A DNA stretch of 64,000 nt. It comes from an uncultured bacterium (GTDB lineage Bacteria; Fermentibacterota; Fermentibacteria; Fermentibacterales; Fermentibacteraceae). The position numbers were made by a program, and so were the translations under genes. The stretch lies in the NCBI GenBank assembly GCA_964603785.1, contig CAZRWD010000001.1, positions 24,352 through 88,351 on the forward strand. Reading direction: 5' to 3'. The notes under the pieces were generated by a model that saw only the letters and a list, made by a program, of their open reading frames with translations, had not been told where the DNA came from and made no database searches. Within the stretch, counting starts at the first letter, position 1; every line of letters begins with the position of its first letter. This document shows, piece by piece, positions 1-64,000 of this stretch.

Positions 1-2
1 AG

Positions 3-704
3 CTGGCACCCGCCTGGATCCACGAGGCCCGCGAGGGCGCGAACCCCACGAGGACGGGTCTGCTCGACGGGCCGATGCTGGAGGCCTGCGGCGACGTGAC
101 CGGGCTCCGGGTGCTCGACTGCGGCTGCGGCGAGGGGCGCTTCTGCAGGATGCTCGCTCGGCGGGGGGCTTCGTACGTGCTCGGCCTGGATCTCTGCGGC
201 GAGATGATCCGCGCGGCCCGAGACATGGGGTCGGCCCGCGAGGAGTACCGCATCACCGATGTGCAGGATCTGGGCTCGCTCGAGACGGGCAGCTTCGACC
301 TCTGCGTCTCCTACCTCAACCTGTGCGACCTGCCCGACTTCCTCGCCAACGTCCGGGAGGTACGGCGGGTGCTCCGGACCGACGGGCGTTTCGTCGTGGC
401 GAACCTCCATCCGATGAGGTCCGCCGTGGGCGGCTGGCACATGTCCGAGTCCGGGGAGAAGCTGCACGTCATACTCGACCGCTACCTCGACGAGGGCGAG
501 CGCCGCTGGCGCATGATGGGCGTGGACTTCACCAACTTCCACAGGACGCTCTCGACACATGTCAGGGGCTTCCTCGGGGCCGGGTTCGCGCTGGCCGACC
601 TGGTGGAGCCGTCGGTCACGCCGGAGAGGCTCCGCGAGTACCCCCAGCTCGGGGACGAGGCCAGGGTTCCCAACTTCATCATATACGTCCTGGCTGCCGT
701 CTGA
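3..704 (+). CDS. Class I SAM-dependent methyltransferase (5' end probably outside the window)
   Basis: Motif I VLDCGCGEGRF and SFDL; the frame is open from position 3 (LAPAWIHEAREG...), upstream of the ATG at 75. Confidence 0.85.
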   Translation: MAPAWIHEAREGANPTRTGLLDGPMLEACGDVTGLRVLDCGCGEGRFCRMLARRGASYVLGLDLCGEMIRAARDMGSAREEYRITDVQDLGSLETGSFDLCVSYLNLCDLPDFLANVREVRRVLRTDGRFVVANLHPMRSAVGGWHMSESGEKLHVILDRYLDEGERRWRMMGVDFTNFHRTLSTHVRGFLGAGFALADLVEPSVTPERLREYPQLGDEARVPNFIIYVLAAV

Positions 705-751
705 CCGTGATGCCGGAGGGAAAGGCGGCGGTGACGCAGGGAGGTGACCGG

Positions 752-868
752 ATGGCGAGCAGGCCGGGTGACCCGGAGCGCGACTTCGGGCTGATCTCAG
801 CCTGGTTCAGCGAGCTGGATGCAGTGTCCCGTCCGCCAGTGCGGAGCAGCCGGAGGAGGGTTCCATGA
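752..868 (+). CDS. Putative 38-aa small protein (MASRPGDPERDFGLISAWFSELD...)
   Basis: Strong SD GGAGGTGA just upstream of ATG 752; its stop overlaps the S10 peptidase start (ATGA, 865-868). Confidence 0.35.
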   Translation: MASRPGDPERDFGLISAWFSELDAVSRPPVRSSRRRVP

Positions 869-2331
869 GCTCTGATGTCGAGAAGAGCAGCGAGGGCAGG
901 AGGGAGGAGGATCCGAAGCCGAAGAAGCGCAGGCTCCTCGGACTGGAGCCCGTGGAGACGCATCACGAGCTGGATCTGCCGGGGAGGCGACTGGCGTACA
1001 CGGCGAGGGCCGGGGTGCTGCCCCTGCGGGACGAGTTCGACGAGCTGGAGGCCGAGGTATTCTTCACGGCATACGAGCTCGAGGGAGGCGGAGACAGGGC
1101 TTCGCGGCCCCTCACCTTCCTCTTCAACGGCGGCCCGGGGTCGTCGTCGATCTGGCTCCACATGGGGGCCGCGGCCCCCTGGCGCGTGCGCATGGAGGAC
1201 GAGGGGTGGATGCCGAAGCCTCCCTACGTGCTGGAGCCCAACGGGCACACCTGGCTCGATTTCACCGACATGGTCTTCATAGACCCGGTGGGCACGGGGT
1301 ACAGCAGGGCGGTGAAGGAGGACCTCGACAAGAAGTTCTGGAGCTACAGGGGCGACATCGAGTCCGTCGGGGAGTTCATCAGGCTGTACCTCGGCCGGTA
1401 CGGCAGGTGGGGATCGCCCCTGTACCTGGCGGGGGAGAGCTACGGCACGACCAGGGCGGCGGGCCTGGCCGGACACCTGGTCGACATGGGAATAGCCTTC
1501 AACGGCCTCGTGCTGATCTCCACGGCGCTCGACATCAGGCCGATCGACTTCGTGACCGGCGACGACCTGCCCTACCAGCTCTTCGTGCCCACCTACGCCG
1601 CCACTGCATGGTACCACGGGAGGCTGGGGCCGGAGCTACTGGAGCTGAGCCTGCCCGAGCTGAACTCGATGGTCATGGACTGGTCGGAGAGGGAGCTGGG
1701 AGTCGCGCTCTCGCAGGGAGACAGGCTGCCCGAGGAGAGGAAGCGGGAGCTGGCCTCGCAGCTCGCCGCATACACGGGACTCGATGCCCGGTACGTACTG
1801 GGCACCGATCTCCGCATCCAGATCCATCGCTTCTGCAAGGAGCTGCTGAGGGACGAGAGGCGCAGCGTGGGCCGCCTGGACTCGAGGTTCAGGGGGATCG
1901 AGGCGCTGGCGGTGACCGAGGTGCCGGAGTTCGACCCGGCCATGAACGACATAAACCCTCCCTACGTGTCGATGATGAACGCCTACCTGCGGAACAGCCT
2001 CGGCGTCCGGACCGACATGCCCTACGAGCCGATGAGCGGGAAGGCCGGCGAGAAGTGGGAGTGGGAGAAGGGCAAGCTGCCCACGACAGGGGAGGTCCTG
2101 CGGGGCGCGATGGCGAGGAACCCGCACATGAAGGTGTTGGTCGCACAGGGGTACTACGACCTGGCGACGCCCTTCTATGCGACCGAGTACATGATCAGCC
2201 ACATGAACATCGATCCGGCGCTCCGCGGGAACATCGCCTCCAGGACCTACGAGGCGGGGCACATGTTCTACCTGGACAGGAAATCCCTTGCAGCGTTCGG
2301 GTCCGACGTGGCCGATTTCATCCGGGGGTAG
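865..2331 (+). CDS. S10 family serine carboxypeptidase
   Basis: NGGPGSSS, FIDPVGTGYS, nucleophile motif GESYG, GYYDLATP, YEAGHMFY. Confidence 0.92.
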   Translation: MSSDVEKSSEGRREEDPKPKKRRLLGLEPVETHHELDLPGRRLAYTARAGVLPLRDEFDELEAEVFFTAYELEGGGDRASRPLTFLFNGGPGSSSIWLHMGAAAPWRVRMEDEGWMPKPPYVLEPNGHTWLDFTDMVFIDPVGTGYSRAVKEDLDKKFWSYRGDIESVGEFIRLYLGRYGRWGSPLYLAGESYGTTRAAGLAGHLVDMGIAFNGLVLISTALDIRPIDFVTGDDLPYQLFVPTYAATAWYHGRLGPELLELSLPELNSMVMDWSERELGVALSQGDRLPEERKRELASQLAAYTGLDARYVLGTDLRIQIHRFCKELLRDERRSVGRLDSRFRGIEALAVTEVPEFDPAMNDINPPYVSMMNAYLRNSLGVRTDMPYEPMSGKAGEKWEWEKGKLPTTGEVLRGAMARNPHMKVLVAQGYYDLATPFYATEYMISHMNIDPALRGNIASRTYEAGHMFYLDRKSLAAFGSDVADFIRG

Positions 2332-2336
2332 TGCCG

Positions 2337-2376
2337 GCCCGGGGGCTCCTGAGCAGCGTATCCGGGCCCCCGGGGC
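2337..2376. terminator. GC-rich inverted repeat between convergent genes
   Basis: GCCCGGGGGC ... GCCCCCGGG between the stops at 2331 (+) and 2376 (-). Confidence 0.4.
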
Positions 2377-3791
2377 TAGAGCCTGACCACGCTGACCGAT
2401 GAGATCTGCCCCGAGATGGCCCCCTGGATCAGGTAGGTGCCGGCGGGGACGTCGTCTCCCGCAGCATCACGCCCATCCCAGGCGAACGACGAGCCCTGGC
2501 GATCGGACAAGCTGCGGAGGAGACGCCCGGTGATGTCGTACACCATGAGCTGGCCGGGGAGGGATGTGCCTTCGCAGATGATGGACACGGAAGACGTGAA
2601 AGGGTTGCAGGAAGGGCCTAGAAGAAGAGCCGGCTCGGCCACATCCGAGCTGTCATCCTCTACTCCCAGCCAGTTGTGGTCGAACCAGCCCAGTGTTAGG
2701 TACTTGCCCTCTCCGGTATTTGGAGCACTCCACTGTGCAAACACGTCTCCCTGATCGTTGGACGTTACTTGCAGGCTGTATATGAGCGATTCTTCCGTGT
2801 AGTCGTAGGCTGCGTACGGTTCCTCGATGAAAAATCCGTCAGGATCTATTACGGCGCAGATGATCTGCTGGGTGCCGCCTCCGGGACCGCTCCCTCCCCA
2901 GAGGAGGAAGAAGCACGCCTTGTCCGGCCCGGGGGTGATCGACGGAAACGTATGCCCGAAGGGCTCCGTGACGATGATCGCGCGATCCACGAGGATGGCC
3001 CCCGTCTCCCTGTCGATCCTGTAGAAGGTCAGCCAGTCATCCGTCTCTAGGGATTCCCAGACGAAGATGCTGGCGTTGCCGTTCGCATCAGAGCTGAGCC
3101 CCCACCACTTGGATACGTTGTCGGCAACATTGATGAAGTCCACCGGGCCAGCCGTGACATTGCCCTCCAGGTCGTACTGGACGTACTCCGGGAACTGCTC
3201 GGGGTTGGGATTGGTGTAGAGGATGTGCACGCGGTCTCCATCCACCAGCACCTTCGAGGACAGCCAGCTGTTCGGTATGGTGTCCCTGAAGCTCTCTATC
3301 CCGGTCAGAGGGTCGAACACCGAGTAGTAGACACCAGCAGGCCCCTCGTAGGTCAGATGCACCCGCCCGAGCGAATCGGCCGAACAGGACATCCTGGGCC
3401 AGATGGGATAGCCCACGGTGCTGAACAGCGTCGGCGGGATCATCAGGTCACCTTCACCGTCGGCCATCCCGTACCAGATCGGTGTGTACTCACGCCATAC
3501 ACCGGCTATACCACCACCGAGCTCACAGGAAGCGGGGTATGCGGACCATGAGTTTCTGGAGAACAGGGTGTCTTCCAATAGATAAGTCCCGTCCGGGAGC
3601 ACGATGTTCCGGCCGATCCTGGTTGCTGATAGGTAGTCACCCCAGACCTGGTGCACATGAGAGCCGTCGGTGACCTCCAGGTCACTTTCCTGCGTGTAGT
3701 CCGATGGCACCTGGCAGACAGGCGCGGCCTCACTCCATCCCGGGGCGTGGGGCACCGAGATCATGCAGGCAGCCAGCATGGCGCAGATCAC
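2376..3791 (-). CDS. Secreted protein with C-terminal T9SS-like/FlgD-Ig sorting domain
   Basis: Hydrophobic N-terminus; C-terminus SCNPF...VYDITGRLLRSL...WDGRDAAGDDVPAGTYLI; GTGA overlap with the C25 gene stop. Confidence 0.75.
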   Translation of the reverse strand: MICAMLAACMISVPHAPGWSEAAPVCQVPSDYTQESDLEVTDGSHVHQVWGDYLSATRIGRNIVLPDGTYLLEDTLFSRNSWSAYPASCELGGGIAGVWREYTPIWYGMADGEGDLMIPPTLFSTVGYPIWPRMSCSADSLGRVHLTYEGPAGVYYSVFDPLTGIESFRDTIPNSWLSSKVLVDGDRVHILYTNPNPEQFPEYVQYDLEGNVTAGPVDFINVADNVSKWWGLSSDANGNASIFVWESLETDDWLTFYRIDRETGAILVDRAIIVTEPFGHTFPSITPGPDKACFFLLWGGSGPGGGTQQIICAVIDPDGFFIEEPYAAYDYTEESLIYSLQVTSNDQGDVFAQWSAPNTGEGKYLTLGWFDHNWLGVEDDSSDVAEPALLLGPSCNPFTSSVSIICEGTSLPGQLMVYDITGRLLRSLSDRQGSSFAWDGRDAAGDDVPAGTYLIQGAISGQISSVSVVRL

Positions 3792-6700
3792 TCCAGCACT
3801 CCCGTCCTGGCTGCATCATGCTGGCACTGCGGCCACGGGCTGAAGTATTCGTCGCACGAGCCCAGCTCCCAGACGTGCAGGTAGTTGTCCATCGTGCCGA
3901 AGACTAGCTCGACCCTCTCGTCACCGTCGATGTCGGCCATGCAGAAGCCTCCATTGACCTCTGACGGCAGCATGTAGGGGAAGCCGAGTTCCTCGAGCAT
4001 CTCTACTCCTGACTCGAAAGCCATCACCCAGCCTGTCCTGGTTGCCACGACCAGGTCATCATTCAGGTATTGGTCCTCGTCATCCAGCTCCCCCAGTGCC
4101 GGGAACGGTGGGCGATAGCTGTCCGGGATGTCATAGGACTCGGGCCAGCCTGAGAGTGCTTGCCCGTTGTCTCTCCAGGCGAATGCCTGGTTCTCTGTGG
4201 GTGATACAATGGCGTCGGCTCCTGTCACTACCGAATCCCAGTCAGTCATCATGCAACAGAGCACCTGGTTCGCATCCAGGCTGGCGTTGTACTGGCAGCT
4301 GTCCTGCAGGGTCAGCCCTGTATCCAGGATATATGCCGGTGCGTGTTCGTCGTTCGAAGTCAGCCGGGAGAGGGCGATCCTCATGCTCCCGGCGAGTCTG
4401 CCCACGGCGGGCACGGCTTTCATCAGCTCGTCTCTCCACAGCTCGCTGTCGTAGTATAAGCCCTGCCCGTTCTGATACCTGTACAGGCAGCACATCGAGT
4501 TCAGAATCGGGGGTTCAGGTGGTGGAGGACACATTGCATATGCGAGAGAGACTATCAGCTCGGTCGGCGCCGAACCATCGAGATCGCAGGCGGTAACCCA
4601 ACCCTGGCTCACACCGCCTATCCCTGACGGCTTCGGTTCGCTGTCCAGAAGAACCAGCGAGCCGGACTGGACTCCCATGAGATAGAGGTTGTCTCCGCAG
4701 ATGAAGGCGATCTCATCCCTGGCGATTTCGCCCTGCCCCTCACGAATGATGTCAGCAAGTGTCACGGCGTGGGGATGGTCCTGGCCTAGCGACGGGTGCT
4801 CGTACGAGTAGAGCACCTCTCCCGTCCCGCCATCCAGGATGCAGATGTGGTTCTGGCAGTCGATCACGATCTCCGGCTCTGGTCCTCCACACACACTGCC
4901 GGCTGCGGGGATGCTGTATCCAGTTCCTCCGGCAGGATCAGGCGGGGAAGGCGGCAATGTAATCCAGACAAGCTCCCCGTCGGGCTCGTAGGCGCACACG
5001 CAGAACATCCCGCACACCGCCACGATCTCCAGGTCCTCGTCACCGTCGATGTCCACCAGGCAGGGCGGTGATTCGATGCTTCCCGGCGTGAGGACAGGCC
5101 AGCCCGACTCGTTCGGGAAGGCATCCTTGATCTCTAACTCGGCTGAAGCGTCGTTGTTCGCGAACCAGCTGTCCGGCGTCTCCTCGTCGAGATCAGCCGC
5201 CACCCCGATTGTGAATGTCGCCGGGAGGCTGACGGTGGAGGGCAGCCTCCATCGGAAACGGAGTACCTTCTCCTGCCCGGGATCGATGCCGTCACAGCTG
5301 GATGTGAGCAACGTGTCGTAGCTCCCGCACTCGATGGTCATCTCCGCATCGAATGCGCCGGACTCGATGGCTCCAGCGTTGCGGACGGCTATGTGAAGAA
5401 CGACCGGATCGCCCGAGCCCGGTGTGCTTCGCGTAGGATAGGCGGCCATCCCGATATCGCCGGGGCTGACGATGAGGTCACACCTGTCGCGGAACTTCAC
5501 GCGATCACCGATATCGACGGCTGGATCACCCAGGAGGTTGTAGGAAGCAACATCCATGTTCCATCCAGCGCCCTGCCACAGCATGCCGAAGCACTCCACC
5601 CTACCCGAGGCCACCGCATCCCCCACCCGGGTGATCCCTCCCCGGAGGACGCCCTCGACGACGGGAGCGATCAGCAGATTCTGATGATATGAGGACCAGC
5701 TGCTCCCGGTGACCGCAATCGCCCCTCCAGCAGTGTTCTCCAGCAGGGCTTCCGCGAAGCAGTCAACGGTGAAGTCATAACCTGTTCCATGGTAGCTCCA
5801 CGGAGGATATCCTGCGTAGTACTGGAGACTGTCCGTCCAGTTGAACGTGCCCTGCGAACAGGATCCGAGCATGACGAACGGCCAGCCGTGTGCCTCCTGT
5901 CCCTGGCAGAGTTCGTTGATGTCGAGGTTGTCGAACGTGGAGTCTGGTGGACCATCAGGGCCGTCTGCTCCGCAGTCGAAGTAGTGCACGGCGCCGTGGT
6001 CTGTGTAGAAGACCATCTGTGCGCCAGTCTCGAATACACCCTCGCAGGCTTCGCACCACTGCCTGCTGGACATCGTGCTCCCATCGGAACTCGTAGCAGG
6101 GTCTCCATCCCCGCAATAGTAGTCTGAGTGCGCATATCCTGCCCAGCTGGAGATGCTGTCGGTCCAGCCGGAGGTCGGGACGTGCCCGGCCAGTCCCACC
6201 CCCTCGAGTCGTATGATGCTTCTCCTCCAGGCCAGTCCCTGCGAGGCCGGCCATGTCACACCGGCCTCGAAGCTTCTGATGCTCGTGATCATGTCCCGCA
6301 GGAGACCAGGAGTCCTCGCCGGAAGCCGGCCGACCACCATGTCCGGGAATACTGCGAAATCTCCCGGATCATCCCCGAAACCCGCATACCAGCCATCGCT
6401 GCCGCGCTCAGCCCATTCGCAGTCTTCTGCGGGAATCACCTTCGTTGGGAGGAACCAGGCTCTCTGCGCCGAATCCGGGTCCTCGTGGTCCCCGATCAAC
6501 AGCAGATAGGACGGCCGCTTCGTCTCAGCCGAGCCCCAGTCCCACATGGCTTCGGTGAAGTCGCGGATGATGTCGGGGGTGATGGCCTGCGCCGCACCCC
6601 CGAACTGGTTCAGCACGCTGTCGGTGCGGGCGATCGCCACGTCGAACCCGTCCAGGTCGGCCCTGTGGTGCGCTAGCGTATCAACCCACCAGCCGTCCAG

Positions 6701-7492
6701 CCCGGAGGCGACCAGGATCATGTAGTCCGGCACAAAGCCCGGTCCTGACTCCAGATCCCCCGGTCGTGACACCCTCCCGGGTATCGGCGCCCAGGGAGGC
6801 GGCTCTGGGCTGTACCCAAGCAGTCTGTCCCCGATCAGCCCCTCGTAGCAGCCGAGGTCGCAGGTCGGCCAGGAGGCAGTGGTGTCGTAGCTCAGTGAGA
6901 TCTCGATGTCGCTCCAGACACGCAGGCTGTCTTCCGAAGCCAGGTACTGCACAGGATAGACATCGACGATGCCTACTCGCAGATCTCTAAGCCGGAATTC
7001 CCCGACAAGCTCGGCCTGAACATCCGGATACCACTCCTCCGAGGCATAGGCTGCCGAGTCCTGCCTGAAGTACTCCCCGAACCAGCTCGCTCCAGTGCTA
7101 TCCGTGACCAGGCTGTCCAATGGCGCAGGATACACCGGCAGGCACCCGATGCCCTCGCAGCACGAGGCGGAGCACTCCAGCGCGATGTCGCTGTCATCTG
7201 GCAGCCACACCATCCTGCGCACGACAGGGATCTCGGGATAACCCACGATGTCGGCCGGAACGGTGCCGGGGGAGGAGGGGAACCTCAGGTAAGCCTGCGA
7301 GTCGACCGTGACGGTCTCAGCGAGGAAACCGCGAAGCTCGACGTCAAAGGTCAGGAAGCTGTCCCATGTGCCGTTGTGGATGACCAGCGGCTCGCTGCCC
7401 TCGGGGCAGCCCGCGTTCCACTCCAGCCACTCGGACGAAGCAGTGTTCGAGGAGAACAGAACCACCGATAGGAGAAGAGGAAATGCACGCAC
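3788..7492 (-). CDS. C25 (gingipain-like) cysteine peptidase with propeptide, CARDB-like Ig domain and FG-GAP repeats
   Basis: Signal peptide after GTG 7492 (SD GGAG); YLLLIGD, VGRLP, catalytic His (YTDHG) and Cys (LGSCSQG), YNLLGDP; VRNAG...DLDEET CARDB-like segment; DIDGDEDLEIV-type repeats. Confidence 0.88.
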   Translation of the reverse strand: MRAFPLLLSVVLFSSNTASSEWLEWNAGCPEGSEPLVIHNGTWDSFLTFDVELRGFLAETVTVDSQAYLRFPSSPGTVPADIVGYPEIPVVRRMVWLPDDSDIALECSASCCEGIGCLPVYPAPLDSLVTDSTGASWFGEYFRQDSAAYASEEWYPDVQAELVGEFRLRDLRVGIVDVYPVQYLASEDSLRVWSDIEISLSYDTTASWPTCDLGCYEGLIGDRLLGYSPEPPPWAPIPGRVSRPGDLESGPGFVPDYMILVASGLDGWWVDTLAHHRADLDGFDVAIARTDSVLNQFGGAAQAITPDIIRDFTEAMWDWGSAETKRPSYLLLIGDHEDPDSAQRAWFLPTKVIPAEDCEWAERGSDGWYAGFGDDPGDFAVFPDMVVGRLPARTPGLLRDMITSIRSFEAGVTWPASQGLAWRRSIIRLEGVGLAGHVPTSGWTDSISSWAGYAHSDYYCGDGDPATSSDGSTMSSRQWCEACEGVFETGAQMVFYTDHGAVHYFDCGADGPDGPPDSTFDNLDINELCQGQEAHGWPFVMLGSCSQGTFNWTDSLQYYAGYPPWSYHGTGYDFTVDCFAEALLENTAGGAIAVTGSSWSSYHQNLLIAPVVEGVLRGGITRVGDAVASGRVECFGMLWQGAGWNMDVASYNLLGDPAVDIGDRVKFRDRCDLIVSPGDIGMAAYPTRSTPGSGDPVVLHIAVRNAGAIESGAFDAEMTIECGSYDTLLTSSCDGIDPGQEKVLRFRWRLPSTVSLPATFTIGVAADLDEETPDSWFANNDASAELEIKDAFPNESGWPVLTPGSIESPPCLVDIDGDEDLEIVAVCGMFCVCAYEPDGELVWITLPPSPPDPAGGTGYSIPAAGSVCGGPEPEIVIDCQNHICILDGGTGEVLYSYEHPSLGQDHPHAVTLADIIREGQGEIARDEIAFICGDNLYLMGVQSGSLVLLDSEPKPSGIGGVSQGWVTACDLDGSAPTELIVSLAYAMCPPPPEPPILNSMCCLYRYQNGQGLYYDSELWRDELMKAVPAVGRLAGSMRIALSRLTSNDEHAPAYILDTGLTLQDSCQYNASLDANQVLCCMMTDWDSVVTGADAIVSPTENQAFAWRDNGQALSGWPESYDIPDSYRPPFPALGELDDEDQYLNDDLVVATRTGWVMAFESGVEMLEELGFPYMLPSEVNGGFCMADIDGDERVELVFGTMDNYLHVWELGSCDEYFSPWPQCQHDAARTGVLE

Positions 7493-7837
7493 AGCGCTCC
7501 TCCTATGCTGTAGACCTCTGTACCGCAGAACGATGAGGCAGCGTCCGGAATGCGTCAAGACAGGGCGCGATCGCCACGGGTCTTGACGGCAGGACGAGAC
7601 TCATCAGTCAGAGAGCCTTCAGCAGGAGAGATTCGAGAGTGCAGGCCGGGGGCGAGGTTCCTCTGTTCCCTGAGACCGGGGGCACCGTCGATGATGAGTA
7701 CCTAAGAACCTCGTAGGAGGCGTGATTCTGCTATCCCGAAGAATGCCGACGATCCTGCGGTAACACGGGTCGCTGACCGGACCTGCACGGGGGTTCAGCG
7801 GGGGGACGGTCTCCCGGGAGCACGGTTGAGCCGGGGT

Positions 7838-7868
7838 CCGGCTCCGGAGGAGGCGCCTCCGGAGCCGG
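7838..7868 (-). terminator. 13-bp perfect hairpin downstream of the padR-sensor operon
   Basis: CCGGCTCCGGAGG-AGGCG-CCTCCGGAGCCGG; no U-tract, so terminator role is uncertain. Confidence 0.45.
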
Positions 7869-7925
7869 CCTCGAGCCTCGGCCGATCAAGTCGGACGGAT
7901 CGCCGACGATTATCAACACCCCTCC

Positions 7926-8801
7926 TCAGCTCACCAGCATGGCCCGGGCAATCCTCCCGTGGAGGCGCCCGGTGAGCCGTCCGAGGTGCAGGGTGGCCAC
8001 GATGAAGAGGAACCCCGCCAGGACGGCGACCGGATAGCCCCAGACGGGGATCCAGAAGTCCGGCTCTATGAAGGGTTCGTCCAGCACGGCCTGGAGCACG
8101 GGGGCTGCGGCGAACGACAGGCCGGTCGCCAGCAGCGTGACGAACACCGAGAAGTAGAGGGTTCCGAGCGGGAGCATCAGGATCATGTACAGAAGCCCGG
8201 TCCATGTGCTCCTGGTCGCCAGTATCCTCCTGAAGCCCGCCCACCAGCCGCCGGCGTTCCGGGGGTAGACCGCCCTCCTGGGCATCCTCACCCCCAGCAG
8301 CGCCTCGACTATCCTGCCCTCCACGAGGCTGACCCCCCTGAAGGAGAGCAGGAAGAGCCACGCCACGGGCAGGCCTATGATGAGGATGAGCAGCCCTAGG
8401 GACACGTACAGCCCCGTCACGGCCCATGTGAAGTAGATGCACCCGGTGGCGACGGACAGGAGGAGATAGAGCATGGCTCCCCACGCCTTCGGATCGGCCA
8501 CGATCCCGACGAAGCGCAGCAGCCCGCTTCGCCCGCCGCCGGGAGCGGCACCGATCCCGGGGCTCGTCAGCCTCTCGATCTCCGTGCAGCGGGATGCGAT
8601 CTCCACGGGTGTGCCGAAGCGCTCGACAACCCTGGCGAAGGCCTCCTCCTCGGGGATCCCGGGCGAGGATGCCGTCTCCGCCCGCAGGGCCTCGGTCAGA
8701 TGGTCCTCCGCGTCTGCCAGGGCGTCCTGGACGACTGCGCGGTCGAGGCCGCGGAGGGCGGTCCCGAGTTCGTCCAGATACGCGGAAATCCTCCTGTTCA
8801 T
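7926..8801 (-). CDS. Membrane 'putative sensor' domain protein with N-terminal HAAS-like domain
   Basis: YLDEL...DAEDHL...RFGTPVEIA N-terminus followed by about 4 TM segments; ATGA-coupled to padR. Confidence 0.8.
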   Translation of the reverse strand: MNRRISAYLDELGTALRGLDRAVVQDALADAEDHLTEALRAETASSPGIPEEEAFARVVERFGTPVEIASRCTEIERLTSPGIGAAPGGGRSGLLRFVGIVADPKAWGAMLYLLLSVATGCIYFTWAVTGLYVSLGLLILIIGLPVAWLFLLSFRGVSLVEGRIVEALLGVRMPRRAVYPRNAGGWWAGFRRILATRSTWTGLLYMILMLPLGTLYFSVFVTLLATGLSFAAAPVLQAVLDEPFIEPDFWIPVWGYPVAVLAGFLFIVATLHLGRLTGRLHGRIARAMLVS

Positions 8802-9166
8802 GCGCCTTCACCTCCCAGCAATGCTTCGATCCTCCCCGCGGTGGACCGCCAGATGGACTTCCAGCGGTTCAGGGCCTCGACACCCTCGACCGTGGCGTGG
8901 TAGTAGCGCCTGGGCGGACCCGATGTCGAAGGCTCCACAACGCTCTCGAGGAGCCCGTTCCGCTCGAGTGACCAGAGCACGGGGTAGAGGGTGCCCTGCT
9001 TGAGGGGCTGTGGCTCGCCCTCCGCGCCGTCGGACAGGGTCGACGCGATCTGGTACCCGTAGAGCGCCTCGTCCGACGAGCAGAGGATCGCCAGGAGTGC
9101 CAGGGACGTGGTCCCCGCGCTCAGCTCCTTGCGGAACTTCCTGTCCGCCGCCGGTTCCTCGACCAT
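8798..9166 (-). CDS. PadR family transcriptional regulator
   Basis: YGYQIA, GTLYPVLWSLERNGLL, PRRYY..T..G; start uncertain (9166-9202). Confidence 0.92.
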   Translation of the reverse strand: MVEEPAADRKFRKELSAGTTSLALLAILCSSDEALYGYQIASTLSDGAEGEPQPLKQGTLYPVLWSLERNGLLESVVEPSTSGPPRRYYHATVEGVEALNRWKSIWRSTAGRIEALLGGEGA

Positions 9167-9226
9167 CTCCACCACCTCCGTTCCTTCTACCGATGCTATC
9201 ACCGGATGGATACTGTCATGAGGTGG

Positions 9227-9255
9227 ATACTAGTATCAGGTTGGTAATATGTCAA
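9227..9255 (-). promoter_or_regulatory. Sigma70-type promoter of padR with overlapping palindrome
   Basis: Minus strand TTGACA-N17-TAGTAT; perfect palindrome GATACTAGTATC at 9226-9237. Confidence 0.75.
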
Positions 9256-9365
9256 GGCCGGATATAGCATCAGCCCTTGCAGTGCGGCTCCTACGCTGTA
9301 GATCGATGTAGGACAGGGTTATGAGTTCCGGCGGATGATCCCGGGTCCCGACGGAGGGGTAGGTC

Positions 9366-9941
9366 TCAGCCCCTCGTCCTCCCGAGGAGCCAGGCCATGT
9401 TCTGGGCGAGGATCTGCATGGTGAGGACGCCCTCCTCGTCGGATCCGACGTCCCCCTCCCGCAGGCCGAAGGCGGAGTTCCAGTATATGGAGCCGGGGAC
9501 CACCATCTGGTTGATCAGGAAGAAGTGGTTGATCGAGTCGAAGACCCTCGTAGCACCCGCACGGCGCACCGCGACCACCGCCGCGCCCGACTTGTGCCTG
9601 AGAAGGTGGTCGTTCGCGACGCAGACCATGCCCGCCCTGTCGATGAGGGCCTTCACCTCCGGCGTCACGTCGGCGAAGTAGGTGGGGGAACCGATGACGA
9701 TTCCGTCGGCGGATCTCATGGCGTCGACGAACTCGTTCAGCCTGTCGCCCTTCTGGACGCACTTCCCGTCGCGGTTGTCGAAGCACTTCATGCAGGCCCT
9801 GCAGCCGGGCAGCGGCTCGCCGCCTACCTGGAAGACCTCGGTCTCCACTCCGTGGCGTTCCAGCTCGTCCGAGACTATCCGGATCAGTGTCGCCGTGTTG
9901 CCGGCCCTTCTCGGACTGCCGTTGAAAGCGACGACCTTCAT
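9366..9941 (-). CDS. Flavodoxin family / iron-sulfur flavoprotein (NADPH-dependent FMN reductase family)
   Basis: [14 protein letters not shown], CxxCxxC...C (CRACMKC...C), [13 protein letters not shown]. Confidence 0.9.
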
Positions 9942-10081
9942 AGGGAACCCCCCTCCGTCGAGTGGAAGATAGCCCCGCCGGGCAGGTGACGGCCATCGTC
10001 CCGTCCCCGGCTGCCGCCCGGCGCCCGCATGCCTCATCCTGTGCAGTTTGCCCCGGGGGTGCGGTTCCCTATGATCCAGCC

Positions 10082-13000
10082 ATGTCTGGAATCCGGCAGG
10101 AACCGGACCGGGGGGACCCGGGCATCCGAAGGGCCATCGAGGCGGTCGAGGCCCTCGAAGGGATCCTCCCCGCCGAGGTGCGCGGGACCGTCCTGTCCGT
10201 GCTGCGCGACAGGATGCGCCGCGGGCCCGGACCCGGCGTCACGGGCGAGGGCGACATCCGCAGGCAGGCTTCGATCCTCTTCGCCGACATCACGGGCTTC
10301 ACGTCGATCTCCGAGTCGCTCGACCCGGAGCACGTCACGGATGCGGTCAACTCCCTCTGGATCGAGGTCGACGGGGTCATCAGGGATCACGGCGGCTGGA
10401 TAGACAAGCACATCGGCGATGCCGTGATGGCAGTCTGGGGGATGGGGCGCACGAGGGAGGACGATCCGGTGCGCGCCGTCAGGGCGGCCCTGGCGCTGCA
10501 GGAGCGCATCCGGCTGCTGAGGGAGTCCTGGCCCAGGCCCTTCAGGATGCGGGCGGCCGTTCACACCGGGCTGGTCTACATCGGGAGGGTCGGAACCACC
10601 GGCGAGTACACCGCGATAGGAGACGCCGTCAACACCGCGAGCAGGCTCCAGTCCGCGGCCCCTCCCGACGGCGTCCTGATATCGGGCGACACGTCGCGCC
10701 TCGTCAGGGGCGCATTCGAGACCGTGCCCGTCGAGCCTCTCAGCCTGCACGGGAAGAGCAGGAGGATCGACGCCTGCCTTGTCACCGGGGTCTCGGGCGC
10801 CGGACGGATAGAACGGGGGATCCCCGGCATCTCCTCGGGTCTCGTCGGGAGGCGCGGGGAGCTCGAAGCCCTCGTCGGGCACGCCGGGAGGTGCGCCACG
10901 GGGGAAGGGTCTCCGCTCCTGACGGTGCTCGGCGAGGCCGGCATGGGCAAGTCGCGCCTCTCGGACGAGTTCCTGCGGGCGCTCCGCCCCGGCTCCGGGG
11001 ATGCGCCGATGACCGCACGGGCGACATGCTCTCCTGATTCCGGGGAAAGCCCGATGTCTCTGTTCCGGGACGCCCTGGGCTCGATGGCTGGCGTCTCCGA
11101 TTCCGATCCCCCTGCCGTGCTGCTGGATAAGCTACGGGCGGCCTTCGGCGGGGAGGTCCCTGCGGAGGACGCGGCACTCGCGGGCAGCGCTGCGGGCTTC
11201 GACCTCTCCTCCGTCGAGTCCGTCAGGAGGCTGAGCGGCAGCGCCAGCTTCGGCGGCCAGGCCCGGGCGGCCCTGTCCCGGGTGCTCGGCGCCTCGGCCG
11301 ACAGGCAGGGCCTGCTCATGATCCTCGACGACATCCACTGGGCGGATGAGGCATCGCTTGAGTTCCTCTCCGGCCTGGCCGCGTCACCACCCTCCGCCCG
11401 CCTGGCCATCGTCTGCCTCGCAAGGCCCACCCTCCTGGAGAGGCTCCCCGACTGGTCCCGGACAGGCCGGGTGATCGAGCTGCATCCCCTCTCGGCCTCC
11501 GAGAGCGGCGAGCTGGTCTCGACGCTCCTGACCAGGCGGGACCTCCTGCCGGAGGGTCTCGTCGAGGCGATCGCGTCGGCATCCGAGGGCAATCCCTACT
11601 ACGCCGAGGAGATGCTCAGGATGATGATCGAGGAGGGGGTGCTCACGCGTGCCGACGGCTGCTGGACGTCGACCGTCGAGGACTTCGGCGGGATGGACGT
11701 CCCGACGACCCTGACCGGGATCCTACAGGCCAGGCTCGACATGCTCGACCTCGCGGAGAGGCGCCTCCTGCAGAAGGCCTCGGTGATCGGAAGGCAGTTC
11801 TGGGACGGAGCCCTGGCCGGGCTCGACGAGACCGGATGCTCACCCCTGCTGGAGTCGTTGGAGGGCCGCGGGCTCGTTCTGCAGAACGGATCCACGACCT
11901 TCGATGGGACGCTCGAGTACCTCTTCAGGCACTCCCTCCTCCGCGACGTTGCCTACGGGACTGTACTGCTGAAGCTCAGGAGGACCTATCACTCGAGGGT
12001 CGCTCGCTGGCTTTCGTCGGCGAGCCCGGGGCGCAGCGCAGAGCACTCTCCCGTTATCGCCGGGCACTTCGACAAGGCCGGGGAGGCGCCGGAGGCGGTG
12101 AGGTGGTACGTCGTCGCCGGAGACAGGGCTCGTCGGATAAGCTCGTTCGCCGACGCGCTCAGATGCTATCGAAGGGCCTCGGAGCTGCTCTCGGACGGGT
12201 CGGACGAGCCGGCCAGGGCACGGTGCCTCCACGGGGCCGGCAACTGCCTGGAGAAGCTGGGCCGGTACGACGAGGCGAGGGAGACCCTGCGCGAGGCTCT
12301 GGAGATGGCCGGGGCGTTGGGCGATCCCCTGACCGAGTCGCTCGTCCTGTCGACCCTCACATGGATCACGGGGATCATCGAGGGCATGCGCCCCGCCGAG
12401 GAACTCGCGAGGAGAGCCCTTGATGCCGCCGAGAGATCGGGCGACCCCCTGGCGCTGGCCAGGGCGGTCATGAGGATGGCCGACTACGAGGAGGAGCCCC
12501 TCTACGAGAAGCACCTGCCCTACTACCTGCAGGCCCGCGAACGCTACGGCGCGGCAGGGGACAGGCACGGGGTGGCCCTGGCCCTCCTGAACGCGGGGAA
12601 CAGCGCGATGCGGTTCGGGATGCACGAGGAGGCCCGCAGGTGGTACCGCGAGAGCCTCGAGATCTACAGGGAGATCGGGGACAGGTGGGGGCAGGCGAAC
12701 TGCCTGGGCAACCTGGGCAACGTGGAGGCCGCGGCCGGCGCCTTCGGCGAGGCAGCCGCGCTCCACCTGCAGAGCCGTGACATGTCCGACTCCATCGGGG
12801 ATGTCGAGGGAGTGGTCATCTGTCATCTGAACATGGCCGATGACTGCGCCCGGCTCGACGACCGCCCCGGACTGGCCGCCAACCTCGCGAGATGCCTCGA
12901 TCTGGCTGTCGGGGTGGGTCTGATGCCGCTCGCGATGGAGGCCGCAATGAGGCTCTGCCTCGAAACCGGGGGAGGTGCAGTGGGTGAGGTGCTGCGTCAG

Positions 13001-13153
13001 CTGGCGGTGTGCGGCGGCATGAACGACAGGGTCGAGTCAATCGTACGGGAGAGGTTTCCCGGGCTCCCGGAGAACTCCTCAGGGTTCGATCCCGATGGTT
13101 TCCGGACGGCAGTACGGGCTCTGCTCGACGAGGTTGCGGGTGCGGGGCATTGA
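10082..13153 (+). CDS. Class III adenylate/guanylate cyclase - AAA (STAND-like) ATPase - TPR protein
   Basis: [32 protein letters not shown]; Walker A GEAGMGKS; Walker B LDDIHWAD; C-terminal TPR-like repeats. Confidence 0.9.
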
Positions 13154-13281
13154 CCCGGGACAGCGCAGGTGTAGGTTACCGCATCCGGTCATGATCTAGG
13201 TCCGAAGGGCCACCCAGACCGCAGGGAAGGGTGGCCATGTTCGTCTCCACGGGAACCGGATGGCGCGATGGTCCGCTGCGG

Positions 13282-13842
13282 ATGCCCGCCACCGCGGCCC
13301 TGCTTCTCATCGACTGCCAGAAGGCGTTCACCTCTGCCGGGAATCCCGCCTCGGCGGCCGGCGCGGACGATGCCCTCGCCCGTGCCGTTCGGCTGGCCCG
13401 GCTCTTCCACGACCTTTCACTCCCGGTCTTCGCGACGATGCACGTCCACTCCGCGCCACCCCCCCGGGGAGGCATGGGAAGCTGGTGGAACACCTTCCTG
13501 GAGGAGGGCGACGCCGCCGCCGGGCTGGATCCGGCCATCTCCGGCATCGCACCGAAGGTGATCCGCAAGGAGTGCTACTCCGCGCTCCGTGGGACCGGGC
13601 TTGTCGAGGATCTCGAGATGCTGGGAGTGGACACCCTCGTGCTCTGCGGCTTCCTGACCCACATCTGCGTCGACTCCACGGCGCGGCACGCATTCCAGCT
13701 GGGCTACGACGTGCTGGTCGTCTCAGACGCGTGCGCATCGGTGTCGACCTCGCTGCACGAGGCCTCCCTGCTCTGCCTCTCCCATGCGGTCGCCCGCGTG
13801 GAGACGACCGGGAGGATAGCGCGGGTCCTGGGTTCGTGCTGA
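13282..13842 (+). CDS. Isochorismatase-family cysteine hydrolase
   Basis: Catalytic triad Asp (LLIDCQ), Lys (IRKECYSA), Cys (THICVDSTAR); start uncertain (13231-13282). Confidence 0.88.
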   Translation: MPATAALLLIDCQKAFTSAGNPASAAGADDALARAVRLARLFHDLSLPVFATMHVHSAPPPRGGMGSWWNTFLEEGDAAAGLDPAISGIAPKVIRKECYSALRGTGLVEDLEMLGVDTLVLCGFLTHICVDSTARHAFQLGYDVLVVSDACASVSTSLHEASLLCLSHAVARVETTGRIARVLGSC

Positions 13843-14711
13843 CGGGGAATGCAACCCTTGTGGTCGTCGGCGCCGGTCCGGCCGGAGTGGCGGCCGCCGT
13901 CGAGGCCGCAAGGCTGGGTGCATCGCCGGTGCTGCTCGACGAATCGGGGAGGGCGGGAGGCACGATACTGGCGGCCATGGAGGTGAGGAACCTCCCCTCC
14001 GACAGGCTCCCGCTCTCGGGCGCCGACGTCGGCTCGATGCTGGAGGCGCTGCTACGCGAGTGGGGCATCCACCCGGAGGAGGGGCGGGTGGTCAGGGTCT
14101 CCGTGCGGGGGGACTCGGTCATCGTCGCCACGGGGTGCGGCTTGGAATGCGCATGCGACCTCGCCGTGATCGCGACCGGCACCAGGGCCAGGATGCCCTC
14201 CGTGCAGGGGATGCCGGAGGGAGTGCTCCGCACATCCGCACGCGATGTCCTCCGCGATCCGGGAGTCGCGGAGGCGGCCGTGATCGGGGGAGGTGACACC
14301 GCATTCGACCAGGCGAGATTGCTCCTCGCAAATGGTCTTCGCGTGTCGCTTCTGTGCAGGTCGCAGGCCCCCTCCGCGCCCGGCTGGCTCGTGAGGAGGG
14401 CGCTGGGGGAGGGGCTGGACCTCCGGCTCTCCACCCTGGTCCGTTCCGCAGAGGCCGCCTCCGGGGGGGTCAGGCTCGTCTGCAGGGACGGTGGGGGAGA
14501 GTCGGGGATCATGTTCGACGCGGTGGTCGCGGCCGTGGGAAGGGATCCCGTCCTCCCGGACGGGGCGGCCGCCCTGGCCTCCGATCGCCCCGATCTCGTC
14601 TCGGTCGCGGGCGATGCGGACGGTTCAGCGGGAAGGTACGTCACAAGGGCGATGGCCGCGGGGATGCTCGCGGCGAGGACGCTTCTGGAGGGAATATGGA
14701 GCCGCTCGTGA
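13836..14711 (+). CDS. NAD(P)/FAD-dependent oxidoreductase, thioredoxin-reductase-like but without CxxC
   Basis: VVGAGPAG, IATG, VIGGGDTA, AGD motifs; GTG 13836 overlaps the upstream stop. Confidence 0.82.
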   Translation: MLTGNATLVVVGAGPAGVAAAVEAARLGASPVLLDESGRAGGTILAAMEVRNLPSDRLPLSGADVGSMLEALLREWGIHPEEGRVVRVSVRGDSVIVATGCGLECACDLAVIATGTRARMPSVQGMPEGVLRTSARDVLRDPGVAEAAVIGGGDTAFDQARLLLANGLRVSLLCRSQAPSAPGWLVRRALGEGLDLRLSTLVRSAEAASGGVRLVCRDGGGESGIMFDAVVAAVGRDPVLPDGAAALASDRPDLVSVAGDADGSAGRYVTRAMAAGMLAARTLLEGIWSRS

Positions 14712-15661
14712 GGCAGATCGCGCACCGTCGCGCCGGCAGTGTCGCAGACATCTTCCTGCTGTCGCTCGGGGACGACCCCCGGGAGTCGGTGGAGTGCGTC
14801 GGGGCGGTAGATCCGTCGCTGCCGTCGCGCGAGGACAAGATGGTCCTGATGGTCTCCACCCAGTTCGGGTGCCCCATGGGATGTCTGATGTGCGACGCCG
14901 GGACGGAGTTCCACGGCAGCCTGACTGACGGACAGATCCACGCGCAGATCGACTGGCTGCTCGCGACCTGGGCGGGTGACGCCGCGCGGCGCTGCCGCAA
15001 GCTTAAGGTGCAGTTCGCGAGGATGGGCGAGCCGTCCCTGAACGACGCCGTTCTGGACGTCTTGAGGGCGCTGCCGGAGAGGCACGGTCTGCCCGGCCTG
15101 CTCCCCTGCATCGCCTCGGTCATGCCCCGGGGGAGGGACGGCTGGTTCGAAGCTCTCGCAGGGATCAGGGACGAGCTGTACCCGGGCGGGATGTTCCAGC
15201 TGCAGATATCCATGCAGAGCACTTCCGAGAGCGGGAGGAGGAGGATGATCCCGGCCCCGACCATGAGCTTCGAGGAGATGGGCGGGTTCGCGGAAAGGTT
15301 CGTCGGGCAGGGCGACAGGAAGGTCACCCTCAACTTCGCCCTGGAGCAGGGCGGGGAGTTCGATCCGGGCAGCCTGCTCCGGCACTTCTCCCCGGGGAAG
15401 TGCCTCGTCAAGCTGACCCCTCTGAATCCCACGGCATCGGTCGGCCGGAACGGGCTCGTTCCCGCGGCCACGGCGAGGGACACCGCGATGCTGACCGCCG
15501 CCGCCGGAGAGGCCGCCGCATGCGGCTACGAGGTGATCGTCAGCGTCGGCCTCGAGGAGGAGAGCCTCGCTGGTTCGAGCTGCGGACAGCTCGCATTCGG
15601 GTCCGGCGGGAGGGTGCAGGCCGGTGATCTCCAGTCGCAAGTCGAAGTGCTGCAACCCTGA
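14696..15661 (+). CDS. RlmN/Cfr-like radical SAM protein (divergent)
   Basis: STQFGCPMGCLMCDAG (CxxxCxxC), RMGEP, LTPLN, C-terminal SCGQL. Confidence 0.85.
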   Translation: MEPLVRQIAHRRAGSVADIFLLSLGDDPRESVECVGAVDPSLPSREDKMVLMVSTQFGCPMGCLMCDAGTEFHGSLTDGQIHAQIDWLLATWAGDAARRCRKLKVQFARMGEPSLNDAVLDVLRALPERHGLPGLLPCIASVMPRGRDGWFEALAGIRDELYPGGMFQLQISMQSTSESGRRRMIPAPTMSFEEMGGFAERFVGQGDRKVTLNFALEQGGEFDPGSLLRHFSPGKCLVKLTPLNPTASVGRNGLVPAATARDTAMLTAAAGEAAACGYEVIVSVGLEEESLAGSSCGQLAFGSGGRVQAGDLQSQVEVLQP

Positions 15662-15754
15662 AGCACTCAGCTGCAGGACCCTCTTCATCCCCTCCCGGAA
15701 GCGCCGCACCGGGAACGGTATGGTTGGCAAGGTTATGTGCGCCGGCCGGATCCC

Positions 15755-15782
15755 TTGACGTTGCCCGGAGTTCAGCTATTAT
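15755..15782 (+). promoter_or_regulatory. Sigma70-type promoter of the RRM gene
   Basis: TTGACG-N16-TATTAT. Confidence 0.7.
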
Positions 15783-15871
15783 CCCCGTGTTTGATACAGT
15801 TTGTCTTGCGTCTGGGGTCAGTACCTTCCTCTCTGTTCACGCACTCCCCGTCCCAGGCATCTGATCAAAAG

Positions 15872-15980
15872 GGGTCCCTTCCGGACCCGGGGCCGCCCGG
15901 CGCCCATCTGCCGGGAATCTGCCCCGCGAGATCGGGGCGTGTCGGCGGGAAACCGCCGAGAGTGAGGGTGGAAGCCCTCA
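15872..15980 (+). ncRNA. Candidate structured cis-regulatory 5' leader with five consecutive hairpins
   Basis: Stems at 15872-15888, 15896-15915, 15921-15938, 15942-15959 (GAAA loop) and 15963-15980 (GGAA loop), ending directly before the SD. Confidence 0.5.
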
Positions 15981-15993
15981 GAAGGAGAGAAGC

Positions 15994-16263
15994 GTGAGCA
16001 ACAAGCTGTTTGTCGGCGGTCTCGCATGGGCCACCACGGATCAGTCCCTCGCCAAGGCCTTTTCGGCCCATGGTGAGGTCACCGAGGCTCGTGTCGTGCA
16101 GGATCGCGACACCGGCAGGTCCCGCGGCTTCGGCTTCGTGACTTTTGCCACGGCCGAGAGCGCGCAGGCTGCGAAGAACGCCATGGACAACGCCGTCATC
16201 GACGGCCGCAACGTCCGCGTCGACTTCGCAACCGACCGGGAACGCAGCAACACCAGAAGGTAA
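15994..16263 (+). CDS. RNA-binding protein, single RRM domain
   Basis: RNP2 LFVGGL, RNP1 RGFGFVTF; SD AGGAG; no Gly-rich tail. Confidence 0.95.
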
Positions 16264-16285
16264 TTCCGGGCGCTGTGTCTTTCGG

Positions 16286-16320
16286 GGGGGCGGTCCTTCG
16301 GGGCCGCCCCCTCTCTTTGT
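16286..16320 (+). terminator. Rho-independent terminator
   Basis: GGGGGCGGTCC-TTCG-GGGCCGCCCCC followed by TCTCTTTGT. Confidence 0.75.
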
Positions 16321-16411
16321 CGGGCCCTCGCACATGCCTTATGTCTTGTCCTGCTCGACCGCCGGCGGCCCGGTGATCCAGCCGCCGCTTCACGCGAGGG
16401 GGGACCTGACC

Positions 16412-17914
16412 ATGTACCGTGGATACAGGAGGGTGCTGGCGCCAATCCTGCTGCTGGCGCTGCTCCCCTTCGGCTCGGAGTCGTCGGTCTTCGTCCAGAC
16501 CGACTGGTCGGAACCGGGCGCCGACCTCCCCGTGCGCGAGTGGGCGGACGACTTCGATGACGCCTCCGGCGTCAGCCTCTCCAGCTTTCCGGGATCCCTC
16601 GTCCTGGGCTTCGAGACGACCGAGATCGGGCTCGGGGGCGTCGGAGCGCCCGTCGCCGCTCTGTCATGCGCAGACCTCGACCTCGATGGAGACTGCGACA
16701 TCGCCGCGGCCACGGGCGACCGCATCGTCTGGTTCGACAACCTCGGCGGCGGGCGCAGCTTCGCGGTCCACCCGGTCCTCCCGCCCGGCAGCGGAACACC
16801 CTCCGGTCTGGTCCCGCTCGACTCCGACGGCGACGGCGACATTGACCTCGCGGCCGTCCTGGAGCCGGGAGGATCGATCCTACTCCTGCGGAACGACGGA
16901 TTCGACATCTGGCCCGTGACCACCCTCGCCGGGGGCGTCGGAGCGGCATTTCCAGTCGTCGGTGACTTCGACGGAGACGGGCTGGACGATCTCGCGGTCC
17001 TGACTGGGACCGACCCCCTGGCTGTGGTGCTCCTGAATCCGGGTTCGGCAGGGGGGGAATGGGTCCGATCCGTGGTCGCACAGGCTCATGTCTGGGATCG
17101 TCTGTTCGCGGGGGACGTCCAGGGCGACGGAACCGACGATCTGCTGATATCCGTTCTCTCCGCCGGGATCGTGCGAATCTGCACGATGATCGACGGCGGG
17201 TGGGTCGAATGGAGTGTGAACTGCCCCTGGCCGTCGGGCTGCGCAGTCGCCGACCTTCTCGCCGACAGTCCCGGGCCGGAGACGGTCCTCTCGTCCTCCT
17301 CCGCCGATACCGTGTTCGTGGTGACGGATGACGGCTCCGGACGCAGAGCCCTCGAGCCCCTCGCGGGAGGCCTCCTGGAACCGCGTGACCCGTTTGCCGG
17401 CGACTTCGACGGAGACGGGGACGAGGACCTCGCGGCATTCTCGTCGGGCCTGGACGAGCTCTCCTGGTGGGAGAACACCAGCGGCGGATTCGAACTGCGG
17501 TTCGGGGGGAGCATCCCGGGCGTCTCCGCCGTGGCATGCGGAGACCTCGACGGAGACGGCGCCGACGAGCCTGTTACGGGGACCTCTCCTGAAGGGGAGG
17601 TGTCCTGGTGGGACCTCGGAGGCTTCGAGGACCGCGGGGAGATCGTGTCTTCGATCCTGCTGGTGTCGGAAGGAGCCCCCTCCGCGACTCTGACGGTCGA
17701 CGCGGACACCCCTCCCGGCACCTCGGTGCAGGCGAGCGTGAGGATCTCACGGGACCGGACCCGGATGGGGGACTGGATTCCCGTTTCCGGATCGGAGGGC
17801 GCCATCGCCGGCTTCCCGGCACACGGACACTTCCTCCTCCAGTACAGGCTGGTCCTGGAGTCGATGGACCCCTCCGCCACCCCCGTGGTCCGCGAGGTCC
17901 GGCTGAGGCTCTGA
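16412..17914 (+). CDS. Secreted FG-GAP/VCBS repeat protein
   Basis: Signal peptide; repeated DxDxDGDxD motifs (DLDLDGDCD, DSDGDGDID, DFDGDGLDD, DFDGDGDED, DLDGDGADE). Confidence 0.82.
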   Translation: MYRGYRRVLAPILLLALLPFGSESSVFVQTDWSEPGADLPVREWADDFDDASGVSLSSFPGSLVLGFETTEIGLGGVGAPVAALSCADLDLDGDCDIAAATGDRIVWFDNLGGGRSFAVHPVLPPGSGTPSGLVPLDSDGDGDIDLAAVLEPGGSILLLRNDGFDIWPVTTLAGGVGAAFPVVGDFDGDGLDDLAVLTGTDPLAVVLLNPGSAGGEWVRSVVAQAHVWDRLFAGDVQGDGTDDLLISVLSAGIVRICTMIDGGWVEWSVNCPWPSGCAVADLLADSPGPETVLSSSSADTVFVVTDDGSGRRALEPLAGGLLEPRDPFAGDFDGDGDEDLAAFSSGLDELSWWENTSGGFELRFGGSIPGVSAVACGDLDGDGADEPVTGTSPEGEVSWWDLGGFEDRGEIVSSILLVSEGAPSATLTVDADTPPGTSVQASVRISRDRTRMGDWIPVSGSEGAIAGFPAHGHFLLQYRLVLESMDPSATPVVREVRLRL

Positions 17915-17923
17915 GGCTCCCGT

Positions 17924-19918
17924 TCAGTCCAGCGGCTCGTTCAGCCGTTCGGTTCCCGGGAGCACGAACCTCCCGCCGCTTATCAGAAGAGTCTCCCTGC
18001 CGTCCGGCCCGACCGCCGAGATGCTGTCGAGCGAGCTGTAGGGCAGGGTTATGTCGGCATGCCTGTGGGTGTACGCCCTGGAGGGATCCTCCCTCCTCAG
18101 GCAGGTCCTCTCGTTCTCCCTTGCGATGACCTCCTTGCCGTCCAGCACGTTGTGGACGGGATGATCCTCCTCCCACGAGAAGCAGGTGTCCCCTATGGCG
18201 ATGTGGGGGCCCATCTTCTCCAGGATGAGCACCGGCATCAGGTCCATGATCCCGTGCCGCCGCGCCATGCTGTATGCGAATGTGTTGGTGCCGATGGCGA
18301 ACTCCCCCATGGGCAGCGTCTCGTACGGATGCAGGAGGTTGTCGTAGACATACTTCCTGCCCTGCTCCGGGTCCGGGAAGTTGCCGCAGCCGTATCCGGT
18401 GACGAGTCCGTTCGCGAACACGATCTCGAGGTCGATGTACTTGAGACCGGAGATGAAGGCCTCCTCGACGTGCAGGACCCCGGCCGTACCCTCCAGGACG
18501 GGCGATGTGTAGACCTCCCCGAGCGGGATGTTCACAGTGGCCAGGCAGTTCTGGAAGTTGGTCTGCGTCGCCGGGTCGGACAGGGCATGGAGTCTGACCT
18601 CGAGGTCCGTCCTGTTACCGGCGGCCCCTCTCACGCGGACCGACGATGCCGTGTCGAGGACGTCTATGAGAGCCTTCTGGATCACCGCGTACTCCGAGTT
18701 GTCGAGGGTGTTCATCCTCACGGTGTCCTCGAAGATCGAAGGGAAGTCGCCCCTTATCGCCGGCGAGGGGAAGGCGGCCGCCGTGAAGCTCCAGCCGGCC
18801 CGGGGCATGAACTCCTCGGAGAGCTTCATGATCCTCGTCGTGAGTTCGCGGTAGAGCGCGTCGGACTCGGGGCCGGGCCGTGCCGCATGGGGGGAGGGGA
18901 CCGGTGAGAAGGGCTCGTTGCCGAAGGTGCTCACCGAGATCACGCCGGAGTAGCGGGAGGGAAGAGGGCCGAGCGCCTCGTACGCGGACCGCGATTCCGA
19001 GACGAGCCTTTCGACGGCCTCGGGGGAGATGTAGAGCGACCAGTCGAACTTGTGGTCATAGTCGGCCTGGCGGTTGACCGGCTGTGTCGACACCCTGGTG
19101 AATACGGGGCTTATGGACCTGGATTCCAGCTCGCCTCCGACGAGAGCGGCGATCCGCTCGAAGCCCGCCGGGAACATCAGGGACGCGGTGCCCTTGGCCG
19201 AGAGGTCCTTCCCCTCAGTCGAGAAGCCCAGCTCGTAGGACTCGACGATCCTGCCCGCGATCAGGGCGGCCTCCTCCGCGGGGAGGCCGTTGACGTGCGC
19301 GGCCATCCTGATGTCCTCCGGCCTGATCCTTCTCCCGTATCTGAAGAGGTGGCGAGGGTCGCCGTCTGCGGCGGCTGCCGGGACGGTGTCCCCGAAGAAG
19401 CGGAACGAGGGGTCGAGCTGTTCGGAGATCGATGTCCGCCTGATCCCCGAGATCGCGTCGACCATGAACGTCCTGAGGACATCGACCGCCTCGTCGGCGC
19501 CGCCGCACCCCTCGAGCGCCGGGAGAACACGGAAGACCAGGGACATCAGGCTCCTGTCGTGCCGGAAGGCGAGATGGCAGCAGGTCTCGATGTTCATCCT
19601 CCAGGCGGCCAGGAGCTGCCCGGGGACCTCGCCGAGGACGGGGACGGTGTTGGACGGGTTCATCCATCCGAGGGCGTAGCCGTCGCCCTCGAGAAGGCCG
19701 AAGAGGCTGTCGTTGTCGGCCTGCAGCTCCTCCAGGCCGCGCCTGAAGTAGTCCGGTCCCGCCTTCTGCTCGATCCCGGCGATCTCCAGTATCCGGCCTG
19801 CCGCCTCGGCGAGCATCGGCGAGAGAGCGCCCCATCGCGGGGAGGATTTCCCGGAGATGCGTCCGGCCGTCTCGAGGATCTCCCCCCAGGCACGCGAACC
19901 TTCCAGCTTGTCCGTCAT
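17924..19918 (-). CDS. Aminopeptidase (M29 / thermophilic metalloprotease-like) with N-terminal extension
   Basis: NIPLGEVYTSP, GEFAIGTN, EKMGPHIAIGD, HADIT. Confidence 0.8.
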   Translation of the reverse strand: MTDKLEGSRAWGEILETAGRISGKSSPRWGALSPMLAEAAGRILEIAGIEQKAGPDYFRRGLEELQADNDSLFGLLEGDGYALGWMNPSNTVPVLGEVPGQLLAAWRMNIETCCHLAFRHDRSLMSLVFRVLPALEGCGGADEAVDVLRTFMVDAISGIRRTSISEQLDPSFRFFGDTVPAAAADGDPRHLFRYGRRIRPEDIRMAAHVNGLPAEEAALIAGRIVESYELGFSTEGKDLSAKGTASLMFPAGFERIAALVGGELESRSISPVFTRVSTQPVNRQADYDHKFDWSLYISPEAVERLVSESRSAYEALGPLPSRYSGVISVSTFGNEPFSPVPSPHAARPGPESDALYRELTTRIMKLSEEFMPRAGWSFTAAAFPSPAIRGDFPSIFEDTVRMNTLDNSEYAVIQKALIDVLDTASSVRVRGAAGNRTDLEVRLHALSDPATQTNFQNCLATVNIPLGEVYTSPVLEGTAGVLHVEEAFISGLKYIDLEIVFANGLVTGYGCGNFPDPEQGRKYVYDNLLHPYETLPMGEFAIGTNTFAYSMARRHGIMDLMPVLILEKMGPHIAIGDTCFSWEEDHPVHNVLDGKEVIARENERTCLRREDPSRAYTHRHADITLPYSSLDSISAVGPDGRETLLISGGRFVLPGTERLNEPLD

Positions 19919-20023
19919 CTCGACCCCCTCCGGCGGAAACCGTGCACTATCCTGAAGCACGCGGTTATGATATACAGACGAGGTTTGTCCGGCACACGGC
20001 CGGGGGTGGAGGTTTCGGAAGCC

Positions 20024-20758
20024 ATGAAGGAATACGGGTCATCCACGTACGGAGATGTCATAGCACCAATCTACGACGAGCTGTACCCCTCGGCGGAGCC
20101 GGAGGCTCTCGACCTGGTGGCCGCTCTCGCCGGGGATGGCCCTGTACTCGAGCTGGGCATAGGAACGGGGAGATTCGCGCTTCCCCTGGCCGAGAGGGGG
20201 CTGAGGGTGGAGGGGGCTGACGCCTCCGCCGCCATGGTGCGCAGGCTTCGCTCCAAGCCGGGCGGGGCGGACATCCCCGTTCACATCTGCGACATCGCCG
20301 AACTGCCCGGCGGGATCGGTCCCTACTCGCTGGTGTTCTGCGTCTTCAACACCTTCTTCGGGCTGCTCACGGCCCAGGCCCAGCAGGCCTGCCTGAGGAG
20401 CGCCGCCGGCCTTCTGCTCCCGGGAGGCAGGCTCCTTCTGGAGCTGTTCGTCCCGGATCTGGGGAGGTTCGACAGGGGTCAGTGCGTCAGGGCTCTCGAG
20501 GTGAGGGGCGATGCAGTGGCCCTCGAGGTGTCCAGGTTCGATCCGCCCACGCAGGTGGTGAGTTCTCAGAGGGTGTACCTCTCGGACAGGGGGGTCAGGC
20601 TCTATCCGGTGGCGGTGAGGCTCGCCTGGCCCGCCGAGGTGGACCTGATGGCCGCCGGGGCGGGGCTGAGGCTGGAAGACCGGTGGTCGGGCTGGGACCG
20701 GGGCGCCTTCGGCCCCTCCAGCACCCGTCACATCTCCGTCTACCGTCCGGGATCGTAG
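20024..20758 (+). CDS. Class I SAM-dependent methyltransferase
   Basis: VLELGIGTGR, GADAS..M, L.PGGRL; ATG 20024. Confidence 0.88.
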   Translation: MKEYGSSTYGDVIAPIYDELYPSAEPEALDLVAALAGDGPVLELGIGTGRFALPLAERGLRVEGADASAAMVRRLRSKPGGADIPVHICDIAELPGGIGPYSLVFCVFNTFFGLLTAQAQQACLRSAAGLLLPGGRLLLELFVPDLGRFDRGQCVRALEVRGDAVALEVSRFDPPTQVVSSQRVYLSDRGVRLYPVAVRLAWPAEVDLMAAGAGLRLEDRWSGWDRGAFGPSSTRHISVYRPGS

Positions 20759-20947
20759 GCGAAGGCGTCGAAGAGGTCGACAGGGATGCGAACGGATTCC
20801 CCGGACCACATGTCGTAATAGATGACTTGAGACATCAATGAAGCGATCTCGCGGAATTCCGGGAACGCAGATTGCATGCAGCTGCATGCCAGCAGTTTAC
20901 CGAGGCCATTTCAACGATTTCAAACCCGAAGGGGTCGGTACGGGCCG

Positions 20948-22498
20948 TCAGCGGAGGATGGCAAGTCTCGAGCTGATCGTGGATCCTTCCGCCTCCGCCG
21001 ATACGACATACACCCCCGAGGGCAGGTTCTCCAGCTGCAGAAGCGCCGGCAGCCCTCCGATGGATTCCGAGATCCCCACGATCCTGCCGGTGATGTCGCA
21101 GATACTCACGGAATAGTTTCCCCGCACCCCCGAGATGGACGCCTGCGCGCTCGACACGGCGGGATTCGGCCAGACGGCGAGGGTGCAGGAGGGTCCGGCG
21201 ACGCCTCCGCCCGGTGCTCCGGATGGTCCGAGGGGCATCGCCAGGCTCGCGAGAGCTGCGATGGCTCCCTTTGCACACAGCGTTCCGAAGGGCCAGTAGG
21301 AGGAGTAGTTCTCCAGGAGGTCCGTGGGGCTGTGGTAGAAGGGGTTGTCGTCGACCGCGTACTCGATTCCCAGCACGGCGGGGTATCCGTACTGCCAGAA
21401 CGAGGAGTGGTCGCTGTAGGTGGCCGAGGGATCGTAGACCGATACGACCTCGAGCTCCGGGACGTAGGTGCCCATCGCGGAGACCACCGCCTGGGCCAGG
21501 CCCTCCGACTGCGCGTCGTACGGTATCCACAGCGAGTCGAATCCGGGGGGCGAGTAGAGGATCATGTCGAGGTTGATGACCCCCTTGACCGCTTCACCCG
21601 CGGAATACGCCGACTGGGCGTAGAACTCGCTGCCGATGAGCCCGACCTCCTCGGCGCCGAAGCAGATGAACCTGACCGTATACCGGAAGTTATAGGGTGC
21701 CATGACCCTGGCCGCCTCCAGCACGGTGGCGGAGCCGCTCGCGTTGTCGTCCGCCCCGGGCGCCGAGTCGCTGAGCGGCCAGGTGATCGAGTCGAGATGG
21801 CCGCAGATGATGTATATGCTGTCGGGCTCCTCGAGTCCGGTGATCTCTGCGATCACGTTGCTCATGTCGTCACCGTAGAATGTGAACCACTGCTGATCGC
21901 AGGGAATCCAGTGGAGGCCGAACCACTGGTCCACCCATGAGGCCGCCTGGTCGTACTGGGGCAGGACGCAGAGCCTGGTGCCGTAGTCCTCCAGGTGCTG
22001 GATGGTCGCCATCAGGCTGTCCTCGCTCACGGCGGCCACGATGTCCTCGACCATGCCGTCGAATTCGCGCTGCTCCACCCGGGACGCTGCGGCCGAGCGG
22101 ACGTAGGGCCGAAGGGGATGGACCATCCTGATGCCGGGTCGCACGAAGAAGGGCGGTCTCTCGCCCGGGCAGAGGACGAGGGCCTCGTCGTCCCTCAGGA
22201 GGAGAACATCTCCGATCTCCCCCAGCCAGACCGCGCCCAGTTCGGAGGACAGGTGGACCATGACGAGACGTTCGATGTCGACCGGACCCTCCAGGAGCAC
22301 CGTGGCCGATCCGATGGCTTCCTCGCCTTCCGTGACCACGATGAGATAGTCACGGGCGCGGAAGAGGACGGTGACGTCCTCCGGCACGCAGTACTCATCC
22401 GCGAGCAGTGGGTCGATCTCGAACAGGCACAGGTCGCCCGTGGCCGCCGCCGCCCCGGTGGAGGTGGCCACCATCGTTGTCAGGAGGATACCCATCAT
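20948..22498 (-). CDS. M28 family metallopeptidase with C-terminal T9SS-like sorting domain
   Basis: GHLDS, GADDNASG, AEEVGLIGS, INLDMI, SDH; C-terminus WPNP...DITGRIV...LPSGVYVV. Confidence 0.9.
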   Translation of the reverse strand: MMGILLTTMVATSTGAAAATGDLCLFEIDPLLADEYCVPEDVTVLFRARDYLIVVTEGEEAIGSATVLLEGPVDIERLVMVHLSSELGAVWLGEIGDVLLLRDDEALVLCPGERPPFFVRPGIRMVHPLRPYVRSAAASRVEQREFDGMVEDIVAAVSEDSLMATIQHLEDYGTRLCVLPQYDQAASWVDQWFGLHWIPCDQQWFTFYGDDMSNVIAEITGLEEPDSIYIICGHLDSITWPLSDSAPGADDNASGSATVLEAARVMAPYNFRYTVRFICFGAEEVGLIGSEFYAQSAYSAGEAVKGVINLDMILYSPPGFDSLWIPYDAQSEGLAQAVVSAMGTYVPELEVVSVYDPSATYSDHSSFWQYGYPAVLGIEYAVDDNPFYHSPTDLLENYSSYWPFGTLCAKGAIAALASLAMPLGPSGAPGGGVAGPSCTLAVWPNPAVSSAQASISGVRGNYSVSICDITGRIVGISESIGGLPALLQLENLPSGVYVVSAEAEGSTISSRLAILR

Positions 22499-22565
22499 CT
22501 CGCGCCCACCGGTCCCTTCCGCCCGATTCGGCTGTCCTGGGAATGGCATGCTGACATTCAGCCGG

Positions 22566-22907
22566 TCATCCCCTTCCGAGAAGGTCGGAGAGGATGCCGA
22601 GCAGGAACAGGCCCGTCTGGATGACGGCTATCACGAAGGCCGTCCGGGCCCTCTTCGGGGACGACTTCAGGGACAGCGCCCATATCACCCAGGCCAGGGG
22701 GAAGAAGAACAGGCAGAGGCATCCGAGTCCAACCCCCAGCTTGTCCTCGGTCCGGTGGACGTAGCGCACCTCCCGGATGACCACCTGCTGCGGAGCGGTG
22801 TTCGCGGGTGGGATCGGGTCGTGGAACAGCGAGCGGCAATAGGCGCACCGCCAGGCTTCGCCCTCGCGCCGGAGATCGTCGGCCCCGCAGTTCACACACT
22901 TCGTCAC
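22566..22907 (-). CDS. Small membrane protein with N-terminal zinc ribbon
   Basis: CVNC...CAYC followed by two hydrophobic segments. Confidence 0.7.
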   Translation of the reverse strand: MTKCVNCGADDLRREGEAWRCAYCRSLFHDPIPPANTAPQQVVIREVRYVHRTEDKLGVGLGCLCLFFFPLAWVIWALSLKSSPKRARTAFVIAVIQTGLFLLGILSDLLGRG

Positions 22908-23056
22908 TGCCGCCTCCCGCGTGAATCTACCGTTTCCGGGACGATCCGCGCCACTCTGCCCCCCCGCGCCCTCCGGGCTTATGTTACCGCGTGATCCGAG
23001 TACTGCTCCTGCTCTGTTCGGTCAAGGCGCGCTCCGCCGGGGGCGCGGTCGCATCG

Positions 23057-24664
23057 ATGTGGGAGGGCAACCGGCTGAAGCTCTTCGCGGGCTTCGTGAC
23101 GATCTGCGTCATAGCACCCGCGATGTTCCTCCTGTTCAGATTCCTGTTCACGAGGCTCGTGACCATCGACGACAGCGAGTTCGGCATCGCGCTCTCCTCC
23201 AGGCTCCTCTCGTCGGCCTTCATGGCCTTCTCCGTGTTCCTCGCGATATCCTCGATGATCAGCGGGATCTCCACGCTCTACCGCTCCAGGGAGACCACGA
23301 TGCTCCTGAGCCTTCCCGTCGGGTCGGCCCCGGTGGCGGTGTTCAGGATCTTCGAGAGCTGGTTCTACGCGGGCTGGTCGACGCTGCTCCTGGGCCTTCC
23401 GGTCATCCTGGCCTTCGCCTCGGTCGTGGAGGGAGGGACCGGCACCGCGATCATGGGCATGCTCCTGCTCGTACCGCTCATCCTGGCCTCCACCGCATCG
23501 GGAACCGTTCTGACCGGTCTCTTCTCCAGGCTGGGCGGCATGGGCCTCCTCCGAAGGGGAGCGGCGGGGGTGGTGATCGGGGCGGCCCTGGCCCTCATCC
23601 TCTATTTCCAGGGCGCCAGGCCCGGGGCGGTCGTCATACCCGACTCGAGCGCGGGAAGCCTCGACGCGGTTCATCGCTTCGTGGCCGGCCTGCCTGCAAC
23701 GGGTCATTCCATATGGCCTCACGCGCTGTTCGGAGAGGTTGTCGGGCAGGTCGCGGGCGGGGGCAGCCGCGACTATGCCATGACGGCAGCGGCGATACTC
23801 ACGGCCGAGGCTCTCCTGGCGGCGATCGCCGCCCTTCTCCTGACCGCGCCGGGATTCAGGGCCAGGCACTCGCGCATCGCCTCCGATTCCGGCGGCTCGA
23901 GCAGCTCCCGCAGGTTCTTCAGGAGGGGCGGCCTACAGAGGGCGGTTCTCGAGAAGGACCTCCTCCTGTTCGTCAGGGATCCCGTCCAGCTGAGCCAGCT
24001 CGCACTGCTCGCAGGCCTGTTCCTGATGTACGCATCCAGCCTCTCGCGCTTCCCGGTGGACTTCTCGCAGAGGATGTGGCTGGGCGTGGCCGTGTTCATG
24101 AACGTCTCCTTCTCCGGATTCGTCATGGCCACCCTGCTGGTGAGGTTCGCCTTCCCCCTCGTCAGCCTCGAGGGCCCCGCCATCCCGTTCGTCCTGCAGA
24201 TGCCGGGGGCCAGGCGCAGGCTGCTCCGGTCGAAGTGGACATTCGCCATCGCCAGCGTCCTCCCGCTCATGCTTCTCGCAGGCCTCCTCTCCTCCGTCAG
24301 GCTCGGAGCATGGAACCTCTTCCTCATCGAGACGCTCGGGTCCATCGTGCTCATGTCCTTCGCCCTCTCCAGCATCAACACCGCCCTGGGAGCGGTCTTC
24401 CCGAGCTTCTCGGACAACAGCCCCGCGAGCATAGCAAGCGGTCAGGGAGGGATAATCGCGGCCTTCGCGTCCATGGGATACGTCCTCTCCATGGTCACCG
24501 CGCTCTCCTACGCAACGAGGGCCTACCTGGTGGAGGGCTTCCGGGAGCGGGCGATCTCGGGTCCCCTCGCCCTGACGGCCGTCATCACCATCCCCCTCAC
24601 CGTCCTGGTCTCCGTCCTCTCGATGAGGGGGGCGCTGCGCAGCTTCTCGAGGAGGGACTTCTGA
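23057..24664 (+). CDS. Putative ABC-2-type transporter permease
   Basis: More than 10 TM segments; LLLSLPV, EKDLLLFVRDP, VSLEG motifs typical of this permease family. Confidence 0.78.
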   Translation: MWEGNRLKLFAGFVTICVIAPAMFLLFRFLFTRLVTIDDSEFGIALSSRLLSSAFMAFSVFLAISSMISGISTLYRSRETTMLLSLPVGSAPVAVFRIFESWFYAGWSTLLLGLPVILAFASVVEGGTGTAIMGMLLLVPLILASTASGTVLTGLFSRLGGMGLLRRGAAGVVIGAALALILYFQGARPGAVVIPDSSAGSLDAVHRFVAGLPATGHSIWPHALFGEVVGQVAGGGSRDYAMTAAAILTAEALLAAIAALLLTAPGFRARHSRIASDSGGSSSSRRFFRRGGLQRAVLEKDLLLFVRDPVQLSQLALLAGLFLMYASSLSRFPVDFSQRMWLGVAVFMNVSFSGFVMATLLVRFAFPLVSLEGPAIPFVLQMPGARRRLLRSKWTFAIASVLPLMLLAGLLSSVRLGAWNLFLIETLGSIVLMSFALSSINTALGAVFPSFSDNSPASIASGQGGIIAAFASMGYVLSMVTALSYATRAYLVEGFRERAISGPLALTAVITIPLTVLVSVLSMRGALRSFSRRDF

Positions 24665-25047
24665 CCGTCGCCGCAGTCGACTACGGAAGGGTCAGGACCG
24701 GGATCGCCGTTCTCGTGGAGGGCGTCCCCCTGCCGCAGGATCCCGTCCTGGGCGGCGGCTGGAGGGCCATCCTTGAGAGGCTCGAGACCCTCAGGAGCGA
24801 ACGGGGCGTGACCAGGGTCGTGCTCGGTCTGCCTCTCACCGCCGGGGGCAGACCCACCGAGCTGTCGGACGAGGTCGGATCCCTCTCCGAGGCCATCGCC
24901 GCAGCCGGTTTCGAAGTGGTGACGATACCCGAGGCCGGCACGACCGCCGAGGCGTCCGGCCTGCCCGGCAGGAGGAGCCGGTCCTCGGGCAGAACCGACT
25001 CCCTTGCCGCCCTCATCATCCTGGAAAGGTACCTGGCATGTCATTGA
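24661..25047 (+). CDS. ruvX: Holliday junction resolvase-like / pre-16S rRNA nuclease RuvX (YqgF); probable CTG start
   Basis: AVDYGRVRTGIA, VVLGLP, DSLAALIILERYL; located upstream of mltG as usual; AGGAGG 5 nt before CTG 24661. Confidence 0.82.
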   Translation: MTVAAVDYGRVRTGIAVLVEGVPLPQDPVLGGGWRAILERLETLRSERGVTRVVLGLPLTAGGRPTELSDEVGSLSEAIAAAGFEVVTIPEAGTTAEASGLPGRRSRSSGRTDSLAALIILERYLACH

Positions 25048-26045
25048 AGAAGTCGATCATCCCGCTCGCCGTGCTGCTCGCTCTGTCGATCTGCGCCCTG
25101 CTCGTCCTGGACTGGGCCATGGGTGCTCCAGGCGGCGAGAGGGAGGTGGTGTTCAGGCTGGAGAGGGGCTGGGGCGCCCGGGAGACGGCCGAGGCGCTGG
25201 CCGACTCGGGTCTCGTCCGCTCCGTCCCCTACCTGCTGTGGAGGGCACGGGAGACCGGTCTCGCGTCGAGCTTCCAGGCCGGGAGCTACCTGCTCTCGAC
25301 CTCGATGCCCCCCGACACGATCCTGGCCGTCATCTCGTCGGGGAGGGTGATACCGGTGCCCACCAGCTGGGTGACCATCCCCGAGGGTCTCACCCTGGAG
25401 GAGACCCGCGACCTCCTCTGCTCCTCACTGGGCCTGGGGCAGGAGGAGCTCGACTCCCTCCTGCACGACGAGGGATTCGCTGCTTCGCTGGGGATTCCAG
25501 GCTTCGAGGGCTACCTGCACCCGGAGACGTACGAGTTCGCCGACACCCTCGGGGCCGCCGAGGTCGTCTCGCGCATGGTCGGGACCGGTCTGGAGAGATG
25601 GGAGCCCGGGTGGGACACGCTGGTGCGGGCATCCGGTCTCGAGCCGCACGAGGCGGTGATTCTGGCCTCCATCGTGGAGAGGGAGGCGAGGCTCCCGGAC
25701 GAGCGGCCCGTGATCGCCGGCGTCTTCCTGTCGAGGCTCAGGCGGGGCATGAGGCTGGAGAGCTGCGCAACCGTGCAGTACGCGCTGGGAGAGGTCCGCG
25801 AGACGCTCACCTACGCAGACCTTAGGATCGAGAGCCCCTGGAACACCTACCTCCACGAGGGCCTGCCTCCGGCGCCGATCTGCTCGCCCGGGCTCTCCGC
25901 CATCGAGGCCGTGGTATCCCCGGACACCTCGACCGGTTATCTTTACTTCGTGAGCAGGGACGACGGCACAGGGGGGCACCTGTTCGCATCGACCCTCGCG
26001 GGGCACAACGCCAACATCCGCCTGGCGAGGTCCGGAGGACATTGA
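25038..26045 (+). CDS. mltG: Endolytic transglycosylase MltG
   Basis: TIPEG, EGYLHPETY, LASIVEREA, RLESCATVQY, SPWNTY..GLPP.PI, YLYFV. Confidence 0.93.
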   Translation: MSLKKSIIPLAVLLALSICALLVLDWAMGAPGGEREVVFRLERGWGARETAEALADSGLVRSVPYLLWRARETGLASSFQAGSYLLSTSMPPDTILAVISSGRVIPVPTSWVTIPEGLTLEETRDLLCSSLGLGQEELDSLLHDEGFAASLGIPGFEGYLHPETYEFADTLGAAEVVSRMVGTGLERWEPGWDTLVRASGLEPHEAVILASIVEREARLPDERPVIAGVFLSRLRRGMRLESCATVQYALGEVRETLTYADLRIESPWNTYLHEGLPPAPICSPGLSAIEAVVSPDTSTGYLYFVSRDDGTGGHLFASTLAGHNANIRLARSGGH

Positions 26046-26069
26046 CGGGCGTTCCGCCCGGCGTATCTT
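26042..26069 (+). promoter_or_regulatory. Putative sigma70-type promoter of the SPFH operon
   Basis: TTGACG-N16-TATCTT. Confidence 0.5.
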
Positions 26070-26100
26070 GACTGCCGAACGCGCTTCCAGCGCTGAAAGG

Positions 26101-26637
26101 ATGGAGGAGATGGGCGACGAAGGCCGGAAGCTCGGATTCCTGGAGAAGGCCGTCAGGCTGATCCCGGGATACAAGGGCTACAAGAACAAGGAGGAGAGGC
26201 GCGACAACGACCAGCTCCTGCGCATGATGCTCGTCCAGAGGCTGGAGATCATCCGCGGGGGCCTGAACGAGGTCGTCAACAGCCTCCGCGGCCCCGCCGC
26301 GCTGATGGCCGCCGGCGAGGTCGACCGCCTGGTCAAGCGCCTCGAGAAGGTGACCGACGAGATCAGGTTCGCCGACAGGGGCTACAGGGGCTGGTTCGAC
26401 GTCCACAAGGTCCAGGAGGAGGAGCTCGACGCCCTTTACGAGTTCGACTCGGGCCTGGCCGAGGACATCGGTCTGCTCGAGGAGGCCATGCAGGCCCTCT
26501 CGGAGGCCGCCCGCGGCGGCGAGAGCATCACTGTGCACGTCGGCGGAATGCTGGACCAGCTCCTGAGGTTCAGCGAGAAGATGAACGCTCGCAACAATCA
26601 CATGATCGATCTCGAGCACAACAGGCCGATCGACTAG
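26101..26637 (+). CDS. Hypothetical all-helical protein preceding the SPFH gene
   Basis: Clean ORF with typical codon usage; IPGYKGYKNKEERRDND motif. Confidence 0.75.
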   Translation: MEEMGDEGRKLGFLEKAVRLIPGYKGYKNKEERRDNDQLLRMMLVQRLEIIRGGLNEVVNSLRGPAALMAAGEVDRLVKRLEKVTDEIRFADRGYRGWFDVHKVQEEELDALYEFDSGLAEDIGLLEEAMQALSEAARGGESITVHVGGMLDQLLRFSEKMNARNNHMIDLEHNRPID

Positions 26638-26656
26638 AAGCGGCAGGGGGTGGAGC

Positions 26657-27799
26657 ATGGTCAAGAGACTCGAGATAATCGAATGGCTCGACGACACGGG
26701 CAGGGAGATGGTCCACCGCGAGCCGCAGTCGGGCTCCGGTGAGTTCAGGATCGGCAGCCAGCTCGTAGTCCGGGAGAGCCAGGAGGCTGTATTCTTCCGC
26801 GACGGCAAGGCCCTCGGCGTGCTCGGTCCCGGCAGGCACACGCTCACCACGCAGAACATCCCGTTCCTCACCGAACTCGTGGACATGGCCTTCCAGGGCG
26901 AGGGCTCGCCCTTCAGGGCGGAGGTCTACTTCGTCAACAAGAAGACCTTCACCGAGATGAAGTGGGGGACCAAGGAGCCCATCATCTTCAGGGACAAGGA
27001 GCTCTCCATCGTGAGGCTCCGCGCGTTCGGCAGGTTCTCCGTCAAGGTCAACCAGAGCCAGCTCTTCGTCAACAAGCTCGTCGGCACGGAGGGCCGCTAC
27101 ACCACCGAGGCCATCGAGGGCTACCTCAAGGATGTCATCAACTCCCGCCTCGCCGACATCCTGGGGGAGAACGTCGAGAGCATCTTCGACCTCGCGAAGC
27201 TGTACGACGAGGTCGCCTCGCTCTCGAAGGCCCGCCTGTCCGACGACTTCGAGAAGTACGGCATCCAGCTGGTCGACTTCTACATCAACGCCATAACGCC
27301 CCCGGAGGAGGTCCAGAAGAGGATCGACGAGCGGTCCTCGATGGCGGCCCTGGGCAACATGGGCGAGTACATGCGCTACAAGACGGCGACCGCAGTCAGC
27401 GATGCGGCCCAGAACCAGGGCGGGGGAGGCGGTGCGGCCGCCACCGGCGTGGGTCTGGGGGCCGGTGTCGGCATGGGCGCGGCCATGGCGCAGATGATGG
27501 CCGGAACCATGGTGCCCGGACAGGCCGCGGGCGGAGCGGCTGCAGGCACGGCGGCCCCTGCAGGAGCCCTCGTCGTGTGCCCGTCCTGCGCGAAGCAGGT
27601 CCCGGCAGGCAGGTTCTGTCCCGAGTGCGGCAAGGCGATGGGCCAGGTCTGCCCCAAGTGCGGGGCCCCGGTTCCGCAGGGAGGGAAGTTCTGTCCCGGG
27701 TGCGGCGAGAAGCTCGGGGGCGGGTCGACCTGCTCGTGCGGCGCCGCGATCCCTCCCGGGAGCAAGTTCTGCCCCGAGTGCGGCAAGAAGGTGGAATAG
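26657..27799 (+). CDS. SPFH/Band-7 (YdjI-like) protein with C-terminal multiple zinc ribbons
   Basis: SQLVVRESQEAVFFRDG, LGPGRHTL, KWGT; Gly/Ala-rich linker; six CxxC-like units (CPSC, CPEC, CPKC, CPGC, CSCG, CPEC). Confidence 0.9.
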   Translation: MVKRLEIIEWLDDTGREMVHREPQSGSGEFRIGSQLVVRESQEAVFFRDGKALGVLGPGRHTLTTQNIPFLTELVDMAFQGEGSPFRAEVYFVNKKTFTEMKWGTKEPIIFRDKELSIVRLRAFGRFSVKVNQSQLFVNKLVGTEGRYTTEAIEGYLKDVINSRLADILGENVESIFDLAKLYDEVASLSKARLSDDFEKYGIQLVDFYINAITPPEEVQKRIDERSSMAALGNMGEYMRYKTATAVSDAAQNQGGGGGAAATGVGLGAGVGMGAAMAQMMAGTMVPGQAAGGAAAGTAAPAGALVVCPSCAKQVPAGRFCPECGKAMGQVCPKCGAPVPQGGKFCPGCGEKLGGGSTCSCGAAIPPGSKFCPECGKKVE

Positions 27800-27805
27800 G
27801 CCGAG

Positions 27806-29467
27806 TTGCTCTCCACGGTCCACGGTGTCCTGAGGGAGGCTGCGGCCGCCTTCGGTGGAAGGACCGCGATAAGGGACGATTCCAGGTCCCTGACCTTCTC
27901 CGACTGGTGGCGCGCCTCCCTCGATCTCGCCGCCCGCCTCGGGCAGGCCGGAGTCCGGCAGGGTGACTCCGTGGGGGTCCTCTGCGGCAAGACCGTGCTG
28001 CTGCCCGTCTCGTTCGCCGCCGTCTCCCTCGCCGGAGCGCGTTTCCTCGCGCTGTCCCCGGGCTGGCCCGAGACGACGGCGCGCAGGGTCCATCCTCCGT
28101 CCCCCCGCTCGTTCACCCTGGCCTTCGACGGCATCCCTCCGGCGCTCAGGAGGGACAACAGCCTGAGAGTCGATCCGGAAGCGGTACTGACCGGAAGCCG
28201 GGAACCCTCCGACCTCCCGGTGGTCGACCCCGGATCCGACTTCTACCTCAATGTGACATCCGCATCGACAGGGATCCCGAAGGTCGCCCCCGTATCGCAC
28301 GGGGCGCTGCTCGCCAACACGAGGGGAGTCTGCAGCGCCCTACGCCTGACCGGGGACGATGTCCACATGTCCCTGTTCTCGGCCGCCGGACACCCCCACG
28401 AGCTCTTCATGAGGGGGCTCCTCCTGGGCGGCTCCACCATACTCACCGAGGGCAGGTATCCCCGTTCGGCGATCAGGCTCATGGTCGAGACCGGGGTCAC
28501 GGCGCTCATGGGCCTCCCCCCCCAGCTGGAGGGCCTGGCCCGCTTCAGCGGCAGGGAGTCCGGAGACCTCTCCGGCCTGCGATTCGCCGAGGCCGGAGGG
28601 ATGTACTCGTCCAGGACCTTCATCGACAGGTTCAACGACCTCGCCGGGGTCGACGTGATCCAGGTCTGGGGAAGCACCGAGACCTCCGGCGTGGCGCTCT
28701 TCGGCGAGCGCAACTCCGACTGCCTGTCCGGAGTGGTCGAGGGCTACGAGGCCCTGATAGCCGACCACGGGACGGAGCAGGCCGGCGAAGGCTGCCCGGG
28801 TGAGCTCCTGCTGAGGGGCGAGGCCGTCGTGAGGGGCTATCTGGGAGACAGGACGGCCACCGACGAGTGCTTCCGGGACGGATGGTTCCGTACGGGGGAC
28901 ATGTTCGTCCGCAACGGGAGGGAGATGCGCTTCGCCGGGAGGCGCGGCGGTCTCGTCAAGTCGGCGGGGCTGAAGGTGTTCCCGCTCGAGGTCGAGCTCG
29001 CGATCCTCAGGCATCCCGACGTCCTCGACACTGCCGTGGCGGGGGAGGACCTGCCCGGCAGGGGGGAGACCACATTCGCACGGGTGGTGCTGCGCCCCGG
29101 GAGGGAGCTGGGCCAGGCGGCGCTGAGGGCATTCCTGCGGGGCGTGATCGACGAGTACAAGATTCCTCATACCATAGCGTTCGTGCCCGACCTCCCACGC
29201 ACGCCAGGGGGCAAGCTGGACAGGGCGGCCCTGGGCCGGCCGCCCGGCGCGCCCGACTGGCGGGGAGAGCTGCTCAGGACAGACGTCGAGATAGTCCGTC
29301 TCCTCTGCCACAGGGCCGAGACGGCCGCCCGGGCGGGTGCCGTGTACGATCCGGCGTGGATGGAGGAGCAGCTCGAGAACGCGACGGGCCACAATCCCGG
29401 CCCCCTGTCCGACGACTCGGTGAGGGAGATGTTCGCCTTCATCATCAACACTCTGTCCAGGGGGTAG
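27806..29467 (+). CDS. Adenylate-forming (acyl/aryl-CoA ligase-like) enzyme fused to a C-terminal chorismate mutase type II-like domain
   Basis: TSASTGIPK, WGSTET, WFRTGD, VFPLEVE, TPGGKLDR; tail DVEIVRLLCHR...YDP...NPGPLSDDSVREMF resembles AroQ. Confidence 0.8.
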   Translation: MLSTVHGVLREAAAAFGGRTAIRDDSRSLTFSDWWRASLDLAARLGQAGVRQGDSVGVLCGKTVLLPVSFAAVSLAGARFLALSPGWPETTARRVHPPSPRSFTLAFDGIPPALRRDNSLRVDPEAVLTGSREPSDLPVVDPGSDFYLNVTSASTGIPKVAPVSHGALLANTRGVCSALRLTGDDVHMSLFSAAGHPHELFMRGLLLGGSTILTEGRYPRSAIRLMVETGVTALMGLPPQLEGLARFSGRESGDLSGLRFAEAGGMYSSRTFIDRFNDLAGVDVIQVWGSTETSGVALFGERNSDCLSGVVEGYEALIADHGTEQAGEGCPGELLLRGEAVVRGYLGDRTATDECFRDGWFRTGDMFVRNGREMRFAGRRGGLVKSAGLKVFPLEVELAILRHPDVLDTAVAGEDLPGRGETTFARVVLRPGRELGQAALRAFLRGVIDEYKIPHTIAFVPDLPRTPGGKLDRAALGRPPGAPDWRGELLRTDVEIVRLLCHRAETAARAGAVYDPAWMEEQLENATGHNPGPLSDDSVREMFAFIINTLSRG

Positions 29468-29468
29468 G

Positions 29469-30260
29469 ATGGCGACGAGGATCGTCCGTGTCGGGAACGC
29501 CGTTTTCGGTTCCGGGACGCCCGCGGTCATCGCCGGCCCCTGTTCCGTCGAGAACCGGGAGATGATCCTGTCCTGCGCCGCAACCGCGGCGGAGTGCGGT
29601 GCGGCCATGCTGAGGGGCGGGGCGTTCAAGCCGCGTACCTCGCCCTACTCGTTCCTGGGGCTGGGGCTCGAGGGTCTCGAGCTCCTGGACGAGGCGCGCA
29701 GGCTGCACGGGCTGCCCGTGGTCACCGAGGTTCTGGCCTGCGACCAGATCGGCCCTGCGCTGGACCATGCGGACATGCTGCAGGTCGGAGCCCGGAACAT
29801 GCACAACTTCGCCCTCCTGACCGAGCTCGGGAGGGCCGGCTGCCCCGTCCTCCTGAAGCGCGGCTTCATGGCCACCGTGGAGGAGTGGCTGCTGGCGGCC
29901 GAGTACCTGATCAAGGAGGGCAACGAGAGCGTCGTCCTCTGCGAGAGGGGGATAAGGACCTTCGAGCCCTGGACCAGGAACACCCTGGACATCTCGTCCG
30001 TGCCGCTCGCCCGCGAGAAGGGCGGCCTGCCGGTGATCGTGGACCCCTGTCACGCCTCGGGCAGGAGCGACCTCGTCGCGCCGCTGTCCATGGCGGCTCT
30101 CGCCGCCGGGGCGGACGGCCTGATGATAGAGATCCACCCGGAGCCGGCGAGGGCGCTGTCGGATGGCGGCCAGTCGCTGGGCTTCGATGCCTTCAGGGCG
30201 CTCTCCGGCGAGATCCGGAGGTTTGCCGCCTTCGCTTCCGGAAGCAGAGAGGGAGGTTGA
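29469..30260 (+). CDS. aroF: 3-deoxy-7-phosphoheptulonate (DAHP) synthase, type I-beta, catalytic barrel only
   Basis: IAGPCSVE, GGAFKPRTSPYSF, QVGARNMHNF, LLKRG, LCERGIRTFE, VDPCH. Confidence 0.95.
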   Translation: MATRIVRVGNAVFGSGTPAVIAGPCSVENREMILSCAATAAECGAAMLRGGAFKPRTSPYSFLGLGLEGLELLDEARRLHGLPVVTEVLACDQIGPALDHADMLQVGARNMHNFALLTELGRAGCPVLLKRGFMATVEEWLLAAEYLIKEGNESVVLCERGIRTFEPWTRNTLDISSVPLAREKGGLPVIVDPCHASGRSDLVAPLSMAALAAGADGLMIEIHPEPARALSDGGQSLGFDAFRALSGEIRRFAAFASGSREGG

Positions 30261-30261
30261 C

Positions 30262-31299
30262 GTGCATCTCGGTATCCTGACCGGAGGGGGGGATGCCCCA
30301 GGTCTCAATGCTGTCACGAGAGCGGTCGTATATCGCGCCCTCGCCGGGGGGCACAGGGTGACGGGCTTCCTCAGGGGCTGGAAGGGCCTGCTCGAGAATC
30401 TCTCCAGGCCGCTCGGGATCGAGGAGGTCAGGGACATCCACAAGAAGGGCGGGACCGTCCTGCTCTCCTCGAGGACCAACCCCCTGAAGGCCGAGAACGG
30501 TCTGGAGAGGATCAGGGCCACGCTGGCGGCGAACTCCATCGACTGCCTCGTCGCCGTCGGCGGCGAGGACACCCTCGGGGTGGCATCGCGCCTCGCATCC
30601 GGGGGCATCCGCGTCCTGGGCGTCCCCAAGACGATCGACAACGATCTGAACTCCACCGACTACACCTTCGGGTTCGACACCGCCATCAACATCGTCACGG
30701 AGGCGCTGGACAGGCTGGAGACCACCGCCAGGAGCCACGAGCGCGTGATAGTCGTCGAGATAATGGGCAGGCACGCAGGCTGGATGGCTCTCCACGGGGG
30801 CATGGCGGGCGGCGCCCACGTCATACTGATCCCGGAGGAGCCCTTCGACACCGACGAGGTCTGCAGGGTCCTGACGGCCAGGTTCGAGGCGGGACACCGA
30901 TGGGCCCTCGTGGCCGTGGCCGAGGGGGCGATGGATCCGGAGCTCTCCCGGCAGGTGATGCACACCGCCGAGAAGGACGCCTTCGGACACGTGCAGCTCG
31001 GGACGGGCATTGGCATCGCCGAGGTGCTGGCCGGGGAGATCGAGCAGCGCAGCGGCCTCGAGACGAGGCATGTCATCCTGGGGCATCTCCAGCGCGGCGG
31101 CCCGCCCAGCGCCTTCGACAGGGTGCTGGGGACCAGGCTCGGTATCAAGGTCGTCGAGATGGCGGAGGAGGGGCTCAGCGGGATGATGGCCTCCCTGAAG
31201 GGGGGCGAGGTCGTCCCGGTGGACCTGGCCGAGGCCGTGGGAACGCTCAAGACGGTCCCTGCCGACAGGTACGCCGCGGCCAGGCTGTTCTTCGGCTGA
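30262..31299 (+). CDS. pfkA: 6-phosphofructokinase, group III, probably PPi-dependent
   Basis: TGGGDAPGLN, GGEDT, PKTIDND, EIMGRHAGW, LGHLQRGG. Confidence 0.92.
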   Translation: MHLGILTGGGDAPGLNAVTRAVVYRALAGGHRVTGFLRGWKGLLENLSRPLGIEEVRDIHKKGGTVLLSSRTNPLKAENGLERIRATLAANSIDCLVAVGGEDTLGVASRLASGGIRVLGVPKTIDNDLNSTDYTFGFDTAINIVTEALDRLETTARSHERVIVVEIMGRHAGWMALHGGMAGGAHVILIPEEPFDTDEVCRVLTARFEAGHRWALVAVAEGAMDPELSRQVMHTAEKDAFGHVQLGTGIGIAEVLAGEIEQRSGLETRHVILGHLQRGGPPSAFDRVLGTRLGIKVVEMAEEGLSGMMASLKGGEVVPVDLAEAVGTLKTVPADRYAAARLFFG

Positions 31300-31356
31300 G
31301 AAGCGCATGAGAGCGGATGTTCCAATCGATTCCAGGACACGCCAGGGGGGCTTGAA

Positions 31357-32358
31357 ATGAGAGTGGCCATCAACGGATTCGGCAGGATAGGAAGGCTGGT
31401 CTACCGGCGCGTGGTCGAGCAGGGCGGCATCGACATCGTCGCCGTGAACGACATAACCGATCCGGAGACGCTCGCGCACCTGCTCAGGTTCGACTCGGTG
31501 CACAAGCGCTTCCCGGGCGAGGTGGCCGTCACGGGCGATACCATCAGGGCCGGGGCGGACAGCTTCAGGGTCCTGAGCATCAAGGACCCCGCGGCGCTGC
31601 CCTGGAAGGATCTCGGGATAGACGTCGTCATCGAGGCCACCGGGCTCTTCGCCTCGAAGGAGAAGGCTTCGGCGCACCTGGCGGCGGGGGCGAGGAAGGT
31701 CCTGGTGAGCGCACCCGCCAAGGGCGCCGACCTGACCATAGTCATGGGGGTCAACCACCACCTCTACGATCCCTCCAGGCATGCCGTGATGTCGACCGCG
31801 AGCTGCACCACCAACTGCCTCGCACCCGTCGCCAAGGTCCTGAACGACAGCTTCGGGATCGTGCGAGGCATAATGACCACCATCCACGCCTACACCAACG
31901 ACCAGAGGGTCCTCGACCTCCCGCACAAGGACAAGCGGAGGGCGCGCACTGCGGCGATCAACCTCATCCCGACGACCACCGGCGCCGCGGTGGCCGTGGG
32001 CCTCGTGATCCCCGAGCTCGACGGCAGGCTCGACGGGTTCGCGATAAGGGTCCCGGTCGCCGACGGCTCGATAGTGGACCTCACCTGCGAGCTCGAGAGG
32101 GACGCGACTCCGGAGGCCGTCAACGAGGCCGTCAGGAACGCCGCCCAGGGCGAGCTCAGGGGCATACTCGAGTACAGCACCGACCCGCTGGTCTCCACGG
32201 ACATCATCGGCAACCCGGCCAGCTCCGTGTTCGACTCGGAGTACACCCGCATGGTCGGGAGCCGGATGCTCAAGGTGCTCTCCTGGTACGACAACGAGTT
32301 CGGCTACTCCTGCAGGATGGTCGACATGCTCAGGTACATCGGCGGGGTGGGGCTGTGA
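31357..32358 (+). CDS. gap: Type I glyceraldehyde-3-phosphate dehydrogenase
   Basis: INGFGRIGR, ASCTTNCL, SWYDNE. Confidence 0.98.
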   Translation: MRVAINGFGRIGRLVYRRVVEQGGIDIVAVNDITDPETLAHLLRFDSVHKRFPGEVAVTGDTIRAGADSFRVLSIKDPAALPWKDLGIDVVIEATGLFASKEKASAHLAAGARKVLVSAPAKGADLTIVMGVNHHLYDPSRHAVMSTASCTTNCLAPVAKVLNDSFGIVRGIMTTIHAYTNDQRVLDLPHKDKRRARTAAINLIPTTTGAAVAVGLVIPELDGRLDGFAIRVPVADGSIVDLTCELERDATPEAVNEAVRNAAQGELRGILEYSTDPLVSTDIIGNPASSVFDSEYTRMVGSRMLKVLSWYDNEFGYSCRMVDMLRYIGGVGL

Positions 32359-33557
32359 GGGTCCCCTCCGTACGAGATGCCGATCTGGCCGGGAGGAGGG
32401 TCTTCCTCAGGGCCGACCTGAACGTGCCCCTGGAGAACGGGACGGTGGCGGACGACACGAGGATCGCAGCCGTCCTGCCCACCCTGAGGATGATACTGGA
32501 CAAGGGGGCCGCGCTCGTCGTGGTGGCCAGCCATCTGGGCAGGCCCGACGGCGCGCCCGTTCCGGGGATGAGCCTCGCCCCGGTGGCCGTGAGGCTGTCG
32601 GAGCTCCTGGGCCGACGGATCGTCATGGCTCCGGACTGCGTCGGGGCGAGGGTCGAGACCATGGCCGCCGGTCTCGGTTCGGGCGGCCTGATGCTTCTCG
32701 AGAACCTCAGGTTCCATCCGGGGGAGGAGGCCGGCGACCCGGAGTTCGCGGCATCCCTGGCCAGGCTCGCCGACGTGTACGTGAACGACGCCTTCGGGAC
32801 CTGCCACCGGGCCCATGCCTCGATGACGGGCATCCCGGGGATCCTCGGCGGCGGATTCGCCGGACTGCTCGTCGAGAAGGAGATGGAGTTCTTCGGGAAG
32901 GTCACCTCGGATCCCGCGAGGCCCTACACTCTCCTGCTCGGGGGTGCGAAGGTCTCCGACAAGGTCCCCGTCATCGAGAACCTCATCGACAAGGTCGACA
33001 GCATACTCATAGGCGGGGCGATGGCCTTCACGTTCCTCCGCGCAGGCGGTCTGGAAGTCGGGCGCAGCCTCGTGGAGGGGGACCGGATAGGCGTTGCCGG
33101 GGAGATCGCCGCGAGGGCGGTCGAGGCCGGTGTCAGCCTGGTCCTTCCCCGGGACGTCGTCGTAGCCCCGTCGCCCGACCGCGGCGACCTCGCGCGGGTG
33201 GTCGCGGCCGATGCGATCCCCGCCGACATGGCCGGCCTGGACATCGGCCCTGCTTCGACAGGGGACTTCCGGGAGGTCATCCTGGCCAGCAGGACGGTCG
33301 TGTGGAACGGACCCATGGGCCTGTTCGAGAAGGAGCCCTTCGACAGGGCTACAAGGGCGCTGGCGTCCGCGCTGGTCGAGGCCACCGCCGCCGGCGCGCT
33401 GACCGTCGTGGGCGGGGGGGACTCCGCCAGGGCGGTCTCCGAGGCGGGGGCCGACGGCGGGGTGAGCTTCGTGTCCACGGGGGGTGGCGTCTCTCTGAAA
33501 CTCCTGCAGGGCAGGAAGCTAGTCGCCATCCAGGCTCTCGAGGTGCCGGGGCCGTGA
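32355..33557 (+). CDS. pgk: Phosphoglycerate kinase
   Basis: RADLNVP, SHLGRP, LENLRF, NDAFGT.HR, GGAKVSDK, WNGPMG, STGGG. Confidence 0.97.
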   Translation: MRVPSVRDADLAGRRVFLRADLNVPLENGTVADDTRIAAVLPTLRMILDKGAALVVVASHLGRPDGAPVPGMSLAPVAVRLSELLGRRIVMAPDCVGARVETMAAGLGSGGLMLLENLRFHPGEEAGDPEFAASLARLADVYVNDAFGTCHRAHASMTGIPGILGGGFAGLLVEKEMEFFGKVTSDPARPYTLLLGGAKVSDKVPVIENLIDKVDSILIGGAMAFTFLRAGGLEVGRSLVEGDRIGVAGEIAARAVEAGVSLVLPRDVVVAPSPDRGDLARVVAADAIPADMAGLDIGPASTGDFREVILASRTVVWNGPMGLFEKEPFDRATRALASALVEATAAGALTVVGGGDSARAVSEAGADGGVSFVSTGGGVSLKLLQGRKLVAIQALEVPGP

Positions 33558-34312
33558 ACAGGTTCGTCGGCGGCAACTGGAAGATGAACGGCTCCGGTTT
33601 CGAGGGCATCGCCTGGATGCAGTCGGTCAAGGAGGGCGCGGGCGGGCTTTCCGGTGTCGACCTGGCGCTCTTCCCCCCCTTCACCCTGCTCCCCGTCCTC
33701 GCGGAGGACGCCAGGGAGGCAGGGGTGATGCTCGGCGCCCAGGACGTCTACTTCGAGGCCCGGGGCGCCTTCACGGGCGAGATAAGCGTTTCGATGCTCC
33801 TCGAGGCCGGCTGCGAGTGGGTCATAGTGGGCCACAGCGAGCGCAGGCACGTGATCGGGGAGAGCGACGGGACCGTGAGGCGGAAGCTGTCCGCAGCCCT
33901 CGCCGGAGGGCTCTCGGTCGTCCTGTGCGTCGGGGAGAGGCTGGAGGAGCGGGACTCGGGCATCGAGGAGGACACCGTCCGGACGCAGCTCGCCTCCGCT
34001 CTCGGGGGACTGGACCCGATCGACCCCGGCAGGCTCGTCATAGCCTACGAGCCCGTCTGGGCCATAGGCACCGGGAGGAACGCAACCCCGGCCCAGGCCG
34101 TGCGGATGCACGACTTCATACGCTCGACGCTCCGGGGTCTCGTCGGTGACGGCGATGCCCCGGGATGCCGCGTCATCTACGGAGGGAGCGTGAACCCGGG
34201 CAACGCCGGCGACCTGCTGAGGGAGCCCTCCATCGAGGGAGCCCTGGTCGGCGGGGCCAGCCTGGACGCCGCGTCCTTCCTGTCCATCGCCGGAGCCTCC
34301 CGAGACGGCTGA
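33554..34312 (+). CDS. tpiA: Triosephosphate isomerase
   Basis: GNWKMN, VGHSERR, AYEPVWAIGTG, YGGSV, LVGGASL. Confidence 0.97.
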   Translation: MNRFVGGNWKMNGSGFEGIAWMQSVKEGAGGLSGVDLALFPPFTLLPVLAEDAREAGVMLGAQDVYFEARGAFTGEISVSMLLEAGCEWVIVGHSERRHVIGESDGTVRRKLSAALAGGLSVVLCVGERLEERDSGIEEDTVRTQLASALGGLDPIDPGRLVIAYEPVWAIGTGRNATPAQAVRMHDFIRSTLRGLVGDGDAPGCRVIYGGSVNPGNAGDLLREPSIEGALVGGASLDAASFLSIAGASRDG

Positions 34313-34400
34313 GGACCGCACCCACCCCTGGAACAGGCTGACCGGCAGGTTCGACCTGCCGGCCAGGGGCCTGCTGCTAGTAGTCGCGGTCGCTCTCCTC

Positions 34401-35135
34401 ATGGGCGCCAGGGGGCTCCTGTGGAGGGTCGGCCTGTTCGACCTTCCCTGGGGATGGCTGCTGGGCGGCGCGGCGGCGTCCATCCTCGTCATCCTCCCCC
34501 TCTGGCTCCTCCTCCCGAGTCCCTTCCCGAGGTTCCCCACCAGAAGGGCTGCACCGCTGGTCCTTGCATCCGCCTGCATTCTCACGCCCTTCGCAGCCGT
34601 CGCCCTGCGGGCCGGGCTCGTCGCCTCAGGACCGGATCCCGGCTGGTGGGTCGGAGCCCTGGTGCTCGTCCCGGCCGCCCTCGCGGAGGAGCTCCAGTTC
34701 AGGGGATTCCTCCTCGACCTCCTCTCGCGGAGGGGCGGCACGGTCTTCGCGGTGGCCGCGAGCTCCCTGGTCTTCGCGGCAGTGCATCTCGACAACCCGG
34801 GTTCCGAGCCGGTGGGCATCGTCAACATCGCCCTGTTCGGCGTGGTGCTCGGAGCGCTCAGGGTGAGGGGATCCGGGATCGTCGGCCTGACGGCTCTGCA
34901 CTGGCTCTGGAATCTCATGACCGGGATGGTGTTCGGATGGAAGGTGAGCGGGCTCGAGCTTCCCTCGCTCTTCCGCCCCGCCCACGACTCCTTCGGCGGG
35001 TTCGGCCCCGAGGCCTCGCCGATCCTGACGCTGGCCCTGGCGGCGGCATTCCTCTGCATCATCTTCGAGGCGCGGGGGTGCGGGTGCGCGAACGCCTGCC
35101 TCCCGGCCGGAAGGAGTAGCGGCCCGGATGAGTAG
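34401..35135 (+). CDS. CPBP (CAAX protease/Abi) family intramembrane metalloprotease
   Basis: EELQFRG, FAAVH, H..WN motifs; multiple TM segments; start uncertain. Confidence 0.85.
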   Translation: MGARGLLWRVGLFDLPWGWLLGGAAASILVILPLWLLLPSPFPRFPTRRAAPLVLASACILTPFAAVALRAGLVASGPDPGWWVGALVLVPAALAEELQFRGFLLDLLSRRGGTVFAVAASSLVFAAVHLDNPGSEPVGIVNIALFGVVLGALRVRGSGIVGLTALHWLWNLMTGMVFGWKVSGLELPSLFRPAHDSFGGFGPEASPILTLALAAAFLCIIFEARGCGCANACLPAGRSSGPDE

Positions 35136-36528
35136 GACCCTTCTCGTGAACCCGCCCTCGGCCATCGGGGTGTACGACAGGAGCCACATCAGGGTTGCCA
35201 TCACGTCGGCCCCCTTCATCACCCTCGCCAGCCTGGCGGGAGCCCTCCTCGAGGCCGGCGAGGAGGTCGAGATAGCCGACCTGATGATCGAGGGGATGCC
35301 GGAGGATGCCTACAGGCAGACCCTGCGCAGGTTCCGCCCGGACTTCGTCGGGCTGACCTTCACCACCCCCCTTTGGAGCGAGGCCGAGAGACTGGCCCGC
35401 ATAGCCTCCGAGGAGCTCCCCGGAGTGGTCACGATAGCCGGAGGGGTGCATGCCACCACCCTGCCGGGGGAGGTCCTGGAGAGCGGGGCGTTCCATCTGG
35501 TCGTGATGGGCGAGGGGGAGAGGACGCTCGTGGAGATCTGCTCCGGGGCTCCCGTCCCGGGCATCGACGGGGTGGCTTACCTGGACGGCGGGGCGCTGAC
35601 CCTGACCGCGCCGCGGGTGCTCATCGAGGACCTGGACCTGCTGCCCCTCCCGGCCTGGCAGCTGCACGACCTCCGGTACTACCGGGCCCCGCACATCGCC
35701 GCGAGGCGGAACCCCGTGGGCTACATGGAGACCAACAGGGGCTGCAACCACCACTGCCTCTACTGCAGCCAGACGATCTTCGGCCACCATGTGAGGTTCA
35801 AGTCCCCCGAAAGGGTCGTCGACGAGATGTTCCGGATGCTCGAGATCGGGTTCCGCGACATACACATCAAGGACAACAACTTCACCGCCGACATCTCCCG
35901 GGCCTCCGAAGTCTGCCGGCTGCTGGTCGAGAGGGGGTTCGACGCCCCCTGGGCCCTCCCCACGGGGGTCAACGTCCACGACGTGAGCGGGGAGTTCTTC
36001 GAGCTGGCGAGGCGCGCGGGCTGCTACCAGGTGGCCTTCGGCATCGAGAGCGGGGTGGACGAGATCCTCGGGCGCGTGAACAAGAGGCAGACCTCCGCGG
36101 AGATCCGCGAGGCGGTCCTGATGGCTCACAGAGCGGGCCTCGAGACCGTGGGCTTCTTCATGATGGGGCTGCCCGGCGACACCGAGGAGACCATGCGGGA
36201 GACCATCGACTTCGCATGCTCGCTGCCCCTCACCTACGCCAAGGCTTCCATGACGCTCCCCTTCCCGTCCTCGGCCCTCTTCCGGATGCTGGACCGGGAG
36301 GGCAGGATCCTCTCCAGGGACTGGGACAAGTACAACTTCCACTGCACGAGCGAGGTCTGGGAGCACGACAGCCTCTCGTGGGACACGATACGGCGCTACT
36401 ACGGACTGTTCCACAGGAGGTTCTACTTCAGGCCGTCCTACATCTGGAGACGGTTCCTGCGCGACATCAGGATGGGCCAGCTGCTCGACGACGCGAAGGC
36501 GGTCCTCTCGAACAGCTGGCTGGACTGA
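35128..36528 (+). CDS. B12-binding domain radical SAM protein (class B methyltransferase-like)
   Basis: N-terminal B12-binding region (DFVGLT, GGVHAT); RGCNHHCLYC; DNNF; GIESG; FMMGLPGDT. Confidence 0.9.
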   Translation: MSRTLLVNPPSAIGVYDRSHIRVAITSAPFITLASLAGALLEAGEEVEIADLMIEGMPEDAYRQTLRRFRPDFVGLTFTTPLWSEAERLARIASEELPGVVTIAGGVHATTLPGEVLESGAFHLVVMGEGERTLVEICSGAPVPGIDGVAYLDGGALTLTAPRVLIEDLDLLPLPAWQLHDLRYYRAPHIAARRNPVGYMETNRGCNHHCLYCSQTIFGHHVRFKSPERVVDEMFRMLEIGFRDIHIKDNNFTADISRASEVCRLLVERGFDAPWALPTGVNVHDVSGEFFELARRAGCYQVAFGIESGVDEILGRVNKRQTSAEIREAVLMAHRAGLETVGFFMMGLPGDTEETMRETIDFACSLPLTYAKASMTLPFPSSALFRMLDREGRILSRDWDKYNFHCTSEVWEHDSLSWDTIRRYYGLFHRRFYFRPSYIWRRFLRDIRMGQLLDDAKAVLSNSWLD

Positions 36529-36529
36529 C

Positions 36530-37834
36530 ATGCCGATCCGCGGGGGCAGGCCGGTGTCATGGGCTCTCGCGGTGGAGGCCGTCCTCCTGGTCCTGGCGCT
36601 CGTCCTGCTGCTCGTGCCGGACTGGCCGCTCGACTTCGTGGAGATCCGCACCATACCCTCCCGCGCCCTGATCGAGCCGGAGGAGGGTCCCTCCCTGACA
36701 TCCCCGGCCATGCTCCCCGTACCGGCGAGCGGCGTGCGGGTGAGGATCTCCAGGCCGGGGTACCTGCCCGCCGACACCACGATCGAGCTCGGGACGGGCG
36801 TCTATCTGGTCTACCTCGGCTACCTCTTCCCGGTCTCCATCGGCTCGATACCGCCAGGCGCGGAGGTCAGGGTCGATGGAGCGCCTGCGGGAAGGACCCC
36901 GGTGGTCGTCGAGGTGACATCCCCGGGAACGCACGTCATCGAGGCTGTCTCGCCCGATTCGGTCATCCTCAGGGACACGATCGTGCTGGCCGGCAACAGG
37001 CGGAGGGAGGTGCTCTTCAGGTTCCCGACCCCCGTCTCCGGGGGGCTGGTGTTCATACCCGGCGGGACCTTCGACTTCCAGAGCACTGATGGAGCCCGGC
37101 TCCCGGCCGCCCCTGCCGGGCTCGCGCCCTACTACATCGGCGCGACCGAGGTCACCAACGCCTCCTTCTGCATGTTCCTGAACGCGGTCGATCCCCTCGC
37201 CCTGCCCGACAGCGTGATGGGCAGGGGTCTCACGCCGCTCCTGGGAGACCTGTTCAGGTGCGACTACCCGCTGGACATCATGGCGGTCCCGACCGGGGGC
37301 TATGCGGTCCATGAAGGCCTCGAGACGCACCCCGTCCGGGGTCTGACGGTGGCGGCCTGTCTGCGCTACTGCGAATGGCTCACGCAGGTGGACACCAGGG
37401 ACCTAGTATTCCGCCTCCCCACGGAGCACGAGTGGGAGTACGCGGCCCGTGCGGGCGGAGGGATCTCCTGGCCATGGGGGGACGAAGAGCCCGACGGAAC
37501 CCTCCTCAACTGCTCCGACTCCTGCGAGGGCATCGCCCGGAGGGCGCCGTGGATCGTGGACGGGTACCCCGAGACCTCGCCTGCGGGCTCCTTCCCCCCG
37601 AATCCGTGGGGGCTCCGGGACATGGCCGGCAACGTCTGGGAGTGGTGCTCCGACTGGCAGGGCGGTGAAGCCTCCGCCAGCTTCGCCGGAGGTGACACCA
37701 TCCGCTGCCTGAGAGGCGGCAGCTGGCTCTCGGACCCGCTCGACTGCAGGTGCGCCTCGAGACTGGGGCTCGACGGCACGCTGGGCTATCCATTCGCGGG
37801 ATTCCGCCTTGCCGCGGAGATCCCGGGCCCGTAG
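36530..37834 (+). CDS. PEGA + FGE-sulfatase (SUMF1/EgtB/PvdO) domain membrane-anchored protein
   Basis: N-terminal TM, SIPPGAEVRVDG..GRTP (PEGA), TEVTN, RLPTEHEWEYAAR, DMAGNVWEWC, RGGSW, GFR. Confidence 0.88.
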   Translation: MPIRGGRPVSWALAVEAVLLVLALVLLLVPDWPLDFVEIRTIPSRALIEPEEGPSLTSPAMLPVPASGVRVRISRPGYLPADTTIELGTGVYLVYLGYLFPVSIGSIPPGAEVRVDGAPAGRTPVVVEVTSPGTHVIEAVSPDSVILRDTIVLAGNRRREVLFRFPTPVSGGLVFIPGGTFDFQSTDGARLPAAPAGLAPYYIGATEVTNASFCMFLNAVDPLALPDSVMGRGLTPLLGDLFRCDYPLDIMAVPTGGYAVHEGLETHPVRGLTVAACLRYCEWLTQVDTRDLVFRLPTEHEWEYAARAGGGISWPWGDEEPDGTLLNCSDSCEGIARRAPWIVDGYPETSPAGSFPPNPWGLRDMAGNVWEWCSDWQGGEASASFAGGDTIRCLRGGSWLSDPLDCRCASRLGLDGTLGYPFAGFRLAAEIPGP

Positions 37835-37926
37835 AGGCTTGACCTCCGCACGAGGATGGCGCAAGTATCCACCCCGAGGGGGCGTCCGCCCCTGACGGGC
37901 TTCTCCGCGACAAGGAGGGCGGTTTC

Positions 37927-39675
37927 GTGCAGAGAACAATTCCCGGCGGCCCGCTCATCGATCCGCCCCCGTTCCGCTGCATCAGATCCATGCTCGAAAG
38001 GGCCGCGGCCCTCGACCCTGACAAGGAGGCGATAAGAGAGCCCCAGCCGGACGGGACCTGGCGGTCGGTCTCCTACGGGAGCCTGAGGCGGGATGTCGAG
38101 GCGCTGGCCCGCTACCTGTCGAAGGGCGGGAGGAAGCCGGTGGTGGGGGTCGTGGGCAGGAACTCCGCCGCGTGGGCGAAGGTGTACCTGGCGACCATGA
38201 GGGCCGGCGGAGTGATAGTGCCGATAGACAGGGAGCTCCCCTTCCCGGAGATGAGGGCGATCCTGCACTATTCGGGGGCGGGACTGGTCTTCTTCGACTC
38301 CTCCTATGCCCAGGACTTCATCACCTCTGGCTCCGGTCACGGGAGGCCCATCGAGCACGTCGTGATGAACTCCACGGGCCCCGCAGGCTGCGCCACCCTC
38401 GAGCAGGTGCTCGCCGAGGGGGCCGGTATCCATGCCGAGCTGCCCGACGAGCTCGACACGGCGGCGCCCGCGGCCATCTACTACACCTCCGGGACCATGG
38501 GCCAGGCCAAGGGCGTGGTCCTGTCGCAGGACAACATCCTCTCGGTGGTCAGGCAGATGCACCAGATGGTCAGGATAGAGAGGTCGGACGTGTTCCTCTC
38601 GGTGCTCCCCATGCACCACACCTACGAGTGCAGCTGCGGTTTCCTCGGCCCGATCAGCACCGGAGCGTCCTATGTGATCTGCCGCGGCCTGAAGTACGTG
38701 GGCGAGGACATCGCAGGCTCGGGCGCCACTGTCGTCCTGAGCGTGCCACTGATGTGGGAGGCCGTCTACCGCAAGATAATGGCGGGAATCAGAGCGAAGC
38801 CCGGCGGCAGGATGAAGTACCGCATCGGTCTGGCCCTGGCCGGGGCCGCCGGCCTCGTGGGGGCGGGGGGTGTGAGGCGCAGGCTCTTCTCTCCGGTGCA
38901 CGAGAAGTTCGGAGGCAGGATAAGGTTCCTCATCTCCGGAGGAGCCGGCGTCGATCCGCTGGTCGCCCGCGGCTTCCTGAAACTGGGCTTCCAGTTCCTG
39001 CAGGGATACGGGCTCACCGAAGCCTCGCCCCTCGTGTCCGTCAACAGGCCCGGGGCCAACAGGCCCGCGTCCGTCGGCCCGCCGCTCCCCCTCGACGAGG
39101 TGCGCATCGACGACGCCGACGAGGACGGGGTGGGAGAGATCGTGGTGAGGGGTCCCAACGTGATGCTGGGCTATCACAACGATCCGGAGGAGACCGCCAG
39201 GGTCCTCTCCCCGGACGGCTGGCTCAGGACCGGCGACTTCGGCTACCTCGACGACGACGGCTTCCTCTTCATCACCGGGCGCAAGAAGAACGTGATCGTC
39301 GCCAAGAACGGCAAGAACGTCTATCCCGAGGAGATCGAGTCCAAGCTCAACCGGTCGGACCTCGTGATGGAGTCGATGGTCTTCGGACGCGAATCCAGGA
39401 CCAAGGGCGAGGAGATCTGGGTCGTCGTGGTCCCCGACATGGAGAGGCTCATAGAGCGGGCCGAGATGAAGGGCGACAGCCTCACCCCGGAGTATGCCAG
39501 GGACATGGTCTCCCGGGAGGTGAGGCACTACAACGCGTCGCAGCCCGTCTACAAGAGGGTGTCTTGCCTCATACTGCGCTCGGAGGAGCTCCCGAAGACG
39601 ACGACACGGAAGATCAGGCGCAGGGATGTCCTGAAGGAAGCCGGTCTGGAGCCGGAAGCCGTCTTCAGGGTCTGA
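37927..39675 (+). CDS. Long-chain fatty acid-CoA ligase
   Basis: YYTSGTMGQAKG, QGYGLTE, GWLRTGD, GRKKNVIV..NGKNVYPEEIE, KTTTRKI. Confidence 0.9.
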   Translation: MQRTIPGGPLIDPPPFRCIRSMLERAAALDPDKEAIREPQPDGTWRSVSYGSLRRDVEALARYLSKGGRKPVVGVVGRNSAAWAKVYLATMRAGGVIVPIDRELPFPEMRAILHYSGAGLVFFDSSYAQDFITSGSGHGRPIEHVVMNSTGPAGCATLEQVLAEGAGIHAELPDELDTAAPAAIYYTSGTMGQAKGVVLSQDNILSVVRQMHQMVRIERSDVFLSVLPMHHTYECSCGFLGPISTGASYVICRGLKYVGEDIAGSGATVVLSVPLMWEAVYRKIMAGIRAKPGGRMKYRIGLALAGAAGLVGAGGVRRRLFSPVHEKFGGRIRFLISGGAGVDPLVARGFLKLGFQFLQGYGLTEASPLVSVNRPGANRPASVGPPLPLDEVRIDDADEDGVGEIVVRGPNVMLGYHNDPEETARVLSPDGWLRTGDFGYLDDDGFLFITGRKKNVIVAKNGKNVYPEEIESKLNRSDLVMESMVFGRESRTKGEEIWVVVVPDMERLIERAEMKGDSLTPEYARDMVSREVRHYNASQPVYKRVSCLILRSEELPKTTTRKIRRRDVLKEAGLEPEAVFRV

Positions 39676-39682
39676 AGGGGCA

Positions 39683-41278
39683 TTGAACCTCGAACGCATG
39701 TCCCGACCCTCCAGTGCGGGCTGGCTGACGGCCGCCGCCGTGGCGGTCCTGGGAATCCTCGCCGTCCTCTCGTGGCAGAAGAGCCTGACCGGAGACGAAG
39801 CCCTCACCGTGGCTCTCGCGCGCAGCTCCTTCTCCGACATGACGCGCACCGTCGCCGTCGAGAGCCACGTGCCGGGCTACTACGCGCTGATGTGGCTGTG
39901 GGTCAGGCTTTTCGGCCACACCCTGCCATCCCTCAGGATCCTCGCGTTCCTGCCGGTCGCCGCGCTGCTCCTCGTGGCCGGCGGGCTCCACCGCAGGCAT
40001 CTGCCGATCATCCTCGCCGCGAGCCCGTTCCTGCTCCATCTCGGGGTCGAGCTCAGGATGTACGGCCTCCTGGCGGCCCTCTCCGCGGGCATCCTCCTGA
40101 CGATGCAGGCGATCGACCGGCAGTTCACACGCAGGCGGTTCGCCCTGCTGGCGGCCCTCTGCATCGCCGCCGTCTGGACGCACCACTTCGGCTGGCCCGC
40201 CGTGGCCGCCTCGGCCGTGCTCCTCCTGATGCGGAGGCGCAGGCTGGAAGCCCTCCTCCTGACGGCCATCGTTGTCGCGAGCTACATCCCATGGGCGCCG
40301 AACATCCTGAGGCAGGCCGCCCGCTTCGGGCCGGCGGCCGACGGGGGTGCGGCGGACCTGGCCCGGACGGCCTCCATCCCCGAGATGGTCCTCGGCATCC
40401 CGTTCTCGATCGCCGGGACCCTCCTGCGCTTCTCGGCCGGCACCGCGGCCTTCAGCTTCGAGCAGTTCTCGGTGAGGGCGGTGACGCCCTGGACGGCAGC
40501 CGGGCTGGTCCTGGCGGCCCTGTTCGCGACCGCGGCCCTGAGGGGGCTCAGGAAGGCTTTCGCACCCGCCGTCCTCCTGCTCTGTCTCGTCATGGTGCCG
40601 GTGAGCCTCCTGCGACCCTCGGCCAGACACTTCTCTCTGGCCTTCCCGGCATTCGCACTCATTGCGGCATCCGGGCTCGACCGACCCGGACGCCTTTCGG
40701 GCATCCTCCGCACTGCGGTCCCCCTGCTCTCCCTCGTCATGTGCGTTCCGTTCATCATGCGCTCCACGCTTCCCCAGCGGTGCACCTTCGACCGTGACCT
40801 CAGGGAGGCCGCGATCGTCGCCGGGACGACGGCCAGGGCCGAGGGCGCGGACATCCTGGTGTACCTCGACAACCACTCGACCCTGGCCGTCCTGTACCAC
40901 CTCGAGGACGAGGGCTTCGGGGACGTGGCCGTCAGGCATCCGCACGAGGAGCACTGGCGCTCCGACGGCCTCGTCTACATGACGCCCGAGGACATACTGG
41001 CCTTCCTGATGCAGGACACGGGCGTGGCGATCTCGAGGCTGCGCACCGGCGACGGACCCTTCGTGATCCTGGCCAACGACCCCAGGGAGGCCAGGGGGCC
41101 TTCATGGGGCGGGGAGAACCGGATAGTAGGCAGGGGAAGCGACACCGTCGCGGACGAGGACCTGTACGATGTGCTCTCCTCGACGGGCAGCGTGATCGAG
41201 CTGGATCTGCCGTCCAGCGAAGGGCCGTTCTCCGCCTTCCTGGTGACCCCGTCCGCCGGGGGCGGGGGCGGCGGATGA
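39683..41278 (+). CDS. GT-C fold membrane glycosyltransferase (GT39/ArnT-like)
   Basis: SLTGDE, HVPGYY..LW, ELRMYGL and multiple TM segments followed by a periplasmic C-terminal region. Confidence 0.7.
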   Translation: MNLERMSRPSSAGWLTAAAVAVLGILAVLSWQKSLTGDEALTVALARSSFSDMTRTVAVESHVPGYYALMWLWVRLFGHTLPSLRILAFLPVAALLLVAGGLHRRHLPIILAASPFLLHLGVELRMYGLLAALSAGILLTMQAIDRQFTRRRFALLAALCIAAVWTHHFGWPAVAASAVLLLMRRRRLEALLLTAIVVASYIPWAPNILRQAARFGPAADGGAADLARTASIPEMVLGIPFSIAGTLLRFSAGTAAFSFEQFSVRAVTPWTAAGLVLAALFATAALRGLRKAFAPAVLLLCLVMVPVSLLRPSARHFSLAFPAFALIAASGLDRPGRLSGILRTAVPLLSLVMCVPFIMRSTLPQRCTFDRDLREAAIVAGTTARAEGADILVYLDNHSTLAVLYHLEDEGFGDVAVRHPHEEHWRSDGLVYMTPEDILAFLMQDTGVAISRLRTGDGPFVILANDPREARGPSWGGENRIVGRGSDTVADEDLYDVLSSTGSVIELDLPSSEGPFSAFLVTPSAGGGGGG

Positions 41279-42789
41279 CCGCGGGAGCACCGGAAGGGTC
41301 TGCGAGCCCGGTTCGCAACAGCAGCCTCTACGCCCTGGGGCAGCTAGCCTCCAAGGGGTCCTTCCTGGTCTCAATGATGCTGTACTCCAGATACCTCGCC
41401 GACGATTCCTTCGGCGCCCTGCTGCTGTGCATCTCAATCGGCCAGATCTTCTTCTTCATGGCGGACATGGGGGTGAGCCTGCTGGTCAACCGCACGATCA
41501 GCACGGTCCGCGACGGAATGAGACCTCTGATCGGGGTGTCCCTCGACCTCCGCCTCGCCATGTCCGCCGCCTCCTTCGTCCTGGTCACGGCATTCGCGAT
41601 CGCGGCCTTCCCCGGAGTGGTCCGGAGCGGGATGCTGCCTTTGATACTCCTTTTCCACGCCCTCGAAGCCTTCTCGGAGCTCGGCTTCTCGGTGTTCCGT
41701 GCCCTCGAGAGGGGAGCGGCGGAGTGCTCGGCCAGGATCGCCTCGGGACTCGTCTCAGTGGCGGGCGCCGGGCTCGTGAGCCTGCTGGACCTCGGCCCGA
41801 TCGCAGCCTCCTCGGTCTACGTGGCGAGGGGTGCGGTAGGCCTGGCCCTGGTGCTCGCCGCGATGTCGCGGGGCGGCCTCCTCGGCGGGGAGCCGTCGAG
41901 CGACCGGCTCTCCCGTGCGCGGATCCTGCTCGGCAGGGCCGTTCCCCTGGGTCTGCTCGGCATGGCGATGGTCCTGCACCAGAGGGTCGATTCGCTGTAC
42001 CTGGGGGGCATCCTCGGCGAGACTGCCGTGGGCGCATTCCAGGAATGCTACAGGCTGCTCGACTCGCTGGTCCTGATAATCACCCCCACGCTGCTCCCCG
42101 GAGCCCTCTTCCCGGGCCTCTGCAGGGCCTTCAGGGAAGGCGGCGAAGCTCTCCGCGGAAGGTTCCGCAGGATTTCCGCGCTCGTCGGCATGCTCTCGGT
42201 GACCATCGCCTCCACGCTGCTCTCGGCCGGGCTCGAACTGCCCGGGCTGGTCTGGGGGGGCGACTTCCTCCGGTCGATCCCGCGCGGCGAGTTCCTGCTC
42301 TGCTACAACCTCGTCTCGACGAGCATCGTGCCCGTGTTCCACATGAACTTCCTCCTCGCCTCGATGCTCGCGGCCGGGCTCGAGCGCCGGGCGCTCCTCG
42401 TCTCCCTCGCCGGGCTGGCCGCCCTCACGGCCGTCGACCTGTACGCGATACCGCGCATAGGCACGGCCGGGGCCGCCCTCGGGCTCCTGGTCTCATCGGT
42501 CGTCCTCTGCGCGGGCATGCTGGCCGGCCTGAGCCGGACCGGCCGGCTGGGCTTCGCCGGGAGCCTGCTCAGGCCGACCGCCGTCGCCCTCGTCTCCGCC
42601 CTGGTCCACTTCACCCTGTCGGGCGTCCTCCCCTGGCTGCCCAGGAGCCTCGCCGTGCTGGCGTCCGGAGCGGGCATGATGCTGCTGGACATGAGACTGC
42701 ACAAGGACTGGTGGCGGTTCCTCCACGAGCGGACGGTCCTGCGGGACGAGTCGTGCGAGGTTCGGGGGCCATCCCCTCACGACATGTAG
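41275..42789 (+). CDS. Oligosaccharide flippase (Wzx/MOP family)
   Basis: RNSSLYAL, FG..., D.GV, RVDSLYLG, VGAF; about 12 TM segments; ATGA coupling. Confidence 0.82.
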   Translation: MTAGAPEGSASPVRNSSLYALGQLASKGSFLVSMMLYSRYLADDSFGALLLCISIGQIFFFMADMGVSLLVNRTISTVRDGMRPLIGVSLDLRLAMSAASFVLVTAFAIAAFPGVVRSGMLPLILLFHALEAFSELGFSVFRALERGAAECSARIASGLVSVAGAGLVSLLDLGPIAASSVYVARGAVGLALVLAAMSRGGLLGGEPSSDRLSRARILLGRAVPLGLLGMAMVLHQRVDSLYLGGILGETAVGAFQECYRLLDSLVLIITPTLLPGALFPGLCRAFREGGEALRGRFRRISALVGMLSVTIASTLLSAGLELPGLVWGGDFLRSIPRGEFLLCYNLVSTSIVPVFHMNFLLASMLAAGLERRALLVSLAGLAALTAVDLYAIPRIGTAGAALGLLVSSVVLCAGMLAGLSRTGRLGFAGSLLRPTAVALVSALVHFTLSGVLPWLPRSLAVLASGAGMMLLDMRLHKDWWRFLHERTVLRDESCEVRGPSPHDM

Positions 42790-42844
42790 TAGTCCCGCGG
42801 GAGTCATGCACATCATGTTGCGCCTCGCGCTCCCGGCTGCATGT

Positions 42845-42853
42845 TGGTATACT
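42845..42853 (+). promoter_or_regulatory. Extended -10 promoter upstream of parE
   Basis: TGGTATACT (TGn-TATACT) 34 nt before ATG 42887. Confidence 0.5.
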
Positions 42854-42886
42854 ACCGGCGGTCGACGGTACGCCTGAAACAACAAC

Positions 42887-44713
42887 ATGTCGTGGAGCGC
42901 CATGGATCCTGCTGAGACACCGACCGGGCAGGCATACGACGAGAGCAAGGTCAGGACGCTCTCGTCGGTGGAGCACATCAGGCTGCGCACGGGCATGTAC
43001 ATCGGCCGCCTCGGCGACGGCAGCCATTCGGACGACGGCATCTACGTCCTCCTCAAGGAGGTGGTCGACAACGCCGTCGACGAGTTCATAATGGGCTTCG
43101 GCCGGCGCATCACGGTAAGGTGCGACGGGCGAAGCTGCTCGGTGCGCGACTGGGGCAGGGGCATACCCCTCGGCAAGCTCGCCGACTGCGTCTCGGTGAT
43201 AAACACCGGGGCCAAGTACAACACGGACGTCTTCCAGTTCAGCGTCGGCCTCAACGGGGTTGGCGCGAAGGCCGTGAATGCCCTCTCGGAGTCCTTCCGC
43301 GTAGTCACGCACAGGGACGGGGAGTTCCGCGAGGTGGTCTACTCCAGGGGGGAGCCCGTCTCCGACAGCACCGGTCCGACGACAGAGAAGAACGGGACGC
43401 TCGTCGAGTTCACCCCCGATCCCGGCATCTTCCCCGGCTACCAGTTCAGGGAGGACTTCCTGGCCCACAGGGCGCGACACTACGCCTACCTCAACGCCGG
43501 GCTGAAGATCGTCCTGAACGGGACCTCCTTCTCGTCCGAGGAGGGCCTGAGGGACCTCCTGGCCGACGAGGCCGGCGACTCGGCCCTCTACCCCCCGCTC
43601 TTCTTCAGGGAGCGCACCCTCGAGTTCGCGCTGACCCACACCAACGACTTCGGCGAGCGCTACATGTCCTTCGCGAACGGCCAGTACACCAGCGCGGGCG
43701 GGACACACCTCTCGGCCTTCAAGGAGGGCGTGCTGAAGGGTGTCAATTCCTTCTCAGGCAGGAACTATTCACCCGAGGACATCCGCGAGGGCATAATCGG
43801 CGTGGTGGCCGTCCGGCTGCAGGACCCCGTCTTCGAGTCACAGACCAAGACCCGCCTCGGCAACACCGAGATCCGCGCCCCGCTCGTCAACCGCATCAGG
43901 CAGGAGGTCGAGCAGTTCCTGCACCGCAACCCGTCCGTCGCCGAATCCCTTCTGGCCAAGGTGCAGGTGAACATGGCCATCCGCACCGAGCTGCAGAGCG
44001 TCAGGAAGAAGGCCAGGGAGCGGGCTAAGAAGGTCGCGATCAGGATCCCCAGCCTGCGGGACTGCCGGATACACCTCGGCGACGACGATCCAAGGGCAGA
44101 GGAGAGCACGATCTTCATCACCGAGGGGCAGAGCGCCTCCGGCAGCATCGTGGCCTGCCGCGACGTGAACACCCAGGCGGTGTTCTCGCTGAGGGGCAAG
44201 CCCCTCAACTGCTTCGGCCTGAAGCGCGACACCCTCTACTCGAACGAGGAGATGTACAACATCATGCAGGCCCTCGACATCGAGGCGGGGGCGGAGGGTC
44301 TCCGGTACAACCGCATCGTCCTCGCAACCGACGCCGACGTAGACGGCATGCATATACGCAATCTCCTCCTCACGCTCTTCCTGCACTTCTTCGAGGGCAT
44401 CGTCCTGGACAGCCACCTGTTCATCCTCGAGACGCCGCTCTTCCGCGTGCGCAACCGGAAGGAGACCGTCTACTGCTACTCGCCGGCTGAGAGGGATGCG
44501 GCCCTCTCCAGGCTCGGCAGGGGGGCCGAGATCACGAGGTTCAAGGGCCTGGGCGAGATCTCCCCGGGCGAGTTCGGCAGGTTCGTCGGACCCGACATGA
44601 GGCTCGTCCCAGTGAACATCTCGAGGCTGAAGGAAGTCCCGGGGATGCTCGAGTTCTTCATGGGCAGGAACACTCCGGAGAGGCGCGGCTTCATAGTGGA
44701 GAACCTCAGGTGA
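42887..44713 (+). CDS. parE: DNA topoisomerase IV subunit B
   Basis: EHIRLRTGMYIG, EVVDNAVDE, GLNGVG, TEGQSA, LRGKPLN, ATDADVDG.HI, RFKGLGE; short form without the GyrB insertion. Confidence 0.92.
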   Translation: MSWSAMDPAETPTGQAYDESKVRTLSSVEHIRLRTGMYIGRLGDGSHSDDGIYVLLKEVVDNAVDEFIMGFGRRITVRCDGRSCSVRDWGRGIPLGKLADCVSVINTGAKYNTDVFQFSVGLNGVGAKAVNALSESFRVVTHRDGEFREVVYSRGEPVSDSTGPTTEKNGTLVEFTPDPGIFPGYQFREDFLAHRARHYAYLNAGLKIVLNGTSFSSEEGLRDLLADEAGDSALYPPLFFRERTLEFALTHTNDFGERYMSFANGQYTSAGGTHLSAFKEGVLKGVNSFSGRNYSPEDIREGIIGVVAVRLQDPVFESQTKTRLGNTEIRAPLVNRIRQEVEQFLHRNPSVAESLLAKVQVNMAIRTELQSVRKKARERAKKVAIRIPSLRDCRIHLGDDDPRAEESTIFITEGQSASGSIVACRDVNTQAVFSLRGKPLNCFGLKRDTLYSNEEMYNIMQALDIEAGAEGLRYNRIVLATDADVDGMHIRNLLLTLFLHFFEGIVLDSHLFILETPLFRVRNRKETVYCYSPAERDAALSRLGRGAEITRFKGLGEISPGEFGRFVGPDMRLVPVNISRLKEVPGMLEFFMGRNTPERRGFIVENLR

Positions 44714-46902
44714 GCGACACCCCCCTCAGGAGCCTCTTCCAGGACAACTTCCTGGAGTACGCCTCCTACGTGATAAAGGACCGGGCCATCCCGGACGCCG
44801 CCGACGGGCTGAAGCCCGTTCAGCGGCGCATCCTCTGGAGCCTCAGGGAGCTCGACGACGGCAGGTTCAACAAGGTGGCCAACGTCATAGGCCACTGCAT
44901 GAGGTACCATCCCCACGGCGACCAGTCCATAGGCGACGCCCTGGTGACCCTGGCCAACCGCGGCTACTTCATAGACAGGCAGGGCAACTTCGGGAACATG
45001 ATAACCGGAGACGAGGCCTCCGCCCCCAGGTACATCGAGTGCCGTCTGACCGATCTCGCGAGGGAGACCCTCTTCGACGACAGGGTGACGGAGTTCGTCG
45101 ACAGCTATGACGGCCGCAACCGCGAGCCCGTGCTCCTCCCGGCGAAGATACCCGTCCTGCTGCTGCTGGGTGCCGAGGGCATAGCGGTCGGCATGTCCAC
45201 GAGGATACTTCCGCACAACTTCTGCGAGGTCATCCAGGCCCAGATCGCCCTGATACGCGGCAGGAGGGTGCAGCTCTACCCGGACTTCCCGCAGGGCGGC
45301 AGCATCGACGTCTCGGCATGGGACGACGGCAGGGGCAGGATCCGCAACCGCGCGACCATAGAGAAGAGAAAGGGGCTCAAGAAGCTCGTCATCCGGGAGA
45401 TCCCCTGGGGCACGACCACGGAGGGGCTGATAGCCTCCGTCGAGAACGCCGCCCGGAAGGGGAAGGTCAAGATCTCCTCGATCGACGACTTCACCTCCGG
45501 CACGGTGGAGATCGAGCTCACCCTCGCCAGGGGGGCCGAGCCGGACGACACCATCAAGCAGCTGTACGCGCATACGGACTGCGAGCTGACCCACACCTCG
45601 AACATGGTCGTGATAAGGGACGGCACGCCCGTCGAGGCAACGGTCACCGAGCTCCTGCAGCACTCCACCGACCTGCTCCTGGACATCCTCGGGCGCGAGC
45701 TGGAGCTGGACCTGCGCGACCTGCGGGAGCGCCTGAGGTGGATGACCCTCGAACAGGTCTTCATAGAGAACCGCGTCTACAAGGGGATCGAGGAGAAGTC
45801 CACCTTCGAGGCCGTGCAGGAGGCGGTGAGGAGGGGGATGGCAGCGCACCTGGAGGGTGCGGAGCTGTCCGACGCCGATGTCGAGAAGCTGCTGGCCATA
45901 AGGATCAGGCGCATATCCCGCTTCGACATCGACGCCCATGTCGCCGAGATGGGCGGGATAAGGACCAGGATCGGCGAGATCGAGGCTCATCTCGGGGATC
46001 TCCGCAGGTACGCAGCCGGCTGGCTCACCGCCCTCCTGAGGAAGTACGGCAAACCCTTCCCCAGGCTCACCAGGATAGAGTCGCTGAGCGAGATAGACAT
46101 CAAGCAGGTGAGCCTCCGCAACCTCAGGGTGGGATGGGACAGGCAGGCCGGGTTCGTCGGGACTGCCGTGAAGGGCGACGCGGTCTTCGAGGCATCCGAG
46201 TACGACCGGATAGCCGTCTTCCACTCGACCGGGTCCTACAGGCTGCTGCCGATGGCCGAGAAGCACTTCATAGACGGGGATGTAGCCTACTGCGGCATCC
46301 AGGACAGGGACCGCGTGTTCACGGCCGTGTACAGGCACATGGGCACGCGCGTCGCCTATGCCAAGAGGTTCCGGATCGAGAGCTACATCATGGAGAAGGA
46401 GTACGCCTTCATGCCCTCCGATGCCGAGCTCCTGGTGCTCACCGACTCGTCCTCCGGGGAGCTCGAGGCCTGGTTCGAGCGCCGGAAGAGGATGCGCACC
46501 AGGAAGGACTCCGTCCCGATAATCGAAGTGCCGGTCAAGGGGGTCGCGGCGAGGGGGGTCCGCCTCGGCGGCGGCAGGGCCGTGAGCAGTGCACGGCTCA
46601 TCCTGCCCGCGGAGGACGAGCCTGCCACGGGACCGGACACCCCCGTCGGGGAGGCCGGCGGAGCCGGCGGGTCAGCCCCGCCGGCCGACAGTGTCCGGGA
46701 TGTGCCGGAACCCGCAGCGGAAGATCATGTAGACCCCTCGGAACCCCCCGCCGATCAGGGCGGGATCCGCGAGGATCCGCCCGCGATGCCCTCCCGATCG
46801 ATGGAGGACATCCTGCGCGATGTCGAGACGCTCAAGGAGCGTTCGTCCGAAGCTCTCAGGAAGGCCGAGGACGAAGTCCAGCCGGACCTGTTCGGCGGAT
46901 GA
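44710..46902 (+). CDS. parC: DNA topoisomerase IV subunit A
   Basis: DGLKPVQRR, YHPHGD, active-site APRYIE, GIAVGM; acidic/Pro-rich tail. Confidence 0.9.
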   Translation: MSDTPLRSLFQDNFLEYASYVIKDRAIPDAADGLKPVQRRILWSLRELDDGRFNKVANVIGHCMRYHPHGDQSIGDALVTLANRGYFIDRQGNFGNMITGDEASAPRYIECRLTDLARETLFDDRVTEFVDSYDGRNREPVLLPAKIPVLLLLGAEGIAVGMSTRILPHNFCEVIQAQIALIRGRRVQLYPDFPQGGSIDVSAWDDGRGRIRNRATIEKRKGLKKLVIREIPWGTTTEGLIASVENAARKGKVKISSIDDFTSGTVEIELTLARGAEPDDTIKQLYAHTDCELTHTSNMVVIRDGTPVEATVTELLQHSTDLLLDILGRELELDLRDLRERLRWMTLEQVFIENRVYKGIEEKSTFEAVQEAVRRGMAAHLEGAELSDADVEKLLAIRIRRISRFDIDAHVAEMGGIRTRIGEIEAHLGDLRRYAAGWLTALLRKYGKPFPRLTRIESLSEIDIKQVSLRNLRVGWDRQAGFVGTAVKGDAVFEASEYDRIAVFHSTGSYRLLPMAEKHFIDGDVAYCGIQDRDRVFTAVYRHMGTRVAYAKRFRIESYIMEKEYAFMPSDAELLVLTDSSSGELEAWFERRKRMRTRKDSVPIIEVPVKGVAARGVRLGGGRAVSSARLILPAEDEPATGPDTPVGEAGGAGGSAPPADSVRDVPEPAAEDHVDPSEPPADQGGIREDPPAMPSRSMEDILRDVETLKERSSEALRKAEDEVQPDLFGG

Positions 46903-46947
46903 GCGAAGGCCCCGGTCCCGTCGCCGGGGCCTCCGGTGCACCTGCCC

Positions 46948-47946
46948 CTACTCCAGGACGACCAGCCTCCGGACGGCCGTCGACCCATCCCCGCCGGTCA
47001 GCCTGAGGATGTAGATCCCGCTCGCGGGCAGGACGCCCTCGAAGGATGCCCCGTCCGAGACGTCCGTCGAGGTCACCTGCCTGCCGGTCAGGTCGTAGAC
47101 GGACAGGACGCCCGGGCCGGCGGCCAGGGACACCGTGCCTGCGAAGACACCCGCGCAGGGGTTCTCCTCCAGGGTGATGGAGGTCCCGGAGGCCTCTCCG
47201 CCCTGGGCGATTCCCGTCGGCAGCCCGAGGAAGTTCTCGTAGCTGGCGTTCATGACCTCCTTGTGGGAGGTGCTGTACTCCTGCACGAAAGTGGCCACGC
47301 TGAGATTCGCGGCGACCCATCCCGTGGTCGAGTAGGGCGCCTCGAAGAAGAGCGTGTCCGGGTACGGGGCCGTGAACTCGACGACGGGTCCGGCCACTCC
47401 GAAGATGTTGTCGCGGAATGCCTGCTCGAACACGGTGGAGGACCAGTAGCCCGCACCCGGCACGTCGTCCTCGACTATCGTGCAGAAGAGCCTCATGGTG
47501 GCCTCGGCCCCGAGGTCCTGCTCCGCGATGAGGCGGATGCTCATCACGCCGGTCTGGGCCGTGCCGTTGCGGCAGACGAGAATGTCCAGGTAGCTCGGGA
47601 CCGCGTACCTGGTGTTGAACGAGCCCTCCAGGTTGGACGTCCCGGTCAGCACCCCGTCGAACTTCACGGTCGGGACGCCGGTGATGTTGTAGAAGGACTT
47701 CCTCGCGTTCTGCTCGCCGGGGTTCGCCAGGTAGATGGGGTCCGTCGGGCTGGGCCAGTTCACGTGGACCCTTATGGGGGCGATGTTCCCGGCGGCGAGA
47801 TGGCTGTTCACGAATGCGTTGAGGGTGGGCTCGAGGCTCCAGCAGGGGCCGCAGCCCGAATTGGTGAAGTCCTCGACTAGGACGACGCGGTCGGCGGCGA
47901 TCGAGGACAGGGACAGCACTGAAATCAGCACAAGGGCGATCTTCAC
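46948..47946 (-). CDS. Omp28-related secreted protein with thioredoxin-like CxxC and T9SS-like C-terminal domain
   Basis: Signal peptide; VLVEDFTNSGCGPC; GVPT..FDG; C-terminus ENP...VYDLTGRQV...SGIYILRL. Confidence 0.8.
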   Translation of the reverse strand: MKIALVLISVLSLSSIAADRVVLVEDFTNSGCGPCWSLEPTLNAFVNSHLAAGNIAPIRVHVNWPSPTDPIYLANPGEQNARKSFYNITGVPTVKFDGVLTGTSNLEGSFNTRYAVPSYLDILVCRNGTAQTGVMSIRLIAEQDLGAEATMRLFCTIVEDDVPGAGYWSSTVFEQAFRDNIFGVAGPVVEFTAPYPDTLFFEAPYSTTGWVAANLSVATFVQEYSTSHKEVMNASYENFLGLPTGIAQGGEASGTSITLEENPCAGVFAGTVSLAAGPGVLSVYDLTGRQVTSTDVSDGASFEGVLPASGIYILRLTGGDGSTAVRRLVVLE

Positions 47947-48143
47947 TTCGGTTCTCCCTTTCCCGGACCGGGCCCGCCGGTCCGAATCAAGTTCAGCATT
48001 CCCTGAAGAGGCGCCATCCTCCCGTCAGGCGCATGCAACCCTCCCTTCCTCCTGGCAGGTGCCGCTGGACGGCATCCGCGGTTCCGGGTCCACACCGGTA
48101 GGCCTCATGGGGCGAACGACCCGGACAGCCCTCCCCATGCCCG

Positions 48144-49163
48144 CTACAGCTCGCCCTCCGGCTCGTCGAGGAAGCTCAGCTCGTCCTCCGCGGTCTTGAT
48201 CCCCGCCGCGTCGAGGTTCCGCCTGAGCCGCTTCAGGACGGGTTCGCCCGCGGCCGGCGAGAAGGGCAGCCCCGTTATCCTCTCGTAGAGCTGGATGTAC
48301 CTCGAGGAGAGCTCTATCACCAGGTCCTCCGGGGCCGGGGGAAGGGTCTCGTCCTCGTACGGGTTGCAGTTGTGGACGAACCAGAGCCTCAGGAACTCCT
48401 TGTCGATGTTGTCGGGCTCCTGTCCCCGTGCGAACTTCTCCTCGTAGCTGTCCGCCAGCCAGTATCTGGAGGAGTCCGGCGTATGGACCTCGTCGACCAG
48501 GGTCAGCCTGCCGTCCATGTCGATGCCGAGTTCGTACTTGGTATCGACGAGAATCAGCCCGTGCTCGGCCGCGGTCTCCTGGCCCCTGCGGAACAGGGCC
48601 AGGGCGATGTCGGCGGCCTCGTCCCACTGTCCCCGGGTCATGAGCCCGCGCTTCACGATCTGGGATGGAGTCAGCGCCTCGTCGTGGGTGTCGCTCTTCG
48701 TGGTGGGCGTGATTATCGGGCGGGGCAGCTCCTGGTTCTTCAGCATGCCGTCCGGCAGCCTGTTGCCTCCGATGTTCCGCGAGCCCTCGCTGTAGAGGGT
48801 CCACGCCGAGGTGTTGGTCGAGCCGGTGAGGTAACCCCTCACTATGAACTCCACCTGGAAGACCCGGCACTTCCTTGCGATGAGCGCCGTAGGGTCGGGG
48901 ATGGAGACCATGTGGTTCGGCAGGATGTCCGCCGTATGCTCGAACCACCATGCCGACACCATGTTGAGGACCTGGCCCTTGAAGGGGATGGCGGCGACCA
49001 GCCTGTCGAAGGCGCTCTGCCTGTCTGTGGTTATCACAAGCAGGTGCTGTCCCGTGTCGTAGATGTCGCGGACCTTGCCCTTCCTGAGCTTCCCGATCCC
49101 GAGGTCGGACGTATCGGTCAGGCAGTTGTCGAGGTTCTCCCTGATGACTTCCCTGGCTACCAA
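48144..49163 (-). CDS. purC: SAICAR synthetase
   Basis: GKVRDIY, TDRQSAFD, EFIVRGYLTGS, TPTTK, DTKYE.G, DEVHTPDSSRYW, DKEFLR. Confidence 0.95.
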   Translation of the reverse strand: MVAREVIRENLDNCLTDTSDLGIGKLRKGKVRDIYDTGQHLLVITTDRQSAFDRLVAAIPFKGQVLNMVSAWWFEHTADILPNHMVSIPDPTALIARKCRVFQVEFIVRGYLTGSTNTSAWTLYSEGSRNIGGNRLPDGMLKNQELPRPIITPTTKSDTHDEALTPSQIVKRGLMTRGQWDEAADIALALFRRGQETAAEHGLILVDTKYELGIDMDGRLTLVDEVHTPDSSRYWLADSYEEKFARGQEPDNIDKEFLRLWFVHNCNPYEDETLPPAPEDLVIELSSRYIQLYERITGLPFSPAAGEPVLKRLRRNLDAAGIKTAEDELSFLDEPEGEL

Positions 49164-49272
49164 CGCTCACCTCCGGGGTTCACCTGTGCATCTCTGTCTC
49201 CCAGTGCCCTATGTTAGCAATTCCCGAACCATCCAGCCACCCGTGCGCGAGCCCGATGAACGGAGATCGAAT

Positions 49273-49899
49273 ATGCAGGATCGCGGAACCTCGGCGAACG
49301 TCACCTGGCACGAGCAGACCGTGACCAGGGAGGAGAGGGAGGCCCTCCTGGGCGCAAGAGGCCTCACCATATGGATGACCGGGCTTCCCTCGTCCGGCAA
49401 GTCGACCGCCGCCAATGCCCTGGCCCGTCTCCTCCAGGACGGGGGGGTGCCCAGCGTGATCCTGGACGGCGACAACATCAGGCACGGCCTGAACAGCGAC
49501 CTCGGGTTCTCCCCCGGGGACCGGACCGAGAACATCCGCCGCATCTCCGAGGTCGCCAGGCTCCTGACCTCCTTCGGCTTCATAAACATCGTGGCCTTCA
49601 TAAGCCCCTACCGCGCCGACAGGCTCAGGGCCAGGGAGATCCAGGCGGAGGGCGACTTCATCGAGGTCTTCGTCGACGCTCCGCTCCAGGTGGCCGAGTC
49701 GCGGGACCCCAAGGGCCTCTTCAGGAAGGCCAGGGAGGGGATCATCCCCGAGTTCACCGGCATCTCCGCACCCTACGAGGCGCCGGAGGCCCCCGAGATA
49801 CACCTTCACACCGACAGGGACGATCCCGACACCTGCGCCCGGATCATCGCCGGGTACCTGGCGGGCGCGGGCAGGATCCCCGGGACGCCGCGTGCCTGA
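49273..49899 (+). CDS. cysC: Adenylyl-sulfate (APS) kinase
   Basis: WMTGLPSSGKST, LDGDNIR, DRTENIRR, FISPY, RDPKGL, FTGISAPYE.P. Confidence 0.95.
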   Translation: MQDRGTSANVTWHEQTVTREEREALLGARGLTIWMTGLPSSGKSTAANALARLLQDGGVPSVILDGDNIRHGLNSDLGFSPGDRTENIRRISEVARLLTSFGFINIVAFISPYRADRLRAREIQAEGDFIEVFVDAPLQVAESRDPKGLFRKAREGIIPEFTGISAPYEAPEAPEIHLHTDRDDPDTCARIIAGYLAGAGRIPGTPRA

Positions 49900-51163
49900 G
49901 ACCGCCGGCTCCGCATCCGCTCCGCCGCTCCTGCCGCTGGGGCTGGATGCGCCCGAGAAGCGCGTCTTCCGATTCCACCTGCTGGCCTCCGCCGCCGCTG
50001 GCATCGCATCGGGCGTGCTCCTCAACAACGAGTACATAGCCACGAACGGCCTGGGCGCGTCGGTCTGGCAGATAACGGTGCTGACAATGATCTGGCCGGT
50101 CAGCAACTTCCTGGCGGTGTTCGTCAACCGCATGGTGGAGCAGAGCTGGTCGAAGGCCAGGGCCGTCGCCCTCGCGGGGCTGCTGAGGCTGCCCATCGCC
50201 CTGATGGCCTTCTCGTCGAGCGTCGACCTGATGCTCGTGCTGCTGGGCCTGTTCTCGGCCGCCGACAGCCTCGTGTCGCCCCTCATGAACAGCGTGCTGC
50301 GCAACCGGTACAGGGAGGGAAGGCGCGGCGTGCTCTTCGGCTGGGCGGTGAGCTTCTTCACACTCGTCTCGGTACCCGCCTCGCTGATCGTCGGGGCGCT
50401 GCTCGACCTCGACTTCATGTGGTACAGGATACTCTTCGTGGTGCAGGCGGCGGCCGGGCTCTTCCACGCCGTCGTGTTCGCCCTGATGACCAGGGGCATC
50501 CCGAGGAGCCCCGGACCTCCCGGGTCCGGTCTCTCCGTGGCCGGGACCCTCAGGTCCCTCTGGTCCACCTTCAGCAGGGACAGGGAGTTCGCCAGGTTCC
50601 AGGCCTACTTCATGATGTACGGATTCGCGTTCATGATGATCCTTCCAGCGATACCCTTCTTCGCCAGGGACGTGCTGGGTCTGAACTACCGCGAGTACGC
50701 CACGGCGAAGGGCCTCATCGCCCAGGCGGGCATCCTCTTCCTCAGCCCCTTCCTGGGCACCCTCGCCGAGAGGATCCACCCGTTCAGGTTCACGGGCATC
50801 GTGAGCTCGGCACTGGCCGTCTACCCTCTCCTGATCGGGCTGGGGGCGATCTTCCCGCGGTCCGGGAGGCTGCTGTTCTTCGCCTCGTTCGGCGTCTACT
50901 CGATATGCATGGCGGGCATCAACCTGTCGTGGAACCTCTCGAGCCTTCACTTCGCACCGCCCGGCCAGGAGGCGACATACCAGGGGCTGCACATAACCCT
51001 CACGGCCGTCAGGGGCTTCTTCGCACCGCTCCTCGGCAACCTGCTCTTCCGGCTCTTCGGCCACGTCACCCTCTTCTTCGTGTCTGCGGGTCTCTTCCTG
51101 CTGGGAGGCCTGTTCTTCCTGCGGAGGTACGGCCAGAGGAGGGCGCTTGGCATCGTGTCCTGA
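49892..51163 (+). CDS. MFS transporter
   Basis: About 12 hydrophobic segments in two bundles; overlaps the cysC stop. Confidence 0.8.
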   Translation: MPETAGSASAPPLLPLGLDAPEKRVFRFHLLASAAAGIASGVLLNNEYIATNGLGASVWQITVLTMIWPVSNFLAVFVNRMVEQSWSKARAVALAGLLRLPIALMAFSSSVDLMLVLLGLFSAADSLVSPLMNSVLRNRYREGRRGVLFGWAVSFFTLVSVPASLIVGALLDLDFMWYRILFVVQAAAGLFHAVVFALMTRGIPRSPGPPGSGLSVAGTLRSLWSTFSRDREFARFQAYFMMYGFAFMMILPAIPFFARDVLGLNYREYATAKGLIAQAGILFLSPFLGTLAERIHPFRFTGIVSSALAVYPLLIGLGAIFPRSGRLLFFASFGVYSICMAGINLSWNLSSLHFAPPGQEATYQGLHITLTAVRGFFAPLLGNLLFRLFGHVTLFFVSAGLFLLGGLFFLRRYGQRRALGIVS

Positions 51164-51167
51164 CAGG

Positions 51168-52274
51168 ATGACGGCCCGCGGGGCGACCATATGGCTCCTT
51201 ACCGAAGACTATCCGCCCAAGCTCGGTGGGATATCCCGCTGGAGCGCGAACACCGCAGGGGCGCTGGAGGCGGCCGGGGCATCCGTCACCGTTCTCTCCA
51301 AGCGCGCCGCCGCCCGGAGCGGGGCGGAGGGCCCTGAAATCGTCCCGGTGGAGGGCCGCAGCTTCTGTGCTCTGCGCCACCTGCACTTCATGAGGGCAGC
51401 AAGGAGGCTGCGAAGGCTGCGCGGCGGATGGCCGGACGCGATCCTCTGCTCGACCTGGAGAACGGCCGAGGGTGCCCTGCTGGCCCGTGCGGAATGCCCC
51501 GTCGCCTCGGCCGTCCACGGTCTCGAGGTCTTCGCCTCCTATACCCCATGGCTGCGTGCAAGGCGGAGGAAGGTCCTGGAGAGGGTCGACCTCGCAGCCG
51601 CGGCCAGCAGATACACCGCCGCCAGGCTCTCGGAGACGGCACCGGCCGCCAGGGTGCTCGTGGGGATCAACGGGTTCGACGGGAACCTCTTCAGGCCCGA
51701 CGGACCGATGAGGCCGCGCAACCGTCCGGTACAGCTCCTGTCGGCGGGCAGGCTCGTCCCGAGGAAGAGGTTCGACCTCGTCCTGGACGCGTTCGCGGAA
51801 GTGCTCCGGAGCGGCGTCGACGCGGGTCTCTGGATCGCGGGGGAGGGGCCTCTCGAAGGCTCGGTGAAGGGTCGGATCGCGGACTTCGACGGAAGGGCCG
51901 AGTACCTGGGGGATGTTTCGGACGGAGAGCTGGCGGCTCTGTACCGCTCCGCCGACCTCTTCCTGTCACCCTGCCAGTCGGATCCGGCCTCGGGGGATGT
52001 CGAGGGTTTCGGCCTGACATTCGTGGAGGCCTCCGCATCCGGGACGGCGGTCGCCGGGCTTGCCGAAGGCGGGGTCACGGACGCAGTGGAGCACGGCGTT
52101 TCCGGCATCCTCTCGACCAGGGAGAGCTTCGTCCGGGACGTGGCCGATCTCTGCTCCAGGCCTGAGATGCTGGCCCGCCTCGGGAGACAGGGCATGGACA
52201 GGGCGAGGGCGGCCTTCGACTCCTGCTCGGTGGCGGCCCGTCTGCTCGCGGCTCTTCTCGAAGCCCGGAGATGA
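51168..52274 (+). CDS. Glycosyltransferase family 4
   Basis: DYPPKLGGI, GRLVPRKRFD, EGFGLTFVEA. Confidence 0.92.
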   Translation: MTARGATIWLLTEDYPPKLGGISRWSANTAGALEAAGASVTVLSKRAAARSGAEGPEIVPVEGRSFCALRHLHFMRAARRLRRLRGGWPDAILCSTWRTAEGALLARAECPVASAVHGLEVFASYTPWLRARRRKVLERVDLAAAASRYTAARLSETAPAARVLVGINGFDGNLFRPDGPMRPRNRPVQLLSAGRLVPRKRFDLVLDAFAEVLRSGVDAGLWIAGEGPLEGSVKGRIADFDGRAEYLGDVSDGELAALYRSADLFLSPCQSDPASGDVEGFGLTFVEASASGTAVAGLAEGGVTDAVEHGVSGILSTRESFVRDVADLCSRPEMLARLGRQGMDRARAAFDSCSVAARLLAALLEARR

Positions 52275-52305
52275 ACGGGGGGCCGGGTCGCCCCGGCCCC
52301 CGTTC
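52273..52305. terminator. Hairpin between convergent genes
   Basis: GAACGGGGGGCCGGG-TCGC-CCCGGCCCCCGTTC. Confidence 0.6.
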
Positions 52306-52319
52306 CGGATCGGGTCCCT

Positions 52320-52817
52320 CTAGAAGTAGATTCCCGCCCTCACCGAGAGCCAGATGTCGTCGAAGTCCATCCAGTGGGCCTTCGCGCAGAGCTCGAGCTT
52401 GGTGCCGCCCAGCGGCACGTTCGTGCCGAGGGTGCCGTAGGCGCCCAGCTCGCTGTCGCTGTCCTCGTAGGTGCTGTCGGGGCCCACGTCCCAGCTCACC
52501 TTGGCGATGTCCAGCTCCGCGCCGCCGCCGTAGAAGAGCCCTCCGCCATAGGTCCTCAGGCCGACGAGGAGGGGAATGAGGTTCGCGGAGAATCCGTCGA
52601 TCTCGTCCTCGGGCTGCAGGAAGACATAGCTGGCACTGGCCTCGACGGCGTAGACGGGCAGGTGCAGCAGGAACTGCCCGCCGAGCATGGGGCTCAGGTT
52701 GTAGGCGTCCGCGGCGTCGCCCGTCGGGAAGTAGAACCCGCCATGGAGACCGAACTCCGAATAGCCGGCGCCGGCCGCGAATGCCAGTACGAGCAGCATT
52801 GCCATCGTCTTCTTCAC
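52320..52817 (-). CDS. Small outer-membrane beta-barrel protein
   Basis: Signal peptide, alternating hydrophobic beta strands, C-terminal Phe (AGIYF). Confidence 0.8.
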   Translation of the reverse strand: MKKTMAMLLVLAFAAGAGYSEFGLHGGFYFPTGDAADAYNLSPMLGGQFLLHLPVYAVEASASYVFLQPEDEIDGFSANLIPLLVGLRTYGGGLFYGGGAELDIAKVSWDVGPDSTYEDSDSELGAYGTLGTNVPLGGTKLELCAKAHWMDFDDIWLSVRAGIYF

Positions 52818-52848
52818 TTCATCCTCCTCTGCCGGCCTGTGCCGGCGG

Positions 52849-53532
52849 TCAGGTGTCGAACCCGGGCGAATCCATCAGACCGGAGAGCCTTGTGATCTCG
52901 GCGATCCTCGGGCCATCCCCGCCGAAGTCGCCGCCGGACCTGAACCATACGAACGCGATCCCCGCGGCTTCGGCGCCCCTCATGTCGCTCGAGGCGCCGT
53001 CGCCCACCATCACCGTTTCGCCCGGCCGGGACCCGAGAAGCCTCATGGCGGCATGGAAGATCGCGGGGTCGGGCTTCGCGGAGCCGATCTCGCAGCTTAT
53101 CACGAGGGCGTCGATGTACTGCATGAGCCCCGATCTCTCGAGCCTGGTCCGCTGGACCGGGCCGAGCCCGTTGGAGATCACCCCGACCGAGGCCCCGGAA
53201 TGCACCAGGGAGAGCGTCTCCGCGGCATCAGGGATGGTCTGTCCCTGGAGGGAGAGGGCCCTGTAGTAGGCATCGAGGAACTCGGAGCACTTCAGACCGG
53301 AGGACGGCGGGAAGACCGAGGCTACGCAGGGATCGGTGGTGCCCGGCGCGCCGGGTCTGCAGGCTTCTATGGCCTGCACGGGGTCCGAGTTCACGAATGC
53401 GAGGAGGGGGGCCACCAGACCGGCGACATCGTCCAGCCCCAGCTCGGAGAGACCGAGGAGCACGGCCTCCTCCTGGGCCTTCGCATAGTCGAGAAGGGTT
53501 CCGTCTAGGTCGAAAAGAACCGTCTTCCACAT
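52849..53532 (-). CDS. HAD family hydrolase (YjjG-like)
   Basis: LFDLDGTL, ISNG, KPDP, MVGD...D. Confidence 0.88.
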   Translation of the reverse strand: MWKTVLFDLDGTLLDYAKAQEEAVLLGLSELGLDDVAGLVAPLLAFVNSDPVQAIEACRPGAPGTTDPCVASVFPPSSGLKCSEFLDAYYRALSLQGQTIPDAAETLSLVHSGASVGVISNGLGPVQRTRLERSGLMQYIDALVISCEIGSAKPDPAIFHAAMRLLGSRPGETVMVGDGASSDMRGAEAAGIAFVWFRSGGDFGGDGPRIAEITRLSGLMDSPGFDT

Positions 53533-53701
53533 GGCTCTCTCCTCCCGTCCGGCTCTGTCGGAAGAACCACCGAACACCATCCAATATAGCTGCATGGAGG
53601 TCGATGGGTACCCGATGCGGGCTCCGGAGTGCGGCAGGACCCTCCTCCGCGCGATGGCGAGCCTGGATGGGCCGGGCGTTCACGGCCCGGCCCGATGCGT
53701 A

Positions 53702-54412
53702 CTAGGCCAGCCCGTGCCTCTCGAGAAGGTCCATGTCGGAAGTCAGGGCCTCGAAGGGTCCGTCGGCCGCGACGCGACCCCCGTCCAGTATCACGAGCCT
53801 GTCGCAGACCTCTCCGGCATGTCTCAGGTCCTGGGTGACCACCAGCTTCGTCCCCGTGAAGCCGGACAGGATCGAGGTCAGCGCCCTCGAGGCTCTCGCA
53901 TCGAGTCCCGCCCAGGGCTCGTCGAGTGCGAGGATCGAGGGTCTGCAGGCGAGAACCGCGGCGAGCGCGGCCCTCTTCTTCTCGCCGACGGACAGGTGGT
54001 GGGGCGCCCGCCCCTCGAAACCGGCCAGACCCGCAGCCGAGAGGGCCCCGGCGACCCTTTCCCCGACCTCTCCGGGCGCAAGACGCTGGTTCTCCGGACC
54101 GAAGGCCACGTCGTCCCGGACCGTGGTGCAGAAGAGCTGGTCGTCCGGGTCCTGGAAGACCAGGCCGAAGAGACCGGGGTCCCTGCCCTTAGCCTTCCTC
54201 CCGCTCGTGTCGGTTCCTGCCAGGCGGATCACGCCCCCGTGCCTGAGCAGCCCCGCCAGGCAGAGGAGGAGGGTGCTCTTGCCCGCTCCGTTGGGACCTG
54301 CCAGGCAGAGCGAGGAGCCCTCCGGAACCACGAGATCGATTCCATCGAGGGCTTTCGTGCCGTCGCCGTAGACGAGGCTGAGCCCTCCCGTCTCTATGGC
54401 CGGGGGTTTCAT
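53702..54412 (-). CDS. cbiO: ECF transporter ATP-binding subunit (CbiO/NikO)
   Basis: GPNGAGKST, FQDPDDQLF, LSVGEKKR, LDEP. Confidence 0.92.
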   Translation of the reverse strand: MKPPAIETGGLSLVYGDGTKALDGIDLVVPEGSSLCLAGPNGAGKSTLLLCLAGLLRHGGVIRLAGTDTSGRKAKGRDPGLFGLVFQDPDDQLFCTTVRDDVAFGPENQRLAPGEVGERVAGALSAAGLAGFEGRAPHHLSVGEKKRAALAAVLACRPSILALDEPWAGLDARASRALTSILSGFTGTKLVVTQDLRHAGEVCDRLVILDGGRVAADGPFEALTSDMDLLERHGLA

Positions 54413-55131
54413 CCCAGGACGACCCTCGCCGCCGCCAACAGGCCGAGGGCTGCGGCGGCCAGGGCGATCTGGGAGGCCCGGAGGGCCTTCATGCGCCGGA
54501 CGGGCATGACCGGGCCGTATCCGCGCAGCAGCATGGCTCCGTGTACCCTTTCCGCCCTCTCGTAGCTTCGCACGAAGAGGCTCCCCGCAAGCCTTCCCAC
54601 TATCGACGCCTGAGGCAGCCACCTCGGCCTGTAGCCCCTCGAGGCGGCCGCCCGGACCATCATGGTCCCCTCCTCCGAGATCAGGTGGAGGTATCGCCAG
54701 GACATGGAGATGACATCGATGAACAGGGAGGGTGCGCCGAGCGCCCGGAATGCGTCCATCGTCCCCTCGAACCCGGCGGAGGTGGTCACGATGCAGACCA
54801 TGGCCGTCGCGAGGAAGGATTTCATGGCCACGCCGGCCAGTATCCAGAGACCCCTGACGGAGAGGTCCGCACCCAGAAGCGTGACGGAGGGGCCGCCGTC
54901 CAGGAAGGGCAGCGCGGCAGCCGCCACGAGGGAGAAGGGCAGGACCGCCGATGCCCGCCGCATGGTCATCCGGAGAGGGACGCCCGCCAGGGCGGAGGCC
55001 CAGGCCACCATCCCCGCCCATGCCGTGAAGGTCGTCAGCCTCTGCGGGGGAGTGGTCACCACCGCTGCGATGTAGCCGAGGAGGAGGACGACCCTCAGAC
55101 GCGGGTCGAGCCCCTCCCGGGATGCAGGCAC
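54409..55131 (-). CDS. cbiQ: ECF transporter transmembrane subunit (CbiQ/NikQ)
   Basis: LDPRLR, WRYL, RSYERAERVH.AM..RGY. Confidence 0.92.
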   Translation of the reverse strand: MPASREGLDPRLRVVLLLGYIAAVVTTPPQRLTTFTAWAGMVAWASALAGVPLRMTMRRASAVLPFSLVAAAALPFLDGGPSVTLLGADLSVRGLWILAGVAMKSFLATAMVCIVTTSAGFEGTMDAFRALGAPSLFIDVISMSWRYLHLISEEGTMMVRAAASRGYRPRWLPQASIVGRLAGSLFVRSYERAERVHGAMLLRGYGPVMPVRRMKALRASQIALAAAALGLLAAARVVLG

Positions 55132-55145
55132 GGGCTGAGGGCCGC

Positions 55146-56120
55146 TCAGTTCCCGCCTCTCCTGGCGAGGCGTATCACGACGTACCCGACCGCGAAGACC
55201 GATGCCGTGCCGAGCAGTCCGGCGAGGCCCGTCGAGGCGGATTCGCTCCCGACCCCCCCGATGCCGTAGTCCGGGAACGGCGAGCCCTCCCAGAGAGCCT
55301 CGCCGCCCTCAGCTGCCCTCTCCAGGAAACCGCGGTCCTCCGCCACCTTCTCGAGGCCGTCGGGGTGGGCCGATGCGAACGGGCTGGCGAAGACGGCCAG
55401 CACGAGGGCCACGGCGATCCCTGCCAGGACGAAGGCGGTGAGACGTCGCCCCCCGGCCGGTTTCGCCGGGCCGCGCAAGCCGGCCCATCCGGGCAGGATG
55501 TCCGGCCTGGAGACCGCCGTGGCGGTCAGCACGGCGGATGCGATCAGGCCTTCGCCGATCCCTATCACGGCATGGGTCCCCACCATTGCGGGGAAGGCCA
55601 CTGCGAAGGGGGATGTGCCCGAGAGCGCGAGCTGCAATGCGCAGAAGGCCGATGCGAGGACCACGGAAGCCCAGCTCGCAACGGCGGCCGAGGCCACCCA
55701 GAGGCCTCTGCCGGCAGGGAGAAGCCTGCGGATGGCCCTCATGAGCACCCATCCGCCCAGACCCGCGACGACGCCCATGTTGAAGATGTTCGTGCCGAGG
55801 GCCGCGATCCCGCCATCCGCGAAGAAGAAGCCCTGTATGACGAGGACCACCGCCATGACCAGGCAGGCGCTCCATGGCCCGAGCAGCGCTGCGGCCGTCA
55901 CCGCTCCCAGGAAGTGCCCGCTCGTCCCGCCGCCGATGGGGAAGTTGAGCATCTGCGCCGCGAAGACGAAGGCCGCCGTGGTTGCGAGGAGCGGAACGGT
56001 ATGGGGCCGCTCGGCTATACCGCGCCCTGCCCTGCGGAGTCCCGCCGCCACCACTCCGGCGGAAACGGCGGCTGTGGCCAGGTTGATCGGTGTCGATACG
56101 AATCCGTCGGGGATATGCAA
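55146..56120 (-). CDS. cbiM: ECF substrate-binding subunit CbiM/NikM fused to a PDGLE (NikN-like) domain
   Basis: TTG start giving MHIPDGF; GTSGH; HPDGLE; SD AGGGGG. Confidence 0.92.
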   Translation of the reverse strand: MHIPDGFVSTPINLATAAVSAGVVAAGLRRAGRGIAERPHTVPLLATTAAFVFAAQMLNFPIGGGTSGHFLGAVTAAALLGPWSACLVMAVVLVIQGFFFADGGIAALGTNIFNMGVVAGLGGWVLMRAIRRLLPAGRGLWVASAAVASWASVVLASAFCALQLALSGTSPFAVAFPAMVGTHAVIGIGEGLIASAVLTATAVSRPDILPGWAGLRGPAKPAGGRRLTAFVLAGIAVALVLAVFASPFASAHPDGLEKVAEDRGFLERAAEGGEALWEGSPFPDYGIGGVGSESASTGLAGLLGTASVFAVGYVVIRLARRGGN

Positions 56121-56146
56121 CTGGGACCCCCTAAGAGGATGATGAT

Positions 56147-56174
56147 GTATTACCAAGCAAAACGAACGTAATAC
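56147..56174. promoter_or_regulatory. NikR operator
   Basis: Perfect inverted repeat GTATTAC-N14-GTAATAC (GTATTA-N16-TAATAC), the same geometry as the E. coli NikR site GTATGA-N16-TCATAC, between nikR and cbiM. Confidence 0.8.
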
Positions 56175-56199
56175 TCAGGCCCAAAAAAAACACGACCCG

Positions 56200-56610
56200 T
56201 CATCCGGCCGCCGAACTCTCCACCATCAGGCTGCCGGTCTCCAGGCCCTTGATGGAGTTGAGCCCCGCGAGGAGCCTCCCGATGGCCTCGGAAGGGCCCC
56301 TGACGATGAGCACCTCGAGGCAGTTGTGGTGGTCGAGGTGAACGTGCTGGGTGCAGAGGACCACTTCGCCCGCGTCGTGCTGGACCTCGAGGAGCCTGTT
56401 CACAAGGGAGCGGCGGTGGTGGTCGTACACGAGGGTCACGGTCCCGCCGACCGTGCCCCCGCGCCTCGGAACGCTCTCGACCAGCGCCCTGCGCATGACG
56501 CTCTCGAGCGCCTTCGAGCGGGTAGGGTAGCCGCGCTCCGCGCAGAGCCCGTCGAACCTGTCGAGCAGGTCCGAGTCAACCGATGCCGAGAACCGCGCCA
56601 GACCGGCCAG
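56200..56610 (-). CDS. nikR: Nickel-responsive regulator NikR; probable CTG start
   Basis: RHH domain (RFSASVDSDLLDRFD...GY.TRSKA) lies upstream of the ORF-track start; metal site YDHH and HVHLDHHNCLEV; AGGAGG 5 nt before CTG 56610 with an in-frame TGA just upstream. Confidence 0.9.
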   Translation of the reverse strand: MAGLARFSASVDSDLLDRFDGLCAERGYPTRSKALESVMRRALVESVPRRGGTVGGTVTLVYDHHRRSLVNRLLEVQHDAGEVVLCTQHVHLDHHNCLEVLIVRGPSEAIGRLLAGLNSIKGLETGSLMVESSAAG

Positions 56611-56756
56611 ATCGACCTCCTCTCACGATCAGCGGCGATGATATCGCAGGACCCGGCGGGGGACAAGCCCGCTCCGATTCCCGGGCGGATCATCGTCCGG
56701 ATCCGCCTGCCGGCAATGCCCGACAGAAGCCGCAGGCGGCGTCGAGTCCCGGCTCG

Positions 56757-58775
56757 TCAGGCTCCGTCGAGCGCCCTGGCGATCACTCCCCTGTCGGCCT
56801 CGACCGGAAGGGTGACCTTGATGCCGGGTTCCGTCTCCATGACCCTCGAGACGGCGAACACCGCTCCGGGATTTCGCGCCCAGGCGCGGCGGGCGAGGCC
56901 GTTGGCCACGTCCCACGAGAGCATCGAAGACGCTCTCCGGGAGGCTTCTGCAGATCCGTCCAGGACCATCCCGAACCCGCCGTTGATGACCTCGCCCCAG
57001 CCGACGCCGCCTCCGTTGTGGAGCGAGACCCAGGTGGCGCCCCTGAAGGAGTCGCCGATCACGTTCTGTACGGCCATGTCCGCCGTGAACATGCTGCCGT
57101 CGCGGATGTTCGCGGTCTCCCTGTATGGCGAGTCGGTGCCCGACACGTCGTGGTGGTCGCGCCCCAGCACGATCGGGCCGGAGATCTCCCCGCGCGCGAC
57201 GGCCTCGTTGAAGGCCAGGGCGATCCGGATCCTGCCGGGGTGGTCGGCGTAGAGTATCCTGGCTCTGGACCCGACCACCATCCGGTTCTCCTCGGCCTTC
57301 CTGATCCAGAGCAGGTTGTCGAGCATCTGCTGCCTGGTCTCGGCCGGCGCATCGGCCGCCATGGCCTCCAGCACGTCTCCGGCTATCCTGTCTGTGGTGC
57401 GCAGATCCCCGTCGGCGCCCGAGCAGCACACCCACCGGAAGGGCCCGAACCCGTAGTCGAAGCAGACCGGGCCCATGATGTCCTCGACGTACGAAGGGTA
57501 CGCGAAGCCGCCGTCCGGTCTCGTCACGCCCTCCGCCCCCGAACGCGAGGCCTCGAGCAGGAAGGCGTTGCCGTAGTCCCAGAAGGCCATCCCCTGACCG
57601 GAGAGCGTGTTGATGGCCCGTACCTGCCTGCGCAGCGACTCCCGCACCCTCTGCTCGAAACCCGCCGGGTCGGCTACCATCATGCGGTTCGATTCCTCGA
57701 GCGACAGGCCCGCCGGGTAGTACCCGCCCGTAAACGGGGCGTGCAGGGAGGTCTGGTCGCTCCCCAGCTCGACGCGGATCCCTTCCGCGGCCAGCCTCTC
57801 CCAGAGGTCCACCACATTGCCCAGGTAGCCCAGCGAGAGAGCCTCTCCCGAGATCCTCGCCCTGTCCATGCGCAGCAGGACCCTGTCCAGGTCCTCCTCC
57901 GCCTCCATCAGCCAGCCCTGCGAATGGCGCTTGCGCAGGGCGGCCGGATTGATCTCGGCGATCACGGTCACAGACCCGGCGATCACCCCGGCCTTCGCCT
58001 GGGCGCCGCTCATGCCGCCTAGGCCGGAGGTCACGAAGACCTTCCCGGCGAGGTCGCGTCCGGCCTCGAGCCCGAGGTACCTGCGCCCGGCGTTGAGCAG
58101 GGTGATGGTCGTCCCGTGCACGATCCCCTGTGGGCCGATGTACATGAAGCTGCCGGCGGTCATCTGCCCGTAGGAGGTCACGCCCAGGGCCGACATCCTG
58201 TCGTAGTCGGCCTTCGAGGAGTAGTTCGGGATGACCATCCCGTTCGTCGCCACCACCCGCGGCGCGTCGGCGTGCGAGGGGAAGAGCCCCATGGGGTGCC
58301 CGGAGTAGAGCGCCAGGGTCTGGTGCTCCGTCATCTCCGAGAGGTACCTCATGGTAAGCAGGTACTGCGCCCAGTTCTGGAAGACCGCTCCGTTCCCGCC
58401 GTAGGTGACGAGCTCGTGGGGGTGCTGCGCCACCGCGGGGTCGAGGTTGTTCTGGATCATCAGCATGACGGCCGCGGCCTGGGGCGTGCGCGCGGGGTAC
58501 CCGGCGATGGGCCGCGCCTTCATCTCGTAGTGCGGGCGGAAGCGGCGCATGTAGATATGCCCGTCCTTCGCCAGCTCCGCTGCGAACTCCGGTGCGAGGG
58601 CGGCGTGCCAGTCTCCCGGGAAGTAGCGCAGGGCGTTTCCGAGCGCGAGCTCCCTGCCCGCCCTGTCCAGCACCTGCGGCCTGGCCGGGGCGTGGCTCGT
58701 GCCCGGCTCCTCGGGCGGCATTTCGGGGATGGTCGCAGGGATGCCCTGCCTGACTGCCTCTGCGAATGTCGTCAT
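56757..58775 (-). CDS. hutU: Urocanate hydratase (long form)
   Basis: NNLDPAVAQHPHELVTYGGNG, GQMTAGS..YIGPQGIVHGT, GLGGMSGAQ, SDQTS.H, GRDHHDVSGTDSP.RET, HNGGGVGWG. Confidence 0.96.
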   Translation of the reverse strand: MTTFAEAVRQGIPATIPEMPPEEPGTSHAPARPQVLDRAGRELALGNALRYFPGDWHAALAPEFAAELAKDGHIYMRRFRPHYEMKARPIAGYPARTPQAAAVMLMIQNNLDPAVAQHPHELVTYGGNGAVFQNWAQYLLTMRYLSEMTEHQTLALYSGHPMGLFPSHADAPRVVATNGMVIPNYSSKADYDRMSALGVTSYGQMTAGSFMYIGPQGIVHGTTITLLNAGRRYLGLEAGRDLAGKVFVTSGLGGMSGAQAKAGVIAGSVTVIAEINPAALRKRHSQGWLMEAEEDLDRVLLRMDRARISGEALSLGYLGNVVDLWERLAAEGIRVELGSDQTSLHAPFTGGYYPAGLSLEESNRMMVADPAGFEQRVRESLRRQVRAINTLSGQGMAFWDYGNAFLLEASRSGAEGVTRPDGGFAYPSYVEDIMGPVCFDYGFGPFRWVCCSGADGDLRTTDRIAGDVLEAMAADAPAETRQQMLDNLLWIRKAEENRMVVGSRARILYADHPGRIRIALAFNEAVARGEISGPIVLGRDHHDVSGTDSPYRETANIRDGSMFTADMAVQNVIGDSFRGATWVSLHNGGGVGWGEVINGGFGMVLDGSAEASRRASSMLSWDVANGLARRAWARNPGAVFAVSRVMETEPGIKVTLPVEADRGVIARALDGA

Positions 58776-59315
58776 GGCGAACCCCTCTATGGGAAGAATG
58801 CCCGAACCTCTAACGTATCCTAACTGTCGGGCGAGCCGCCGGGCCAGCCGGGGGGAGGGGTCGCCCCCCTAGGACGGGTGCGGGTGTGGTGCCGGCGGAG
58901 ACCCGGGGGGATGGCTCGGAGGGAATGCACCTGTGCGGACACTGCCCATCGAGCCCGACAGTCCGGGAGAACGGGCACGAGGCTCTGACCGATCTTGCCC
59001 CGGCGCGCCGCAGGAACGCATCATACTCCCTGGATCGGGCTCCGGTTCCGACTCGGAGAGTGGGCTGTGAACGATGCCATTCGGTCGCTCGGACAGGTCC
59101 TTCGACCCTGCCGTCATGAATCCCTCCAGACGCGGCGCCTCGCCTCGCCGCCCGGGAACCGGAACTCGTTCCAGATCCGCTCGGCGGAGGCGGGCCCGCC
59201 CGCCGTCATCGGGCGCCCTTCGCCGCGGCGGCACGGGAGCCGGCGGACGGCAGGCCGTCCCCCCAGCTGCCGAGGTGGACGGCCAGCGTCCGGATGATCG
59301 AGAAGGGAGCAGATC

Positions 59316-59849
59316 ATGCAGGCAAGGGGACCGCTGATGATCGAGCACAGGCTCATCGAGAGGATGATCCGGCTCATCGGGAGGGCACTGGTGCGGGTCG
59401 AGTCGGAGGGAGGGATCGATCCCGTCCTCGTCGACACGGCTGTCGATTTCATACGGACGTATGCCGATCGGACCCACCACGGGAAGGAGGAGGACATCCT
59501 CTTCCGGGAACTGGAAGGGAAGGGTCTCTCGATAGTCGACAGACAGGTCATGAACGAGCTGATCCAGGAGCATGCGTTCGGGCGGAGCACGACCGCGTCG
59601 ATCGTCGATGCGAACACCCGGTACCGTGGCGGCGACGAGTCGGCTCTCGCCGACATCACGGCGGGACTCGCCGTTCTCGTCGAATTCTACCCGAAGCATA
59701 TCGAGAAGGAGGACAAGGTGTTCTTCCCGGCATCCAGGGCCTACTTCACGGAAGGGGAGGACCGGGCGATGCTGGCCGGGTTCCGGGAGTTCGACAGCAG
59801 GATGATCCACGAGAAGTACGAGGCTGTCGTGAGGGATCTCGGGGGATGA
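59316..59849 (+). CDS. Hemerythrin (HHE) domain protein
   Basis: LMIEHRLI, HHGKEEDILF, EH..GR, HIEKED.VFFP. Confidence 0.88.
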   Translation: MQARGPLMIEHRLIERMIRLIGRALVRVESEGGIDPVLVDTAVDFIRTYADRTHHGKEEDILFRELEGKGLSIVDRQVMNELIQEHAFGRSTTASIVDANTRYRGGDESALADITAGLAVLVEFYPKHIEKEDKVFFPASRAYFTEGEDRAMLAGFREFDSRMIHEKYEAVVRDLGG

Positions 59850-59988
59850 ACGCCCATGCGGCAGCGGGGACCCACCCGGGATGGCGTGCCTCGCCGGGAT
59901 ACCGCCGATTGTCACGGGCCTTCCGGGACGATGTCCGCCCCGCCCCATGCTCCCGTGAGGGACGACGCTCGGAGGGAGGCGCCGGAGG

Positions 59989-60324
59989 ATGCTGAACCGA
60001 GGCGCTCTGATCGTTCGTCCGGCCCGGCCCTTCGTGGACTGGGCGGCCGCGCTGGACGATTCCGGGCTGCTGCCGGATCCCGCCGGGGAACAGACGGTCT
60101 ATCTGGTGCCCGGATTCGAGGGTGACGACGAGGCCCGGAGGATCCTGGAGAAGGCGTTCGGGACGGTGTTCGAGAACGAGCTGTCCGGCTGGTGCACCGA
60201 CGAGGCAGCATGGCCCGCCGACCGCACGCTGGAGATGTTCCTGGAATGGTTCGACGTCGAGCTCCACTCGACGGTCGAGGACCTCTGCGGATACGGGATC
60301 GAGGACGACATGGAGGATCCGTGA
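59989..60324 (+). CDS. Conserved-looking hypothetical protein
   Basis: NR.ALIVRP..PFVDW, F.NEL.GW.TDE..WP, F.EWF; SD GGAGG. Confidence 0.7.
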   Translation: MLNRGALIVRPARPFVDWAAALDDSGLLPDPAGEQTVYLVPGFEGDDEARRILEKAFGTVFENELSGWCTDEAAWPADRTLEMFLEWFDVELHSTVEDLCGYGIEDDMEDP

Positions 60325-60379
60325 CGGGTCAGGATCTGCATCGGGGGCCGGACGGCCGGCAGGGCCCTGCGGCCGTCGG

Positions 60380-61285
60380 ATGACAGCCCCCCGCGACCCC
60401 GATCCCCGCCGTCCGGGGAACCCGGTCCGGGTCGACGCCTCCTTCGCGCGACTGGCGCTGGACTCCCTCGAGGGCGAGTCTCCCGGCCTGAGGGCAGGGA
60501 TGCTCTCGCATCCGGCACTTGCCGCGCTCCTCCGCCATCGGCGCATCGCGGGGGACGTCGCATGCACGCTCGAGACCCTGCTCGACGACATGCTGGGATC
60601 CGTCAGGCGGACCCGCCCCTCCCCGGCAGTCCTCGACGCCTGGGCGGGACGCGGGGACGAGCTTGCCTCATTCGCCGGGGCTGCCTCCGCCTTCCTCCCG
60701 GAGTGCGCCGCCTTCGAGGGGAACATCTACCTGGCGGCGGGCTACGACATCGGTGTCGCCGTGCCTCCGGACATCGTCCTGAACGCAGGGCACCCGCACT
60801 TCCTCGAAGATCCAGCGGAACTCGGCTACTACGCCGTTCACGAGGCGCACCACGCGGGCTTCATGGCCCTTCGCGAACCGCCGCCGCTCTCGGGGCTCGA
60901 CGAGCCGCGGAGCCTTCTCCGGGTCGTCCGGTACATGACCCAGCTCGAGGGCATGGGCGTCCATGCGGCTCGGGATGTCCGTGCGGAGCACGGCGCGCTC
61001 GGGGCGGACGAGGACTACGGGGTCTATGCCGACCCCTCGGCGGCGACGAGGGTTGTCGAGCGCTATTCTTCGCTGCTCTCCATGATGACCGACCGCCGCC
61101 GCCTTTCCGGCGAGGATGTCGGGACGATCCTCGGAGCGATGTCCTCGGGCGAGCGAGTCTGGTACCGGTTCGGCGCGCTCGCGGCATGGAGGCTCGAGCA
61201 GACCGGCGGCAGAGGAGCCCTGGTCAGGTCGATCGAGGAGCCCGACATCTTCCGGGCCGTCGTGGACGGGCTGCTCGAGCCATGA
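60380..61285 (+). CDS. Putative Zn-dependent protease (HExxH; DUF5700-like)
   Basis: HEAHHAG plus downstream QLEG; start uncertain. Confidence 0.55.
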   Translation: MTAPRDPDPRRPGNPVRVDASFARLALDSLEGESPGLRAGMLSHPALAALLRHRRIAGDVACTLETLLDDMLGSVRRTRPSPAVLDAWAGRGDELASFAGAASAFLPECAAFEGNIYLAAGYDIGVAVPPDIVLNAGHPHFLEDPAELGYYAVHEAHHAGFMALREPPPLSGLDEPRSLLRVVRYMTQLEGMGVHAARDVRAEHGALGADEDYGVYADPSAATRVVERYSSLLSMMTDRRRLSGEDVGTILGAMSSGERVWYRFGALAAWRLEQTGGRGALVRSIEEPDIFRAVVDGLLEP

Positions 61286-61334
61286 CGGGTTCATCGGACC
61301 TTCGAGACGGTCCACCCGCCGGCGGGAGGCCTTC

Positions 61335-62033
61335 GTGAGGGAGTCCGACCTCTATCCGCCCCTCAAACGGTTCCTCGAGTCGCGGGGCTACGAGGTCAAG
61401 GGCGAGGTGGAGGGCTGCGACGCAGTGGCGGTGCGCGGCGACGAGCCCCCCGTCGTCGTAGAGCTGAAGCTGAGCCTCAATCTCGACCTGGTGCTGCAGG
61501 CCGTGAGCAGGCTGGACCTGGCACCGGCGGTGTACATCGGCGTGCCATCGCGCTGCGGACTGCTGAAGAGGCGCCGCAGGCAGGTCGTGAAGCTCCTGAG
61601 GATGCTCGGCCTGGGACTCGTCGTGATCGATCCGGGCGCTCGCAGGGGGGGCGTGACGGTGCTCCTCGATCCCGGGGCGTACAGGCCTCGTGAGTCGCGC
61701 CGCCGGAGGGAGCGCCTCCTCGGCGAGTTCGCCGCGCGCGTCGGCGACCCCGTTCCGGGCGGACAGGACCGCAGGAGGGGGCTGATGACCGCCTATCGCC
61801 AGAGAGCGCTCGCCGTAGCATGTCTGCTCCGGGACTGCGGGGCGACGAAGGCTTCCGTCGTCGCATCCCGGCTGGACGAGCCCGAGGCCCGGCACATCAT
61901 GTACAGGAACGTCTACGGGTGGTTCGAGAGGGTGTCGACGGGGGTCTACGACCTCTCCCCCCGGGGCAGGACGGAGGCCCCCCGCTGGATGGGCGAATCG
62001 ACGGACGGGGGCGATGACCGCCGGGAGGGCTGA
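61335..62033 (+). CDS. DUF2161 family putative PD-(D/E)XK nuclease-like protein
   Basis: ESDLYPPLKRFLE..GYEVKGEV, ELK, TAYRQRAL, NVYGWFER...G.Y.L. Confidence 0.85.
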   Translation: MRESDLYPPLKRFLESRGYEVKGEVEGCDAVAVRGDEPPVVVELKLSLNLDLVLQAVSRLDLAPAVYIGVPSRCGLLKRRRRQVVKLLRMLGLGLVVIDPGARRGGVTVLLDPGAYRPRESRRRRERLLGEFAARVGDPVPGGQDRRRGLMTAYRQRALAVACLLRDCGATKASVVASRLDEPEARHIMYRNVYGWFERVSTGVYDLSPRGRTEAPRWMGESTDGGDDRREG

Positions 62034-62045
62034 AGGGAGGGAGGC

Positions 62046-62408
62046 ATGGCGACCGTGAAGGTGACGGGGATGAACGTGCTTGCACTCTATACGGAGGACC
62101 TGGACGAGGCCGTGGCCTTCCTCTCGGGGCACCTGGGCTTCGAGCGCGAGGGTGGGATGGAACCCGGAGTCCTCCTCAGGGCGGGCGATTCGACCGTCTA
62201 TGTGGAGGGCGGGCACGGTGGGAGGTCGACGGGTCCGGGAGGGTTCGTTCCGTGCTTCGCGGTCGAGCACGTCAGGGCTGCGCACGATGCGCTGCGGGAC
62301 GCGGGCGTAAGGGTGACCCGCCCGTACGTCGAGTACGCTCCGACCTTCGGGATGTTCAGGATCGAGGGACCGGTAGGGTCGGAGATCGAGTTCGCGGGGG
62401 AGCCCTGA
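62046..62408 (+). CDS. VOC (glyoxalase/bleomycin resistance) family protein
   Basis: DLDEAVAF....LG, F.V......D.L...GV, G..IE. Confidence 0.8.
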   Translation: MATVKVTGMNVLALYTEDLDEAVAFLSGHLGFEREGGMEPGVLLRAGDSTVYVEGGHGGRSTGPGGFVPCFAVEHVRAAHDALRDAGVRVTRPYVEYAPTFGMFRIEGPVGSEIEFAGEP

Positions 62409-62446
62409 GCGGAGTGCGCCAGGTGTCGGATGCCCTGCACGGGTGC

Positions 62447-62474
62447 TTGACGATTCCCCCGGACTGCGTAAACT
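62447..62474 (+). promoter_or_regulatory. Sigma70-type promoter
   Basis: TTGACG-N16-TAAACT. Confidence 0.6.
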
Positions 62475-62537
62475 CGTGCTGATCCGTGCCTCGCGCCGGA
62501 TGGGGTCGGGAGTCACACGAACCGGAGGGGGAGCAGT

Positions 62538-62732
62538 ATGAGATCCATCGGCGGGCTGATGTTCATCTACGGTCTCGGTTCGATCGTCCTCAACCTCTTC
62601 GACTACGAGTTCACCATCCTGTCCTGGATGAACAGGATGGATGCGCCCCTGCCCATGGTCATCAGGATCGGCCTGATCGTCGTGGGCGCGATCCTGTGGT
62701 TCGTCGGCAGGCCCAGGAAGCAGGCGGCCTGA
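62538..62732 (+). CDS. Small two-TM membrane protein
   Basis: 64 aa, two hydrophobic helices, SD GGAG, flanked by a promoter and a terminator hairpin. Confidence 0.7.
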   Translation: MRSIGGLMFIYGLGSIVLNLFDYEFTILSWMNRMDAPLPMVIRIGLIVVGAILWFVGRPRKQAA

Positions 62733-62749
62733 CGGCGGTGCCGGACCGG

Positions 62750-62781
62750 GAGCCCTCCGACGCCATGCGGAGGGCTCTTCC
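62750..62781 (+). terminator. Hairpin terminator
   Basis: GAGCCCTCCG-ACGCCATG-CGGAGGGCTC-TTCC. Confidence 0.5.
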
Positions 62782-62861
62782 GGTTCTGCGGGATCCCGGG
62801 GGGGAGACGATCCCGTGAGTTCGAACCGCAGGCCCTCCGGGCCGAGGATGGAAGGAACGAC

Positions 62862-63269
62862 ATGCCGGTGGTACCCGAGCGAGCGAAGAGACTGATGAGC
62901 CCCGGGAAGGTCTTCGCCCTGGCCACCGCATCCGCCGGCGGCGAACCGAACGTGGCTCCCATGCAGCAGGCCTGGTGGGCCGACGACCGCACGCTCGTCG
63001 TGGGCGACTTCTTCATGTGCCTCACGAAGGCCAACATCCTCGAGAACGGCAGGGCCTCCTTCACGGCATGGGACCCCGAATCGAGGGAGAGCTACAAGTT
63101 CACGGGCTCGGCGCGCTACGTCACCGACGGGCCGGAGTACGATCTCGCGAACGGCGAGATGCGCCGCAGGATGCCCGGGAAGAACTTCAAGGGCGTCGTG
63201 GTCATAGCCGTGGAGCGGGTGTACGACGTGAAGTCGGGACCCGCGGCGGGTCAGCTGATAACCGAGTGA
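62862..63269 (+). CDS. Pyridoxamine 5'-phosphate oxidase-like FMN-binding protein
   Basis: LATAS..GEPNVAP, TKANILEN, YKFTG.A. Confidence 0.85.
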   Translation: MPVVPERAKRLMSPGKVFALATASAGGEPNVAPMQQAWWADDRTLVVGDFFMCLTKANILENGRASFTAWDPESRESYKFTGSARYVTDGPEYDLANGEMRRRMPGKNFKGVVVIAVERVYDVKSGPAAGQLITE

Positions 63270-63297
63270 CCTTCCCTCCGGGCATGGAGGAGATGCC

Positions 63298-63636
63298 ATG
63301 GCCACCGACAGGGAGTTCGTCGACCACATCCTCGACCTGGTCCGGGGCGCCGGAACTGTCACGGCCCGGAAGATGTTCGGCGAGTATGCCATATACGTCG
63401 ACGGCAGGGTCGTGGGGCTCGTCTGCGACGACCGGCTCTTCGTCAAGCCGACCGAGCGCGGCAGGGAGTTCATCGGTGAGGTCGTCGAGGCTCCAGCCTA
63501 CCCGGGGGCGAGGCCGAGCTTCCTCGTGGAGGATCGACTGGACGATGACGAGTTCCTCACCGAGCTCTTCCGCATGACTGCGGAGGCGCTTCCGGCACCT
63601 GCCCGCCGCAGGCGCGGACAGCTGGCGGACCGATGA
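63298..63636 (+). CDS. TfoX/Sxy N-terminal domain protein
   Basis: RKMFGEYAIY.DG...GLVCDD.LFVK, PAYPGA. Confidence 0.88.
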   Translation: MATDREFVDHILDLVRGAGTVTARKMFGEYAIYVDGRVVGLVCDDRLFVKPTERGREFIGEVVEAPAYPGARPSFLVEDRLDDDEFLTELFRMTAEALPAPARRRRGQLADR

Positions 63637-63673
63637 GCGACGCGGCCATCTTCTCAGTCCTGCTGCCGTCGGA

Positions 63674-64000
63674 ATGGATCTCCGCGTTCTGAAGGCTCAC
63701 CGCTCCGCATTCCCGGACCCCGTCAGGTTCGGGGAGGGCGACATCCTCGCCGCGGGCCGCCGGGACCCCGAGTTCCCCGAGTGGGTCTGGGTGCGCGATC
63801 CCGTCGGCCGGGAGGGCTGGGCTCCGGCATGCATCCTCGAGATGGACGGGCACGGCGCAGCAACAGCTCTCGAGGCCTACTGCGCGCGGGAGCTGGACAC
63901 CGAACAGGGTGAGTGCCTCTCCATCCTCCGGCTCCTCGGGGGCTGGGCGCTGGTCGAGAACGCCAGGGGCGGGACCGGATGGGTGCCATGGAGCTCGGTC
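63674..64000 (+). CDS. Tandem SH3-domain protein (runs off the window end; absent from the ORF track)
   Basis: Manual translation MDLRVLKAHRSAFPDP...WVWV...GREGWAP...AYCARELD...GWALV....GTGWVP. Confidence 0.75.
   Translation, partial: MDLRVLKAHRSAFPDPVRFGEGDILAAGRRDPEFPEWVWVRDPVGREGWAPACILEMDGHGAATALEAYCARELDTEQGECLSILRLLGGWALVENARGGTGWVPWSSV

Follow-up and report, generated by a model that had tools for sequence, protein, structure and literature searches.

To our knowledge, the class A radical SAM methylase fold has no characterised enzymes besides RlmN and Cfr, which act in the C-methylation of 23S rRNA A2503 and tRNA A37. RlmN carries the methyl group on Cys355 and uses Cys118 to resolve the covalent adduct formed between enzyme and RNA, and its C118 mutants are inactive and remain cross-linked (PMC5130265). 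A survey of Cfr and RlmN published in 2010 reported that Archaea are without these proteins, with a single exception (PMC2836569). In the 64,000-nucleotide stretch of DNA analysed here (the window), a protein of this fold (g3) is encoded together with an isochorismatase-family cysteine hydrolase (g1) and a flavoprotein of the thioredoxin reductase fold (g2) (Table 1). No curated family model covering this cassette was found, and full-text literature searches found no paper on it or on the g3 family.

Table 1. Genes of the cassette and diagnostic residues, in window coordinates
Feature	Position	Strand	Remark
g1, isochorismatase-family cysteine amidohydrolase	13237–13842	+	start uncertain
g1 catalytic Cys129 codon, motif THICVDSTAR	13666–13668	+	conserved 60/60
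g2, thioredoxin-reductase-fold FAD/NAD(P)H flavoprotein, 291 aa, without redox-active CxxC	13836–14711	+	
g3, RlmN/Cfr-fold radical SAM enzyme, distinct clade	14708–15661	+	317 aa
g3 Cys34 codon (SVECV)	14795–14797	+	Cys 115/197, Phe 70/197
g3 Met52 codon, at the position of RlmN Cys118 (resolving cysteine)	14849–14851	+	two alignments
g3 CxxxCxxC (Cys59/Cys63/Cys66), radical SAM [4Fe-4S] motif	14870–14893	+	invariant 197/197
g3 Cys296 codon (SSCGQL), at the position of RlmN Cys355 (methyl carrier)	15581–15583	+	invariant 197/197

Layout, conservation and hosts of the cassette

The genes g1, g2 and g3 lie on the plus strand, overlap start-to-stop across 13237–15661 and constitute one translationally coupled, self-contained enzyme module. 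The g1 stop TGA (13840–13842) overlaps the g2 start GTG (13836–13838) in the string GTGCTGA, and the g2 stop TGA (14709–14711) overlaps the start of g3. For the latter, either ATG 14696 (321 aa, with a 16-nt overlap with g2) or GTG 14708 (317 aa, GTGA) is available, and GTG 14708 is more likely because it agrees with the N-termini of the homologues and with the called protein P0001 (317 aa). The overlap of the three reading frames proposed in the first-pass annotation is thereby borne out at 13836–13842 and 14696/14708–14711; the ATG at 13282 that it took as the g1 start is probably internal, and ATG 13237, which follows a Shine-Dalgarno-like run (GGAAGGG), is preferred to it and to the further alternative GTG 13231. 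A promoter/terminator scan detected no terminator separating the three genes; upstream of g1 it gave no convincing promoter, the sole plus-strand sigma70-like site belonging to the downstream RRM gene. The neighbours in the window, encoding an FMN reductase, a cyclase-AAA-TPR regulator, an RRM protein, an FG-GAP protein and an M29 peptidase, are unrelated to the cassette.

The gene neighbourhood survey comprised 80 genome loci carrying g3. A g2 homologue was located directly upstream of g3 in 77 of them, two of the three exceptions being contig ends, and g1 was present in about 60 (59–60). The hydrolase is not obligatory, since it was absent from about 12 of the roughly 72 evaluable loci. No further conserved neighbour was found in the 80 loci, the next commonest cluster being an ABC ATPase (12/80). 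Gene fusions of all three pairs occur in nature, namely g1–g2 (L032 and L037), g2–g3 (P0132 and P0133) and g3–g1 (P0138, P0147, P0158, P0164 and P0182). The linkage of the three genes, which had been put forward from this single locus as the mark of a self-contained unit, therefore holds across genomes. The cassette is kept in hundreds of uncultured, mostly anaerobic bacteria and archaea, including Chloroflexota, Fermentibacteria, Thermoplasmata and Asgard archaea, and was probably spread by horizontal transfer. Complete genomes with the cassette include OY970370.1, OY776212.2, CP070785.1 and, from an archaeon, CP070767.1. The features of g3 and of the cassette are not due to chance, because they are invariant in 197 distinct homologues and because the gene order is kept in dozens of phyla.

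No regulator or riboswitch linking the cassette to a metabolite was found in the window and the loci scanned. Specifically, positions 12000–17000 of the window contained no riboswitch or other RNA element at E ≤ 0.1, and no riboswitch adjoined the cassette in eight diverse loci. A TPP riboswitch in locus L002 was rejected as a clue to the ligand, as the thiM/thiE-like genes that it controls are convergent, and as it is not conserved. A role as an anti-phage defence system was also rejected: g1 and g3 had no PADLOC match, g2 gave only a 15-bit match to a Rossmann motif, and no family member was present in IMG/VR viral contigs.

The radical SAM protein compared with RlmN and Cfr

The g3 protein represents a clade of its own within the RlmN/Cfr (class A methylase) fold and keeps the SAM-cleaving cluster. 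The best PDB fold match of its AF2 model (pLDDT 88.9) was 6fz6, an RlmN/Cfr-like radical SAM methyltransferase of Sphaerobacter (E = 8e-14, TM 0.67), and hhalign matched g3 to E. coli RlmN with 98.3% probability. Features shared with RlmN and Cfr are VSxQxGCxxxCxFC, MGEP, an (I/T)P-x-NP strand and a C-terminal CGQ loop bearing the methyl-carrier cysteine. The family numbers more than 2695 homologues and is present in at least 589 species-level genomes, archaea among them. Across an alignment of 197 distinct homologues, exactly four cysteines are invariant, those of CxxxCxxC and the C-terminal CGQ cysteine, so that the retention of both motifs noted earlier for this protein, along with its MGEP, extends to the family for the cysteines. 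The cluster cysteines align with RlmN Cys125/129/132 in both phmmer and hhalign, and hhalign places SSCGQL on ACGQLAG of RlmN. Cys296 sits in a low-confidence segment of the AF2 model (pLDDT ~58); the Cys355 equivalent is carried on a flexible C-terminal loop.

The resolving cysteine of RlmN, in contrast, has no equivalent in any of the 197 members. Two alignments, one profile–profile against E. coli RlmN and one by phmmer against RlmN structures, placed Met52 at the Cys118 position and Cys296 at the Cys355 position. The two agree on the methionine pointed out in the first-pass annotation, and the column holds Leu (62), Val (46), Met (43), Ile (38), Asn (6) or Thr (2) in the family, with no cysteine (0/197). 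The observation is thus confirmed for the whole protein family, beyond the window alone. The cysteine of SVECV, to which attention had also been drawn, is present here as Cys34, directly after the invariant Glu33, but it is not conserved. A part as replacement resolving cysteine is not supported, and the residue was rejected as a general feature, given that 58% of the 197 homologues have Cys and 36% have Phe at this position and that 41 of them have none of the trio Cys34/Cys100/Cys138 (all three occur in 49).

The overall distance from RlmN and Cfr is also large. Identity is only 20–24%, and scores reach 17–33 bits against model cut-offs of 290–633: the best model, NF011034, gave 33.3 bits (cut-off 422), TIGR00048 26.1 bits (cut-off 290) and the CfrAB model 17 bits (cut-off 530). 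There was no Pfam hit for g3, only these sub-threshold RlmN/Cfr matches. The N-terminal RNA-binding domain, which occupies ~65 aa of RlmN, is absent; only ~40 residues precede the core, and the match begins at position 84 of the TIGR00048 model and at RlmN residue 108 in hhalign. The family is acidic, with a median pI of 5.8 versus 8.2 for the E. coli RlmN core, which is weak evidence against an RNA substrate. It further differs from RlmN and Cfr in its adjoining flavoprotein gene, the usual presence of a hydrolase and its distribution over several archaeal phyla. The occurrence of the cassette in Thermoplasmata, Heimdallarchaeota and other archaea, where RlmN/Cfr are reported to be essentially absent (PMC2836569), is a hint in the same direction. 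Because Cys118 is absent family-wide, the N-terminal domain is missing and the RlmN/Cfr scores are far too low, g3 is not a canonical A2503 methylase, as had been suspected from the single sequence. Many family members are called RlmN by the JGI automatic annotation, a label that is very probably wrong. No separate canonical rlmN was found in the window or in the 80 loci, where only g3 itself matches E. coli RlmN.

The hydrolase and flavoprotein partners

The g1 protein contains a full Isochorismatase domain (PF00857, E = 2e-38, 132 bits versus a cut-off of 27) and resembles the isochorismatase-like cysteine hydrolases YecD, PncA nicotinamidase, RutB, N-carbamoylsarcosine amidase and biuret hydrolase in domain and catalytic triad. 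Its closest solved structure is that of E. coli YecD (1j2r, E = 1e-17), itself uncharacterised. However, it falls below the cut-off of every named equivalog of this group, the best being PRK11440 (77 bits versus 195). In the alignment of 57–60 syntenic homologues (numbered from ATG 13282), the Asp-Lys-Cys triad is invariant (Asp11 in 57/57 non-gap sequences, Lys96 and Cys129 each in 60/60), and the intact triad reported before is therefore a property of the family. Unlike the known hydrolases, the family has a CC doublet at the nucleophile in its consensus (THLCCETTAR), the second cysteine being present in 55/60 and replaced by Val in the window.

The g2 protein belongs to Pyr_redox_2 (E = 1e-21) and shares with low-Mr thioredoxin reductase (TrxB) the two-Rossmann-domain fold, the FAD motifs GxGxxG, GG, ATG and GD, and the NAD(P)H motifs GxGDxAxD and Arg175. 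Its score on the thioredoxin reductase model is 68 bits against a cut-off of 343, and its best PDB matches are thioredoxin reductases at only 55 bits. Conservation of each of these motifs exceeds 93% among 78 syntenic homologues (GxGxxG in 75–77, GG in 77, GxGDxAxD in 73–78 and Arg175 in 75 of the 78), and the Asp of the GD motif is present in 70/70 non-gap sequences. In contrast to TrxB, g2 is shorter (~290 aa) and has neither CxxC nor any conserved cysteine, no cysteine column exceeding 60% in the 78 homologues; read by eye, the residues immediately before the NAD(P)H-binding GGGD, the site of CxxC in thioredoxin reductase, are GVLRTSARDVL. The lack of CxxC asserted in the first-pass annotation is thus matched by the loss of all conserved cysteines with the cofactor motifs kept, and g2 is therefore no disulfide reductase of the thioredoxin reductase type. 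The fold and the lack of CxxC would also suit a ferredoxin/flavodoxin-NADP+ reductase of the thioredoxin reductase type, which passes electrons from NAD(P)H to an iron-sulfur or flavin protein, but no solved reductase of this kind was among the significant PDB sequence matches of g2, so that it is at most a candidate for this group.

Possible chemistry and substrates

The reading that we favour, with somewhat less than even confidence, is a self-contained module in which NAD(P)H, by way of the flavoprotein, would supply electrons to a radical SAM enzyme of class A type whose substrate would not be RNA. Here g2 would serve the module as its dedicated NAD(P)H:FAD reductase, delivering electrons directly to the [4Fe-4S] cluster of g3, and so give a self-sufficient radical SAM system that would not need flavodoxin or ferredoxin; the g2–g3 fusions would fit such a transfer. 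The g3 enzyme would generate a 5′-deoxyadenosyl radical and, most likely with a methylated Cys296 as in RlmN, may place a one-carbon unit on an sp2 carbon; the substrate would be a small molecule other than RNA, possibly nucleobase-like or another N-heterocyclic amide. We infer the one-carbon transfer only from the retained CGQ cysteine. As a Cys-Lys-Asp amidohydrolase, g1 might hydrolyse an amide or carbamoyl group on the substrate or product of g3. Another base could make up for the missing Cys118, with the invariant Glu33, Glu112, Lys104, Lys239 and Glu289 as candidates, and g2 may also supply the reducing step given by Cys118 in RlmN. Alternatively, the target of g2 could be the substrate and not the cluster.

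Relatives in the wider superfamily bear on the kind of substrate. The best library profile for g3 was phrog_24834 (75 bits, E = 1e-20), a phage/prophage radical SAM family with members such as WAK79139.1 of Bacteroides phage Versailles. It shares with g3 the motifs xE(F/C)x, ARMGEP, LQxSxNST, LNFA, KxTP and a C-terminal CG(N/Q), as well as the absence of both a Cys118 equivalent and the N-terminal domain. However, identity to g3 is only 26–31%, hydrolase and flavoprotein partners are absent, and its members are located in phage replication/nucleotide-metabolism modules or are fused to ECF S-component and nucleosidase-like domains; no g3-type members were found in IMG/VR. Some members of the wider superfamily carry an ECF-type S-component and an MTA/SAH-nucleosidase-like domain as fusions, and others adjoin guanylate kinase and 5′-nucleotidase in phage-like contigs, which hints at small nucleoside- or nucleotide-like substrates and not at RNA. 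MTA/SAH nucleosidase also removes radical SAM by-products.

These relatives additionally raise the idea of a module for salvaging or remodelling a 7-deazaguanine (queuosine-related) compound, in which g3 would act like the radical SAM queuine lyase QueL; we consider this highly improbable. Among distant relatives of g3, P0224 and P0228 (26–29% identity, E ~1e-19) carry a QueT-like ECF S-component together with a nucleosidase-like domain as fusions, an arrangement that mirrors the C. difficile queK-qrtT-queL operon of nucleoside hydrolase, transporter and radical SAM lyase (PMC11477304, PMC11130926). The QueT matches, however, are weak (37, 30 and 22 bits versus a cut-off of 33.7), the nucleosidase-like domain best matches MTA/SAH nucleosidase, and the close homologues of the fused domain stand in phage-like rather than queuosine contexts. 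Neither QueT nor a nucleoside hydrolase was detected near the cassette in the 80 loci, and no preQ1 riboswitch was found near the QueT-like fusion genes, in window positions 12000–17000 or in the eight cassette loci scanned. The InterPro entry listed for QueL (Q186P0), IPR006638, likewise speaks against the link, as it is a generic core domain of radical SAM proteins and not an RlmN-type entry.

A quite different possibility, that g3 is still an adenine C-methyltransferase of rRNA or tRNA whose adduct is resolved by a non-cysteine base or by its partners, with g1 and g2 as accessory proteins, draws on its nearest characterised homologues being RlmN and Cfr, on the many members labelled RlmN and on the retained methyl-carrier cysteine. 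It is nevertheless improbable in view of the missing RNA-binding domain, scores 10-fold under the model cut-offs, the acidity of the g3 proteins and the hydrolase and flavoprotein partners, and we know of no RNA methylase that needs either kind of partner. Moreover, RlmN itself is inactivated and left cross-linked by mutation of C118 (PMC5130265), and the cassette occurs in archaea, reported to be without RlmN/Cfr bar one exception (PMC2836569). Less improbable, though still unlikely, is that g3 is a non-methylating lyase, reductase or isomerase, in which the 5′-deoxyadenosyl radical attacks the substrate directly, the invariant C-terminal cysteine serves as H-atom donor (thiyl radical) and g2 re-reduces the system with NAD(P)H. 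The single conserved non-cluster cysteine of g3 would suit this chemistry, the tight g2–g3 coupling and fusion fit a reaction that uses reducing equivalents, and P0243 and P0258, distant superfamily members without the C-terminal cysteine, indicate that the fold tolerates chemistry lacking that residue. Yet the CGQ motif, together with its loop, corresponds by homology to the methyl-carrier site of RlmN, methyl synthase activity is the sole characterised chemistry of the fold, and nothing was found that would positively indicate a lyase or reductase.

The favoured reading of a flavoprotein-driven enzyme on a non-RNA substrate can be carried further, with low probability, to a new mode of class A radical SAM catalysis, in which a methylene derived from the methyl-cysteine would be placed on a free heterocycle, such as a nucleobase, vitamin or cofactor precursor, and the enzyme–substrate thioether would be resolved by the flavoprotein, fused or as a partner, instead of a second cysteine. 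Resolution would then proceed by flavin-mediated reduction, in a logic like that of ThyX or TrmFO, with NAD(P)H driving both cluster reduction and thioether resolution and the hydrolase unmasking or finishing the product.

The g3 family is large and sharply defined: the methyl-carrier cysteine is kept, but no member has the resolving cysteine or the RNA-binding domain. Instead, the family comes with an NAD(P)H flavoprotein of its own and with a cysteine hydrolase, and fusions into a single chain occur. The cassette thereby makes testable both a class A scaffold that would act on non-RNA substrates and a radical SAM enzyme that would be driven by a directly coupled reductase of the thioredoxin reductase fold, and the natural fusions are ready-made constructs for biochemical and structural work. 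If the flavoprotein-resolved mode were true, Asgard and Thermoplasmata archaea and many anaerobic bacteria would have in common a previously unknown methylated metabolite or cofactor.

A translationally coupled cassette

The genes for an isochorismatase-family hydrolase (g1), a thioredoxin-reductase-fold flavoprotein lacking CxxC (g2) and an RlmN-like radical SAM protein (g3) are three consecutive reading frames with overlapping ends, located on the + strand at 13.2–15.7 kb of the window, and constitute a conserved, translationally coupled module. The overlaps described in the first-pass annotation were recovered at both junctions. For g3, GTG 14708 is preferred as the probable start over ATG 14696, because this Val is where the N-termini of homologues fall in the alignment and because the database entry for the same protein (P0001) is 317 residues long. 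For g1, ATG 13237, with a GGAAGGG run 6 bases before it, seems a more plausible start than the previously chosen ATG 13282, which lies just 4 residues ahead of the first strand of the domain. No terminator-like site was found between the three genes in the window scan, and the sole sigma70-like site on the + strand in the promoter scan around the cassette belongs to the gene after it. The flanking genes, encoding an FMN reductase, a 1063-aa cyclase-AAA-TPR regulator, an RRM RNA-binding protein, an FG-GAP protein and an M29 peptidase, have no relation to the cassette and are not kept beside it in other genomes, the regulator gene included. This regulator, directly upstream on the same strand, combines a class III adenylate/guanylate cyclase domain with an AAA_16 ATPase and TPR repeats. 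The downstream RRM-type protein (PF00076, E=3e-23) has 89 residues, and the position of the promoter match ahead of its gene, a good one by sequence, would give it a 5′ leader of ~200 nt, in which no Rfam family matches.

Features of the cassette and its surroundings (window coordinates)
Feature	Position	Strand	Remark
Cyclase-AAA-TPR gene	9962-13153	+	directly upstream of cassette
g1 start, favoured	ATG 13237	+	
g1 Val codon	13669-13671	+	follows nucleophile Cys
g2 start	GTG 13836-13838	+	in GTGCTGA string
g1 stop	TGA 13840-13842	+	within GTGCTGA, which also holds g2 start
g3 start candidates	ATG 14696 or GTG 14708	+	GTG 14708 in GTGA with g2 stop
g2 stop	TGA 14709-14711	+	overlaps g3 start
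g3 Cys34 codon	14795-14797	+	
g3 Cys100 codon	14993-14995	+	
g3 Cys138 codon	15107-15109	+	
sigma70-like promoter match	15755-15782	+	TTGACG-16-TATTAT, ahead of RRM gene
RRM gene	15994-16263		downstream of cassette

Co-conservation, fusions and hosts

A pattern scan with one genome per species yielded at least 589 confirmed g3 relatives, and the best 80 of these loci, all from metagenome-assembled genomes, were examined. Among these best 80, a g2 homologue lies directly upstream of g3 on the same strand at 77, and two of the three loci without an adjacent g2 are contig ends; g1 is found upstream of g2 at 59–60, its absences comprising ~7 contig ends and ~12 real cases. Clustering of all ORFs within 6 kb revealed no other gene common to more than 12 of the 80 loci. 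Every pair also occurs as a fusion: g1-g2 (L032, L037), g2-g3 (P0132, P0133) and g3-g1 (P0138, P0147, P0158, P0164, P0182). These findings argue strongly for joint action of the three proteins, probably with direct contact between them, and the co-conservation that the first-pass annotation had proposed as a check is thereby upheld. The hosts of the best 80 loci are mostly Chloroflexota/Anaerolineae, with further representatives in Fermentibacteria, Myxococcota, Planctomycetota, WOR-3, Zixibacteria, Eisenbacteria and Krumholzibacteria; the closest relative among them is from Fermentibacteria (58% identity). Nine of the 80 loci are archaeal, belonging to Thermoplasmata and relatives, Heimdallarchaeota, Promethearchaeati and one Methanobacteriota genome.

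The chromosome of the closest relative (L002) also carries a TPP riboswitch (57.7 bits, 10416-10509, - strand) controlling thiM/thiE-like genes convergent on the cassette. Its position there is probably coincidental, since no counterpart was found in the window or the other loci scanned.

The radical SAM protein and its relatives

The g3 protein has no Pfam match at E<0.01, and it scores 17–33 bits against RlmN/Cfr models with cut-offs of 290–633. Despite these scores it is a true RlmN homologue: the RlmN-like 6fz6 was matched by phmmer at E=2e-9, a profile of 30 family members aligned with E. coli RlmN over 240 columns at 98.3% probability, and the AlphaFold model (pLDDT 88.9) had 6fz6 as its best match (E=8e-14, TM 0.67), with other radical SAM folds far behind. 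In RlmN, Cys355 bears the methyl group and a second conserved cysteine (Cys118) resolves the covalent RNA-protein adduct; the C118A variant made no product and served to trap the complex (PMC5130265), in agreement with the roles given in the first-pass annotation. Both the phmmer and the profile alignments place g3 Met52 at Cys118 (LMVSTQFGC vs LCVSSQVGC) and Cys296 at Cys355 (SSCGQLA vs AACGQLA). For the family as a whole, 197 distinct members were compared, drawn from 120 database matches and the proteins encoded at 80 genome loci. Cys59, Cys63, Cys66 and Cys296 are the four invariant cysteines, and the residue aligned with Cys118 is L, V, M, I, N or T, never Cys. Just ~40 residues precede the core, leaving no equivalent of the ~65-residue domain at the N-terminus of RlmN. 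Thus, g3 falls in a clade of its own within the class A fold, which keeps the cluster and the Cys355 equivalent and has lost Cys118 and the RNA-binding domain.

The first-pass observation is confirmed and its interpretation stands in part; the main correction concerns the replacement proposed in the SVECV motif (Cys34). Of the 197 members, 115 have Cys at this position and 70 have Phe; the preceding Glu33 is invariant. Cys34, Cys100 and Cys138 form a subclade-specific trio, all present in 49 members (g3 of the window included) and all absent in 41, which rules out Cys34 as the resolving residue of the family. Judging from the sequences, the trio could be a subclade-specific metal site or a disulfide.

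A search of 1.84 billion representatives returned 74 clusters at E<=1e-30, which make up the family proper; at E<=1e-3 the number rose to 602. The outer relatives keep all the clade motifs (ARMGEP, LQxSxNST, LNFA, KxTP and C-terminal CG(Q/N)) and, like the g3 family, have neither an equivalent of Cys118 nor the N-terminal domain. Their counterpart in the profile library is phrog_24834, a phage family of unknown function, and no other library profile scores higher with g3 (75 bits); members of the g3 family do not occur in IMG/VR. This phage/prophage family has >3000 homologues of ~318 aa (seen in L082-L089, L091, P0213, P0239, P0270-P0389). Its members occur in phage modules for replication or nucleotide metabolism. 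In Bacteroides phage Versailles the setting is the replication module; in phage-like contigs they adjoin either guanylate kinase and a YfbR-like 5′-nucleotidase or a Cpn60-like protein, SAM synthetase and DNA methyltransferase. In some outer relatives the fusion partners are an ECF-type S-component (weak QueT matches) and an MTA/SAH-nucleosidase-like domain. The S-component and the same radical SAM domain share one polypeptide in P0224 (820 aa), P0228 and P0259 (L092, L093), P0224 also carrying the nucleosidase-like domain, an architecture resembling the C. difficile queK-qrtT-queL salvage operon. The phage contexts and these fusions hint that superfamily substrates may be nucleosides or nucleotide-like small molecules.

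Partner proteins and possible reaction

The g1 protein is a cysteine hydrolase whose isochorismatase-family domain is complete (PF00857, E=2e-38). It falls under the cut-off of every named equivalog model, and the closest relative with a solved structure is E. coli YecD, itself uncharacterised. The triad reported as intact is invariant in 60 syntenic homologues (Asp11 57/57 non-gap, Lys96 60/60, Cys129 60/60; numbered from ATG 13282). Their consensus at the nucleophile, THLCCETTAR, has two adjacent cysteines, the second being Cys in 55 of 60; g1 of the window has Cys-Val. The g2 protein adopts a thioredoxin-reductase fold (Pyr_redox_2, E=1e-21), scoring 68 bits on the TrxR model (cut-off 343) and 55 bits on TrxR structures. 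Among 78 homologues, the FAD motifs (GxGxxG, GG, ATG, GD) and the NAD(P)H motif GxGDxAxD with the conserved Arg after it are >93% conserved, and no cysteine column exceeds 60%, in line with the lack of CxxC noted in the first-pass annotation. By its motifs, g2 is thus predicted to be a competent two-nucleotide flavoprotein incapable of disulfide reductase work.

Fusion of g2 to g3 in some members, together with the almost invariable adjacency of their genes, suggests that g2 would reduce the g3 cluster without an intermediate carrier. Several features point to a non-RNA substrate, on which g3 would most likely act via methylated Cys296: there is no RNA domain, the pI is acidic (family median 5.8 vs 8.2 for the RlmN core), some hosts are archaea, and the partners are enzymes. 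The thioether adduct could be resolved, without Cys118, by another base or by the flavoprotein, and g1 may hydrolyse an amide on the substrate or product.

The invariant Cys296 might instead be a hydrogen donor in a non-methylating radical enzyme, which is conceivable and the less probable use of this residue. That g3 is an RNA methylase after all, as its homology to RlmN might suggest, is unlikely given the features that favour a non-RNA substrate. A QueL-like role in 7-deazapurine salvage is very improbable, the S-component fusions notwithstanding, as no preQ1 riboswitch was found in the window region, at the cassette loci scanned or upstream of the fusion genes.

None of the Pfam, NCBIfam, PHROG-annotated and PADLOC models names the g3 family, and full-text literature searches returned nothing on the cassette. 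NCBI names its members 'radical SAM protein'; the automatic JGI label, '23S rRNA (adenine2503-C2)-methyltransferase', disagrees with three of the defining RlmN features tested. In this analysis g3 is classified as having the class A radical SAM fold, but its catalytic set-up differs and it has partners dedicated to it. The interest of the cassette lies in a well-defined question of enzymology that can be tested, and not in new chemistry already demonstrated. The main addition to the first-pass annotation is its wide distribution as a module, which fusions validate and which bacteria and archaea have in common.

What the first reader, a model, noticed from the sequence alone, without database searches (positions are those of the whole stretch)
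27806..30260. Chorismate-mutase-like domain on an acyl-CoA ligase, directly upstream of a DAHP synthase with no regulatory domain
Seen: the last ~70 aa of the ligase (from ~29255; WRGELLRTDVEIVRLLCHR...YDPAWMEE...NPGPLSDDSVREMF) follow the AroQ pattern. Against E. coli CM, Arg11, Arg28 and Asp48 equivalents are kept, the Lys39 segment is deleted and Arg51/Glu52 become Trp/Met. aroF starts 1 nt after the stop and has neither ACT nor CM domain. Established: Bacillus/Geobacillus/Listeria DAHP synthases use a fused AroQ domain as a prephenate/chorismate allosteric sensor. Inference: either the sensor acts in trans, coupling shikimate flux to an aryl-acid activating enzyme, or the ligase is regulated by or acts on a chorismate-derived acid. 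I do not know this architecture as characterised.
Basis: partly seen in the sequence, partly recalled or inferred. Interest (0 to 1): 0.75.

Follow-up and report, generated by a model that had tools for sequence, protein, structure and literature searches.

The report
Ligase carrying a dead chorismate-mutase domain
An acid-activating ligase ends in a well-conserved but catalytically degenerate chorismate-mutase-type domain, the kind that normally regulates the DAHP synthase encoded 1 nt downstream; the arrangement is real, found in four uncultured bacterial phyla, and uncharacterised.

Summary
ORF 27806-29467 encodes a 553-aa ANL ligase. Its last ~70 residues are an AroQ (CM_2) domain: Pfam E=8e-8, and an AF2 model with TM 0.79 to T. 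thermophilus 2d8d. ORF 29469-30260 is a bare type Ibeta DAH7P synthase.

It is not a frameshift artefact. Fifty-six of 57 Fermentibacterota genomes keep a stop codon there, with all three stop codons in use.

The tail's closest relatives are the AroQ domains fused to the N-terminus of Ibeta DAH7PS (2d8d, 3nvt, 5gmu, 5j6f).

The tail is catalytically degenerate. The Lys39 segment is deleted, Arg51 is Trp, Glu52 is Val/Met, and the protein ends before Gln88. Arg11, Arg28 and Asp48 are kept. Even so, it is under purifying selection as strong as DAH7PS (dN/dS 0.11 versus 0.10; ligase body 0.27).

The same ligase-AroQ plus DAH7PS pair occurs in Electryoneota, Zixibacteria and LCP-89, there leading envelope-polysaccharide-type operons.

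My best reading, at moderate confidence, is a displaced DAH7PS regulatory domain that now works in trans as a non-catalytic binding and assembly module. I could not test that function. The 'aryl-acid ligase' and 'shikimate flux' ideas are weakened by two facts: the ligase family sits in exopolysaccharide loci, and Fermentibacteria are reported to be aromatic amino-acid auxotrophs.

The parts
27806..29467 (+). Whole ORF (553 aa, TTG start, TAG stop): ANL ligase with a C-terminal AroQ-like domain
   Evidence: The identical 553-aa product is on record from 6 contigs. About 100 homologues of about 553 aa cover 99-100% of it.
27806..29215 (+). Adenylate-forming ligase body (residues 1-470): AMP-binding 10-346 and AMP-binding_C 395-470
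   Evidence: The core motifs are invariant in 28 homologues: YLNVTSASTGIPK 147-159, WGSTETSG 288-295, TGD 363-365, GRRGGLVK 378-385, and the A10 lysine K470. The AF2 body model has pLDDT mostly above 85.
29216..29254 (+). Short linker (residues 471-483) between the ligase C-terminal subdomain and the AroQ helix 1
   Evidence: Variable in the family alignment. pLDDT is below 50 at 480-483 in the full-length model.
29255..29464 (+). AroQ-like three-helix domain (residues 484-553). Helices are at about 485-510, 516-528 and 536-551. It is catalytically degenerate.
   Evidence: CM_2 E=8e-8. The profile hits 2d8d at 1.8e-10. The AF2 model has pLDDT 86.6, and Foldseek gives 2d8d TM 0.79, rmsd 1.0. 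Residue table. dN/dS 0.11.
29459..29468 (+). Junction: purine-rich AGGGGG (last two codons, Shine-Dalgarno-like), TAG stop, and a 1-nt spacer before the DAH7PS start. The G5 run at 29460-29464 is the only place where a 1-nt deletion would fuse the frames.
   Evidence: In 57 related loci the spacer is 1-3 nt in 51. Stops are TGA 27, TAG 17, TAA 13. An SD-like motif is present in 49.
29469..30260 (+). Type Ibeta DAH7P synthase, 263 aa, barrel only (no AroQ, ACT or FXD domain)
   Evidence: The closest solved structures are T. maritima 1rzm (7e-89), A. pernix and P. furiosus. KDO8P synthases score only 1e-21. The KPRTSPYSF motif is read directly from the translation.

Best explanation
The tail is a genuine AroQ-fold domain of the subtype that normally sits at the N-terminus of type Ibeta DAH7P synthase as its allosteric module.

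In an ancestor of several FCB-group candidate phyla, the piece encoding it came to be translated as the C-terminus of the upstream adenylate-forming ligase instead of the N-terminus of the synthase. The route was either a shifted gene boundary or fusion of a small aroQ gene. The synthase was left as a bare barrel that is translationally coupled to the ligase gene.

In Fermentibacterota the domain has lost the chorismate-mutase catalytic set, so it is not an enzyme. It keeps the two carboxylate-binding arginines. Its pocket is remodelled but invariant (Trp518, Gln522, the GHNxGP loop).

I infer three things:
1. It dimerises, as all AroQ domains do, and so pairs two ligase chains.
2. It still binds a small acidic ligand.
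3. It docks non-covalently on the DAH7PS tetramer and acts as a detachable regulatory or assembly subunit.

Shown: domain identity, origin subtype, degeneracy, conservation, and the linkage to DAH7PS. Inferred: dimerisation, ligand binding, and any contact with DAH7PS.
For: 1. By sequence and by fold, the closest relatives of the tail are the DAH7PS-linked AroQ domains. These are 2d8d, 3nvt, 5gmu and 5j6f at E=1.8e-10 to 6e-7, against about 0.5 for other chorismate mutases. The single-sequence hit is 2d8d. The NCBIfam best hits are TIGR01801 and PRK12595. The Foldseek top 11 are all such domains.

2. The domain ends 1 nt before the start of a DAH7PS that lacks any regulatory domain.

3. The pair is adjacent in all 57 Fermentibacterota loci that reach that far. 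It is also adjacent in Electryoneota, Zixibacteria and LCP-89, where the upstream neighbours differ.

4. The genes are tightly coupled, with a spacer of 1-3 nt in 51 of 57 loci and an SD-like motif inside the tail's last codons.

5. The tail evolves at the rate of the synthase, not of the ligase: dN/dS is 0.11 for the tail, 0.10 for DAH7PS and 0.27 for the ligase body, over 114 pairs.

6. Invariant polar residues sit at pocket-lining positions, while R/K486 and R503 (Arg11, Arg28) are kept.

7. There is precedent for AroQ as a pure regulatory module of Ibeta DAH7PS, and for a non-covalent DAH7PS-CM complex in M. tuberculosis (PMC8408635).
Against: - There is no direct evidence of any contact between the two proteins.
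- The mirror-tree test was uninformative. The tail-DAHPS partial correlation was 0.49, tail-ligase body 0.58, and controls reached 0.56.
- In Fermentibacterota the whole 11-gene block is syntenic, so adjacency there carries little weight on its own.
- The three ligase-fused clades have lost different pocket residues. That is odd if all bind the same effector.
- Fermentibacteria are reported unable to make aromatic amino acids, so the classical effector, prephenate, may not exist in these cells.
- The closest DAH7PS relatives outside these clades are bare or FXD-fused, not AroQ-fused. The barrel therefore gives no independent support for an AroA(Q) ancestor.
- A 53-kDa ligase on helix 1 could sterically prevent the gating seen in Geobacillus.
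Confidence: 0.42

Rival explanations
1. Ligase-centred module. After capture, the AroQ domain serves only the ligase, as a dimerisation handle or as an allosteric or substrate-recruiting site. It has no remaining relation to DAH7PS, and the adjacency is inherited operon structure.
For: AroQ domains are obligate dimers (established; PMC8408635). The linker to the mobile C-terminal subdomain of the ligase is only about 13 residues, so dimerisation would constrain domain alternation. The tail-ligase body residual correlation (0.58) is at least as high as tail-DAHPS (0.49). The whole block is syntenic in Fermentibacterota, so adjacency is cheap.
Against: The closest tail-less relatives of the ligase work without such a domain. 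The tail is four times more constrained than the ligase body in dN. Every ligase that carries the tail, in four phyla, also has DAH7PS next to it.
Confidence: 0.25
2. Same-pathway pair. The DAH7PS here does not feed aromatic amino-acid synthesis. It feeds a cell-envelope glycoconjugate or lipid pathway. The ligase acts on a DAH7P-derived or other pathway acid, and the pseudo-AroQ domain tethers the two enzymes as a scaffold or channel rather than as a feedback sensor.
For: In clades A and B, DAH7PS overlaps by 4 nt, or lies 2 nt from, a Polysacc_synt flippase. That is followed by a B12-radical SAM, a radical SAM-SPASM, and PMT_2, LpxL-like or Wzy genes. The tail-less ligase relatives are in exopolysaccharide loci. 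The window itself has weak homologues of the B12-rSAM, PMT_2-like and flippase genes 5-12 kb downstream. Hyd24-12 is reported not to synthesise aromatic amino acids.
Against: The synthase is an ordinary Ibeta DAH7PS, about 60% identical to housekeeping enzymes of many phyla, with the DAH7PS-type KPRTS motif. No nucleotidyl-transferase or phosphatase for a ulosonic acid is seen beside it. The similarity of the window's downstream genes to the clade A/B cassette is only 23-28%. The auxotrophy claim rests on one annotation-based paper, and I did not verify it.
Confidence: 0.18
3. The tail is still an active chorismate mutase (or isochorismate-pyruvate lyase), making the protein a bifunctional ligase/CM. 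This is what the automatic UniRef name 'chorismate mutase' for a clade A member implies.
For: The fold and the Pfam family match. Clade A tails keep Arg28, Lys/Arg39, Arg51 and Gln88. PchB-type lyases appear among the fold matches.
Against: In the window protein and all 95 Fermentibacterota tails, the Lys39 segment is deleted, Arg51 is Trp, Glu52 is hydrophobic, and helix 3 stops before Gln88. Clade B lacks Arg11, Lys39, Asp48, Arg51 and Gln88.
Confidence: 0.05
4. Assembly or sequencing artefact. A spurious extra G in the G5 run at 29460-29464 splits what is really an AroQ-DAH7PS reading frame continuous with the ligase.
For: Deleting one G would fuse the frames. One related assembly (L047, Ca. 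Sabulitectum silens JCC-6) does read through.
Against: Fifty-six of 57 related genomes have a stop there, with three different stop codons, varied spacers and their own start codons. The same 553-aa product is recorded on 6 contigs. L047 carries another frameshift inside the ligase, so it is the likely error.
Confidence: 0.01

Closest known systems
N-terminal AroQ-linked type Ibeta DAH7PS: AroA(Q) of Bacillus subtilis, Listeria monocytogenes (3NVT) and Geobacillus sp. (5J6F), and T. thermophilus (2D8D, AroQ domain)
   Same: Same AroQ subtype by sequence and by fold. Same order on the DNA, with AroQ immediately before the barrel. Same Ibeta barrel. In those enzymes the AroQ site serves as the allosteric effector site (PMC8408635).
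   Different: Here a stop codon and a new start separate AroQ from the barrel, and AroQ is covalently attached to a different enzyme. The catalytic residues Lys39, Arg51, Glu52 and Gln88 are lost and helix 1 is 8 residues shorter.
Non-covalent DAH7PS-chorismate mutase complex of Mycobacterium tuberculosis (type II DAH7PS plus AroQ-delta CM)
   Same: Precedent for an AroQ protein and a DAH7PS on separate chains forming a regulatory hetero-complex (cited in PMC8408635). This is what the present pair would work like under the best explanation.
   Different: A different DAH7PS type (II, not Ibeta). The mycobacterial CM is a free, active enzyme that the complex activates. No third enzyme is attached. 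No complex has been shown here.
C-terminal CM-linked DAH7PS of Prevotella nigrescens and Porphyromonas gingivalis (FCB group)
   Same: An FCB-group example of AroQ and Ibeta DAH7PS being interdependent (PMC8408635, PMC12202928).
   Different: There the domain order is the reverse, the link is covalent, the CM is active, and it is the cell's only CM.
PchB / PchD of pyochelin biosynthesis: an AroQ-fold isochorismate-pyruvate lyase and a salicylate-adenylating ANL enzyme in one operon (from my own knowledge)
   Same: An AroQ-fold protein and an ANL adenylating enzyme are functionally linked. PchB is among the fold matches (ranks 12-17).
   Different: They are separate proteins. PchB keeps the catalytic lysine and glutamine. 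No DAH7PS is involved. The present tail is closer to DAH7PS-linked AroQ than to PchB.
Tail-less ANL ligases of exopolysaccharide loci in Deltaproteobacteria and Nitrospirota (uncharacterised; P0161, P0165, P0184)
   Same: They are 45-47% identical to the clade B ligase body and 32-37% identical to the window ligase. They belong to the same ligase subfamily.
   Different: They have no AroQ tail. They are followed by an overlapping Zn-alcohol dehydrogenase gene instead of DAH7PS.

Membership tests
AroQ / CM_2 (PF01817) fold | Sequence match to the family profile at or above the curated threshold | tested here: met
   The tail scanned alone scores 32.8 bits against a gathering score of 27 (E=8e-8). 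In the whole protein it scores 26.0 bits, just below threshold. The family profile hits four AroQ structures at E below 1e-6.
AroQ / CM_2 (PF01817) fold | Three-helix protomer with a long helix 1, as in solved AroQ structures | tested here: met
   The AF2 model has pLDDT 86.6 with helices at 12-37, 43-55 and 63-79 of the 80-aa tail. Foldseek gives 2d8d_A TM 0.79, rmsd 1.0 A over 74 columns.
AroQ / CM_2 (PF01817) fold | Intertwined homodimer | not testable with these tools
   Only single-chain prediction was available. Dimerisation is inferred from the extended protomer shape.
Chorismate mutase (enzyme, EC 5.4.99.5, AroQ class) | Active-site set Arg11', Arg28, Lys39, Asp48, Arg51, Glu52, Ser84, Gln88 (E. 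coli numbering) | tested here: not met
   Kept: R/K486, R503 and D/N515. The Lys39 segment is deleted in 95 of 95 tails. Position 51 is Trp in 94 of 95. Position 52 is Val, Leu or Met. The chain ends before position 88.
Chorismate mutase (enzyme, EC 5.4.99.5, AroQ class) | Chorismate-to-prephenate activity | not testable with these tools
   This needs an enzyme assay or complementation.
AroA(Q)-type regulated Ibeta DAH7PS | AroQ domain of the DAH7PS-linked subtype encoded directly upstream of the barrel | tested here: met
AroA(Q)-type regulated Ibeta DAH7PS | AroQ and barrel on one polypeptide | tested here: not met
   A stop codon lies between them in the window and in 56 of 57 related loci.
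AroA(Q)-type regulated Ibeta DAH7PS | Inhibition of DAH7PS by prephenate or chorismate through the AroQ site | not testable with these tools
   This needs kinetics with purified proteins.
ANL adenylate-forming ligase superfamily | AMP-binding and AMP-binding_C domains with core motifs A3, A5, A7, A8 and the A10 lysine | tested here: met
   The motifs are invariant in 28 homologues.
ANL adenylate-forming ligase superfamily | Assignment to a substrate-defined subfamily (fatty acyl, benzoate, o-succinylbenzoate and so on) | tested here: not met
   All NCBIfam subfamily and equivalog models score far below their cutoffs; the best is PRK06187 at 207 against 476. The PDB neighbours are mixed: an NRPS A domain, feruloyl-CoA ligase and benzoate-CoA ligases.
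Type Ibeta DAH7P synthase | Match to DAH7PS-specific models above cutoff and clear separation from KDO8P synthase | tested here: met
   PRK08673 scores 387 against 335 and TIGR01361 scores 355 against 268. The KDO8PS models score 107 against 242. In PDB, DAH7PS structures hit at 1e-75 to 1e-89 and KDO8PS at 1e-21.

The most novel reading that the evidence does not exclude
The ligase-pseudoAroQ protein and the bare DAH7PS form a physical two-enzyme unit in bacteria that do not make aromatic amino acids. In this reading DAH7P, or a derivative of it, is diverted to a cell-envelope glycoconjugate or lipid. The dead chorismate-mutase domain has been repurposed as the docking and ligand-binding adaptor that couples the first shikimate-pathway enzyme to an acid-activating ligase. 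That would be a new metabolic use of DAH7PS and a new role for an AroQ pseudoenzyme.
Probability: 0.12. Interest if true: 0.85.

Novelty: new variant of a known kind. Interest (0 to 1): 0.6.

Why it matters
AroQ domains on DAH7PS are a textbook case of allostery acquired by gene fusion. Here the same module has been handed to a neighbouring, unrelated enzyme. It has lost catalysis, yet it stays under strong selection in four candidate phyla.

If it still controls or docks to DAH7PS, this would be a natural 'split' allosteric system. It would also be an example of a gene-boundary shift creating a three-way functional link.

If it does not, it is a clean example of a pseudoenzyme domain recruited as an oligomerisation or ligand module of an ANL ligase.

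Either way there are practical consequences. Automatic names such as 'chorismate mutase' or 'long-chain acyl-CoA synthetase' for these proteins are probably misleading. The presence of DAH7PS should also not be read as evidence of aromatic amino-acid synthesis in these uncultured lineages.

Tried and rejected
1. Frameshift artefact. Rejected by 57 related loci and by 6 contigs carrying the identical product.

2. Active chorismate mutase. Rejected for Fermentibacterota from the residue table.

3. Direct hhalign of the tail profile against E. coli CM. The match is weak (E=0.06) and covers helix 1 only. It confirms the Arg11/Arg28 register and nothing more.

4. Mirror-tree partial correlations of tail, ligase body, DAH7PS and five neighbouring genes. 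Inconclusive.

5. Looking for an ancestral AroQ-DAH7PS among the closest DAH7PS relatives. None of the top 120 is CM-fused, so the direction of the event stays open: a boundary shift of a fused gene, or capture of a free aroQ.

6. Orthology of the window's downstream B12-rSAM, PMT_2-like and flippase genes with the clade A/B cassette. Identity is only 23-28%, which is not enough to claim it.

7. Literature searches for this architecture and for shikimate genes in Fermentibacteria. Nothing was found except the auxotrophy statement of Kirkegaard et al. 2016. The supplementary tables were not available.

8. The full-length AF2 model. The tail has low confidence (pLDDT 48-66) and no stable packing on the ligase, so it gives no information on the interface.

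9. Rfam and tRNA scans of the window. No hits.
Full report
**What is in the window.** ORF 27806-29467 (+, TTG start, TAG stop) encodes 553 aa. ORF 29469-30260 (+) encodes 263 aa. The two are separated by a single G and lie in different frames.

Pfam places AMP-binding at residues 10-346, AMP-binding_C at 395-470 and CM_2 at 486-548 of the first protein. CM_2 scores 26.0 bits in the whole protein, just under the gathering score of 27. The 75-aa tail scanned alone scores 32.8 bits, E=8e-8.

The second protein is DAHP_synth_1 over residues 11-242 and nothing else. It passes the NCBIfam Ibeta DAH7PS models and fails the KDO8PS models. Its closest solved relatives are the T. maritima, A. pernix and P. 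furiosus DAH7PS at 1e-80 to 1e-89. KDO8P synthases score about 1e-21.

The ligase carries all ANL core motifs, and these are invariant in 28 homologues. It fits no substrate-defined NCBIfam model. Its PDB neighbours are a mix of an NRPS A domain, a feruloyl-CoA ligase and benzoate-CoA ligases.

**The tail is an AroQ domain of the DAH7PS-linked kind.**
- The single tail sequence finds only 2d8d, the AroQ domain of the T. thermophilus DAH7PS/CM.
- A profile of 41 tails finds 2d8d (1.8e-10), Listeria 3nvt (7e-8), B. subtilis AroA 5gmu (1e-7) and Geobacillus 5j6f (6e-7).
- Free chorismate mutases such as the M. tuberculosis enzyme score about 0.5.
- The NCBIfam best hits are TIGR01801 and the bifunctional PRK12595.
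- An AF2 model of the tail, built from 39 sequences, has pLDDT 86.6 and three helices.
- Its best PDB matches are 2d8d (TM 0.79, rmsd 1.0 A), then the DAH7PS-linked AroQ domains, then PchB and the H. pylori CM.
- A search of 1.84 billion representative proteins with the tail profile returned two Fermentibacterota representatives at 1e-35. Next came a 598-aa ligase fusion at 2.9e-9, followed by short free AroQ proteins. The Fermentibacterota tail is therefore a tight, diverged family.

**The tail is catalytically degenerate but strongly conserved.** I aligned it to the reference AroQ domains and to E. coli CM.

| E. coli CM position | Window residue | Across 95 distinct Fermentibacterota tails |
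|---|---|---|
| Arg11 | R486 | Arg 89, Lys 6 |
| Arg28 | R503 | invariant |
| Lys39 segment | 8-residue deletion | deleted in all 95 |
| Asp48 | D515 | Asp 75, Asn 19, Glu 1 |
| Arg51 | W518 | Trp in 94 |
| Glu52 | M519 | Val, Leu or Met |
| Gln88 | absent | chain ends one residue before |

L490, R491, D493, Q522, G528, H529, N530, G532 and D536 are also invariant.

Over 114 genome pairs with unsaturated dS, dN/dS is 0.11 for the tail, 0.10 for DAH7PS and 0.27 for the ligase body. This is not a decaying remnant.

**It is not an artefact.**
- A scan of one genome per species returned 62 Fermentibacterota loci.
- In every locus that extends far enough, DAH7PS follows the ligase-tail ORF.
- In 57 junctions the spacer is 1-3 nt in 51. 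The stop is TGA 27, TAG 17 or TAA 13. The DAH7PS start is ATG 33, TTG 17 or GTG 7. An SD-like purine run lies in the tail's last codons in 49.
- Only L047 (Ca. Sabulitectum silens JCC-6) reads through as ligase-AroQ-DAH7PS. It lacks one base at the junction relative to its relatives and has another frameshift inside the ligase, so it is most likely an assembly error.
- The exact 553-aa product of the window is recorded on six contigs.

**The architecture is wider than Fermentibacterota.** The scan also found the fusion in Ca. Tariuqbacter arcticus (phylum Electryoneota) and in a Black Sea MAG (loci L063 and L065).

A homologue search from L065 found about 40 further clusters with AMP-binding + AMP-binding_C + CM_2:
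- Clade B (about 587 aa): Electryoneota-like.
- Clade A (about 590 aa): includes Zixibacteria and LCP-89. One member is auto-named 'chorismate mutase' in UniRef.

All five loci I inspected have a bare 267-272-aa DAH7PS downstream. One of them has a 221-aa membrane ORF inserted in between. Another has a 566-nt gap.

The three clades have lost different pocket residues:
- Clade A keeps Arg28, Lys/Arg39, Arg51 and Gln88.
- Clade B keeps only Arg28 and Glu52.
- Clade C (Fermentibacterota) keeps Arg11, Arg28 and Asp48.

**The context changes the picture.** In Fermentibacterota the whole block is syntenic in every genome: ABC_tran_2, RuvX, MltG, unknown, SPFH/zinc-ribbon, ligase-AroQ, DAH7PS, PFK, GAPDH, PGK, TPI. 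Adjacency there says little by itself.

In clades A and B the upstream genes differ. DAH7PS is translationally coupled to a Polysacc_synt flippase, followed by a B12-radical SAM, a radical SAM-SPASM, and PMT_2, LpxL-like or Wzy genes.

The closest tail-less relatives of the ligase are 45-47% identical to the clade B body. They lie in exopolysaccharide loci of Deltaproteobacteria and Nitrospirota and overlap a Zn-alcohol dehydrogenase gene.

The window has weak homologues (23-28% identity) of the B12-rSAM, PMT_2-like and flippase genes at 35-43 kb.

Kirkegaard et al. 2016 (PMC5030696) predicted that Hyd24-12 genomes make only Gly, Ser, Cys, Thr, Asn, Asp, Glu and Gln. I could not verify this independently.

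The DAH7PS itself is ordinary. The clade A enzyme is about 60% identical to bare or FXD-fused Ibeta enzymes of many phyla. None of the top 120 relatives is CM-fused.

**Interpretation.** Four things are firmly shown:
1. This is an AroQ domain of the DAH7PS-associated subtype.
2. It is attached to an ANL ligase rather than to the adjacent bare DAH7PS.
3. It is non-catalytic in this lineage.
4. It is strongly constrained and linked to DAH7PS in four phyla.

From this I infer that the domain derives from the regulatory module of the neighbouring synthase, or from a free aroQ that preceded it. I further infer that it persists as a binding and assembly module: it dimerises the ligase, binds an acidic ligand through the two retained arginines and a remodelled Trp/Gln pocket, and most likely still contacts DAH7PS in trans.

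There are precedents. The N-terminal AroQ of Geobacillus, Listeria and Bacillus DAH7PS acts as an allosteric gate, and M. tuberculosis has a non-covalent DAH7PS-CM complex (PMC8408635).

The main rivals are two. In one, the domain now serves only the ligase. In the other, the two enzymes belong to one envelope-related pathway and the domain is a tether rather than a sensor. A mirror-tree test could not separate these, and no multimer modelling was available.

**Novelty.** I found no paper describing this architecture. Databases carry only automatic names. I rate it a new variant of a known kind: AroQ modules associated with DAH7PS.

Noticed in passing
L047:7560-7720 (Ca. Sabulitectum silens JCC-6, MJAN01000003.1): The ligase-AroQ frame runs straight into DAH7PS (…LGRVSMPIRHV…), giving an apparent triple fusion. 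Relatives have an extra base and a stop there, and the same assembly has a second frameshift in the ligase N-terminus. It is probably an indel error, but it shows how easily a one-base change fuses all three parts.
   Followed up: partly
window 22991-34312 and L001-L062: An 11-gene block is in identical order in every Fermentibacterota genome sampled, despite 45-65% protein identity. The order is ABC_tran_2, RuvX, MltG, an unknown 189-aa protein, SPFH/double zinc ribbon, ligase-AroQ, DAH7PS, PFK, GAPDH, PGK, TPI.
   Followed up: yes
window 35128-42789: Downstream of the glycolytic genes lie a B12-binding radical SAM (35128-36528), an FGE-sulfatase/PEGA protein (36530-37834), a second ANL ligase (37927-39675), and a 531-aa membrane protein. 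The membrane protein has no Pfam hit but is 28% identical to a PMT_2 protein of L074 (39683-41278). A Polysacc_synt flippase follows (about 41104-42789). The same families directly follow DAH7PS in Zixibacteria, LCP-89 and Electryoneota, so this may be the same cassette interrupted by pfk-gap-pgk-tpi. Identities are only 23-28%.
   Followed up: partly
L070, L071, L072: Tail-less relatives of the ligase in Deltaproteobacteria and Nitrospirota are always followed by a 4-nt-overlapping Zn-alcohol dehydrogenase gene. They lie among Poly_export, Wzz/GNVR, CpsB and Polysacc_synt genes. This is an uncharacterised ligase+ADH pair of exopolysaccharide loci.
   Followed up: partly
L063:3467-4132; L074:9765-10329: In Ca. 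Tariuqbacter arcticus a 221-aa membrane ORF is inserted between ligase-AroQ and DAH7PS. In L074 there is a 566-nt stretch with no called gene at the same place.
   Followed up: no
window 26068-26637: A 189-aa protein with no Pfam match is conserved in all Fermentibacterota loci, between MltG and the SPFH/zinc-ribbon gene.
   Followed up: no
PDB 2d8d (alignments): The T. thermophilus DAH7PS-linked AroQ domain has Gln at the position of catalytic Lys39, so it too may be mainly regulatory. It is the closest solved relative of the tail.
   Followed up: no
L065:48-1043; L063:108-1313; L074:6552-7754: In Electryoneota-type loci a DUF362 protein with Cys motifs lies directly upstream of the ligase-AroQ gene. 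In L074, UbiA, metallo-beta-lactamase-fold and amine-oxidase-like genes lie further upstream.
   Followed up: no
window 1-64000: There are no tRNA genes and no Rfam family at gathering score in the whole 64 kb. G+C is 67%, and many long spurious antisense ORFs result, for example 26570-28300(-) and 28340-29629(-) across the finding.
   Followed up: yes
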